Shown here in pieces: positions 1-59,373 of a stretch of 59,373 nucleotides of DNA. The stretch lies in assembly GCA_032718475.1 (NCBI GenBank), contig JAUCBJ010005375.1, forward strand, positions 1 through 59,373. Reading direction: 5' to 3'. The translations under genes were made by a program, and so were the position numbers. The stretch is from Nemertoderma westbladi. Lineage: Eukaryota; Animalia; Xenacoelomorpha. Each line of letters opens with the position of its first letter. The stretch's first letter is position 1. The notes below the pieces were generated by a model that had not been told where the DNA came from, did no database searches, and saw only the letters and a program-made list of their open reading frames with translations.

Positions 1-76
1 CTTTCGGTAAAATAAACTTATCATTCGAGGTTAAGACCCCTAGATCCCTTCCTATAATAAAGGTATATCTTATACA

Positions 77-149
77 GAGCCGCTAGCTGAATGGTTAGAG
101 CGTCAGACTTCCAACCTGGAGGTCATCAGTTCGATCCCACCTGGACATC
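77..149 (+). mobile_element. tRNA-derived SINE head or tRNA pseudogene in a DYNC2H1 intron
   Basis: A-box-like TAGCTGAATGG, anticodon-arm-like GACTTCCAACC and B-box GTTCGATCC at tRNA spacing. The acceptor stem does not pair well, so it is not called a functional tRNA. Confidence 0.6.
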
Positions 150-188
150 ATTGCCGACTTTGCAAAGGTGTGCCCAACAAAAGTTATA

Positions 189-1590
189 GTGAGATAAAGA
201 GTGGTAAAGAGATAGAGAGTGGTAGAGTGGTAAAGAGATAGAGAGTGGTAGAGTGGTAAAGAGATAGAGAGTGGTAGAGTGGTAAAGAGATAGAGAGTGG
301 TAGAGTGGTAAAGAGATATAGAGTGGTAAAGAGATAGAGAGTGGTAGAGTGGTAAAGAGATGTAGAGTGGTAAAGAGATATAGAGTGGTAGAGTGGTAAA
401 GAGATGTAGAGTGGTAGAGTGGTAAAGAGATAGAGAGTGGTAGAGTGGTAAAGAGATAGAGAGTGGTAGAGTGGTAAAGAGATAGAGAGTGGTAGAGTGG
501 TAAAGAGATAGAGAGTGGTAGAGTGGTAAAGAGATAGAGAGTGGTAGAGTGGTAAAGAGATAGAGAGTGGTAGAGTGGTAAAGAGATAGAGAGTGGTAGA
601 GTGGTAAAGAGATATAGAGTGGGTAAAGAGATAGAGAGTGGTAGAGTGGTAAAGAGATAGAGAGTGGTAGAGTGGTAAAGAGATAGAGAGTGGTAGAGTG
701 GTAAAGAGATAGAGAGTGGTAGAGTGGTAAAGAGATAGAGAGTGGTAGAGTGGTAAAGAGATAGAGAGTGGTAGAGTGGTAAAGAGATAGAGAGTGGTAG
801 AGTGGTAAAGAGATAGAGAGTGGTAGAGTGGTAAAGAGATAGAGAGTGGTAGAGTGGTAAAGAGATAGAGAGTGGTAGAGTGGTAAAGAGATATAGAGTG
901 GTAGAGTGGTAGAGAGATGGTAGAGTGGTAGAGTGGTAAAGAGATAGAGAGTGGTAGAGTGGTAAAGAGATAGAGAGTGGTAGAGTGGTAAAGAGATAGA
1001 GAGTGGTAGAGTGGTAAAGAGATAGAGAGTGGTAGAGTGGTAAAGAGATAGAGAGTGGTAGAGTGGTAAAGAGATAGAGAGTGGTAGAGTGGTAAAGAGA
1101 TAGAGAGTGGTAGAGTGGTAAAGAGATATAGAGTGGTAAAGAGATAGAGAGTGGTAGAGTGGTAAAGAGATAGAGAGTGGTAGAGTGGTAAAGAGATAGA
1201 GAGTGGTAGAGTGGTAAAGAGATAGAGAGTGGTAGAGTGGTAAAGAGATAGAGAGTGGTAGAGTGGTAAAGAGATAGAGAGTGGTAGAGTGGTAAAGAGA
1301 TAGAGAGTGGTAGAGTGGTAAAGAGATAGAGAGTGGTAAAGAGATAGAGAGTGGTAGAGTGGTAAAGAGATAGAGAGTGGTAGAGTGGTAAAGAGATAGA
1401 GTGTGAGTGGTAGAGTGGTGAGAGTGGTAAAGAGATAGAGAGTGGTAGAGTGGTAAAGAGATAGAGAGTGGTAGAGTGGTAAAGAGATAGAGAGTGGTAG
1501 AGTGGTAAAGAGATAGAGAGTGGTAGAGTGGTAAAGAGATAGAGAGTGGTAAAGAGATAGAGAGTGGTAGAGTGGTAGAGAGTGGTAAAG
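189..1590. repeat. 26-bp minisatellite (AGAGTGGTAGAGTGGTAAAGAGATAG)n, about 1.4 kb, intronic
   Basis: Tandem unit read directly; built from an 8-bp AGAGTGGT subunit; the + strand has no C. Confidence 0.97.
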
Positions 1591-1667
1591 AAGTGAAATA
1601 TTTTGATCCTTATCTCCATAATCTTCTCTTCGCTGGTGTTTACTTCCATGTATTTATTGTTGCCTAG

Positions 1668-2129
1668 GTGATCCGAGGTACTATGCATCTCAACGCCGAG
1701 GCCCAGACCTTAGCGACGTACTTAATGCGACAGGAGACGCCGTTGTCATGGCAGTCCTACTGGGAGGGCCCCGAGGACCCGGTTCACTACCTCCGCGGAC
1801 TGATGGCCCGCAGCATAGCGATCCAGGACTGGGTGGTCCAGGCGGACCGGGGGACCCTACTGACCCAGTCGCTCGATCTCTCGGAGCTGTTCCACCCCGA
1901 CTCCTTCCTCAACGCCGTGCGGCAGCTCACCGCCCGTCGCATCGAGTGCAGCATCGATGGGTTGAAGTTCGCGGCGAGTTGGTCCAGCTCCGGTGTCCGG
2001 GACGCCGCCATCCCGTTACAGATCGACGGACTGATGTTGGAGGGCTGTGTGTTCGACGGGTTACGACTTAGCGACAACCAACACGATACCCCCAGCGTGT
2101 CCGCTATACCAGCATGCCAAATCGCTTTC
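1668..2129 (+). CDS. DYNC2H1: Cytoplasmic dynein 2 heavy chain 1, penultimate coding exon (gene starts upstream of the window)
   Basis: VIRGT..WQSYWEGPEDPVHYLRGL..LDLSELFHPDSFLNAVRQ..GLMLEGCVFDG matches the DYNC2H1 C-terminal domain. Acceptor CCTAG ends at 1667, donor GTAAGT starts at 2130, phase 0. Confidence 0.93.
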
Positions 2130-2805
2130 GTAAGTTAAACTGAAAAACTTTTTCAAAAAGTAAAATTGTTGTCCGGTTTTTACTATATCGGGGAAATGGA
2201 TTTCAAATACTTTCTTTTGGGGAAATATTTTATTTTATTTGAAAAAATCCACATTAGTATTTCTCACTAATTTTTGAAGTGAATAAAATTGGCTTCTAAC
2301 ACGAATTGTTTTTTATGACTAAAATTGGAAGCAGTTCTGAGTTTCTTATCATATAACAAATATCTAATATAATATTTAACAACTAATAATGTATTAGTAC
2401 TAATAATGTATTGCAGTTCAAATACAAAAGTACCAGAATTTATATTACAGTAGCAATTAATAATTATTGTACATCTTCAGCCTGAGCAGTGGTTAATATT
2501 AACATTACATTACTTAAAATATGTGTAGCGCGGTTAGTAAAACTTATTTATCACAATATAAAGAAAGAAAGATAATTGAATGAATTTATCCATGTGAAAT
2601 ATTAAATACCAGGCTAAACAAATAATAAAAACAAACAACTTCTTCTTAATTCAAAAAATTGCAAATCGCGCGAATGAAAATGCAAGTTTATTTTGGTTTG
2701 TTTTATTAAATTCCACATTTTGTTTTATTAACCAGTTTATTTATTATTAAACACATATTAATTGAATTGATTTGTATGCGGTAAGCCTTTGGGAAGGTTT
2801 ACTTA

Positions 2806-2930
2806 TAATTAAACTAATACTTACCCGCCAATTAATAATTAAACTAATACTTACCCGCCAATTAATACTTAAACTAATACTTACCCGCCAATTAATAATT
2901 AAACTAATACTTACCCGCCAATTAATTAAT
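2806..2930. repeat. 30-bp tandem repeat, about 4 copies, in the last DYNC2H1 intron
   Basis: TAATTAAACTAATACTTACCCGCCAATTAA repeated just upstream of the 3' splice site. Confidence 0.9.
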
Positions 2931-2968
2931 TGTCGTGGATTTTCACTTCTTTAAATATATTTCTGTAG

Positions 2969-3136
2969 ATTCCAGTTTCGAGTCCGGACCCGTATCCTAG
3001 CAACGAGACGGTTTCTATTCCGATCTATATGAGCAGCGATCGGGAGAAGGTTGTCATAGAGATAGCGTTGCCATGCGGACAAGATAGAGACGCGTGGATA
3101 CAATGTGGAGCCGCTTTGTTCTTAAGGACCCAATGA
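2969..3136 (+). CDS. DYNC2H1: Cytoplasmic dynein 2 heavy chain 1, terminal exon (absent from the ORF track)
   Basis: After acceptor TTCTGTAG the frame reads IPVSSPDPYPSNETVSIPIYMSSDREKVVIEIALPCGQDRDAWIQCGAALFLRTQ-stop, which matches the conserved DYNC2H1 end (WIQCGAALFL). TGA at 3134-3136. Confidence 0.93.
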   Translation: MPVSSPDPYPSNETVSIPIYMSSDREKVVIEIALPCGQDRDAWIQCGAALFLRTQ

Positions 3137-3169
3137 TAGACTCTATTTGGCTGTGTAGCTGCGATCACA

Positions 3170-3285
3170 AACTGGGTGTTGGATTGATTTGTGTCTAATT
3201 TATTTTCTTTAATATGTCTTGTATTTATAAATACAAGACATATTAAAGAAAATAAATTAGACACAAATCAATTCAACACACAGTT
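3170..3285. repeat. 116-bp near-perfect palindrome in the DYNC2H1 3' UTR
   Basis: Centred on GTATTTA|TAAATAC (3227/3228) with 2 mismatches in the outer arm; AATAAA follows at 3289-3294. Confidence 0.9.
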
Positions 3286-3613
3286 ATAAATAAACTTGTT
3301 TATATTTAAATAATTTAGTATTTTGTTAATATTCGTTTTATAAACAATTTGTGCGAGATCATTTTATCTTATGACATTTTATTAGTTGAAGCCTATTATT
3401 TTCATTTTGCAATATTTATATTTGTTAACGTAATTTAATTATCACAAGTAAAAGAAAAATATTTGGTGTTCCAGAAGAATTATAATGTGATTATAAATCA
3501 GTTACATTCAAATATTAATTTTATTTGATGGGTAGTTGACCTCTCTACGGGCCAATTGCAATATAGTGTCTTAGGGTTTACAGGTTTTATGCAGTGTCGG
3601 ATTGAGAACTAAT

Positions 3614-6600
3614 TATGGGACTGAGGAGGACCAACTAAGGGAGTGAGGAGGGCCAACTATGGGAGTGAGGAGGGCCAACTATGGGAGTGAGGAGGACCAA
3701 CTATGGGACTGAGGAGGGCCAACTATGGGACTGAGGAGGACCAACTATGGGACTGAGGAGGACCAACTATGGGACTGAGGAGGACCAACTATGGGACTGA
3801 GGAGGACCAACTATGGGACTGAGGAGGACCAACTATGGGACTGAGGAGGACCAACTATGGGACTGAGGAGGACCAACTATGGGACTGAGGAGGACCAACT
3901 ATGGGACTGAGGAGGACCAACTATGGGACTGAGGAGGACCAACTATGGGAGTGAGGAGGACCAACTATGGGACTGAGGAGGACCAACTATTGGAATGAGG
4001 AGGACCAACTATGGGAGTGAGGAGGACCAACTATGGGACTGAGGAGGACCAACTATGGGACTGAGGAGGACCAACTATTGGAATGAAGAGGACCAACTAT
4101 GGGACTGAGGAGGACCAACTATGGGACTGAGGAGGACCAACTATGGGACTGAGGAGGACCAACTATGGGACTGAGGAGGACCAACTATTGGAATGAAGAG
4201 GACCAACTATGGGACTGAGGAGGACCAACTATGGGAGTCAGGAGGACCAAATATGGGACTGAGGAGGACCAACTATGGGACTGAGGAGGACCAACTATGG
4301 GACTGAGGAGGACCAACTATGGGACTGAGGAGGACCAACTATGGGACTGAGGAGGACCAACTATGGGACTGAGGAGGACCAACTATGGGACTGAGGAGGA
4401 CCAACTATGGGACTGAGGAGGACCAACTATGGGACTGAGGAGGACCAACTATGGGACTGAGGAGGACCAACTATGGGACTGAGGAGGACCAACTATGGGA
4501 CTGAGGAGGACCAACTATTGGAATGAAGAGGACCAACTATGGGACTGAGGAGGACCAACTATGGGAGTCAGGAGGACCAAATATGGGACTGAGGAGGACC
4601 AACTATGGGACTGAGGAGGACCAACTATGGGACTGAGGAGGACCAACTATGGGACTGAGGAGGACCAACTATGGGACTGAGGAGGACCAACTATGGGAGT
4701 CAGGAGGACCAAATATGGGACTGAGGAGGACCAACTATGGGAGTGAGGAGGACCAACTATGGTACTGAGGAGGACCAACTATGGGAGTCAGGAGGACCAA
4801 ATATGGGACTGAGGAGGACCAACTATGGGACTGAGGAGGACCAACTATGGGACTGAGGAGGACCAACTATGGGACTGAGGAGGACCAACTATGGGACTGA
4901 GGAGGACCAACTATGGGACTGATGAGGACCAACTATGGGACTGAGGAGGACCAACTATTGGACTGAGGAGGACCAACTATGGGAGTCCTGAGGACCAACT
5001 ATGGGACTGAGGAGGACCAACTATGGGACTGAGGAGGACCAACTATTGGACTGAGGAGGACCAACTATGGGACTGAGGAGGACCAACTATGGGACTGAGG
5101 AGGACCAACTATGGGAGTCAGGAGGACCAAATATGGGACTGAGGAGGACCAACTATTGGAATGAGGAGGACCAACTATGGGACTGAGGAGGACCAACTAT
5201 GGGACTGAGGAGGACCAACTATGGGAGTGAGGAGGACCAACTATGGGACTGAGGAGGACCAACTATGGGACTGAGGAGGACCAACTATGGGACTGAGGAG
5301 GACCAACTATGGGACTGAGGAGGACCAACTATGGGAGTCAGGAGGACCAAATATGGGACTGAGGAGGACCAACTAAGGGACTGAGGAGGACCAACTATGG
5401 GACTGAGGAGGACCAACTATGGGACTGAGGAGGACCAACTATGGGACTGAGGAGGACCAACTATGGGACTGAGGAGGACCAACTATGGGAGTGAGGAGGA
5501 CCAACTATTGGAATGAAGAGGACCAACTATGGGAGTGAGGAGGACCAACTATGGGACTGAGGAGGACCAACTATGGGAGTGAGGAGGACCAACTATGGGA
5601 CTGAGGAGGACCAACTATGGGAGTGAGGAGGACCAACTATGGGAGTGAGGAGGACCAACTATGGGACTGAGGAGGACCAACTATGGGACTGAGGAGGACC
5701 AACTATGGGAGTGAGGAGGACCAACTATGGGACTGAGGAGGACCAACTATGGGAGTGAGGAGGACCAACTATGGGACTGAGGAGGACCAACTATGGGGCT
5801 GAGGTGGACCAACTATGGGGCTGAGGAGGACCAACTATGGGACTGAGGAGGACCAACTATGGGACTGAGGAGGACCAACTATGGGACTGAGGAGGACCAA
5901 CTATGGGACTGAGGAGGACCAACTATGGGAGTGAGGAGGACCAACTATTGGAATGAAGAGGACCAACTATGGGAGGGAGGAGGACCAACTATGGGACTGA
6001 GGAGGACCAACTATGGGACTGAGGAGGACCAACTATGGGGCTGAGGAGGACCAACTATGGGGCTGAGGAGGACCAACTATGGGGCTGAGGAGGACCAACT
6101 ATGGGACTGAGGAGGACCAACTATGGGACTGAGGAGGACCAACTATGGGACTGAGGAGGACCAACTATGGGAGTGAGGAGGACCAACTATTGGAATGAAG
6201 AGGACCAACTATGGGAGTGAGGAGGACCAACTATGGGACTGAGGAGGACCAACTAAGGGACTGAGGAGGACCAACTATGGGACTGAGGAGGACCAACTAT
6301 GGGACTGAGGAGGACCAACTCTGGGAGTGAGGAGGACCAACTATGGGACTGAGGAGGACCAACTATGGGACTGAGGAGGACCAACTATGGGACTGAGGAG
6401 GACCAACTATGGGACTGAGGAAGACCAACTATTGGAATGAGGAGGACCAACTATGGGACTGAGGAGGACCAACTATGGGACTGAGGAAGACCAACTATTG
6501 GAATGAGGAGGACCAACTATGGGACTGAGGAGGACCAACTATGGGACTGAGGAGGACCAACTATGGGACTGAGGAGGACCAACTCTGGGAGTGAGGAGGA

Positions 6601-7660
6601 CCAACTATGGGACTGAGGAGGACCAACTATTGGAATGAAGATGACCAACTATGGGACTGAGGAGGACCAACTATGGGACTGAGGAGGACCAACTATGGGA
6701 CTGAGGAGGACCAACTATGGGACTGATGAGGACCAACTATGGGAGTCAGGAGGACCAAATATGGGGCTGAGGAGGACCAACTATGGGACTGAGGAGGACC
6801 AACTATGGGACTGATGAGGACCAACTCTGGGAATGAGGAGGACCAACTATGGGACTGAGGAGGACCAACTATGGGACTGAGGAGGACCAACTATGGGACT
6901 GATGAGGACCAACTCTGGGAATGAGGAGGACCAACTATGGGACTGAGGAGGACCAACTATTGGAATGAGGAGGACCAACTATGGGACTGAGGAGGACCAA
7001 CTCTGGGAGTGAGGAGGACCAACTATGGGAGTGAGGAGGACCAACTATGGGAGTGAGGAGGACCAACTATGGGACTGAGGTGGACCAACTATGGGACTGA
7101 GGAGGACCAACTATGGGACTGAGGAGGACCAACTATGGGACTGAGGAGGACCAACTATGGGACTGAGGAGGACCAACTATGGGACTGAGGAGGACCAACT
7201 ATGGGACTGAGGAGGACCAACTATGGGACTGAGGAGGACCAACTATGGGACTGAGGAGGACCAACTATGGGACTGAGGAGGACCAACTATGGGACTGATG
7301 AGGACCAACTATGGGACTGAGGAGGACCAACTATGGGACTGATGAGGACCAACTCTGGGAGTGAGGAGGACCAACTATGGGACTGAGGAGGACCAACTAT
7401 TGGAATGAGGAGGACCAACTATGGGACTGAGGAGGACCAACTCTGGGAGTGAGGAGGACCAACTCTGGGAGTGAGGAGGACCAACTATGGGACTGAGGAG
7501 GACCAACTATTGGAATGAGGAGGACCAACTATGGGACTGAGGAGGACCAACTCTGGGAGTGAGGAGGACCAACTCTGGGAGTGAGGAGGACCAACTATGG
7601 GACTGAGGAGGATCAACTATGGGACTGAGGACCAACTATGGGACTGAGGAGGACCAACTA
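3614..7660. repeat. 22-bp minisatellite (GGACCAACTATGGGACTGAGGA)n, about 4 kb, roughly 180 units
   Basis: Tandem array read directly, with recurring variant units and no unique spacers. Confidence 0.97.
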
Positions 7661-8066
7661 ATGGTACCTCAAAATATAACCAACTAAAACGATTTACTCT
7701 CAAAATAAAACTGTAGAACGTTTACCTATTGACATAAGTTTATTGTTTTGATTTGAATATCCTACCTCTGTAACCTGCCCCTTTCCTACTTGCTGCAAGT
7801 ACTACCCACGGTATTATGATATTCGTGGCTTGATTTGCACTCACACGTTACAGCCGCACTGATATTACTTCACACAACTATGCGGTGATAGTTAGTCTGG
7901 TAAACACAGCCGTTAGATATAAGGATATTCTGGCTCTGGGTTACCTCGAGTAACTTAAACGACATAACGTTAATCCAATAACTCTTCTGGTCAAGGGGAT
8001 TTATACTAACAACATGAGAGGGAGTATTAGCATTGCATTAGCATTAACAGTGCGGAAGATCAACTA

Positions 8067-8360
8067 GAGACAACTAACATACGACAAACGCCGAGCTTTA
8101 TGGTACAATACCACCTGTATCAACCACCCTCCGTGGGCACTGCTGGCGAAGTAAAGACGAGGTCATACCAGATCTACTTTTCTGGCAACCAACTCATGGA
8201 AAGCGTAGTCGTGGACGACCGGCCATAGAACATATATAGACCAGCTTGGAGGGAATACTGAACTTGAGAGAAATTAAATTGCGAAAACTATGGAGAATCG
8301 GGAAGCCTGGAAGGATCTCATTTCCACTGTCCGAGTTCGCTCGACCTAGTAGTAGTAGTA
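8067..8360 (+). mobile_element. 5'-truncated 3' end of the RTE-type LINE family found at 48900-52369
   Basis: Matches the reverse complement of about 48900-49200 and ends in GTTCGCTCGACC(TAG)n. Confidence 0.9.
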
Positions 8361-8655
8361 ACAGCGGACCTACCGGCCTCATGTTTAAAAATAAATAAAT
8401 ACTCTGATGAGTATTAATTGCTGCCGGTGGGGTGTTAGTAAATAAATAAATTCGAGTTCAGCTGGTCGTTTAATCTTAGTATATAATAATTGTTCAAAGT
8501 ACATAATTACGATTTGATTTAATTTAATAAAGTAAGTATATCATGATTTTTTAAAATACGTTAAAATGAACTAAAGTAATTTTACGCCTATATAAAATAA
8601 ATGATTTCAACTACCAGACAATTACACCTGTATCTGTACATAATTTGTGCCCAAC

Positions 8656-9291
8656 TCACAGGACATCTTGTTTCTGTCCCAGTCTGCTGTTTCTCTGTCG
8701 GTTAACCTCAACTAGAACCGCCCTAAGAGCGGCCCCCAGTTGCTTTACGTCGTACGGACGTCCAACGGGAGGCACGTGTACAAACAGTGAGTTACCCTTG
8801 GTTTGGTCCAGAGACAAATAATAAGTGAACTCGCACAAATAGCGACCCGCATCGTTGGATGCCTCTATCTCCAACCCCGGGTCGCCATACTTTATCGCCC
8901 TGACTATCTCACCAACATCCAATTGCGTCTTCAGTTCATCAGTGGCGTCTCCCTTCCAATTGCAACAATGGTTCCTAGGCAACTCATCAATCACATCAGG
9001 CTTTAGGTAACCATTGTTACAGGCTAATTCCTCAATCTCGAGTTTGTGACACAATCCAACCCCAACGTGAACCATCATATTAGGGTTATATTTTTTATGC
9101 AGTTCTGGAATTCGTCGTTTTACATACTCGTAGTTTACTGGCAATTCTTCTATTATGATGTCGCATAATGGTATTGGCGGGAGTTTCAAACATTCCTGAA
9201 CAGCCAGCCAGCTAACGTTGACTTTATGGCCTTGGAAAGGACCAAACCCGGTAAGAACAATTGTGTTTTGATCAGTAGAAGTAGATCCCAT
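8656..9291 (-). CDS. PGPEP1: Pyroglutamyl-peptidase I (peptidase C15), single coding exon
   Basis: IVLTGFGPF..VNVSW, VHVGV, ELACNNGY, DAGRYLCEFTYY (catalytic Cys) and FVHVP (catalytic His). First true ATG is at 9291; the ORF-track start at 9297 is TTG. Confidence 0.92.
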   Translation of the reverse strand: MGSTSTDQNTIVLTGFGPFQGHKVNVSWLAVQECLKLPPIPLCDIIIEELPVNYEYVKRRIPELHKKYNPNMMVHVGVGLCHKLEIEELACNNGYLKPDVIDELPRNHCCNWKGDATDELKTQLDVGEIVRAIKYGDPGLEIEASNDAGRYLCEFTYYLSLDQTKGNSLFVHVPPVGRPYDVKQLGAALRAVLVEVNRQRNSRLGQKQDVL

Positions 9292-11666
9292 TTTCAAATT
9301 AATCGCAAATCCGTCTAATCTTTGTTTACGACTGAATTAGGCCTATATTATCTGATTATGTACCGGTATGTACAGATGTAAGATTGTATGATAGTTGAGC
9401 GTAAGACAGCAAGATGAGGACTATCGGTACTCACTCAGTTACTGCTATAATAACTAGGTTACAAAAGTGGCGGCCCAAACCCTAATTAAAGCAGTAATCA
9501 GGTAATTGAACTCTAACCCTTTGCCCTAAGTCATGAGGCTCTAATCTAATAAATTTTGTGTAATTTATTAGGCCTACACCAAAGTCAGAAAGTACAGTCC
9601 TGCAGTCTGACAGTACATAGGTACAGCCATGGCCTATATATTATATATAATATAGTAGGCCATGGTACAGCACAGGCTGCACAGATGAGGTAGGCCTACA
9701 TAGATATGCCCGTCAGTGGGTGCAGGTACTTTAACTATTTAGGATGTTGCTCATTGTCAGTTTGTTGCTCGTTGTGCATTTTACTGTTTTACACCTATCT
9801 ATGGTTTAGCATTTTACTGGTTTAGTACACCCTTGCAGCCTTGGTACAGATTATGGCAGGTACAAGCTGATATGTTGTCTGTTTGTTTTTAAATCTACCA
9901 CCAAATTCAGCAAACATATATGGGGAGAGCCACGAACTCTGAGAACCCTGGCATTAGCCCGTAAAATTGAGTAAGGGCCGATTCGGCTTATCTGTCTGTC
10001 GGCCGGTCTTTTTGAAAACACTATCAATGTATGCGTGCAGCGCAGCAGATAAAATGTTTTGAAAATTACAGTTAATACATAAGTTTCTTGGGGTGACTAC
10101 TGTATGACACTACAAAACAAAGACCCAAAAAATTAAGACCTGCATAAATATTGTAACATCTGTTGTTAAATTTCCTTTATTGTTTTGGTATTGGTATTGG
10201 TTTAATGGTGCTCAAAGTACAACATTCAAATTAAAATGAACAATAAAATAACACAATTAAATAACACAGACATATATGACATTACATACATACATTGACA
10301 TGACAGAGATTTGCAGTGTTAATTTGGTGCTATAAAAATGGTACTATTACTAAAATTATTATTAAGATACATTGCGCACCGGGGATAGCCTCTTAAGGTG
10401 GACCTTGTTTCCGAGAGGGTCCCTGTTGTTTGTCTCAGAGATAAAAGTACAGTATTTACAATATGAGATTACGTTTACATAAATAAACAATAAAATATGT
10501 ATTTACATTTCTTGCATAAACTACGGTAAGACAAATTTTGGTGCTTAAAAATCTTAAAAATCAGATGCGATTGATAGGTTCGAGCCGTTCGACGTCCAAT
10601 TTAAAAAATATAATTCTTGAATAAAATAATAATTAAACCGTGAAGCTGTAAAAGTATCAAATAAAATAAAAATAGTGTATGAATATTTACATTTCTTGCA
10701 TAAAATAATACAAAATTAGGGCCACAGACTGAAATATATTATAAAATTTATTCAGTAATGCAGGATATCATTCTTTTAATATTCGTGAACAAAATATTTA
10801 TTGTATAACATTAAAAACTATTACTTACATTGTAGTACTGTATTATTAAGTAAAAAATATATCATACATAAAATATTTTGAGTTGCTTTGATATAAATGA
10901 AAAAAATATGTTGTTTTGGTAAAAATAGAGTATGAATATGAATGGAGTATGAAAGTTAAAGTTTTAAAAATATATCTTAAGATAACTAAAAAGCAGGGCG
11001 GGATGTTAATCAAGTGAACACAGGTAATGTGATTTTGGGGCCGTCCAAGTATGACGTGTGCACTTTTCCCCAAAATGTTGACCCCCTCCCTCCCCTAAAT
11101 CAGATGTCATCAGATAGGAGTTGACCCCCCCCCCCCTCCCCTAGATCAGATTAAAATTTTCTTTGTAATAAACTATTATATTATGAAGATTATTTATAAT
11201 CACTTGTAAATCATTCAATTATTATTTTTAATCAAATTATGAATAAGGTATAAAATAAAAATAAGGTATAAAAAGGTATAGAGTTGTAGTAGGATAGCCT
11301 ATCGTTTACATACTTGTACCTGATGCGACAGCAGTTTATGAATGATAATAAACAAACATACAGTAAGCTAATAATAGGCCTATATGAACCGGTAGAGGTA
11401 CCAGTACTGCAGTCTCTAACAATCATTAGCTTAGGATTAATGTTTCATTTTCAGGCGAACCGCAGTACCGCAGTACCCCAGTAGCACGCGTCCTAATCAC
11501 TGAAACATGGTGACTGGTAACTGAAACCGAAGATCGTGCTACGGGGCTTAAAATAGAGGCATCCCATCCCATTGGATGCTATTTATAGATCCATACCCCT
11601 TTTCTTTCCCCCTTTTCTTACGCGGTCTTACCCCCAGCACAGAGAAGATCTTCCCCCAGCTCGCGC

Positions 11667-12070
11667 ATGCTACCAAGACCGAATTCATGACCTTTAATGT
11701 TGATGGAAACTTGACAACCATTGATAATAATCAACTAAGGAAGGTCGACGACTTCCAGTACCTTGGATCATGGACAGAGAGTAGCAAAAAGGACATAGAA
11801 GTTAGGAAAGCAAAGGCTTGGATAGCTCTATCAAAAATGGATACCATCTGGAAATCAGATCTTTCCAGGCACCTGAAGACTAAGTTCTTTCGAGCCACGC
11901 AGTGGAAAGTGTATTTTTATACAACCGGCCATAACATATATAGATCAACTTGAAAGGGATACTGAACTTGGGAGAAACGAAATTGCGACAACTATGGAGA
12001 ATCGGGAACCCTGGAAGGATCTCATTTCCACTGTCCGAGTTCGCTCGACCTAGTACAGTAGTATAGTAGT
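11667..12070 (+). mobile_element. Truncated, internally deleted copy of the same RTE-type LINE
   Basis: ATKTEFMTFNVDGNLTTIDNNQLRKVDDFQYLGSW is near-identical to the RT in 49144-50127. Near 11921 it jumps to the element 3' end, followed by a degenerate TAG tail. Confidence 0.9.
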
Positions 12071-12197
12071 ATATCGATAAACCCATATATCTCAGTTTCA
12101 TTAGTAGTATGCTGCGATTCACCGTAACATAAGCTTTCTTGAGGTCTATTAACACCATCCCAGTTAACTGGCCACCATCTGCTGTTGGTAGGATGAA

Positions 12198-12398
12198 TTT
12201 GGTTCCCCCAACACGCCTCTGTAAGTAAGCTGCCCATTTACTATAACAGCTCCTTTAAATGGCAATGCGACCTAACCGTGTTTTTGTTTTGTTTTTGACG
12301 TAAAGTCGCGTTAGATCCCAAAGCGTTAGGTCCCATTGCCATTTAAAGGAGCAGGTAAGTAAAGGAGCAGGTTAAAGAGGCGTGTGGGGGGAACCAAA
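12198..12398. mobile_element. About 200-bp MITE-like inverted-repeat element
   Basis: TTTGGTTCCCCCAACACGCCTCT...GCTCCTTTAAATGGCAATG pairs with CATTGCCATTTAAAGGAGC...AGAGGCGTGTGGGGGGAACCAAA. Confidence 0.7.
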
Positions 12399-12588
12399 AC
12401 AAATAAACGAAAGTTAACACAGGTGTTTTGTGCTGGTCTTTATTATTTGGGTCTTTATTGTTTTGTATAGTCACCCAAGTTTCTTGCGAGAAAACACGAG
12501 GTGTTGAATGGAAATAAAATTTCCAAAAGGATTTTAAGACTTATCTAAGGGTTAAGGGGAAGCACGACGCAATCAAAATAGATTCCTC

Positions 12589-13773
12589 TGTAAAGGCTTT
12601 TGCGGATCTAGCTAGTCATTTTTCCCGCAAAGTACTCTGTAGGTGTTTTAGCGGACATAAAAAGCCGTTTTCTTACTGTGTAGGTGTTTTAGTGGACATA
12701 AAAAGCCATTTTTCTGTATGTGTACTTTAGCGGACATAACTAGCGATTTTATGCCGCAATACGCCAAAATACTCTTAATACAGTGTAGTTCAGATGACGA
12801 CATCTATCAGCTGATATGTCCACGTAGAGCTTTTCTTTGTTCTTTGTTCGGCTCGACCAATCAGAGCGATTTTCATTTTATTTGCACAGAAGCCTCTGGG
12901 AAATCGCGCAATGCATTATGGTCTTTGTTTACCTTTTTTCCTGAGCCCAGAACATTGGCTGTGGAATTATTCTGTGTTTCAGACTTTAGCCAAACATTAG
13001 AACGGCTTTGATCATAGAAACGTATAACTGTTATCATACTTGTCACATATTGTCATACCTATCATATCATACTATACATACCTTTCACCGCATTATTTTA
13101 CTGCTATTTACTGTCGGTTATTAATTGTTATCAGTTGATGGAATGTTGTTATATTTGGAGAATATCGATAAATAATCATCAAACCCCAATCTTCTTGATA
13201 TACTGAAGGTTAGAGAGACCGGTTACATATAGCAATTGCGACTTACATTATAGTGGTTTTGGAGTGAATTGAATGCTATTTTATAGACCCTACATGTGTC
13301 AGTTGCTGTTCTCCTTATATATGATTAAAATTAGTGAAGGTCGGCAGATCAGTGTGCAGCAGTGTGAGGTAGTGTGTATGAGTGTGACAGATAACAAAGC
13401 ATTTCCTAAAGAACGCGCCTTATACGTAAATCAATAGCCATCCCGTTGTGTTTAGTGTAAGTCATAACTCTGTTTACATACTTAGAGTGCCACGTCCTAA
13501 AGGAACTGTTAATATTTCCCGAAAGTGAATAATATTTGTCAGTGATATTATAGTAACGATCAATCGAATAATACAGTAGGTCTACACCGCAATAAGGTCA
13601 GAGCATCCGAATCCAGTCTCCCTTAACCGTGGGTGAATGATCGCGCATAGGCTGGCTTCGGCTAATGTAACTTTATGTGTATCAAATACTTGTTATAGGC
13701 TAAAGTCGATTTATAACCTAGAAGACACCTAAAATTGGCAGGTTAAGCTGCTAAAGGTCTAAAAGCGCGAACA
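12589..13773 (+). repeat. 5' LTR (1185 bp)
   Basis: TGTAAAGG...GCGAACA. Differs from the 3' LTR by about 13 substitutions and 2 single-base indels (counted by eye). Short tandem repeats at about 12638-12740 and a CCAAT box near 12857. Confidence 0.95.
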
Positions 13774-15688
13774 ATAACAGTTATAGCTTCTTTATTGCAA
13801 CGTAGGCAATAAAGCTGAATGTACCGGTCGACCGGTAACCAGTAGGCCTAACTACCTAACCACCCGAACCGGTACTTACAGCAGTACAGGTACATCAGTA
13901 TTATTTCGATTGTGATATTGTATATTGGTAGGCTGTTTAAGAGATTAGGGACTGTACACCCCTTGTTTCTTTTGGAGCTTATTTATTTCTGTCAGTTTTA
14001 TTTATTTGTAAGTTAATATTGAGCAGAAGGCGTGTAAACCCGCTCAAATTGTACAAATAATTTGTAGGCTGGATTGTTGTCTGGCTGTTGTCAGGTCTGA
14101 AGAGATTGCAGTGTGTGTAGAGTGTATGTCCGATAAAGTACTAGTTAGGAACGTGGGGGCATCCAGTGCTGTAAGGTAAATCCCCCCCCCGAAAGAATAA
14201 GTCGTACTACTCGGTTAGAACGCATACTAACTAACCATTTCGGAGTCTGCATATACTGTAGTTTATTTAGGCTTGATAGTAGTCTGCCAGGATTTGGTTT
14301 GTATTTTGTTTGTGTAGTCTGTACGGGTAGCGTAATATTTATTATTCAGAGTTTATGCGATTATTCGCAACATACATACCCGCCCCAAGTTTATTCCTAC
14401 AGTAATTGTGCTTGTTATACATACCGTTATAGTTAAATTAACCCCGGTACTACATCAGGGCTGTTCGGCGTAGGTAAAGACTGGTGATTTTATGCTCTGG
14501 TCACTCCGGCAGATACCGTGGTTCTTTTAGCTGTACAAGTATTTTTAACTGCTGGTTATTTGTTGTATAAGTACTTGTACCTAATTTAGGGTTTAGTGTA
14601 CAGTGCTTTCCGAAGGTAATTAGTGTGTAGGCAGTATATTTGTGTTGTAAAGTGGTTAATAGGCACGTTAGCTATAGTAGGCTGCGGTAATTAACTTCTA
14701 GGTAGGAATACTCCAGGTACATAACGTAGTACTTATAGCGCTACGGCTATAAGTCGTCAGATGGTGGTATTTTTCCTATCTAGACAACGCAATATATTTA
14801 CTACTGCTTTATTATTTTCAAATACCGAAGTATCCTGTCCGTTTGTAATAACCAGAAATTCTAACCCCTTGTTAGGCTGGTTTGTAGATTTCTTGTAAAA
14901 TTACCCCTAAAATTTGTACGTGTAAATTTTTGTGTTTATTTAGAGATTGTAATCTCACCCCGCAATTGTGCGTAATTTGTAGTAATAAGTAACTTAGGCA
15001 AGTAGAATTATGTGTTTTAGTGTCCAACAAGTAGCACTTCACTGAGAGCGTATAGCTTCTGTGTAGTGACTCCTTCCCAGAAATAATAACATTTATTTCA
15101 AACATTGACAAAAACCCATTATACGGGTATATATATATTATAAATCAACTCAAACCGATTTATAAAACAGTAGGCCTGTCATACATCAATTAGGTCTTAA
15201 TATCAGTCGGACTACTGCTTAAATAACGGTAATAAAGTAAAGTAAAGTAACCAAGTAACCCCTAAAATTCAGAAATTCAATTATTCTAAAATAATTGACA
15301 TACAGGTATTTACAATAGGCTTATTATATTTATTTGTATAAATTTAAGCTGAAATTATATACCGGTATTCTGTAATTAATTCTAGTTTATAATTATACTT
15401 ATATATTATAAGTGTAAGTTGTATACCGGTATTCACGATAGGCTTATTATATATTTATATATATTTGCGCTGAAATTATATACCGGTATTCTGTGACAAA
15501 CCTAGTCTGTAATAATACTTATATATATAATATAAGTGTATACTGGTATTCTAATATATTGTGTATATATATCGCGTTACATAGAGTAACGATATCGGTA
15601 ATTAATTACTAGGCTAACAGTGATACTGAATTACTAGACTTGCTTTAACTGTAATTATAGCAGTAGGCATTCAACTGTATAAACAAAC

Positions 15689-18600
15689 ATGTCTGACACA
15701 AAGCAAAACCTGTCAGACAGTCTCCTAGATACAACCATCTGTGACCCAGATAGGAGTGCTGAACGTTTGAGACCGAAGTTCAACTCACCTCCTACTGTAA
15801 GAAAGGTCACCCCTCCAGTAGTAATATCAGACCCTAGGCTAGTCCAACACCGTATGTCTATCATAGGCACTCGGGCTCAAGTCAAGTGGGACCAAGAAGC
15901 AGCTGTTAAACAGCAGCAACCCTCGAGCCGAGAACTTATTTCTCAGCGGCCCGATAGCTCCAGTAGTTCAGATGCTGTAGAGTTGACACCCGAGCGCGGA
16001 GCAAAGATGGCAGATGCGGTTTATTCGGATCCCCTTCTCATTCTTCCTGCAGCCGTACTCACTAGGGTATTGATTGCGGTGGAGGAACACCAAATTGATT
16101 GGGCGAGAAGTAAGCGATCGACCAAGGACAGTTATGCGGGATACACAAGGGAGGAACTGAAGTCTATTGTCGAGACGCAATGGAACTTCCCCGGACCCGG
16201 ACTCCCGTTTAACTTATCGGAAGCTGCCTGGGAGGACTTATACAGGATGGGAGTGACAAAAGACACTAATGATCCAGCTGTGTGGAAGAGGTCAGCAGCA
16301 GGATATGTACAGGGATTCTTCAGTTCTTTGGAGCGATTAGAGGAACAACTGTTTCGACAACCCCAAGGACCTCAAGAGCAGGGAGAGCTGCTTTATCAAG
16401 TTAGAGAAAGAATTCTAAGAATCAGACTAATCCTATCGGCCTTTGAGGAGGCTTCGAAAAGAAGACAAGACACGTCATTGCAAGTTGCCGTAAAGACTTG
16501 GTTCCAGCGGGTGGGTCTCAAGGTTCAAGGAATGGCCCAGTGGAAATCTCAGCTGGCTGAGCGCTCAACCCATGGAGAATCAACAGACGCTACCTTTTCT
16601 CAAGTGGAAAGCGAAGCGACAGCAGAGAAACCGCAGAAGAAGGATGCTATTGACATCTATCTGTCAGACTATCAACGATTTCTAGGTGATGAAGAGTTGA
16701 GGAGAAGGCTGGCTGGACTTCGTCCTAATAGTGAAGGAGCCAAGTTTGTGTTGGACGCAATAGATGCGGAAATGTTAGCTGCGAACCAAGCTAAATTTGA
16801 TGAAAGACTCCGCATCGCTAGGGTCCAAGAAGAACAGGTAAAGAAAAAACGTATAGAAGACAGAAAGACAGCAGCAGCGGCAGCGGCAGAAGTTGAAAGA
16901 AAAGCGGCAGCGGCAGCGGCAGTGGCAGCGGCAGAAGCGGAAAGAAAAGCGGCAGTGGCAGCGGCAGAAGCGGAAAGAAAAGCGGCAGAGGCAGTGGCAG
17001 AAGCAGAACGGAGAGCGTCTGAAGAGACCACCCAACTAGAGTTGGAAAATCTTCAAGAGAAGCAAGACTGCATAAATAAACAGTTAACAGCTAGTCGAAT
17101 GCAGATGATAAGTCGATCTACTCCCAAAAGGCAGGGATTTACATCATCTGATGAAGGCGATACCACCGATCCTGAAGGAGGAGGAAATAGATCTCGTCTA
17201 AGCAGGTGTAGAAGAATGCCCCACCGTCAGAAATTGCCTGATTTGCCCCCAGCTGTTAGAAGGCAACTAGCTAGCACAGACTTAGGTAGTACAGAACCCA
17301 CAGACCAAATTATTAGAGTAGAAAGACTCCCTACTATAGTAGATGAGCCTGAAATAATTAGGCCTATTCTCGAAGCCACCCCTTCGGTGATAGAGACACC
17401 TGTACTCCCAGAACCTACCTCTAAATTCCCTTTGCACAGCACTAAACTACCTGTGCCCAGCAGAACAGCCCCTGAGACAGTTCCTGTCCTGGACTCCGAG
17501 CGAAATATCAATGATTTGTCGCCCGTTGTCCCTCGTCTACCCGCTACTATGTTGGCGGCTCCCGCTTCGGCAGTCGAGTGGGTGGATGAGAGACGGAGGG
17601 GGATGGATCTCCTGCTCGGGCAGATGCAGGAGACTGTTCAACAGTTCAAGGGAACAGTAAGGGAAAGTAGGTTAGAGTTGCAAGAAGTGCAGCAGAATAT
17701 CGCGTTAGAACGCGATAAATTAGTAAATATACAAAAGGGTATACCACCACCCCCTGTAACAATGTGTCAACCTGTTAGGTCTGAAGTATTTCATGCGCAA
17801 GGTGTGGAGCCTACACGCATCTATACTGCTAGTGAAGTAGAAACTCCTATAGTAAACCCTATTAAGGGTAATTATAAACCTGTTGACAATGATATTCCAT
17901 ATATACCTGATCATAATCCGAGAAATTTATATACCGATAACTCGATATTAAATAACACGATGGCCCAAGAAAGTTTTACGCGTCAAATGGCTAGAACCGA
18001 AGCCCGTCAAGCGGTAAAAGTGGGAGAGATCGTCAAGTTCAATGGAGATGAGATGAAATGGTTACCTTTTAATGAATATTATAAAGATAACATACAGAAC
18101 TCTGTGCTATCTAATGGAGAGAAACTTAGATTCCTCATCGAGTGCTTGGAAGGATCTCCCAAGTTAATGGCGTTAAAGTTTATTGGACATCCAGATGGAT
18201 TAAGACAAGTTTGGAATACACTAAACATCAGGTATGGTAATAGGAATAACATAGCTAGGTATTTGTATGCGAAATTAATGGCGCCCCGAAAGTTTCTTAG
18301 CAGCGGGATTATAGAGTTTTCCGACGAGATTCAGGAGATCTGTAGACAACTAGATTGGTTAGGTAAGTCTCATGAATACCAGAATTCTATGGTTATTGGA
18401 GCCGTAGCATCTGCTTTGCCAAAGGATAGAGTAGGTACACGCTGGGACAAGAAAGTGTTATATATGATGGAACAACAACGAAGAGATCCTACCATGGCTG
18501 ATCTCATGTCATTCTTAGATGGAGAGGTAAAATTACAGCTCCTAAAGCAGTCCAGAGAGAAGACACCGGAAAATAAGGTAAGTGAGAAACCCGTTTCTAG

Positions 18601-19549
18601 GAGAAAGGTAACACCAGTGTGTTATACAGACGACGGCAAAAGCCAGGCTTCTCAAGAGGAGGACAGCGGGAAAGACACTGAAAGATCTTACTATGTCAAC
18701 AAAGCGCCTAAAGACGTAAGTAAATTTAAGTCTCGAACCAATGACAGGAGAGAACAGGTAAGAAAAACTCCTCCTACGTCTCCTAAGAGAATTCATGGAA
18801 GAAAGCCCGAGGAAAGAACGAGTGTGTACAATGTTACCCCAGGTAAGGTAAGTAACATCAAACCAAAATGTGTACTGTGCGACGGGCCCCACCGTTTGGG
18901 TGTGTGTGATGAGTTCCTGGGGAAGTCCCTAAAAGATAGATGTGAAGTCATGTGGGATAAGCGGTTGTGTTATAATTGCCTCAGACGAGGACACCAACGA
19001 CGAACCTGTTACTCCGACGCAAGGTGTGCTAAGTGCGGCGCGAAACATCATATCTTGTTGCACACTGAATTCGAAAGAAACAGCCCGAGTCAGGTAAGTG
19101 AGTCCGAACTACATGTCCAATTCAGTGATGTGAACGACACTGACCAAAGTTCTGAGATGGAAGGATTCTATACGGATGAATTCTCCGACGAAAACGAATC
19201 CTGTTACTTAATAAACACCGCAGTGTATCGAGCACTTACGTATGAGACAGAAACCGATAGTGAGCTCCCCCTAACTACTCCTGACCGACAACCATCTTGG
19301 AAAGCACCAACTTCCAATGTAGGAATCCGAGAATTTCCCGTAGTGCAGTTGAGAGTCCACGGGCCCGAAAAGAGCTATATAGTGAACGCCCTCCTTGACT
19401 CCGGCAGCACAGGAACATTCATCGACAAAGAACTAGCCGAAGACATCTTTGCTGGACAACCCAAGTTCCGAACTAAGTTGAACATGTCAGGAATTATGCA
19501 GGTTTGGAAATCTACAGTAACTACAGATTACTATGTAGGCGCGTTGTAG
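15689..19549 (+). CDS. BEL/Pao Gag-protease polyprotein (1286 aa)
   Basis: DUF1759-like capsid (KFNGDEMKWLPF..LSNGEKLRFLIECLEG); triple knuckle CVLCDGPHRLGVC / CYNCLRRGHQRRTC / CAKCGAKHHILLH; protease ALLDSGSTGTFI; long Ala/Glu coiled-coil N-terminal region. Confidence 0.92.
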   Translation: MSDTKQNLSDSLLDTTICDPDRSAERLRPKFNSPPTVRKVTPPVVISDPRLVQHRMSIIGTRAQVKWDQEAAVKQQQPSSRELISQRPDSSSSSDAVELTPERGAKMADAVYSDPLLILPAAVLTRVLIAVEEHQIDWARSKRSTKDSYAGYTREELKSIVETQWNFPGPGLPFNLSEAAWEDLYRMGVTKDTNDPAVWKRSAAGYVQGFFSSLERLEEQLFRQPQGPQEQGELLYQVRERILRIRLILSAFEEASKRRQDTSLQVAVKTWFQRVGLKVQGMAQWKSQLAERSTHGESTDATFSQVESEATAEKPQKKDAIDIYLSDYQRFLGDEELRRRLAGLRPNSEGAKFVLDAIDAEMLAANQAKFDERLRIARVQEEQVKKKRIEDRKTAAAAAAEVERKAAAAAAVAAAEAERKAAVAAAEAERKAAEAVAEAERRASEETTQLELENLQEKQDCINKQLTASRMQMISRSTPKRQGFTSSDEGDTTDPEGGGNRSRLSRCRRMPHRQKLPDLPPAVRRQLASTDLGSTEPTDQIIRVERLPTIVDEPEIIRPILEATPSVIETPVLPEPTSKFPLHSTKLPVPSRTAPETVPVLDSERNINDLSPVVPRLPATMLAAPASAVEWVDERRRGMDLLLGQMQETVQQFKGTVRESRLELQEVQQNIALERDKLVNIQKGIPPPPVTMCQPVRSEVFHAQGVEPTRIYTASEVETPIVNPIKGNYKPVDNDIPYIPDHNPRNLYTDNSILNNTMAQESFTRQMARTEARQAVKVGEIVKFNGDEMKWLPFNEYYKDNIQNSVLSNGEKLRFLIECLEGSPKLMALKFIGHPDGLRQVWNTLNIRYGNRNNIARYLYAKLMAPRKFLSSGIIEFSDEIQEICRQLDWLGKSHEYQNSMVIGAVASALPKDRVGTRWDKKVLYMMEQQRRDPTMADLMSFLDGEVKLQLLKQSREKTPENKVSEKPVSRRKVTPVCYTDDGKSQASQEEDSGKDTERSYYVNKAPKDVSKFKSRTNDRREQVRKTPPTSPKRIHGRKPEERTSVYNVTPGKVSNIKPKCVLCDGPHRLGVCDEFLGKSLKDRCEVMWDKRLCYNCLRRGHQRRTCYSDARCAKCGAKHHILLHTEFERNSPSQVSESELHVQFSDVNDTDQSSEMEGFYTDEFSDENESCYLINTAVYRALTYETETDSELPLTTPDRQPSWKAPTSNVGIREFPVVQLRVHGPEKSYIVNALLDSGSTGTFIDKELAEDIFAGQPKFRTKLNMSGIMQVWKSTVTTDYYVGAL

Positions 19550-19604
19550 GCCAGGTTATGTAGGCCAGGATGAACTAGGAGAATACAGTATAAGGTCAGT
19601 AAAA

Positions 19605-20621
19605 ATGGTGGCGATAAAGAACTTCGCTACCAGCCAAGTGGAACCTTATAACTGGGATGAGGACTATTTCACCCAGCAGCATAAGATACCTAGATTCAAC
19701 ACAGACTACCCTGGAGTGCAAATACTCATCGGCCAAAATGCGCATGAGGCGCTTGAGACATTGGAGAAACAGCCTGCTCAACCGCAACCACTGCAAACCT
19801 ATGCGGGAAGAACAAGAGTAGGTTGGTACCTCACTGGACCTTCCCGTAGGACACTCATGGAAAGGCTACCCAAAGATCAGGTCCATCAGGAGAGTGAATG
19901 GGAAGAAGACATCAGTGAGGGAGAGACGACCACAACTGAGGGAACACCATACTCCTCAGATAATGACGATATTAATTCTAATGTAGATCAATGGAGACAT
20001 TGCCCCGAGACGATTAATCTAGCCGACATCGCTTCCAGAGGAGCAACTCCTCAAGAACTGACAGATACTCCAGACTGGTTAGGTGGACCCGACTTCCTAA
20101 GTAAAGAAGATGAATGGCCTCCCCATCTTACCACGGCTGAGATTAGACAAGCCAAGAGAGCGGAGAAAGTCAAACCTAAAACCCGGACGAGTAAATCAAG
20201 GTTATTTAAACCCGTGATAGATCTGTCTGTACTACACATTGCCAGGGACGATGCTGTGGATCTAAACTCCCCCACCGCGAACAGATCTGTTGTGGAGAAC
20301 AGAGAGAGAGACTGGAGATCTGGAACACCAGACGTCTCGCAGGGACTCTCACCTCTCCTGCCGGGAGCGATGGACCACTATAGCTCCTGGAATCGGCTTT
20401 GTAAGGCCGTCGTGTATTTGAAGCGATGTTTCTATCGTCACTATTCCAGGACGAAGAGGAAACCTGGAATTATATTCGAAACACAACAACTCAATCGCCC
20501 AGTTGGTCGTTTATGTTTACTGGAAAGAGACCGAGAACTGTCCGGAAACTATGGAAGGCAAGATACTCTTCCCACGACCACCTCCCTAATACAACCAACA
20601 TCCAGGGACTCCCCAACGTGA
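19605..20621 (+). pseudogene. Pol remnant: protease C-terminal part joined to the RNase H C-terminal tail; no RT core or integrase
   Basis: ILIGQN..RTRVGWYLTGP (BEL post-protease motif), then QWRHCPETINLADIASRG..WLGGPDFL (BEL RNase H end) and YSSWNRLCKAVVYLKR. No YxDD or HHCC/DDE motif seen. Confidence 0.8.
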
Positions 20622-22324
20622 CAGCGTCTGGAGTGGGTGTGTGACTATATTATTTCATATATTTTTATTATTTTATATTTATGTATGTATTATTATGTAA
20701 TTTTATTATAATCGTTTTCTTTAATTTTATTTAGTAGAATGTTATTTTAGCGATTATCTAGTAGATTAGTGCAATATATATTAGTCTTATTACTTAATTA
20801 CTTATATATTATATATTTGGTGCGACGGCGAGAAATAATTATTTTTCTCTTTCCTTACTGTCCGTATCATATTATAAATACGTGACTACAGTAAGATGAA
20901 ATATCCATACTTATTAAAGTACAATAAAGCTCCTACTATATTCAAGTATTATTGGTAAGTAGAGTATTAGGAATGCAAAGTTCAGATCCTCGTGTCTCGG
21001 CTAAACCAAGCTCTGGGTAGACCTTGGAAACGACTTGCCTCTTCTCACTGACATTGCTTCTTGCGATATTGCTCTCATACCGTATATTAAATAATACATA
21101 TAGTAGCGTGATGTCCCTTTAACAGTAGCGTAAAACGCAAAATAAATCTGTTAAACCCTTTGACCATCTGTAATTCTAGTCAATTAAGATATCGCGGCAC
21201 CCACCGATATACTTGAAAGACAAAATTCTAGAATCAGTGGTTAACGTCCCCAGACAAGTTCTGGAATAAACCGGTGCCCATCTTAAATATTAAACATTAA
21301 TATTTATAAAAATCTGTCAAACAGATGCAATAGAGTAATTACTTACAAGTTAACTCTAGAAAATCTACAAATTAAAATCTGTGAAATTTTAGATCCTTTA
21401 AAATTTTAGTCTACTAAGATATCGTAGCACTTACCGATACTCTTAAAAGGACAAATTTCCTAGAATTAAGGATCCTAATCCCCAGACATGCTCTGGAATA
21501 AAATTATGTCTATTTTAATATTAAATAATAAAATTTAAGGGAATAAATTTAAATTAATCTCTTTTAATGAATTTGATAAATTGTCATTTTATACAATTTA
21601 TAATATTCCCAAAATTCCATTAATTAATAAATCATGGGAGCGGAGATTCACCCTATTAAGTGTATTAGTGTGCGAGAATCTCCAATATATAGTCAATAGC
21701 CGATAAAATTCATAAAATCATGTATAAAGAGGAATATTGACAATTAAAGAATTACTATTAAATAGCATCCCAGATCTGTATGCATGAGAATTACCCTAAT
21801 TCTACTGCTAGCTTTCCATAATGTCACCATGGCAACAACCACGCTAGAATTAGAAGTGAGTTAAAAGAACAATAAAGGCTTGCCCCATTGAATAGCATAA
21901 GGAATAAATAGCACACTGCTAGTATCCAAGGATACCCAATAATAACGTGGCATTCTGGAAGGCACTTGACTAACGGACAAATGGCCCGAATGTGTGCGGT
22001 TTGTGACAGTTGTGTGGAATTTGTGCGTTTATAGGTGAATGTTACTACTACAGTGTGTTTACAGTAGCGAGTCGCAATTGTGAAAGTAGCCCTAACTCTG
22101 CAGTAAGAACCTGAAGTAAATCTTAGCCCTTGGGATGGACAGTGGAGTGACTCGCGCTGGTTGTTATTGTCGTTGTGCAGCTACTATGTTGGCGATAGGC
22201 ACAGCGGCGACAGTACATCAGCGCTGAGGATCTTGCGCTGTCCGGGGGCCATGAGGGGTAGGCAGCGATGCCCGCTAGCCTAATTATAAACTCATTATGA
22301 TATTGATAAACTCATATAGCAGCT

Positions 22325-23869
22325 ATGACTGAGTTGATAGAAGATGATCTTGGTATCAGGGAGCGATATACTCTACCTTTACAAGCGTTTGTTGATAGCT
22401 TGATACGCGGCGACGCTAGTCCAACTACTACGGAGGACGATGGTCGTTATATCGAACCGCCGATGTCCCAGGAGCAACTTACGCGTGAATTGGACTATAG
22501 AAAATTCACCGCTCACTATACGCATCGTAATGATACGTATATGGACTTCTTAACTACTGGCCATCCTATCGATTTACACGATACGGACGATGTAGACACC
22601 GAAAGGGAAATGGTTTTATTTAAATATCATACCCAGCGGAGTCGGAACGATAAACCGAGAATAGAACACGAGAACTATATTCGAAACCGACTCGAAAGAG
22701 AAGACGTTAAAGAACCGGATAAATGCAGTGACTCCAACGTATATTTGGAATTCTTGAGAGAAACATTGTAAAACCGAATAAATATCACCCGCGTTTCCCC
22801 TACAAGACGTGCGTCTTTGGTATTATTGCGATGAATGCCCAAGACCCAACCAACCAACAGAAAGACATAAACATCCGCGGAGACGTTGCTTTAAACACGG
22901 TTTTACTCGCTATATTTATGGGAGTTTCGAGCGAAACTTGTTCAATGTATCACCTACGCTCGTTCGATTCAACCGATCCTTAAATAAACCTATGATCAGA
23001 GTTCTGGAATACTCCGTCAGACCTCATCCTTCCCTAGTTAGACCTCAGACTCTTGATCCTAATAGTATCACAGATCCTCCCGAACTGTACTCACTGTTCA
23101 AAGATCTAGTGTTACCCGAACAGTTAGTCGGTGGCACTCCGGTTGTGGGCTCCCTAGATATTGGCCCATCTTACCTAGCCGGATTGGGACGCGGACATCT
23201 AATATCGCCATTCAACCGTATCATCGTCCCGGTTTAACCCGATACAACCTGTCACCGAGGAGGAGGAGAGAGTTGTACGAAACGCGTTGGACACTATTCG
23301 TCAAAAGATCAGAAAGGGAACCTACAATTGTTTAGAGAAACGTAAATTGCAGCAGCAAGTCCAAGCGGTAAACGAATTAGCTTTATCTCAGTTCGATCAG
23401 GAAATCCAGAATCTCTAAGAAGATATCGAACTTGAGCGACCCTACTCTCTAAAAGAGTTTTAGACGAATGCTTCCAACGACAAGCGGAGGAAAATCAGCT
23501 CGAGGAGAAGCATATCGATTCCTATAGAGCCCGAGAACGCGAGTTGAAAAGAATCATCAAACCGAGGAAATTCTCACTACTCACGGTCCACCTACCGCTA
23601 TCGTTCAGACGACTCGTCAGGGACCATTAGGAGCTGCTGTCCTAAAACGCGCTCTAAAGGCCGTTAGACCTCACTCCACTGAGGTCGATCAACCAGGTAC
23701 CTCGACCGGCGGATACACCGACCGTAATCCTAAACCTTCCGATGCAATTGTATTGCACCCTTCACCCAGGAGTTATAGCCCTCCTAGTAAAGTGGCTCGC
23801 CCCAAAGAGAAAAGGACTCTTACTAGCCTCAAAAAACTGCGTAAATGCTGTCCGCGCAAGAAAGACTAA
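22325..23869 (+). pseudogene. Degenerate accessory ORF(s) of unknown function in the 3' (env) position of the LTR element
   Basis: Consecutive open frames 22325-22771, 22809-23237 and 23528-23869 (ending KKLRKCCPRKKD-stop), separated by stops or frameshifts; less AT-rich than the flanks. Confidence 0.5.
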
Positions 23870-23947
23870 CTGTTTAGAGTATTTTTATATTTTAGAAACT
23901 GTGATTTTTTATATTTTATAGAATTAAATCCCATTTTCTGGGAGCGG

Positions 23948-25132
23948 TGTAAAGGCTTTTTGCGGATCTAGCTAGTCATTTTTCCCGCAAAGTACTCTGT
24001 AGGTGTTTTAGCGGACATAAAAAGCCGTTTTCTTACTGTGTAGGTGTTTTAGTGGACATAAAAAGCCATTTTTCTGTATGTGTACTTTAGCGGACATAAC
24101 TAGCGATTTTATGCCGCAATACGCCAAAATACTCTTAATACAGTGTAGTTCAGATGACGACATCTATCAGCTGATATGTCCACGTAGAGCTTTTTTTTGT
24201 TCTTTGTTCGGCTCGACCAATCAGAGCGATTTTCATTTTATTTGCACAGAAGCCTCCGGGAAATCGCGCAATGCATTATGGTCTCTGTTTACCTTTTTTC
24301 CTGAGCCCAGAACATCGGCTGTGGAATTATTCTGTGTTTCAGACTTTAGCCAAACATTAGAACGGCTTTGATCATAGAAACGTATAACTGTTATCATACT
24401 TGTCACATATTGTCATACCTATCATATCATACTATACATACCTTTCACCACATTATTTTACTGCTATTTACTGTCGGTTATTAATTGTTATCAGTTGATG
24501 GAATGTTGTTATATTTGGAGAATATCGATAAATAATCATCAAACCCCAATCTTCTTGATATACTGAAGGTTAGAGAGACCGGTTACATATAGCAATTGCG
24601 ACTTACATTATAGTGGTTTTGGAGTGAATTGAATGCTATTTCATAGACCCTACATGTGTCAGTTGCTGTTCTCCTTATATATGATTAAAATTAGTGAAGG
24701 TCGGCAGATCAGTGTGCAGCAGTGTGAGGTAGTGTGTATGAGTGTGACAGATAACAAAGCATTTCCTAAAGAATGCGCCTTATACGTAAATCAATAGCCA
24801 TCCCGTTGTGTTTAGTGTAAGTCATAACTCTGTTTACATACTTAGAGCGCCACGTCCTACAGGAACTGTTAATATTTCCCGAAAGTGAATAATATTTGTC
24901 AGAGATATTATAGTAACGATCAATCGAATAATACAGTAGGTCTACACCGCAATAAGGTCAGAGCATCCGAATCCAGTCTCCCTTAACCGTGGGTGAATGA
25001 TCGCGCATAGGCTGGCTACGGCTAATGTAACTTATGTGTATCAAATACTTGTTATAGGCTAAAGTCGATTTATAACCTAGAAGACACCTAAATTTGGCAG
25101 GTTAAACTGCTAAAGGTCTAAAAGCGCGAACA
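23948..25132 (+). repeat. 3' LTR (1185 bp)
   Basis: Direct repeat of 12589-13773, preceded by a short purine-rich GGGAGCGG tract and followed by TSD TCCTC. Confidence 0.95.
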
Positions 25133-25987
25133 TCCTCTCCTGGACAATATCAAAGAAAATAATAGCTGATTTATCAAAAATAAAACTAACCTGTTCTAGT
25201 GAATTTATTGCGTATTTTGGTTGCAGTTCTAGAATAACTAACGCTCCTTTAATTCCTACTTCATAATTAACATTGTTTATCTTCGAGACGAGATACCAAT
25301 TCGCCGAGACTAGATTTACGTTAATACACCCCACGCCCGCGCCACACACACACACCCACATCCCTCCTACCTCACCCGAAAATGTGGTGCCTGCTGAATT
25401 GACTTTCCTGCACTACCTGACTGACAGTGAGACGGGACAGAACGCATGCCGCTGTCACTTCCAGCTCCAGGCTTCCTACGCTCTCATGCAACATTAACAT
25501 AATTCAGTAACTCAAATAATTAATAATTCAAATAATTCTGTAACTGAAATAGGCTACATACTTTTAGTGGAATAATACTACAATAGGACAACTCTATGCT
25601 AGGCCTATTACAGTATTACTGCAGTAGGCCTATTACCGGTAATACAGTAATACTGTAATAGCCTACATTTTACGTTATTTTACAAATTACTATTAGATTA
25701 TCTGATTATGGGTGAGAATGATAGTATAATAACATAGTTGATACAATGGATTATCTGATTATGGTATTACTGTATTATTGCCCGACTGACTACCGCTAGC
25801 TGATTCGTATTGTGTATTACATTCCGACATTAGCATTGCCGGTAAATACTGATACTGCATACTGAACTAACTAAATTAACTAAAACTACAGTAAATGCTG
25901 TATCATTACAGTATTACTATTACAGTATTAAGTGCAAGTGCAATAGGTCTGTAGTACCTGAGTCTGTGAGTACTGTGACTGTAGATA

Positions 25988-28462
25988 ATGAAATGTCTAA
26001 ATAAAGTGTTTGATTGCTTCAGTGACATCGAAGACATCCTCCACTACATTTCCGGGGAATGGTTGAGATTCTTCTCACTGCTTCTCGGCTTCACCCTCTT
26101 GTGTCTCAGGATTCTACTCATCGGTGTCTTCGGGTTCCCAGACACTTGTAGCAGTCTGCTAACTGGCGGCTACATTAGCCGTACCAATGAATGGCGACCT
26201 TACGGTTGCTTATTGCACGAGTACCGAGCGAGAGATTTAAACTCCGTAGAACGCTGTATCTCCGGTCGCAATATCGCCTTCCTTGGAGATACCAGAACTC
26301 ATCAACAATACCAGAGCCTCGCAAATTATTTAAAGAACGAAAATTACCTTAATGATAATCACGATATAAGGAAAACTCCCAAAGACGAATTTATATATAA
26401 CGATAATTTCGATTACAATGTTAGTTTTACTTGGGTACCGGATTTATCTAACTTCGAGTTGGTTAGATCTGTTTATCAAACTAAATCATTCCGCCCCCAG
26501 ACTGTGTTACATTCTATAGGTCCGTGGCTTTCCTTCCACAGTAACGACGACTTACACAACGTCTACCAGTTCAGAGTAAATCTCTCAAATATATTTAATC
26601 TTTTAGTGAACGAATCCGACTCTGTGGACACTATCTGGTTGCTACAGGAGCCACTAGAACCACATCGTATGAACCGCTCGTTGTGGGGCGATAAACGGAT
26701 AACCAACGAACAACTGCGTCTCTACGACGACACAGCCCTCGGTTTACTTCAAGGGAGGGTACCAATTTGGTCTTCCAACCAATTAACTTTCAGTTCGCAA
26801 GTAAACTCTACATCCGATGGAATCCACATTGTGTCCAAGGTCATCAAACAGGACACAAACATATTACTGAATTATTTGTGCAATAACTTTGTTTATCCCA
26901 CCGACGCCACTTGCTGTATGCCTCGCAGCACTCTATCATACTCGCAGGTTATCCTACTAACTATATTTACTATCGCTGTAATATTTTTTATTTTCTACCG
27001 ACTTTCTCTCCCAAGCATTTTCCTTCGAGTGAAACGAAAGACCAGCGTGCTAAACCCCGCGGAGGAGGACGACTCGAACGGGATTAGTGAGTTCGCCCTC
27101 CCGGATGAACGAGTGGCTGTCCGTCGGTACCACATATCTCTAAACGTAGTGAAACTAGGTCTACTAATCCTTTACATAGTTATATGCGATAGAACCAATG
27201 TATTCTCCGTTTCGCACAAACAATTCAACCCCTATTACTTCGCTATAGCTCTCGTCTACTCGCTGTTTATCGGTCTGTTTTCGTGGCACAAACTCCCGGA
27301 TTTAGACCCCGTCGACACTCCGGTATTGAACCGACACCAAACCGATGAGTGGAAGGGATGGATGCAGTTGTGCATACTTTTCTACCACTTCTACGGGGCT
27401 TCCCATCTCCTACCAATATATATGCACATCCGTATGCTAGTAGGTACTTATGTATTCCTATCGGCCTTCGGCCATTTCTCCTACTTCCTAAAGACCGGCG
27501 ATTTCGGGATTAATCGAATAATTCGCGTTATTTTTCGACTAAATTTTCTAACCGTTTTGCTTTGTTTCGCTATGAATAAACCCTACCAGCACTACTATTT
27601 CGTTCCGTTAATAACCTTTTGGTTTCTTTTCGTTTACCTAATATCCGCTCTACCCCCTAGAGTAACAGCCCAATCCTCCTCGCGCTCATTCCATATCGTG
27701 ATTCTAGGCAAAATGGGTTTAATGTTATTCCTAATTCAGTTGCTATACTTCCACCAACGATTCCTTCTGGTTTTCGGTTGGTGGCCGTTTAACTTTCTCT
27801 TCCGCAGTGAGTCCGACCCGGTGTATGATCCTCTCTTCGAGTGGTACCTCCGATACCGACTGGACCGATTCGCGGCCCCGTTCGGGATGTTCGTCGCCTA
27901 TCTACTCTCCGTCGCTAAATCCCTTCAATTCAACTTAGATCGCCGACTCCGGGAATGGATCGTAGACGCTTTCCTGCTAACCGTCGGACTCATCCTTCTG
28001 TTCTCCTACACGGGACTCGCGATCGTCTGTCCCGATAAGGAGATCTGCAACCGCTACTTCCACCCCTACCGGTCGCTCTTCCCCATGGCCGGGTACATAG
28101 TCGTGCGGAACATCCGTTGCGCCGGATGGCTCCGTCGCGGTCACAGTTTGTTCTTCGGGTTCTTCGGCCGCATCTCCTTGGAACTTTTCGTCTGCCAGTA
28201 CCACATCTGGTTGGCCCGGGACACCCACGGTCTTCTCGTCATCATCCCGCTCGAGTCCGGGTTGAACTTTGTTATCGTAACTTCCGTCTTCCTGGCCGTC
28301 TCCAACGAGTTGTTTCTAATCACCCGCAATCTCAACCGCGTCATCTGGCCAACTAGCGGGGTCCACATTGGCCATCGCAGTTTCTTATTCTCTTTAATTA
28401 AATTATCACTGATTATGTTAATTATTTTATTACTTTGCGTACCGGAATTGACTGCGGCTTGA
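25988..28462 (+). CDS. CASD1: CAS1-domain O-acetyltransferase (sialate 9-O-acetyltransferase family), single coding exon
   Basis: N-terminal TM; SGNH-like domain (WRPYGC, IAFLGDTR, DGIH, NYLCN..DATCC); multi-pass Cas1_AcylT domain (LNRHQTDEWKGWMQL, RLNFL, YYFVPL, EWYLRYRLDRF, GRISLELFVCQYHIWLA). Confidence 0.94.
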   Translation: MKCLNKVFDCFSDIEDILHYISGEWLRFFSLLLGFTLLCLRILLIGVFGFPDTCSSLLTGGYISRTNEWRPYGCLLHEYRARDLNSVERCISGRNIAFLGDTRTHQQYQSLANYLKNENYLNDNHDIRKTPKDEFIYNDNFDYNVSFTWVPDLSNFELVRSVYQTKSFRPQTVLHSIGPWLSFHSNDDLHNVYQFRVNLSNIFNLLVNESDSVDTIWLLQEPLEPHRMNRSLWGDKRITNEQLRLYDDTALGLLQGRVPIWSSNQLTFSSQVNSTSDGIHIVSKVIKQDTNILLNYLCNNFVYPTDATCCMPRSTLSYSQVILLTIFTIAVIFFIFYRLSLPSIFLRVKRKTSVLNPAEEDDSNGISEFALPDERVAVRRYHISLNVVKLGLLILYIVICDRTNVFSVSHKQFNPYYFAIALVYSLFIGLFSWHKLPDLDPVDTPVLNRHQTDEWKGWMQLCILFYHFYGASHLLPIYMHIRMLVGTYVFLSAFGHFSYFLKTGDFGINRIIRVIFRLNFLTVLLCFAMNKPYQHYYFVPLITFWFLFVYLISALPPRVTAQSSSRSFHIVILGKMGLMLFLIQLLYFHQRFLLVFGWWPFNFLFRSESDPVYDPLFEWYLRYRLDRFAAPFGMFVAYLLSVAKSLQFNLDRRLREWIVDAFLLTVGLILLFSYTGLAIVCPDKEICNRYFHPYRSLFPMAGYIVVRNIRCAGWLRRGHSLFFGFFGRISLELFVCQYHIWLARDTHGLLVIIPLESGLNFVIVTSVFLAVSNELFLITRNLNRVIWPTSGVHIGHRSFLFSLIKLSLIMLIILLLCVPELTAA

Positions 28463-29912
28463 CAATTATTTATAATAAGTTCGGTTCATAAATATTAGTT
28501 AGTAATAAACTTATATAGTTATAAAAATTAATGTTATTCGATAATAAAAAGAATCGGAAAGCAGCACTTTTTGTCACTAATTAAATAAAATGCCATCCTG
28601 TGGAAAATCCAATACACGATAGATCCATTATTCATTTTCCACTCGCTGGCACAATAGTTAAATTTCGTTAAACTGATTGACTGTTTTCCACTTACTTGTT
28701 TTTATCGAATTATATTCTGATCTTTTTTTTATTAATTAGCACATTTAGGCGCTGCAGTAATTATTACCAATTAATTTTACACTACAATTTAATTTAATAA
28801 CTAATTATTAGTAATAATTGTCATATTTTACTACCGATGGAATGTTTAATTATTAATTGTTATGATTATTTTTAAATGAATTGATTCAATTATTTATATT
28901 TTTACAATAATTTACTACGTATTGATTCACTGTGTTTGACAAAGAAACTGTCTCTGCTCTGTTATACTGTATGTTTGTTTGTTTCGTTTATAGATGTTTA
29001 TCAGTCGTTATTGTGGATGTAGATGAATCTATACTGAGTCCCAAGATTGTGGAACATTCTGTCCATCCCAAACGTGTATAATAATTCGTTTTGTTTTACT
29101 TGTAATTCACTATCAAAGCTAAACTTGCAGTCACGTTGCTGTGCAGTTTTATGTGCGTTGTTAAGAATATTTATTTAATAATTATTAAAAATATTATTTA
29201 CTCTACTCAGAAATGCTGACATTTACTATCAGGGTGATATGGCCACATGCCAATATTTAGCATAACAAACAAACACATGGTGTAATCTAGTTCTTTACCA
29301 GAATGTAATACTCCCATTCATTTATATTACACTCCACATTTCATTCATACTAAAAGTAGGACTGTGTAATCTTGTGAAATTAAAATTAATTCAGTGAGCT
29401 AGAACCCCCCCCCCCCCCCCCCCCCCCCCCCCGAAATAAACTTTGGCTAGCGTAAAAAGTGCGAAACTTACAATATTAAAATATCTAATAATATAAAATG
29501 TTAAAATATTTGAGCCGGACGGACTAACAGGAACGATGTCGATGGGGTATGCTAAAGGCTCATAGACTTAGTGGCTCGACATTGAACAACCTACTGTATG
29601 AGTCATAACATCGGTCTTCAATTCACTCAGCTGGAAACCTGTTCCATCCACTCATTCAGCACACCAGCAACAATAACGTATCACCGCCTATATTACATTT
29701 ACAGAGCCCATACCGTACGTTCTAGGTTATAAGATTCACAACACAAGGAAATAAAATCGATCAACTATTCATACAGTATAGCTTACCCAGTATGCAATGT
29801 ACAATATAATATAAACTGTACTACACTAAATCCTAATATTTTATCATAGTGTACTGTATACACTGCTTAAGTAGTAGGCCTATGGAGTGCGCTTCATTAT
29901 GTATGTTTTAAC

Positions 29913-29975
29913 CAGGGGCGCGTCCAGGGGGAGGGGGGGGGGGTGGGGGGGGGGGGGGGGGGGCTTAAACCTCAC
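29913..29975 (+). mobile_element. Possible hAT-type terminal repeat followed by a poly-G run
   Basis: CAGGGGCGCGTCCAG resembles the CAGGGGCGGATCCAG termini common in hAT non-autonomous elements; no partner end identified. Confidence 0.3.
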
Positions 29976-30819
29976 CATTTATTGCTTCATGAGTTTAATT
30001 TAACTCAAACCATTAAGCAAAACGAGCAGGTTACACTGATGGTGTTTTCTAACCAAAACGATAAACAAAACCTTTATAATATTGTGCGACCAAATTTGTC
30101 TGGAGATCACTTTTTTCACTTCCAGTCAAAAAAAGTATTGTAAACTTCATGGGCCAGCATTGCAGCATACTAAAAATACAAACGTTTTCTGCTCATCCTG
30201 GGAGACAATATTTTATTATTTAATAACTACTTAAAGACTAATAATCTAGCAGTTTATGCTGTTTATGTGATTACGGTGAGAGGCGAATAAAATTCAGAGA
30301 GTAAGCAAGGATTTTAATAGAGATCTTATAAAGTGCTTGTTTTCAACTGGTGTATGTATTTCGGTAATTTTTATTTCATGTAAATATGTAATACAAATGC
30401 TTCATTTAAAATAAATATAACCGTAAAAACGATTCTCACTCGCCGTATTAAATTATATATTTCTACATCCTCTTCTACCTGAGGAGTTGCACAATATTCA
30501 AATTTTCGTATAAATTATATTAATTAATTAAGATTTAGTATTTTGTTCTTTTTTATTATTATTTTTACCTAATCCTTATTATTTCTAAATTGGAGGATAT
30601 TTTTTACTTATAATTTAATACTGATTGCACCCCTATTCTTTGGAAAACAATGAAAAATAGTTATGTTTCTGTCCGTCCAAGTTCAGTTACAGTATATGAT
30701 ATTTTGAGCTCAATCATCACATGGGGGGTATTTTGGTATTCACTGCTGCGCGAAGTCCTTTATTTATTTTTTTTTGGGGGGGGGGGGGGGGGGTGGTGGT
30801 CTGTGAGTGGATGATTAGT

Positions 30820-33165
30820 GGATAAGGTGGGTGGGAATGTAGGATGATGGGAAGGCGGGTGGGAAGATGGGAATGTGAGAGGGTGGATGTGAATGTGGGA
30901 AGATGCAGGGGAAGGTGGCATTCCCATCTTCTAGGGCTAGGGGGTATAACGTATAAAGTCATATCGAGAAACATTGGGGCTACCAACCTATTTTGTAGAG
31001 AATTTTATTTACTGTATTTTAGAGTTGTTTGTACTGGTGGTATGTTAGTTAGCCCTAAGTAGGAAGGAATACCCTGACCTTATACTTGAGCTAAATCAGT
31101 AATGTAGGGAGGGCATTTTTGTGATCAGCATTAAATTCTCTACAAAATAGGTTGGTAGCCACAGATTTTAATTGTGGTCACCGAAAAAATCCTCTATACC
31201 CCCTACCCCTACATCTTCCTACATTCTCATCTTCCCAGATTCCAATCCTCATTCCCACCCCTTCCTCCATTCCCATCTTCCCACCCACCTTCCCACATTC
31301 TCACCCACATTCCCATCTTCCTACATTCCCACCCATCTTCCTACATTCCCATCTCCCCACCCACCTTCCCATCATCCTACATTCCCACCCATCTTCCTAC
31401 ATTCCCATCTCCCACCCACCTTCCCTCATCCTCACCCACATTCCCATTTTCCTACATTCCTATCCACCTTCCCACATTCCCATCATCCTACATTCCCATC
31501 TCCCCACCCACCTTCCCATCATCCTACATTCCCACCCATCTTCCTACATTCCCATCTTCCCACCCACCTTCCCTCATCCTCACCCACATTCCCATTTTCC
31601 TACATTCCTATCCACCTTCCCACATTCCCATCATCCTACATTCCCATCTCCCCACCCACCTTCCCACCCTCCCACATTCCCATCTCCCCACCCATCTTCC
31701 CACATTCCTATCCACTTTCTCATCATCCTACATCCCCACCCACATTCCCATCTTCCCACTTTCCCACCCATCTTCCTACATTCCCATCTTCCCACCCACC
31801 TTCCCTCATCCTCACCCACATTCCCATTTTCCTACATTCCTATCCACCTTCCCACATTCCCATCATCCTACATTCCCATCTCCCCACCCACCTTCCCACC
31901 CTCCCACATTCCCATCTCCCCACCCATCTTCCCACATTCCTATCCACTTTCTCATCATCCTACATTCCCACCCACATTCCCATCTTCCCACTTTCCCACC
32001 CATCTTCCTACATTCACATCTTCCCAACCAACTTCCCCACATTCCCACCCACCTTCCCATCTTCCTACATACCCATCCACCTTCCCACATTCCCATCATC
32101 CTACATTCCCACCCATCTTCCTACATTCCCATCTCCCCACCCACCTTCCCATCATCCTACATTCCCACCCATCTTCCTACATTCCCATCTTCCCACCCAC
32201 CTTCCCTCATCCTCACCCACATTCCCATTTTCCTACATTCCTATCCACCTTCCCACATTCCCATCATCCTACATTCCCATCTCCCCACCCACCTTCCCAT
32301 CATCCTACATTCCCATCTCCCCACCCATCTTCCCACATTCCTATCCACTTTCTCATCATCCTACATTCCCACCCACATTCCCATCTTCCCACTTTCCCAC
32401 CCATCTTCCTACATTCACATCTTCCCAACCAACTACCCCACATTCCCACCCACCTTCCCATCTTCCTACATACCCATCCACCTTCCCACATTCACATTAT
32501 CCTATATTCCCACCCATCTTCCTACATTCCCATTTTCCCACCCATCTTCCCACATTCTCACCCACATTCCCATCCACCTTCCTACATTCCCATCCACCTT
32601 CCCACATTCCCATCATCCTACATTCCCACCCATCTTCCTACATTCCCATCTTCCTACATTCTCATCTTCCCACCCACCTTCCCATCATCCTACAGTCCCA
32701 CCCATCTTCCTACATTCCCATCTTCCTACATTCTCATCTTCCCACCCACCTTCCCATCATCCTATATTCCCACCCATCTTCCTACATTCCCATCTTCCCA
32801 CATTCCCATCCACCTTCCCACATTCCCATCCTCCTTCCCACATTCCCATCATCCTACAGTCCCACCCATCTTCCTACATTCCCATCTTCCTACATTCTCA
32901 TCTTCCCACCCACCTTCCCACATTCCCATCCACCCTCCCACATTCCCATCTTCCCACCCACCTTCCCACATTCCCACCCACCTTCCCACCCATCTTCCTA
33001 CATTCCCATCTTCCCACCCACATTCACATCCACCTTCCCATCCATCTACCCACATTCCCCCATCTTCCTACATTTCCACTGACCTACCCACCAACCGACC
33101 AACCAACCGACCAACCAACCGACCAACCCACCGACCTACCCACCCACCAACCGACCGAGCCACCC
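30820..33165. repeat. Inverted-repeat element whose right arm is expanded into about 2 kb of G-poor low-complexity repeat
   Basis: GGCTACCAACCTATTTTGTAGAGAATTT (about 30978-31006) is inverted at about 31133-31160. G-rich units at 30820-30910 are the reverse complement of the CCCACCCATCTTCCTACATT-type units filling 31210-33080. Confidence 0.85.
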
Positions 33166-34900
33166 GCAAACGTTGACTCATTTTGGCTTTCCTTTGCACT
33201 CTTGGAATGTTCACATGGACCGCTCAATAACGTTGAATTACACTTTAGAGTAGTGTGGAAATAAGTTAATTTATTTACCTGCATTATAATTATATTTTTT
33301 ACAGATGGAATCATTCAATGACAATCGTACTACAGTCCTGTCGTACTGTGGTGTTTCGTACTTCTGTAAAATGTAAATTACATCAACCATATCAAAGCTT
33401 GATAACTTAAATGTAATTAACTATTAATTGATTACTTGTCCCTGTTGTATCCTTCTTGTAGTAGTACATAGGCTATAATTAACGGTTACTGTAATATTAA
33501 CTGCCAAGATCAAGATAATTAAATTCCTAATCACACAAACCAAGAAATCCGTAGATGCAATATATAAGTTACTTAATTTATAATTCAGTATTGCAGTTAA
33601 TCGTTGCGCCAGGAAAAGTATCACAGTTTTTCCTGGTATTATTTAGTCCCATCTTATGTTATTTGTCATTGTAATTTAAATATTTAAAACTACAGTTTTG
33701 TTTTCAAACATTATTAATTTGTTTCATTTAATTATCATTATAATCATATAATAATAATAATAATATCATTAAATTGTTGCACATGATCAGCTTTAGTTAA
33801 ATGCATTCATTAATAAATGGCTTCGTGTACTCTCATTATTATTATTACCAACCCTCATTATTGATTATCGCCTTTTTCCATTATCACCTTACAATAGTGT
33901 CTACCACATTTTCTACCGTAGGCCATATTATTAATCCCCTTCAATGAATGAATTATGGATGACCTTTCGGTGTGGGAAAATCCCATGTTGTTTGGGGATG
34001 ATGAACAAGATCGAACTATATAAGATGCAACTCTGAACTCAGTCTCACTCAGTAATGACATACTGTATTACCGATATTACCGATTTATTTTAAAATTAAT
34101 ATTAGCCTATCTTTCTTAATTACACTAACAATTAACGATTACAGTAATAAGTATAAAGCAATAACCGTTGCAGAGCCTTATTTTGAATTGTAAGCCTATA
34201 CTATGTAAGAGTAAATCCACTTATAGGCATATGCCACAACAATTAAATGTGAAATGGTAGCCAGGCGACGGATAGATTATATTGCTTACTCCATTACCTA
34301 CCAGGCTATGTACCTACTACTACTGCTGCAGCTGCACTGCACATACCGGTACCGTACTGCGGTGGTACAGTTTACAGGTTTAATACGGTTAGTTTATGGT
34401 AACTGTCCCCGTCCCTGCATCCTGCAATCAGTCCAGCAGTCTAGACCTACCATTATTGCAGACATTGTCAACGCTGCCATACTTACTAAATTGTCATAAC
34501 ATGCAACACTGGTACCTCTTGTAGTGCCCCGACGAATCCATCCCGGATAACTTGGTGGGAGTATAGCATCTGACTGTCTGACTGAGCATACGACTGTCAC
34601 GGTAGTGTATAAAACAAAGACCAAAGGCATTTTACTAAAAAATCACCCAGAGTAGTTTCACCCCTGGTTAAAAATACACTAGGCCTAGTGAATTTTAACC
34701 GGGCAGCCGGGGGGTGGAAATTCTCTGCTACACCGGTACGGTACTTGAAGCTTGAAGCCCATTTCTTCATTTGTTTATTGTTTATTTACGGTACGGTAAC
34801 AGTACACAGCGGTAGGGCTGATTATCAGAAATTTAGGCTCTAGTTTATCTTATCATCTTCATAACTAATTCATCTTAATTTAATATTCATTGTTGTAAAC

Positions 34901-36241
34901 ATGCCTAGCAACGTAAACATGCCTAGCAACGCTATCCACAAAATATTCGCCCGTCAAATCTTCGACAGTCGAGGCAACCCGACAGTGGAGGTTGACTTAA
35001 CGACGGAGAAGGGTTTGTTCCGCGCAGCTGTTCCTTCCGGGGCGTCCACTGGGGTACACGAGGCGCTGGAGCTGCGAGACAAGGGCCCGGAGTACATGGG
35101 GAAGGGAGTGAAGCAAGCCGTCGGACACATCAACAGCACGTTGGGGCCCGCGGTAATAAATTCCGCGATCGAAGTAACCGAGCAGGAGAAAATCGATGAG
35201 TTCATGATAAACCTCGACGGCACTGAGAACAAATCGAAGTTCGGAGCGAACGCCATTCTGGGCGTCTCGTTGGCCGCATGTAAAGCGGGCGCCGCCCACA
35301 AAAGTGTCCCGCTGTACCGCCACATCGCCGACCTCGCGGGTAATAAACGCGTGATCCTCCCGGTACCGGCGTTCAACGTTATAAACGGAGGCAGCCACGC
35401 CGGCAACAAGCTCGCGATGCAGGAGTTCATGATCCTCCCGACGGGAGCGGGGACCTTCAGGGAAGCGATGCGGATGGGATCCGAGGTCTACCACAACCTC
35501 AAGGCCGTGATAAAGAAGCGATATGGGCTGGACGCAACCGCGGTGGGGGATGAAGGCGGATTCGCACCAAACATACAGGATAACAAGGAGGGTCTTAACC
35601 TGCTAACCGAGGCGATAGAAGCAGCTGGGTACACAGGGAAGATAAAGATGGGGATGGATGTAGCTGCTAGCGAGTTTTACAGAGACGGTAAATACGATCT
35701 CGACTTTAAGAACACCGAGACGGATACTTCGAGGTACATATCTAGCGACCAGTTGGAGGATCTCTACAAGGACTTTGTTAAGGATTACCCCATGGTGTCC
35801 ATAGAAGATGGCTTCGACCAGGACGATTGGGATGCTTGGGTGAAGATGGAGGGTTCTTTAGGGAAGAAGGTTCAGACGGTTGGAGACGATCTGTTGGTTA
35901 CCAATCCGAAACGTATCCGCACCGCGGTAGAGAAGGGGGCTTGCAACGCTCTGCTGCTGAAGGTCAACCAGATCGGTTCGGTTACAGAGTCGATACGGGC
36001 CTGTAAGCTGGCGCAGTCGCAGGGTTGGGGGGTCATGGTGTCGCATCGCAGCGGCGAGACCGAGGACACCTTCATAGCGGATCTAGTGGTGGGGTTGTGT
36101 ACCGGGCAGATAAAGACCGGGGCCCCTTGTCGCTCCGAGAGATTGGCCAAGTACAATCAGTTGCTCCGTATAGAGGAGGAGTTGGGTGGCCAGGCGGTCT
36201 ACGCCGGGGATAAGTTTCGCAATCCCTCGGGACTCGTCTAG
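34901..36241 (+). CDS. ENO: Enolase (phosphopyruvate hydratase), single coding exon
   Basis: [55 protein letters not shown] and [19 protein letters not shown]. Start is 34901 or 34919 because of an 18-bp duplication. Confidence 0.98.
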
Positions 36242-38350
36242 TAGAACACCAGACTCCAGACAGCTAGCTGATACTTCAAGTATCTTTACTGTAGTTACAT
36301 TATTTACACCAAATTGTCAACAACTGCACTGTTTAATGAATGGTTTTAGAATTATAATTGAGTGGTTATTATAGAAAATACTTAATTTAGTATTAAGTGA
36401 TATTCTTGAAGCCATTTAAGAGTTTCGTTGAGTAGTTTGTTAGATATAGTTTGTCACCATTATATAGGGCGCCTAGCTGATTACTCTACCCCGTTATGTG
36501 TAGCAGGTCTAATGAATGAATCAATCATTTAATGTCGCGTTGTTTATCATTGTTTTATGTTACTGATGTGACCCAATGAACTTAGTGCTCACTGCTCAGT
36601 GATACTTTGTGCTCAACACAGAACATTTGTTGCCTCGTTGCTTCGCTTTACTATATACTTATGGGGTCAATCATATAGGTTACAATGGAATCTAATTGTA
36701 CAGTTTATTCAAACTTTAATATTTCTTTTAATGAACCTATTAATTTACTTCAGGAATGTGGTTCTCACATGCAACGTGCTAAATATTAGTTATTGAATTA
36801 CAGTGGGGTTGTACAGGTACTCGTGAACGGTACAGTTTGGTAGTTAATTTGTAAGCCTCACGTCATGTTGCTTTAGTTTAATAATAATGTTTGAATTAAT
36901 ATATTACAAAGAGTGAATTAATATTAATCAATTGCTTCCTTTTTTTCCTCTTTTCGTTATCTTTCCATATCATTAGTAAATAGATGGATAAGATAGCACA
37001 TGTAAGAAACCGCATACCATATCATAGATCGCAGGGACGAGACATCAATAAGTTCTAAAATCGAGAATAATTCACTGGTTGTTTTGAAGCTGTTTTCCAT
37101 TGGCAATAAATACCATTACTTACTAAAACGTTGATTCATCTAAAACCACTTTCAGTAAATTGGAAGTGAAATATATAAATTGAATGATATAGAGAGTATG
37201 ATAATATATTGGAACAAAGTTGTTCTGCCGCTTTCTGATGTAACCCCCCCCCCCCCCCCCCCCGTCGGCATTTGAGAAAAAGTTCAGGTTAGTAAAGAAA
37301 CCAAAACAATAAACGAAAGTTAGGAGTATTGCAGAAAACCCAAATTAATTGAGAATCAATAGCCTGGGTAATCAACTGTCAGAGGCCTGCCGGCATACGT
37401 TACATGTATATGTAGGCGTAGTGTCAACCCCTCTAAAAAATAATTTAAATACCAAATCTTGAAAGTTGCATTGCTCACCATAAATACTGTACTGTATGTG
37501 TGTCAGGCCTATATATTTATATAAATTTATATATTTTAATACAGAATTACCGGTACGCAACGAAAAAAATACCAATTTAAGAATAAAATTACGTATTACA
37601 TGGGGAAGAACGTTTTTTTCCAATATTCCCTAGATTCCTTATTAACCTCACTGGTGGTCGGTATTGATGACGTCCTTCGCATCACGGCGCACTGGACTAC
37701 CGCTCCTGTGGGACTACACCTGCCGAGATACTCTTCCTCCCACCTACCTTTCCTTCACCTCTATAAGAGCAGGACCTCCACCACCACTACCACGTCACCA
37801 ATTTCGAAACTGAGTCAGTTGGATTCATTCGAAAGGATGGGGAAAAGTCTCCTGAGTGAAATTGGTAGTCATATTAAGGTGTACTACTTGTGAACCTCGT
37901 ATCTACCCAGAGGCGCTCATTGTAATCATCTGAGAGAAATGTCACTCCCATACTTGGGCACCACTAACATACCGTCGCCCTGAAAATACACCTGCTGACG
38001 GCTTCCCTTCACCCCAGCCCCCGATGACATACCCTAGACACCCTCCCAACCTGATCCTACTCTACACTGCTGCACCTGCACTCCCCCACTATCGAGCAAT
38101 CCTTCCCTGCCTCAACAAAATCTCTCTCCCCGACAAGTTCCCACGACCTCCGAGATTAACTGCCTGAAAGTATGTGACCTTAAGCTCCACGTTAAAGGTT
38201 TCTTCAATTGGAAGGGAACAACTTAATTAGGAGCCCGTCTAATTGAGGCCACAACTCGTTCACCTCTCCTGTTTTCTCAACCTGAACATCTGATTGGAAC
38301 AGATGCCATAGGCCGTCTGTCCCCCAGGAGTATCCACTGAAAACCCTCTA

Positions 38351-38624
38351 CATTTCCACCCTCTCTGAAAGCGCCTTCTTCCCTGCCTTCTATCGAATGC
38401 ATGCCAACAGGACGATCCCCCGGGACCTCTGGCCTTCGCGCTTACAGCGTTTCTGAGCTGATGCGGGAGGAATTCCCATATCCCGAACATTTCCACCCTC
38501 TCTGAAAGCGCCTTCTTCCCTGCCTTCTATCGAATGCATGCCAACAGGACGATCCCCCGGGACCTCTGGCCTTCGCGCTTACAGCGTTTCTGAGCTGATG
38601 CGGGAGGAATTCCCATATCCCGAA
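38351..38624. repeat. Exact 137-bp tandem duplication
   Basis: 38351-38487 equals 38488-38624 (CATTTCCACCCTCTCTG...CATATCCCGAA). Confidence 0.92.
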
Positions 38625-39909
38625 TTCAATGTGTATGGTGCCTAGATGTGGAATCAGTGCATTGAAATGACTTCGAAGCGCGGAATCTGAGTGCACGAAT
38701 TTTTTTTAATTTTTTTTTTGAAAAATAGAAACGCAAGCGTTGCGGTAAGGAGCCCTTTTCACCGAGTTATGAAGACTCTGAAATTGGTATGGTTTTTTTG
38801 TATATGTTCAGTTTGTTTACCGTCGATTGGATCAACATTTCGGAGAGCTGGAGTAGAATTATAACCCGACATCGCGACACCTTTATTAGTATGTATGTGT
38901 GTGGATGTGGATATGTTTGTGATTCCACTATAGCACTTCAGGACTCCAGCCTATTCGATGGTCTTGCAGTATATAAATAAACGTACGTGTAGCGTCGCGT
39001 AGCACGAGCGGCTGCTTACTCGAGAACGGGTAACCCGAGTACTTGACTCGTGCAGCACGAATGCCCCACGAAAATTTACAAAATATTGGTACTTTTCTTC
39101 TAGTAGGTTCATCCAAATTAGGTTAACATTGAGTAAAGGCTTCAAAACGATTGAATATTCCATTACAGATGGACAGACAGACAGACGGTCATGATATTAG
39201 GCCCTAATACTAATTGAAATTGTGCACTAGTAGCTTCGCTCACTAATCGTGGCTTGTTCCACAGTATATTAATTTAATACAACGTACCGGTACGATGCTT
39301 CCCATAGTTCCTTCTAACTTTTGTTATTGGGTTATTTAATACGCATGACCATTCAGTTTGACAAAACATTAACTTTTGTTACATTATGTCAACTTAACAG
39401 CGTTCTGGTGAATTACTCGTAACGCTGCAAAGTACAGTGAAATTTAGAATACACATGTCAGTTGAGTTGAATGACTTGGTAAGACCATCAATAGCCCCAT
39501 AACACGAAAATTGCCATAGACTCAATGATAGAAATACCAGCTGGTGCGGATACGCCCAAACTACAGAGAAGTATTTTACTTGCTAAGTTTTAGTAAGGTT
39601 GTGTTTACTCACTCACACTATCACAGACAGTAATCAAACATCAACTGTTTATAATGTATTACCCGGTCACCTGAATATCTCTTCCCAGTGAATTCTATAG
39701 GAATATCTATAATGTTACTCACTGAAACTGCAATTCCGGTATATGGATAGATAGCATATGGATAGATATAAAGGCAGAAATATTGTGTGTGAGCGAGGAA
39801 AAGTACCGCGAGCGAAGCAAGCTAATTGTTTTGGTGTTTTTATGTGTTTTTAATGTGTTTTTTGAAATAGAGTAACTCTAACCATAACATAATCCTTAAT
39901 AATCCATAA

Positions 39910-40049
39910 ACCCGGGACAAAAGCGGGACATTTGATCTAAACTGGGACAATTACGTATCCCAGGAGAAACCCTTGCGACACCGGGACAAGCCACTCAAAA
40001 ACGGGACAGTCCCGGCCAAAACGGGACGCATGGACGCATGGTCACCTTA
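39910..40049. mobile_element. Terminal fragment of a hAT (Tip100-like) element
   Basis: Several GGGACA subterminal repeats ending in ATGGTCACCTTA, the reverse complement of a TAGGGTGACCAT-type terminus. Confidence 0.55.
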
Positions 40050-40164
40050 ACTACTAATATAATCGGCCTTCTGCATTGAAACAGCACATTGAGATGCTAT
40101 GTAGCAAAAACATTTGTCACCACCATGCAATCCACAATATGCAAGCCCAATGCAGCGTGCATTA

Positions 40165-40735
40165 AGAATATGCCGGCTTATCAACAAAGTTGCACCGCCA
40201 CAACTTCCTATCCACCATGACTTTCGCGATATTATCCGCATCTTCAAGGCCAGTATCCTTTTGGAAGCATCTCAAGGTGGGCTGTCCACCATGCTTATTT
40301 TCTCCACGGCGCTGCCAAAGCACAAGATTGTGCACAGGCTGGTCCTCACGGCGAAACCAATGTCCTGCAAAGTGGAGGCGGAGGAGGCTAGTGTCAAGCT
40401 GGGGGAACCAATGAGACACCTCCAATGTTATATAGTGTCTGGTTGGAGATGTGTGCATTGTACTTGACACAGTGAACCCGTAGTATTCTTGTGAATGTAA
40501 AATACAGATATTTGGTGTCCTTAGCAGTTAGAGCCCAGCATGGACTCCCATAGAGGAGTACTGGAACTACTGCTGCTCTAAATAATCGGACCTTAAGTTT
40601 CCGATCATTCCATGCTGCCCATGCCTTTCCCTTACGTATTCGAAGGTCCTCACCTGACTTCCGTATCCATAAACCCAGGTAACAGAAATCGTCCACATGC
40701 TCAAGCATACCTTCATTTGAGCTTATGCTCATTCG
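40165..40735 (-). mobile_element. Older degenerate RTE-type LINE 3' fragment from a different subfamily
   Basis: VDDFCYLGLWI..IRKGKAWAA..LFRAAVVPVLLYGSPCWALT and FAGHWFRREDQPVHNLVLWQ..DTGL..MVDRKLWR parallel the RT C-terminus of the 49 kb LINE but are diverged and frameshifted. Confidence 0.8.
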
Positions 40736-41095
40736 GTCAGAGATTTGCTGAGGACTTTAAAAAGTTAACTGTCAAAATATTGGTCTATTTGGAGTTAACA
40801 AAAAGACCAACGATGTACATACAGTAGGTGCAGCACGGTGCTGTGTACACTACACTACAATGGTACACCCTGAAACAATGGCAATCCGCTCGGGCAATGA
40901 CATCCAAGATCCGTGATTTCCACAGACAGACAAATAGAAAGATAGAGTGAAAGGCAGGCAGATAGAAAGATAGATACCATCAACCCATTATAGTGAGAAA
41001 TATCTATAAATAATCTTCTCATTGAAAAATAATTGTGATCTGATCAGACATTATAGTTATCAGTGCTTCACCAGAACACTTTCTTATACAATTTA

Positions 41096-41108
41096 GTTGC
41101 TAGGGAAC
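41096..41108. promoter_or_regulatory. RFX X-box upstream of DRC1
   Basis: GTTGCTAGGGAAC, about 140 bp before the ATG of a motile-cilia gene; fits the 13-bp X-box form. Confidence 0.65.
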
Positions 41109-41249
41109 ATATTCGCGCCATATTACTCATATTAATTAGCTAATTTATTAATTGTAAGTATTAATCAGTGAATTAGGCCTGAATTAAATGATTAGAGTAC
41201 TGCAGGCAACGCTCAGTCTCAAACACAGATATTCCTAGAAATCATAATA

Positions 41250-43475
41250 ATGAGTATTAATAAGGGTATTGACAGACTCAGTGTAAGTCACCAACAACCA
41301 AGGGAATCGGAATCATCGAGCTCCGGGTCTCAGGTTCAAGATTCCGGTGAAGTTGACGAATTATCTAAGGGCCAGAACGAAAGAATAGCGGCAAGAAAAC
41401 TTAGAATCCAATTGCAGATTGAAAAAGAGAGAAGGGATATTCTAGGGCTAAATATTGATGACACAAATGGTAATGAGGTCAAGTACACTTTAAGTAGAGA
41501 GCGGATTATTGAAGCGCAGAAGAGATTGAATAAGTTAAAATCTGGTGGGGTTGAGAAGATATCGAATGTTAGGGTTTCATCAGATTATAGGGAGGCCCAT
41601 CATCGAAGAGATAACTTGAAAATAAACATGTGTAAAATTGGTGAATTAGAGGCTGAAGCTAAACAGGGAATAGCGCGATTCAATGAAATAACAGAAGGGT
41701 GGATTGCTGCAGATAATGATGGCCTCACACATGAATTAAAAGAAATTCTTCTGCAACAGAAAGCCGCGTTCAATGAAATGGTTGATGAAAAAAACAAACT
41801 GGTTGACAAATTTCAAATGGAATTGAAAATCAAGGATCACACCTATATCATGAATCTTAAAATGCAGGCTGAAGACATTGGCATGCATGGAGAAAGGAAT
41901 GAAGAGGAAATCCATAACCTCACAAGAGCGTACCGCGAAGAGCTTGAAGGTATAGAGAAAGCATTCGTGCGTGAACGCAAATCGTTAATGGCTACCAATG
42001 TAGATAAATGGAACATACTAATGGAACAGAAAAGAAAGATAGAGGTTACATTCGCTGAGAAACGACGTAGCAGGGTAGACCAAAACGAGACGCACATAAA
42101 GAATTTAAGAACACAATACGCAGAGGAATCCAGAATCATTAAGATTAAAATGGAAGATGATGCCGCCCTTTTGGAGCAACAACTTGCACGGATGAACGCC
42201 ACGTATCAATTGAGTAAGGAGAAACTGGAGTACAACTTCCAGATATTAAAGAAGAAGGACGAGGAGGACACAATAACAAAAAGCCAACAGAAACGAAAGA
42301 TTACAAAGTTACAAGATCTTATGAACCGAATGAAAAATAGAATGAAGAAATCTGAGAACTTCTACAATGACGAAAACCACCAGTTAAGGGATGACTATAA
42401 CAGAATTACTCAACACTTTTATACTCTGAAGAAAAAAGCTCAACAGCTGGTGAGCATGGACTCTCAGAAATTCTACGATGTTTGGATAATGCAAGAAGAA
42501 GAAGCGAAGACGCTTTCTAAGGAATTATTGGAACTAGACAGGCTAATACACGAGCAACAACTCGGTGTTGATTGGGTGAAACCTAATTTATACTACCTTG
42601 ATAACGTAGGACCAATTCAGACGAAATTTCAATCTAAAGTGCCTTCAACTGACGTTGCGCAAAGTGTTACAGAATCTGAGGAAAAGGGAACCTTCGAACA
42701 AGATGGGTTTCAATTCAGCATTTCAACTATAAAGTCTATTTTAGAATTGTTAAATAATGAATCAGGTTTCCTTGTTGAGGATAAGCTGGCGCGGTTATTA
42801 CAACCGCTGGGTACAGGCGATCGGAATATTATCGAACTAGATGCGATATTCTCAGCTCTGGGAATTGAAAATAAAGAGGACATCAATAAACTGACGCAAT
42901 ACTTTGTGAATAAGAGACAACAGTCCGGTGAAGGAAAGTGCGAAAACGAATTGGGAGACGTAGATGATGATGTCGAGGGTTTGAAATGTGAAAATTACTC
43001 ACTAGGGGATGCAACAGATATAGAACTGGTGTCTGGCGCAAAAGAAATAGAGTTAGCTCATGCTAATGAAATAATTACTATTTTGAGGAAATTTGTTGAG
43101 GATCACAGAGGACATTTTATTGGAATCAAGACGCCCACCTTTCATTTGGAAGAGTCTCAAAAACGTGATAAGGAAGAAGATTCGCGGTATTGGTCGAGGT
43201 TGTCATCGACAATAGACGGGGAACAAGAAAAAGTTTGGTCTACGATGCTAGAAGGAGCAAACAAATATTATGAGATGTTGACTACAAGGAAGAAAAAATT
43301 AAAAGACAATGGAAAACTGAGGCAAGAGAATGGGGAACTAAGATTCTTACTAAGCAAATATATGAGCAGTCGAATAGACCAAGAATTAGGGGTTCCTCCT
43401 TTTAAAGTTATACAGAAAGATCTTCCTGTAAAACCGTCCAAGCTAGGAACTATTGTTTCTCGCAGAAGGATATAA
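41250..43475 (+). CDS. DRC1: Dynein regulatory complex subunit 1 (CCDC164), single coding exon
   Basis: ERIAARKLRI, NYD-SP28-like coiled coil (EKNKLVDKFQMELKIKDHTY), ATYQLSKEKLEYNFQILKKKDEED, DRLIHEQQLG, ESGFLVEDKL, LDAIFSALGI, and LRQENGELRFLLSKYMSSRIDQELGVPP. Confidence 0.9.
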   Translation: MSINKGIDRLSVSHQQPRESESSSSGSQVQDSGEVDELSKGQNERIAARKLRIQLQIEKERRDILGLNIDDTNGNEVKYTLSRERIIEAQKRLNKLKSGGVEKISNVRVSSDYREAHHRRDNLKINMCKIGELEAEAKQGIARFNEITEGWIAADNDGLTHELKEILLQQKAAFNEMVDEKNKLVDKFQMELKIKDHTYIMNLKMQAEDIGMHGERNEEEIHNLTRAYREELEGIEKAFVRERKSLMATNVDKWNILMEQKRKIEVTFAEKRRSRVDQNETHIKNLRTQYAEESRIIKIKMEDDAALLEQQLARMNATYQLSKEKLEYNFQILKKKDEEDTITKSQQKRKITKLQDLMNRMKNRMKKSENFYNDENHQLRDDYNRITQHFYTLKKKAQQLVSMDSQKFYDVWIMQEEEAKTLSKELLELDRLIHEQQLGVDWVKPNLYYLDNVGPIQTKFQSKVPSTDVAQSVTESEEKGTFEQDGFQFSISTIKSILELLNNESGFLVEDKLARLLQPLGTGDRNIIELDAIFSALGIENKEDINKLTQYFVNKRQQSGEGKCENELGDVDDDVEGLKCENYSLGDATDIELVSGAKEIELAHANEIITILRKFVEDHRGHFIGIKTPTFHLEESQKRDKEEDSRYWSRLSSTIDGEQEKVWSTMLEGANKYYEMLTTRKKKLKDNGKLRQENGELRFLLSKYMSSRIDQELGVPPFKVIQKDLPVKPSKLGTIVSRRRI

Positions 43476-43751
43476 ATTTGGTTAGAAGCCATTATATAGT
43501 GGTTTGAAAATGATGGAAGATTATATGTAATTATTATCTGTAATCGTCAAATATCGAAATAGTACAGATTTGGAATCACATAATAAATAAACCTTAAATT
43601 TACAAAAAAGGCAATAGTAATTGAAATGTAAAAAGTACAGTATAAAGACATATTTCCTTCTGGTGCGGTCCACCCAGAACTATACTCCCCAGAGGCAACT
43701 GCTACTCATTTAGTTACCATTTAAGGATGCAAGCAGAGATGCTCCCTAAGT

Positions 43752-44052
43752 AGTATAGGTTTGGACGGCTCGGCGATAGTTGGACCTAACTGACACGAAT
43801 TAGGTGTCAAGGACGCCAGGCTGTCTGGGTCACCCAATTATGATAATTAGACAGACCCTAATTGATAGGTGCGATAAATTAATTAGTACCATTAAACCCT
43901 ATTGGGTGTCTTATGACTCCTCATTAATTCAATAAAACGATTAGCGCCCTGATACCCCCAATGGGTTGGTTTCAGTGAGGTCAAACTGTCGCCGAGCCGC
44001 CCAAAGTGTGTCATTAAATAACACCTCTTCCCTTTTATTTATTGATATTTAT
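43752..44052. mobile_element. MITE-like element; a diverged inverted copy lies at about 46544-46811
   Basis: Internal TIRs TTTGGACGGCTCGGCGATAGTTGGACCTAACTGA / TCAGTGAGGTCAAACTGTCGCCGAGCCGCCCAAA. Both ends (TAGTATAGGTTTGG, CACCTCTTCCC..ATTGATATTTA) recur reverse-complemented at 46544-46811. Confidence 0.7.
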
Positions 44053-44059
44053 AGCCTTC

Positions 44060-44200
44060 TCACGTGTAACTTCCTCACTTGTAACCTCCTAACTTATAAC
44101 CTCCTCACTTGTAACCTCCTAACTTATAACCTCCTCAAATGTAACCTCCACACTTGAAACCTCCTCACTTGTAACCTCCTCACTTGTAACATCCTCACCT
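44060..44200. repeat. 15-bp tandem repeat (CTCCTCACTTGTAAC)n
   Basis: About 9 imperfect units read directly. Confidence 0.9.
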
Positions 44201-44308
44201 TTCACTATCAGACTATTTATGAGGGCTTCGCGTCAAAAATAAGGTTTCAATTAACTAATATTTTTTGAGATGAGGTCTGTTATTGTTTTACTAACAAACC
44301 AATTCATA

Positions 44309-45033
44309 AATGCGGAGCTAGGAAAAATAATAATGCTTTTTGAGGGTTCGAACTCACGGCCTTCCGATAAGAAAGCTAAGCAAATGGGTAGCTTGAATTC
44401 GTTTGTCAGAGAAAACGTTCGTGGGGTCTTCGCGCAGCACGAAGTGAGCAACGCCTTTAGCATATGGGCACCATTAACGAGTTGTCTGCCTCTTTGCCTC
44501 GTTGTGTTCGTTCATTTTTGACCAAACTTCAGATTATTTCTAAACTTTTGACGGACTAAATACATACCAAGTTTCATTTAATTTCATCGATGAATAGCCA
44601 AGTTATTAGCGATCAAAAATTTACGACGACAGACGACAACGACGACAGACAACTCGCCATGGCGAGTTGTCTGTCGTCGTCGTAAATTTTTGATCGCTAA
44701 TAATTCGGTTATTCATTGATGAAATTAAATGAAACTAGGTATGTATTTAGTCCGTCAAAAGTTTAGAAATAATCTGAAGTTTGGTCAAAAACGAACGAAC
44801 GCAACGAGGCAAAGAGGAGGACGAGTATTGTGTTGAAGACTTCTGACTAACGGCAGACAACTAGTTAATGTTGCCCATATGCTAAAGGCGTTGCTCACTT
44901 CGTGCTGCGCGAAGGCTCCACGAACGTTTTCTCTGACAAACAAATTCAAGCTACCCATTTGCTTAGCTTTCTAATCGGAAGGCCGTGAGTTCGAACCCTC
45001 AATAAGCATTATTCTTTTTCCTAGCTACGCATT
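44309..45033. repeat. About 725-bp spacerless palindrome (foldback of a repeat element)
   Basis: Centre AACTCGCCA|TGGCGAGTT at 44659/44660. Arms of about 350 bp align with scattered mismatches and two indels, carry GACAGACGAC microsatellite, and have a tRNA B-box-like GAGTTCGAACCCTC. Confidence 0.9.
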
Positions 45034-45141
45034 AACTCTAGTTATTAATATTTATGACGAGTAAGGGTCTTGAGCCATGGCTAATATAAAATATTGTTAG
45101 TTTACCACTATATATGGTAAACTAACAATATTTTATATAAT

Positions 45142-45925
45142 TAATAAAGATTAACAAGATATAGCTTGATATAATAAAACATAAATTATAATAGATCAAT
45201 TAGGGTTGTAAATAAAAAACAAATAAATTAAATTGGTGATAAACAGCTAAGACTTCACTCACTTCGTGACTCGCCCCACAATAACAGACATCTCAAACCT
45301 AAATTCGCTATTGTTTGACATATAGCGAATGTTAATTGTTGTTTGGTTTTTTCCCTAAGGCTTCGAGTTTAGCTAGTTCCAAATAACATCAATGTAACCT
45401 TCATAGACCGTAATCCCGAGTCTTTAGAGCTGTCTCAGACCATAAACCCGCGACTTCAGGGCGGTTTCAGACCCTAAACCCGAGATTTTAGGGGTGCCTC
45501 TGACAAGAAATCTGAAGTTGTATTATCAAACAATAGGTCTAGTAAAAGATCGGACGAAGGGTCGAATGAGAGTAAATGGTAGACTGAGAGTTCAAAATGG
45601 TGCAATAATATGCCTAAATAAGTCTCAAACATATTGTCTCATGCCTAGCCCCTCATCGAACTCATTTGCAATATAGCGTCATTGATTTTAAGGATACATG
45701 GTAAACGGGATTTGTTAAATAAGCATGCCTCGCAGACTTAAGTAATTAATTATAGGTTTGATCGTTTTGAGAGTAGGACCATTAGAAACAGTGCCCTCGA
45801 AAACCTCAGTATGTAGAAAAGTAATAAAGATTAACAAGATTAGCTTGATATAATAAAACATAAACTATAATAGATCAATTAGGGTTGTAAATAAAAAACA
45901 AATTAATTAAATTGATGATAAACAG
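45142..45925. repeat. About 105-bp direct repeats (45142-45246, 45822-45925) flanking a 575-bp segment
   Basis: TAATAAAGATTAACAAGAT...GATAAACAG occurs twice with few differences. Confidence 0.8.
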
Positions 45926-46264
45926 TAGAACTTATGTATTAAAGGAGGGCCTTCTTTAATTAAACTGTATACTGGAAATGAATATGATTCATTGTAGGGG
46001 TTCTTTATGATGATAAGACGTGTAGTGCATTAAAGAATGATTGCGGATTATATTTCCCCTATAGTGGGAGGGCTATCTGAGCTGCTATCAACTCAAATTA
46101 ATTAACTAAAGTAATCTGTGTTAGACTTATTACTTTGTGTCAGAGTAATCTACTGGTTTCAAAGTTAAATTGCTTTTTATAATTACGTCATAGGAGGTGG
46201 TTCGGGAAGAAATAAATATAACGAAATATTGGAAAATCTAAAAATAGAAATCAAATTATAAATG

Positions 46265-46517
46265 AAATAAAGTAAAAATGAATACAATTAAATAAAGTAA
46301 AAATGAATACAATTAAATAAAGTAAAAATGAATACAATTAAATAAAGTAAAAATTAATACAATTAAATAAAGTAAAAATGAATACAATTAAATAAAGTAA
46401 AAATGAATACAATTAAATAAAGTAAAAATGAATACAATTAAATAAAGTAAAAATGAATACAATTAAATAAAGTAAAAATGAATACAATTAAATAAAGTAA
46501 AAATGAATACAATTAAA
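46265..46517. repeat. 25-bp AT-rich tandem repeat, about 10 copies
   Basis: (AATAAAGTAAAAATGAATACAATTA)n read directly. Confidence 0.93.
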
Positions 46518-47249
46518 GGAAATAAAATAAATACAATTATTAAATAAATATCAATAAAAAAAGGGGAAGAGGTGTCCCTTAATGACACTTTGCCACTGTT
46601 GGACCTAATCGGTCTAATTAATTAAGATAATCAATTAAACCCTAATGACGAGTCATTAATTGTACTAATTAATTGAGGACACCTATCAATTAGGATCTAA
46701 TTATCCCAATTGACAGTTGTCACCCAGAAAGCCTGGCGCCCTTGACTCCCAATGACACCCAATGGGTGTCAGTTAGGTCCCACTATCCCCGAGCCGCCCA
46801 AACCTATACTACTTCCCTAGCTAGTGCTAGTCCCTTTAAATTAATAATCATGCCAAATCGAAAACTCCCTCTAGGCCACCATGTGGAGATATTGAACGCA
46901 CGACCTTCGCTGAGATATGATATGAATGAATTAAAAACAACAGATTTAACCGCTCCACCAGTGTGGGACTTATTCAAGTTAAATAGACATACACATAATA
47001 ATTCTAGAACATATTTATCTCATATTGATAAGAAGCTGGGCAACTACAGTGAAACATATAATATGCTGTATATTGTACAAGTTTATACTATCGTCATAGC
47101 ATAATGATGAAATAATAAAACGAACAAGCAATAAATGAATGAATGAATCAATATAATAATTAAATGAAAAAATTATGAAATGCGGTTCATTTATTTATGA
47201 TAGTCTGTTCAAGAGTTTATGCTTATTAATTGAACTAATCAGTGAATAA

Positions 47250-48311
47250 TTACTTGTTTGAAGGTCGAAATTTTAGTTTCATTTCTATTTTCTTCGGTAC
47301 AAATTCCACGAGCTCCGATGTACCTTTCTTCAACCACCATAGATAGATAGCCGAAGGTTTAGGTTTTTCCCGTAGGTTTTTCGATGGCGGATTACCAAAG
47401 GCGGCATTTAGAACGCCGCCTGAAACTGGTTTCTCACTGCCGTACCACCAACCGCCAAAGTATGTATCTCTGGCAAGGTCGCTGCCACTAACACTAGATG
47501 GTATGTCCTTTGTGATAAACTGATTACCATTGAAATCTTTCATGGAATCGCCGCCGCTCCCGGAATATCCACCGATTGTTAATATGAAACCGGGGTTTCC
47601 TTTTCCTCTAGTGATGTTGGAAACCTTGAAAGTTGAATATTCAACGTAATAGTGTTCGTCTGGGCATGGACGGCAGGGCGCTTCAACCCATAAATCTATC
47701 CTCAGAACAGCGTCACATAGGTTAGTAAGCCCAGAAATTTTAGACAAACCTAACCAGAACCCGTTAGTGTTCCCACTCCCATTTAGCACACCAAATCCTT
47801 CAACATATTCATCGAATTCCTTATTAAATGCATTGAGTCCCTCTCCATCATCTCTTAGCTGAAACACCAACCATGGGCCTCCGTTATCCTTGTCGCACCG
47901 GATTTGACCGGAGTCTAGTAAACCCCACTTTTTGGAAATGTCCTGAACACCGGAATCTTTTTCGAAACAGGGATTTATGCTGTTGTTACATGATGTGTTT
48001 TTTTTATCTGCTGGATCTGGATCTGCGACCGAGCTCACAAGTCCTGGATTTAGAGTATGCAGTAATACCATCACAATAATAATCAAAGTAATAAGAGACG
48101 GAACACCCCCTAGTGCAAGTTTAAGTTGAATGTTAGGATCGCGCAAAAGCTGGCGTAGAGAACGACGTCTGTTTCGATGAACGGGTGCGTTATCCGGATG
48201 TGTGTTTTCTTCCGCCTCCGCGGTCTCCTTTGGTGCTGGTACGTCGACTTCGATATTGCATTCTTGATCTACAGTCGAAAAATACTCCGTTGAGTCAGCC
48301 AAGTTAGCCAT
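47250..48311 (-). CDS. Type II membrane fibrinogen-related domain (FReD) protein, copy A, single coding exon
   Basis: Hydrophilic N-terminus, one TM (LALGGVPSLITLIIIVMVLL), then FReD motifs RCD..GGPWLVFQLR, F..YVEGFG, FWLGLSKI, LRIDL, YSTFKV, GGYSGSGGDSM, F.TKD, GGWWY and KKIEMKLK. Confidence 0.88.
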   Translation of the reverse strand: MANLADSTEYFSTVDQECNIEVDVPAPKETAEAEENTHPDNAPVHRNRRRSLRQLLRDPNIQLKLALGGVPSLITLIIIVMVLLHTLNPGLVSSVADPDPADKKNTSCNNSINPCFEKDSGVQDISKKWGLLDSGQIRCDKDNGGPWLVFQLRDDGEGLNAFNKEFDEYVEGFGVLNGSGNTNGFWLGLSKISGLTNLCDAVLRIDLWVEAPCRPCPDEHYYVEYSTFKVSNITRGKGNPGFILTIGGYSGSGGDSMKDFNGNQFITKDIPSSVSGSDLARDTYFGGWWYGSEKPVSGGVLNAAFGNPPSKNLREKPKPSAIYLWWLKKGTSELVEFVPKKIEMKLKFRPSNK

Positions 48312-48471
48312 ACAGATCCATATTATTTAACTGTACTATGTATTGGTAGTAATAGTATTATGTACAGAACGCAAACACTTTTTATAGCTATGATTTGTAT
48401 ATTAAATTATTAATTACCGGTAATGGCAACGGTTTCCATATAGCACTACAATTTTTTTAACCTTAATCATT

Positions 48472-48485
48472 GTTACTATGGCAAC
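48472..48485. promoter_or_regulatory. RFX X-box upstream of FReD copy A
   Basis: GTTACTATGGCAAC, about 160 bp upstream of the ATG at 48311. Confidence 0.6.
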
Positions 48486-48899
48486 AATGTAAGGAGGAGG
48501 TCAACAAAATAGAACTATTATGTACTATTCTAGAACATAAATAAAATAAGCTACATAATGTTCTAGACGATTTAGCTAGTAATTTTTAAAATTTAAAATA
48601 GCAAGGGTATTGATAGAAATATAACAATTCAGTGTTCTAGAATATTCATTAAGTTAACGACTTAGATAGTATTGTGTATTTTGTGTTTTGCGAAAGGCAC
48701 TACTATAGTATATGTCCCATAACCGGGATTTTTTTGTAGGAGCTAGTTTTTGCTACTTTTTTAATGTTTTAAGTCATATTATGATTAGCTATAGTTTGGT
48801 TAAAAAAAAATTATTAGAAATAATTTGTTATGTGTAATGAATTGTTTAATTTAGTAACACTAAATTGAATAAAAACTTTTTAATTTTTTTTAAATACTA

Positions 48900-51800
48900 C
48901 TACTACTACTACTAGGTCGAGCGAACTCTGACAGTGGAAATGAGATCCTTCCAGGCTTCCCGATTCTCCATAGTTGTCGCAATTTCGTTTCTCCTAAGTT
49001 CAGTATCCCTTTCAAGTTGATCTATATATGTTATGGCCGGTCGTCCACGACTATGCTTCCCATGAGTTGGTTGCCAGAAAAGTAGATCTGGTATGACCTC
49101 GTCTTTACTTCGCCAGCAGTGCCCACTGAATCTTAATCTGCGTTCACGGAGGGTGGTTGATACAGGTGGTATTGTACAATGCGTTTGTCATGTGTTGTCT
49201 CCAGCTGATGTTTAGGGCTGCCCTTAGTAGTCTTGTGTAGCAACCATCAATTCGTTGTTCAAGTGATTTAGTCAGTGTCCAGGTCTCACCCCCATATAAA
49301 AATACACTTTCCACTGTGGCTCGAAAGAACTTAGTCTTCAGGTGCCGTGAGAGATCTGATTTCCAGATGGTATCCATTTTTGATAGAGCTACCCAAGCCT
49401 TTGCTTTCCTAACTTCTATGTCCTTTTTGCTATTCTCTATCCATGATCCAAGGTACTGGAAGTCATCGACCTTCCTTAGTTGATTATTATCAATGGTTGT
49501 CAAGTTTCCATCAACATTAAAGGTCATGAATTCGGTCTTTGTAGCATTTATATGCAATCCAACCTCCTTAGCAGCCCTCTCCACTTTATTTAGTAGAAGC
49601 TGTGCATCTGCTAGGGTATTAGAGAGCAGGGCGATGTCATCCGCAAAGTCGGTGTCTGTGACTGTAGTTGCCGGATATCTACTACTTCTGCGTTCTTGAA
49701 GTGTGAATCCCAGGTCTTCACCCTTTGTGGCCGTCCTCATTGCGTAATCCAGCACAATTACAAATAGTATTGGTGCTAATGTGTCACCTTGCAGTACGCC
49801 AGCCAGGATTGAGAAAAACTCAGTTTCACCATCTGGTGAGAGTACCTGCGCTTCTGTGTCACAATATAACAATCCAATGCCAGCAACAATTACTTCTGGT
49901 ATTCCATAAGCTCTTAGGATTTCAAGCATTTTACCTCTATGGATGGAGTCGAATGCCTTCTTGAAGTCCACAAAAGTCATGACAGCGGGGAGATTCTTTG
50001 ACTTAATTCCTTCAATCAGCCTCCGTAGTGCAAGTATCTGAGCTATTGTTGATCTACTTGGTCGAAATCCGTTTTGGCTCTTACGCAGTAGTTTCTCTAT
50101 GTGAGGCCTAATCCTATATAGAATCATTTTATTGTATATTTTGGCAGCTACTGTACCACAAGCAGACAGATCCCATGATAGTTTGTTGGTATGTCGAGGT
50201 CTCCTTTCTTGGGGAGAGGCTTTAGTTGACCTTTAGTCCAAATTGGTGGTGGCTTTTCCCCTTTTAACATCCGGTTGCAAACATTCAGTAATGGTCTGTT
50301 TAGCACTCCGGTTTTCCATACCTCCGCTGGGATTTCATCTAATCCACTCGCTTTATTATTGGACATGCTTTTAATGCTTCTTTGGAGTTCGGCAGGTGTG
50401 AAGTCCCCTGTTTCTATAGGTAGTGTCTTGTCATATATTTTCCTTGTAGGGCTGACCTCGATGTTGGGTGGCTGCCGAAGCAAGTTGCTGAAGTGATTTT
50501 TCCACTTCCCAACACGTTCTTCAGGACTATCGGCTTTGAGGCACCCCTTTGCACAACTTTTCCGACCAGATACCTCATTTACAGTTTGCCAGGTAAGTCT
50601 TGATTGTTGCTGTATGTGAGCAGTTGTAATTGCTTCAGTTTTATCCTGTATGTACTTTTCCTGGCTGATGTTGTAGGCCAATTTAAGATCTTCCTTAGCT
50701 TTCTCAACCTTGTTAATGCTTTCTGTTGTTGGTTGTTTGGTTTTAACTTTGTAGGCTATCTTAAGACCTTCTCTCTTACAAGTAACCTCAGAGTTTTGCC
50801 ATGGCACATATTGTTTTCGTTTGGGTTTCTGGGGGATATGCCTCTTAGCTGATTCCTTGTGGGCTGTTATTATATTCTGGAATATTGAATTGGTGGATTG
50901 GTCTTCATCCATTGACTGAAGTGCTTCAAAGCGGTTTTGAACTTCTACTGTATAAGCATCCTTTACAGCATTGTCAGTTCTAAGTTTTTCCCAGTCATAA
51001 TTGATTTGCTTGCTTGTCCTGGGTTTGCTGGCTCTCAAACTGATCTGATCTCTGCAGTCATAATTCTGTGGTCCGAACCAATTAGGTTGAACGAGCTGTA
51101 TACCTCGCAGTTGATCATGCTGTTTCTCCACTTTTTGTTTATGAGGATGTAATCCAGTTGTGCTTTGGTTCCATTAGGGTATTGAAAGGTCCATAGCTTC
51201 CCCTTACTCTTTTCGAATGTGTTGTTTGTTGGTATCAATTCACATTCTTCCATTAGGTCTAAAAGTAAGTACCCATTTCTGTTAGAACTGGTGTTATAGG
51301 TGTAACCCTTGATGTCTTCTGGGCCAATTTGGGCATTCAGGTCACCAGCAATGACTTTAACATTGTGTTTCGGAATGTCCTTTATAAGTCCAGTCAGTTC
51401 TTCATAAAACTTGACTGCTTGTTCTGGCTCTGAGGCATTGGTTGGACTGTAGCAACATATAACTGTTGCCTTGGGATTCCCATCAAATGTTGCGATCATA
51501 ACCCTGGAATTTATAGATTCGATGTTGTTTAGGGTCTTAAGTGCAAATGGGCTTAGCAGAATTCCTACTCCACCAATTGATGCATTGGCCGAGTTTCTTA
51601 CTGCTGAGCTTGTTACTAACGTCCATCCATTTCCAATGTCATTGAACTTCATGGCAGTGTCTTCATGACAAATCCGATGTTCTTGGATGCAGATGATGTC
51701 GATGTTATATTCCATTGCCAGAGCGACCATGTCACCCTGTTTGGTATGTGCTTTCAGCGTTCGTGCGTTCATTGTAGCAATCTTTAGTTTCTTTTTACAT

Positions 51801-52369
51801 TTCAACAGGTTGGTTCTTCTTTCTTCTCGGTCTTCTGTTCCAGTAGTCAATTTATCGACCCCAGCCTGGTGTACCACTGGGGGACGCGGTCCTTGTTGAC
51901 CCGGGCGACGACCGAGCCGGTATTTCTCCTGGAGGGTTCTCATGCTCATATCTTTCAGTTGCAGGAGTAAACCGCTTGTGGTCGCAACTCCTACAAGCGT
52001 CTTCGCAATAGATCGCCGTTGGTTGATTACCTTCCGCCGACCTTTTCAGCATGTCTAGCCGTTGGTTGATTACCTTCCGCCTATCCATGGCCTACAGCCC
52101 TGCTGCCGACTGTAGGGGTCCTTTTGTTACACCCTGAACCACGTGTGCCTCCTGGGTTAGGTTACCTAACACTGGTAGAGGAGCATCCAGTATAGACAGG
52201 GCGGGGCTTGTATCATCTCTAATGCTGATGTGTATCAAGCCTTTGCCTTCAATGGTGCCCTAGGCGCTATAGCCCTCAATGACTTATTTAGTTGACGGGG
52301 CTGAACCAACCCACTCTTGATCAACTAAAAAATGAATAGGCTATGCTTATCGGGCCTGTCCTACTGGGC
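48900..52369 (-). mobile_element. Full-length single-ORF APE-RT LINE (RTE-type), ORF disrupted
   Basis: APE domain (IATMNARTL, ICIQEHR, YSPT, AGDLNA, QLDYIL, SDHR) in 51035-51949; linker 50148-51131; RT (QNGFR, FVDFKKAFDSI, GVLQGDTLAPILF, FADD) in 49144-50127. (TAG)n tail; 14-bp TSD TTTTTTAAATACTA at 48886-48899 and 52370-52383. Confidence 0.93.
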
Positions 52370-52688
52370 TTTTTTAAATACTAGCTATTTTGAATTCTAA
52401 AAATTTCAAGCTATATGTTCTAGAACATTATATTTTTTATTTTATTTATGTTCTAGAATAGTTGAATAACATTTAAATGGTGTTCTAGAACTCTCCATGT
52501 TTGTCATAGTAACAATTATATATGTTTAAAGTGTAATGGCATACGGGACCGTTACCGAATAGACAATATGTTTTAGAATATTTTTTTAAGTATCAAAAAC
52601 TAGCTAGTATAAAAAATTTGGTGGGTGGTGTGCCCAACACACATTAGTACCGGTGCCCTATTTCTATTTTGTTCTTGAACTAATCGTT

Positions 52689-52702
52689 GTTGCCATAGTA
52701 AC
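52689..52702. promoter_or_regulatory. RFX X-box upstream of FReD copy B
   Basis: GTTGCCATAGTAAC, about 153 bp upstream of the ATG at 52855; exact inverse of the copy A site. Confidence 0.6.
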
Positions 52703-52854
52703 AATGATTAAGGTTAAAAAAATATAGTGCTATATGGAACCGTTGCCATTAATTAATAATTTAATATACAAATCATAGCTATAAAAAGTGTTTGCGTTCT
52801 GTACATAATACTATTACTACCAATACATAATACAGTTAAATGATATGGGTCTGT

Positions 52855-53895
52855 ATGGCTAACTTGACTGACTCAACGGAGTATTTTTCGACTGTAGATC
52901 AAGAATGCAATATCGAAATCGACGTACCAGCACCAAAGGAGACCGCGGAGGCGGAAGAAAACACACATCCGGATAACGCACCCGTTCATCGAAACAGACG
53001 TCGTTCTCTACGCCAGCTTTTGCGCGATCCTAACATTCAACTTAAACTTGCACTAGGGGGTGTTCCGTCTCTTATTACTTTGATTATTATTGTGATGGTA
53101 TTACTGCATACTCTAAATCCAGGACTTGTAGTGAGCTCGGTCGCAGATCCAGATCCAGCAGATAAAAAAAACACATCATGTAACAACAGCATAAATCCCT
53201 GTTTCGAAAAAGATTCCGGTGTTCAGGACATTTCCAAAAAGTGGGGTTTACTAGACTCCGGTCAAATCCGGTGCGACAAGGATAACGGAGGCCCATGGTT
53301 GGTGTTTCAGCTAAGAGATAAAGGAGAGAAATCCAATGCATTTAATAAGGAATTCGATGAATATGTTGAAGGATTTGGTGTGCTAAGTGGGCGTGGGGCC
53401 ACTAACGGGTTCTGGTTAGGTTTGTCTAAAATTTCTGGGCTTACTAACCTATGTGACGCTGTTCTGAGGATAGATTTATGGTTTCGATCGTCCTGCCATT
53501 GGACCCAAAAATGCCCAGACGAACACTATTACGTTGAATATTCAACTTTCAAGGTTTCCAACATCACTAGAGGAAAAGGAAACCCCGGTTTCATATTAAC
53601 AATCGGTGGATATTCCGGGAGCGGCGGCGATTCCATGAAAGATTTCAATGGTAATCCGTTTATCACAAAGGACATACCATCTAGTGTAAGTGGCAGCGAC
53701 CTTGCCAGAGATACATACTTTGGCGGGTGGTGGTACGGCAGTGAGAAACCAGTTTCAGGCGGCGTTCTAAATGCCGCCTTTGGTAATCCGCGATCGAAAA
53801 ATCTACGGTGGTTGAAGAAAGGTACATCGGAGCTCCTGCCATTTGCACCGAAGAAAATAGAAATGAAACTAAAATTTCGACCTTCAAACAAGTAA
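52855..53895 (+). CDS. Type II membrane FReD protein, copy B (inverted paralog of 47250-48311)
   Basis: Same TM and FReD motifs as copy A. Start set at 52855 (MANLTD) because the upstream ATG at 52840 is ATA in copy A. Confidence 0.88.
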   Translation: MANLTDSTEYFSTVDQECNIEIDVPAPKETAEAEENTHPDNAPVHRNRRRSLRQLLRDPNIQLKLALGGVPSLITLIIIVMVLLHTLNPGLVVSSVADPDPADKKNTSCNNSINPCFEKDSGVQDISKKWGLLDSGQIRCDKDNGGPWLVFQLRDKGEKSNAFNKEFDEYVEGFGVLSGRGATNGFWLGLSKISGLTNLCDAVLRIDLWFRSSCHWTQKCPDEHYYVEYSTFKVSNITRGKGNPGFILTIGGYSGSGGDSMKDFNGNPFITKDIPSSVSGSDLARDTYFGGWWYGSEKPVSGGVLNAAFGNPRSKNLRWLKKGTSELLPFAPKKIEMKLKFRPSNK

Positions 53896-53931
53896 TTATT
53901 CACTGATTAGTTCAAATAATAAGCATAAACT

Positions 53932-54707
53932 GGATAGTTATTTTTACAGAACACAAGCGAACACACCCGAACACACTCCAAAAACTACCGAACACAATCG
54001 AACACAGTCGAAAATAGAAAGAGCACAAAAAAATAATACCGGGTACCAACTTTTAGATAAAATTAGCCACGCGTTGCTTTTCTATAAGAAAATTTCCGAA
54101 ATTATTGAATAAAATTGTCGCGAAATTAAATATTCATTTCTTATCAGGTAGGCCTATCATTTGTTGTGTACTGCTGTACTGTATAACAAACTATGTAGGG
54201 AAGCCTACCGGGTACCGCACGCGCACCTGTCTCATATATAGTAATAGCGGGTTAGCGTTAGCTAATAGGCCTGTTTGCCTGTGTACTGGAATAGCTTGGT
54301 CTGGGACTGATTGCTGAGGAGGATATGAATTAGGAAGTTAGGCCCGTTACCGTATGTACTGTACATGACGTACGGTACAACATAGGTACCGGTACCTACC
54401 TGCCTACTACTGCAGTACTGCACCGGAATATAAAGAGCTGGGTCCCGGTTACGTACCTACCCTGACAGGTACCGGTAGGGATCTGATCTGACCTGACTTA
54501 CCCTAGGCTAGGCCTGATCTGATAAGAAATGAATATTTAATTTCGCGACAATTTTATTCAATAATTTCGGGAATTTTCTTATAGGAAAGTTGGTACCCGG
54601 TGTTATTTTTTTGTGCTCTTTCTATTTTCGACTGTGTTCGGCAGTTTTTGGAGTATGTTTGGGTGTGTTCTACTGTGTTCGCTTGTGTTCTGTAAAAAGA
54701 TCTATCC
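53932..54707. mobile_element. Mutator-like (MULE) MITE in the 3' flank of FReD copy B
   Basis: TIRs of about 200 bp (GGATAG...CTATCC); 9-bp TSD GCATAAACT at 53923-53931 and 54708-54716. The paralogous site beside copy A (about 47214-47222) is empty and has a single copy of the 9-mer. Confidence 0.9.
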
Positions 54708-55067
54708 GCATAAACTCTTGAACAGACTATCATAAATAAATGAACCGCATTTCATAATTTCATTTAATTATTCTATTGATTCATTCATTCATTTATTGCT
54801 TGTTCGTTTTATTATTTCATCATTATGCTATGACGATAGTATAAACTTGTACAATATACAGCATATTATATGTTTCACTGTAGTTGCCCAGCTTCTTATC
54901 AATATGATGAGATAAAAATGTTCTAGAATTATTATGTGTATGTCAATTTAACTTGAATAAGTCCCACATTGGTGGAGCGGTTAAATCCGTTGCTTGGAAT
55001 TCATTCACAGCTCACCGAAGGTCGTGCGTTCTTCAATATGCGAGCCTAGTAATAATATGGGAGCCCA

Positions 55068-55288
55068 ATAATATTTGTTTGCTCCTTCTAGCACCAAAGA
55101 CTAAACGTTTCTTGTTCCGCGTCTATTGTCGATGACAACCTCGACCAATACCTCGAATCTTCTTACTTCACGTTTTTGAGACTCTTCCAAATGAAAGGTG
55201 GGCGTCTTGATTCCCATAAAATGTCCTCTGTGAGCCTCAAAAAATTTCCTCAAAATAGCGGTTGTAATAACCGCGTCAGCTTAACCTG
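55068..55288 (-). pseudogene. Inverted, internally deleted DRC1 fragment
   Basis: 55068-55259 is the diverged reverse complement of about 43079-43270, and about 55258-55288 matches about 42779-42808 (AAGCTG.CGCGGTTATTACAACCGCT). Confidence 0.85.
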
Positions 55289-55547
55289 GCGGTAGCTCCG
55301 AAAAGCATGATCTATGCTCTTCAAGCAGTTTTTTTTAGCAGTTTCCATATATTTTAAGTATGCTGATTCCAAATCCGAGTGATGCCACTCGTGAAAGTTT
55401 GAGCATTTTTTTACTACTACTTAAAGTTAGCACCATAATAATTCTTCTACTGTGCGAGAAATGTTGAGTTGTCAATATATTTCCTATGATACTAGTATTT
55501 TTTTCTGGAACACAATACATTTTTGCTGATTTCTTTTGGTTATTTTA

Positions 55548-55868
55548 GGCCGCATTCCCTCTACCGAGTCAAAGTCAAAAGAACATAAATATAGCTAGCT
55601 AGCAATAATAAATAATAATACATTATATAGGCCTAATGTAATGCATAAGGGCATTATAGAAAAAATTTAATCTCATGTGATGTATTTTACATTTTGTCTT
55701 TTTACTTTGACTCGGTAGTGTGAACGCGGCCTTAGGCAGCGTTCACACTACCAAGTCAACGTCAAAAGACAAAATGTAAAACACATCACATGAAATATAA
55801 TTATTTCTAGTATGCACTTATGTATTATATTAGGCCTATATAATATATTATTATTTATTATTGCTATA
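55548..55868. mobile_element. PIF/Harbinger-like MITE (55548-55731) plus an adjacent inverted truncated copy (55735 to about 55868)
   Basis: TIRs GGCCGCATTCCCTCTACCGAGTCAAAG / CTTTGACTCGGTAGTGTGAACGCGGCC flanked by TTA on both sides; the second copy begins right after the shared TTA. Confidence 0.75.
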
Positions 55869-55887
55869 TAAATAATTAAAAATAATT

Positions 55888-57258
55888 CACCAGGACCCGT
55901 AATATAGTGTCAATTTCTGATGACACGGACCCCTAGATTTTTCTACAAATCTGTATCATATTGCTTGAACTTTGAAACACCACTAGTTCCACTAACCGTC
56001 GATGACCCCATGAAGCCGGAATTTTCGATTTATATTTTAAATTCTTTAAATTCTTTCAAATACATTCTTATACTATCATTCTTAAAAATCTTTAAACTCT
56101 TAAATTATTTAAAGCCTTTAATTGTTTTAATAAGCGTTTTAAAAAAGTGTCTTTTGCGAAATCGCACCCTCCGTGTCATGGCCATTCTTCACATTAGCCG
56201 TAATTTTTTCATATCATTAAAAAGCTCGCGTTGCAAGGATTCCAAATATGTAACAATATCTGAATTTCGTTGAGAAACAGCTGAGATATAGGCGTTCAAA
56301 GATTGCAAGAAGTATTGTTCGCTGAAGGCCATTTATTCCATTTAATAAATACACGATGTTCTGGAACATTTTGTTTAAGTAAAATAAATAATTATTAAAT
56401 ATAATCCAAACCAATGAAACTAAATCAATTAGCACAATAATTAATTAGTAAGGACGTCAGACAATAACATTTCACCAAAGTTCCACTCAACAGTTTCTCC
56501 ACCGCCGTTCCCCGTTCGTTCCACCAATCGCCACGCCTCGTTTGCCCCGCCGCAATCACTGGCGCCTCCAGCCGAGGGTGCAGTCTGCCCTGTGGCGGGA
56601 GTGGCAGTGGGCGCAACTGCCGCGGAAGGTGTCGTCGCCGGCCCAGTCCTGACCGAATCCCACAGTCGGTTGGGTCTTCATATCGGCGTGGTTCCCCTCA
56701 ATCCGGACCCTTCCCCGAATCCGAGTCCGCGCCAGGAACGCCGTCCACCTACGTTTTTTTTCCTACGTCTATGTTTTGTTTAAGTATGAATAGCTACGCA
56801 ATAGATATATTGGGTAGGAATACCGCTGTTGCCAACCAACTTATAAAATAAATAACACATTCTTCTATAATTTTGTGTATTTATTAAATAGAATAAATGG
56901 CCAGCAGCGAACGATAATTCTTGCAATATTTGAACGCCAATATCTCAACTGTTTCTCAACGAAATTCAGATATTGTTACATATTTGGAATCCTTGCAACG
57001 CAAGCTTTTTAATATGAAAAAAAATTACTACTAATGTGAAGAATGACAATGATACAGAGGGTGCGATTTCGCAAAAGAAACAAAACGCCTATAAAAAAAT
57101 TTAAAGGCAAAATCGAAAATTCCGGCTTCATGGGGTCATCGATGGTGAGTGGAACTAGTGGTGTTTCAAATGTCAAGCAATATGATAAAGATTTGTAGAA
57201 AAATCTAGGGGGGGGGGGTCCGTGTCATCAGAAAATGACACTATTACGGGACATGGTG
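55888..57258. mobile_element. Foldback non-autonomous DNA element with long TIRs (about 400-470 bp) and a GC-rich core
   Basis: CACCAGGACCCGTAAT...GGCCATTTATTCCATTTAATAAATACAC is mirrored by GTGTATTTATTAAATAGAATAAATGGCC...ATTACGGGACATGGTG; TSD not resolved. Confidence 0.85.
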
Positions 57259-57978
57259 AAATATAATAAATACTAAAATCTGCGGAAAAATAGAGACAGG
57301 AAAGAAGTTAAGAGCTCTTAATTAGCTAACAATTTAGTTTGCCTTTGTAAGGCTCTCCTCTCACTGTCACCAAATTGTTGCGATTTATTTCAAGTTTATT
57401 AAATTCGATTGTTGCCGTTTACCCTTCGTGATATTCCAGAACTCAGCCATGTCGGCTTCACAACGGTCTATCAGTTTATGTTCAGACTATCGAATCTAAT
57501 ATTGTTAAAAAGTATAATCAACTTCTGATTTCAGATACAAAGTGGCATGCGGTTTATTTAATTCATATAAACCCTCGTAATTAAGTTATTTATTATTCTG
57601 TTAATCTGACGAAGGGTGATTGAGAGTTGTCTCAATACCAGTGCAAACTCCAGTGCAAAACTCCAGCCCTCCAAAAAGTCGTGCAATAATGGTGCATTGG
57701 ATTCGAGGGTAATCCTGATGTTATATGAAATGACACTAACTGATTCATTTAATGCCAAAATGTTTACAATAGAAATGATTGAGATGTAATTTATACATTT
57801 GGGATGTTCTATATGTCAATAAATTATCAGTGGCATAATTAATTTACATCTTGAATATCTACATTCCGGACTCTAATACTCGAACAAGCGCGAAATCGCT
57901 AAAAGGTCCGCGTCACCTAATGCAGGAACTGTCTCCTCCGTGAATGGCTTACTACCAATCCTACTATCAAAAAAATTA

Positions 57979-58050
57979 ACCGGAGAGTGGGATTGAACTT
58001 GGTACCTTGAGATTACAAGTCTAACGCTCTACCAACTTCGACACTGCGCC
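57979..58050 (-). mobile_element. tRNA-derived SINE head
   Basis: Minus strand reads GGCGCAGTGTCGAAGTTGGTAGAGCGTTAGACTTGTAATCTCAAGGTACCAAGTTCAATCCCAC, with degenerate A and B boxes similar to 77-149. Confidence 0.55.
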
Positions 58051-58707
58051 GTATGAAGCTTTAAAATACTAACAGCTAACTTCAAATATTTAATGTTTCT
58101 GGTTGACGTCGAGCGTGGCGTAAGCATAATTAAATTCAGGTATACTCCGGGGGTGGAGAATCTGTTGGGGGTGTAGAGGGTCTTGCCACGAGGTGTAAAA
58201 ATAATTAAATGTTACCGTATGCGCATTTCACCCGTTGCGGGCGTCCTCAGCGGTTCATTGTTATAATATAAACATTAAAAATAGATCAATTTAAATAAAA
58301 TGGTAGGACTACCGACATAACCTAAGAACATGTACACGTGAAATGGTGGTGCAGCATAACTGGAGAAACAGATTAAAGATAGATTAAGTTATTATAATTC
58401 AGTAATTATATGTAATTATTATGTACCACAGTGGTAAATCAGGAGGTCTGCAGGTTGTTGGTTGGGGTAGCAGTCTGCATGTGGGCGGGCTGCCTGTGGC
58501 TGTTTGGTCACTACCGGTATCAAGGATGCGGGCTGACGAGCTGCTGCAGACAAGGGGGGGTTAGGGCCTAACGCAAACATACAGTAGGTCAATAGAACTA
58601 AAGGGTAGAGGATCATACGCACATGAATGGGGGGGGGGGGGGGGGGGGAAGGGTGTGCGGGTAGAGGATAGTAGTTATAAACATATCACTCAAAATTCAA
58701 CCTACTA

Positions 58708-58815
58708 TAGTTCAAATACTAAAGTGCTGTAGTTCAAATACTAAAAATACTGTAGTTCAAATACTAAAAATACTGTAGTTCAAATACTAAAAATACTGTA
58801 GTTCAAATACTAAAT
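58708..58815. repeat. 23-bp tandem repeat (TAGTTCAAATACTAAAAATACTG)n, 4-5 copies
   Basis: Read directly. Confidence 0.85.
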
Positions 58816-59373
58816 ATACAGTCAGATACTCATGTTGGTGAGTGCAATCGAAAAAATTAAGATACTAGGAAAGAGTTGATACTTATTGGGATATTGTTTG
58901 AGAGTGGGGTGCATCAAAATAAATATAGGTATAGGATGGCGATAAGCGCGCTAAGGTTACTAGCTGAAAATGGGCATAACATACAGTATGTGTGTGGTGG
59001 TCCAAAGAAGGACAATATAAATAAACTAACAAATATGAGGTATGAATTAGGTTGTCAGATAAAGTTAGCACCATAGGTTGAATTTGAATAAGTTTGAAAG
59101 CCGGCTAAAATACTTACGTTTATAAAATTATAATTGGTGAGTACAACTATACCAATAATTAAGAGAATATTAAGCACCAAAAAGGTTAAAAAATCTAACG
59201 GGGGTTTATTATACTAAAATGAACATTGTAATGCAGTTTATAAAATTATTATTGGTGAGTACAATTATTGAAATAATTAATTGAACCAAACTTAGTAGGT
59301 AAGTAGTAGAGAGAAAGTTTAGAAAGTTTGTAAAGTTTGGTGAAAAATCATGCAGTCTGACGTCAGCTACGAC

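Follow-up and report, generated by a model that had tools for sequence, protein, structure and literature searches.

A non-autonomous BEL/Pao retrotransposon with sequence features suggesting self-primed reverse transcription

We propose that a BEL/Pao-type LTR retrotransposon found in a 59,373-nucleotide stretch of DNA (hereafter, the window) probably primes minus-strand DNA synthesis with its own RNA, the candidate primer being a 12-mer in the LTR whose exact reverse complement begins at the first base after the 5′ LTR. A first-pass annotation of the same DNA had put forward self-priming from this complementarity. The suggestion is strengthened by a match at the LTR edge that chance does not readily produce, by an edge of sequence conservation at 13034–13036, and by corresponding pairing in 12 of 12 distant families, all of which are lines of evidence drawn from sequence.

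Results

Self-comparison of the window defined an LTR pair (12589–13773 and 23948–25132) of 1185 bp and 98.7% identity, differing by 13 substitutions and two indels, none of them within 12975–13085 (Table 1). The LTRs have TG..CA termini, and TCCTC stands at both flanks of the element, a 5-bp target duplication of the size typical of BEL/Pao elements. The Gag domain of ORF1 matched DUF1759 with an E value of 8e-12, and the ten homologues matched by ORF1 were BEL/Pao-type proteins of 23–44% identity, with DUF1759 in eight and PF05380 in nine. No close relative of ORF1 was found, the best in the tree set described below reaching 26% over 396 columns. ORF2 matches these relatives just past the protease (e.g., P0001 633–671) and picks up again where the RNase H region ends (1236–1291), with nothing between: no match to the reverse transcriptase (RT) or to most of RNase H was found between the ORF2 remnants, and none to integrase anywhere in the element. 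The start of ORF1 (15689–18000, ~780 residues) and several 3′ ORFs (22310–23869) had no Pfam match, the ORF at 22782 had no usable Atlas match, and none of four window proteins was present in the cluster collection.

The element thus combines TG..CA LTRs, a short target duplication, and a BEL/Pao-type Gag and protease with the lack of a PR-RT-RH-IN pol gene, its remnants matching BEL/Pao pol on either side of the gap; its proteins are of BEL/Pao type and not the Ty3/gypsy proteins that define the Tf1/sushi group. Judged by these features, the element at 12589–25132 is a young, internally deleted, non-autonomous BEL/Pao derivative and not a complete member. The first-pass annotation had assigned it to BEL/Pao, in agreement with the DUF1759 Gag, the protease and the pol remnants, and had not recorded the loss of RT and integrase. 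In sequencing runs, contigs of the family reached depths thousands of times that of the flanks, which is not a copy number but points to a large family.

Table 1 Positions of features of the element and of host-gene ORFs in the window
Feature	Positions	Strand	Basis or detail
5′ target-site duplication, 5 bp	12584–12588	.	TCCTC at both ends
5′ LTR, 1185 bp, TG..CA	12589–13773	+	LTR alignment
41-bp tandem repeats close to LTR start, likely U3	12633–12750	+	repeat search
CCAAT motif, 166 nt 5′ of LTR 12-mer	12857–12861	+	motif
Family-conserved block; right edge at 12-mer 3′ end	12975–13034	+	DNA runs
Possible imperfect extension of pairing, with 13786–13791	13016–13021	+	folding
LTR 12-mer, candidate self-primer; cut predicted after 13034	13023–13034	+	complementarity, conservation edge
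G-poor tract, hypervariable among family copies	13035–13085	+	DNA runs
Primer-binding position, exact reverse complement of LTR 12-mer, offset 0, no TGG	13774–13785	+	
Predicted hairpin immediately 3′ of primer site	13790–13814	+	inspection, folding
ORF1: N-terminal region without Pfam match, BEL/Pao Gag (DUF1759), Cys-His knuckles, aspartic protease motif	15689–19549	+	
ORF2: pol remnant	19539–20621	+	matches to relatives
Short ORFs of unknown nature, 3′ internal region	22310–23869	+	
Polypurine tract, 8 nt, purine-rich, adjoins 3′ LTR	23940–23947	+	
3′ LTR, second 12-mer copy at 24383–24394	23948–25132	+	LTR alignment
3′ target-site duplication, 5 bp	25133–25137	.	TCCTC
Pyroglutamyl peptidase ORF	8656–9336		
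Cas1p-type acyltransferase ORF	25985–28462		
Enolase ORF	34865–36241		
NYD-SP28 protein ORF	41196–43475		
Fibrinogen-C protein ORF, first	47250–48326		
Fibrinogen-C protein ORF, second	52840–53895		

Positions 13774–13785 are the exact reverse complement of 13023–13034 and of 24383–24394, starting at offset 0 from the LTR end, with no ungapped extension beyond 12 nt. What the first-pass annotation had described is therefore accurate: the post-LTR 12 nt mirror a 12-mer of the LTR, present also in the 3′ LTR, and the pairing abuts the LTR boundary. Its placement of the LTR 12-mer downstream of a CCAAT motif (at 12857) likewise stands, as does its report that a TGG-type primer site is lacking, since the first TGG past the LTR lies at 13926, 152 nt away. 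With no TGG before that point, the 18-nt primer-binding site (PBS) expected of BEL/Pao elements, which would pair with the 3′ terminus of a host tRNA-Arg or tRNA-Gly, is not found either. The position holds what characterizes Tf1-type elements, a PBS complementary to an LTR segment with its end at the LTR edge. The exact LTR-edge pattern was searched for in metagenome contigs, and nothing was found.

Among 20,000 dinucleotide shuffles of the LTR, a 12-nt match was reached by four at offset 0 and by 11 at offsets 0–3; elsewhere, it was reached at none of 10,110 internal positions and at 8 of 35,600 positions outside the element. We consider it very unlikely that the match arose by accident from palindromic, AT-rich bases and that the variable tract described below reflects ordinary low-complexity drift. 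Such an accident would be helped by the A or T at 10 of the 12 bases, by the low complexity of the tract, by the eight unrelated positions that also reach 12 nt, and by the many LTR elements inspected in a genome scan, but it is opposed by a chance probability for the 12-mer match of ~2–5 in 10,000, by a variability edge that independently meets the 12-mer end, and by the signature in all 12 testable relative families. The caution voiced earlier that the motif is quasi-palindromic is justified, in that TAACNGTTA occurs four times in the window (three times as the 12-mer sites and once at 33480), yet the inverted match is 12 of 12 and a direct match fails at the central base.

An internal tRNA-like primer gene was considered and rejected: ARAGORN found no tRNA-like gene in the element or the window, and Rfam returned one weak match (E 0.21), far under the gathering score. 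The hairpin beside the primer site has a 9-bp stem (by inspection) and a 7-nt loop and holds an AATAAA at 13808; the LTR is without AATAAA and has only an ATTAAA at 13324.

We searched for the same arrangement in distant relatives. Seven BEL/Pao polyproteins were aligned, and a search with the alignment led to 87 loci, 80 from metagenomes and seven from genome contigs; viral contigs gave no confirmed BEL/Pao locus. Both LTR ends were set by the repeat itself in 15 of the 87 loci (tier 1), which were picked by eye for a CA or TA terminus in each LTR copy with divergence beyond it, and which form 12 families by LTR similarity. Only the LTR start was defined in 13 further loci (tier 2), and 59 loci were excluded because their flanks were short, a repeat was lacking, or the ends were ambiguous. 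A target duplication was present in three of the eight tier-1 loci checked. The seven loci L081–L087 are BEL/Pao elements on contigs assigned to bacterial genome bins, in all likelihood mis-binned animal host DNA.

In all 15 tier-1 loci, and thus in 12 of 12 families, the post-LTR sequence at offset 1–4 pairs with the locus's own LTR over 10–16 nt. The pairing is contiguous in L007 and L035, and in the other families (L008, L011/L012, L018, L033, L036/L040, L039, L053, L067, L075, and L083/L084) it forms only across the junction of a predicted GT..AG LTR intron. Pairing with an exon-exon junction in 10 of 12 distant families suggests a primer built by splicing. When near-canonical donors alone are allowed, the pairing spans 10–15 nt, and nine of the ten spliced families have a GTAAG or GTGAG donor. 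Control pairings of at least 10 nt with any donor arose in 11 of 234 cross-family pairs and at 1 of 160 shifted sites, and the cross-family control with near-canonical donors only gave 4 of 180; some cross-family matches link related families, such as L033 and L039. A TGG lay within 8 nt of the LTR end in one of 13 checked (L018, offset 1), the TAACNG motif occurred in only two of 13 checked, and several of the relatives' primer sites are also quasi-palindromic. Tier 2 is weaker, its ends being chosen by the match itself as the best of 11–44 candidates; 12 of the 13 loci reach 11–14 nt, L045 reaches 11 at offset 5, and the inferred ends have a TGG in 0 of 13. A splice-junction primer was rejected for the window element, whose best match is unspliced with no AG within or just before the 12-mer.

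Compensatory change, which the first-pass annotation had named as a check on self-priming, gave a mixed picture: across distant BEL/Pao families pairing is kept with different sequences, and within the element's own family no such change was seen among the 40 variant rows listed of 442. Between the sister loci L083 and L084 the swap effect is modest: three first-exon-side bases and the matching primer-site bases differ, and own combinations pair at 11/11 compared with 8/10 when swapped. The window element departs from its relatives in the distance from primer to LTR end (739 nt versus 44–278 nt in 23 relatives) and in the pairing offset (0 versus 1–4 in tier 1). The stretch after the primer is below the LTR's own G content in 16 of 24 LTRs, and a G-poor tract is not general. 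The base that follows the primer 3′ end (13035 here) is C in 16 of 24 LTRs, the window element among them. In a Gag-protease tree, built from 22 of 42 rows after 20 in which the protease pattern was not found had been dropped, the nine tested loci fall within the starred clade and the window element lies beyond it, its long branch flagged as unsure. Given this placement, the tested relatives show a trait of the superfamily and not one of the element's own family.

Folding models gave a mixed picture of the primer/PBS helix. Its probability was 0.83–0.95 in 3 of 14 folded segments (start at or after 12990, end at 13830) and did not exceed 0.01 in the remaining 11, and the helix was missing from every segment that started at or before 12960 or ran to 14100. 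The helix is part of the minimum-energy and centroid structures of 13016–13830; the whole-region folding z-score was −0.57. The duplex has an energy of −11.4 kcal/mol, or −14.4 kcal/mol with the extension 13016–13021/13786–13791, which contains one bulge and one mismatch and has a pair probability of at most 0.54. Such a modelled pattern would fit poorly with an upstream transcription start unless proteins or co-transcriptional folding help.

A long-range helix that is not robust in folding could also mean that the pairing was selected for a structural role, whether leader closure, pairing of the RNA ends through 24383–24394, or dimerisation or packaging, and that another primer is used. Each 12-mer is quasi-palindromic, with a possible self-dimer (−5.9 and −6.4 kcal/mol), several relatives' primer sites share this character, and in the accessible portion of one study a palindrome and a hairpin stand in place of the PBS in fungal GalEa elements, with no mechanism shown (PMC5445492). 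We nevertheless regard a purely structural role as quite unlikely, because it has no need for a helix that ends 0–4 nt from the LTR edge in every family or is restored by exon joining in 10 of 12 families, and because the true duplex is much stronger than the self-dimers.

Variation within the family was examined in a set of seven sequencing runs, none recorded as RNA, by mapping four of them to 12500–14300 and three, some of them the same, to 12975–13065. One run, X5, may be RNA, and its coverage carried no information about the transcription start. Across the 1,801 bases of the longer region, 265 places had a variant at 3% or more (X1). Within 12975–13065, the listing gave no substitution at or above 1%, and its indels 5′ of the 12-mer were confined to 12991, 13003, and 13007; an empty variant table is not proof of identity, as single pieces hold up to seven unplaced differences, and one X4 piece has six in 12993–13033. 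At the 3′ end of the 12-mer, summed contig depth dropped 48-fold in X1 (67,650 at 13031–13034 to 1,419 at 13039–13042) and 88-fold in X3 (54,389 to 615 at the same positions), and its recovery in X1 was gradual (678 at 13062, 8,810 at 13074, and 25,465 at 13084). Among the pieces listed, out of 253, 15 of 19 ended at 13032–13040, and among the loose ends listed, out of 20, 10 of 14 left after 13034–13045, with A/C-rich continuations that were unlike the window copy and unlike one another. An X4 contig of 305 nt had no differences over 12975–13036, and one matching it in length and depth had 11 substitutions in 13040–13084. Taken together, the piece ends, the depth drop, and the contig differences place the onset of a hypervariable tract at most two bases from the 12-mer 3′ end: the sequence is conserved through 13034–13036 and then hypervariable for ~50 nt. 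The tract at 13035–13085 is of low complexity, with two G in 51 nt.

We interpret this tract as the likely 5′ edge of the strong-stop DNA copy, since self-priming would place both the template cut and the end of strong-stop DNA at the conservation edge. An edge at 13034–13036 would also be expected from a transcription start site at 13035 or from low-complexity drift. The former belongs to an account in which transcription begins at ~13035–13036, the LTR 12-mer is a core-promoter protein site with the post-LTR copy as a second site, and a host RNA, for instance a tRNA half, acts as primer. The edge fits a start site as well as it fits a cut site, the conserved block reaches well upstream of the 12-mer, and both 12-mers contain the palindromic TAACNGTTA, which presumably resembles OVO or Myb sites. 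Half-tRNA priming is known in Copia elements, according to the part of PMC6317226 available, and host-tRNA priming is what the ICTV profile gives (PMC8742986). This account is unlikely in our judgment: it leaves unexplained a perfect inverted match that ends precisely at the LTR edge, as well as self-complementarity with different sequences in 12 of 12 other families, with TAACNG in only two of 13.

Returning to self-priming, a transcription start at ~13023, which the first-pass annotation had proposed on the model of Tf1, is probably not needed for it. In the spliced families only 3–9 nt of the primer precede the intron, which would make an improbable first exon, and a TATA-like box lies 88–240 nt 5′ of the primer in 5 of 24 LTRs; the short pre-intron part and the position of the box make the relatives' primers look internal to the leader, so a start upstream of 13023 is compatible with self-priming in the window element. 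No TATA-like box was found upstream of the LTR 12-mer in the window element, and the CCAAT motif, 166 nt 5′ of 13023, is further away than is usual for a start at 13023. We find a strict Tf1-like start at 13023 doubtful, and we treat an upstream start with an internal primer as a serious candidate that falls short of probable.

The remainder of the window carries genes and repeats. A pyroglutamyl peptidase, a Cas1p-type acyltransferase, an enolase, an NYD-SP28 protein, and two fibrinogen-C proteins are each encoded by a single uninterrupted ORF (Table 1). They point to an intron-poor animal host, which may bear on the intron-free primer of the window element. The enolase is no more than 78% identical to its counterparts in many animals. 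An exact 18-bp duplication at 34895–34931 repeats the first codons at the start of the enolase ORF. On the minus strand, 49144–52045 holds a LINE-like element whose endonuclease and RT domains are distributed over three frames. A 22-bp satellite of 184 copies with 94% matches occupies 3614–7660, and low-complexity arrays lie at 198–1591 and 31246–33078.

Discussion

In the mechanism that we envisage, RT and RNase H would likely be lent by an autonomous partner. The transcript would begin at or, more likely, upstream of 13023, and its 13023–13034 segment would anneal with 13774–13785. Cleavage of the RNA after 13034 would then leave a 3′-OH at the LTR edge, from which RT would copy 13773 back to 13035 before transfer to the 3′ repeat. 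The hypervariable tract from 13035 would arise from copying errors, or from relaxed constraint, where the template ends. The available part of one study reports that Tf1 RT extends most cDNA 3′ ends with non-templated bases (PMC11042837), and by analogy such addition offers a possible cause for the variability of the tract. No literature on a hypervariable tract of this kind was found.

We also put forward, tentatively and with the expectation that it may well prove wrong, a broader view in which self-priming is a main replication mode in a large part of BEL/Pao. Unlike that of Tf1, the primer would be internal to the leader, 3′-cut, and often built by splicing; the window element would be an intron-free form in a separate lineage, and the tract at 13035–13085 a scar of error-prone copying from which the cut site could be read in genome data alone.

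The ICTV profile of Belpaoviridae describes host-tRNA priming across the family, at an 18-nt site that accepts tRNA-Arg or tRNA-Gly, and it calls replication in the family poorly understood (PMC8742986). The window element resembles Belpaoviridae in its DUF1759 Gag, Cys-His knuckles, protease, remnant of the RNase H end, LTR within 0.2–1.2 kb, and short polypurine tract, and differs from them in lacking the tRNA-Arg or tRNA-Gly site, RT, and integrase and in its length of 12.5 kb (PMC8742986).

Self-priming is described for Tf1, Tf2, Tj1, and Tcn1 in the accessible sections of PMC7175516 and PMC4600332, the first of which gives the Tf1 primer as the first 11 nt of the RNA. As in Tf1 and Tf2 of Schizosaccharomyces pombe, Tj1, and the Tf1/sushi and Tcn1 groups, the window element has no tRNA site, and the 11–12 nt that immediately follow the 5′ LTR are complementary to LTR sequence. 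The Tf1/sushi and Tcn1 groups are Ty3/gypsy elements, whereas the window element is BEL/Pao, with a 739-nt loop and with relatives whose primers look internal. The first five bases of its primer site (13774–13778) are those given for the Tf1 PBS, which begins ATAAC in the excerpt available of PMC11042837; the identity may be coincidental or may stem from a cleavage preference common to both.

For plant Tcn1 and Copia TAR elements (Houba, Osr-1), self-priming has been predicted, as far as the accessible text of PMC6317226 goes. The Copia TAR case is alike in resting on sequence complementarity outside Tf1/sushi and differs in superfamily, and it indicates that self-priming can originate repeatedly; finding it here is less surprising for that. 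Fungal GalEa Copia elements also lack a tRNA site and carry a palindrome and hairpin just past the 5′ LTR; an LTR complement was not found for GalEa in the available portion of PMC5445492, in contrast to the perfect one of the window element. For biv-TRIM elements, the part of PMC6934838 at hand gives no PBS and shows no mechanism. A term search of the accessible text of a BEL/Pao survey (PMC3118150) and of the Sinbad paper (PMC554778) found no mention of tRNA priming, and the available parts of PMC3601003, PMC9094657, and PMC12451622 held nothing on BEL/Pao priming. The first-pass annotation knew of no description of self-priming in BEL/Pao, and our literature search, with thin coverage of subscription papers, Repbase reports, and supplements, likewise found no report. 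A different route to tRNA independence has reportedly been proposed for the BEL-like element Cer7 of C. elegans, which is said to encode its own tRNA-like primer.

If BEL/Pao elements self-prime, they would form a third LTR superfamily to do so, beside Ty3/gypsy, in which self-priming is shown for Tf1, and Copia, in which it is predicted. Elements that PBS-based annotation discards would then be explained, and such elements would be independent of host tRNA primers. In the relatives, the splice-junction form would couple reverse-transcription initiation to the spliceosome.
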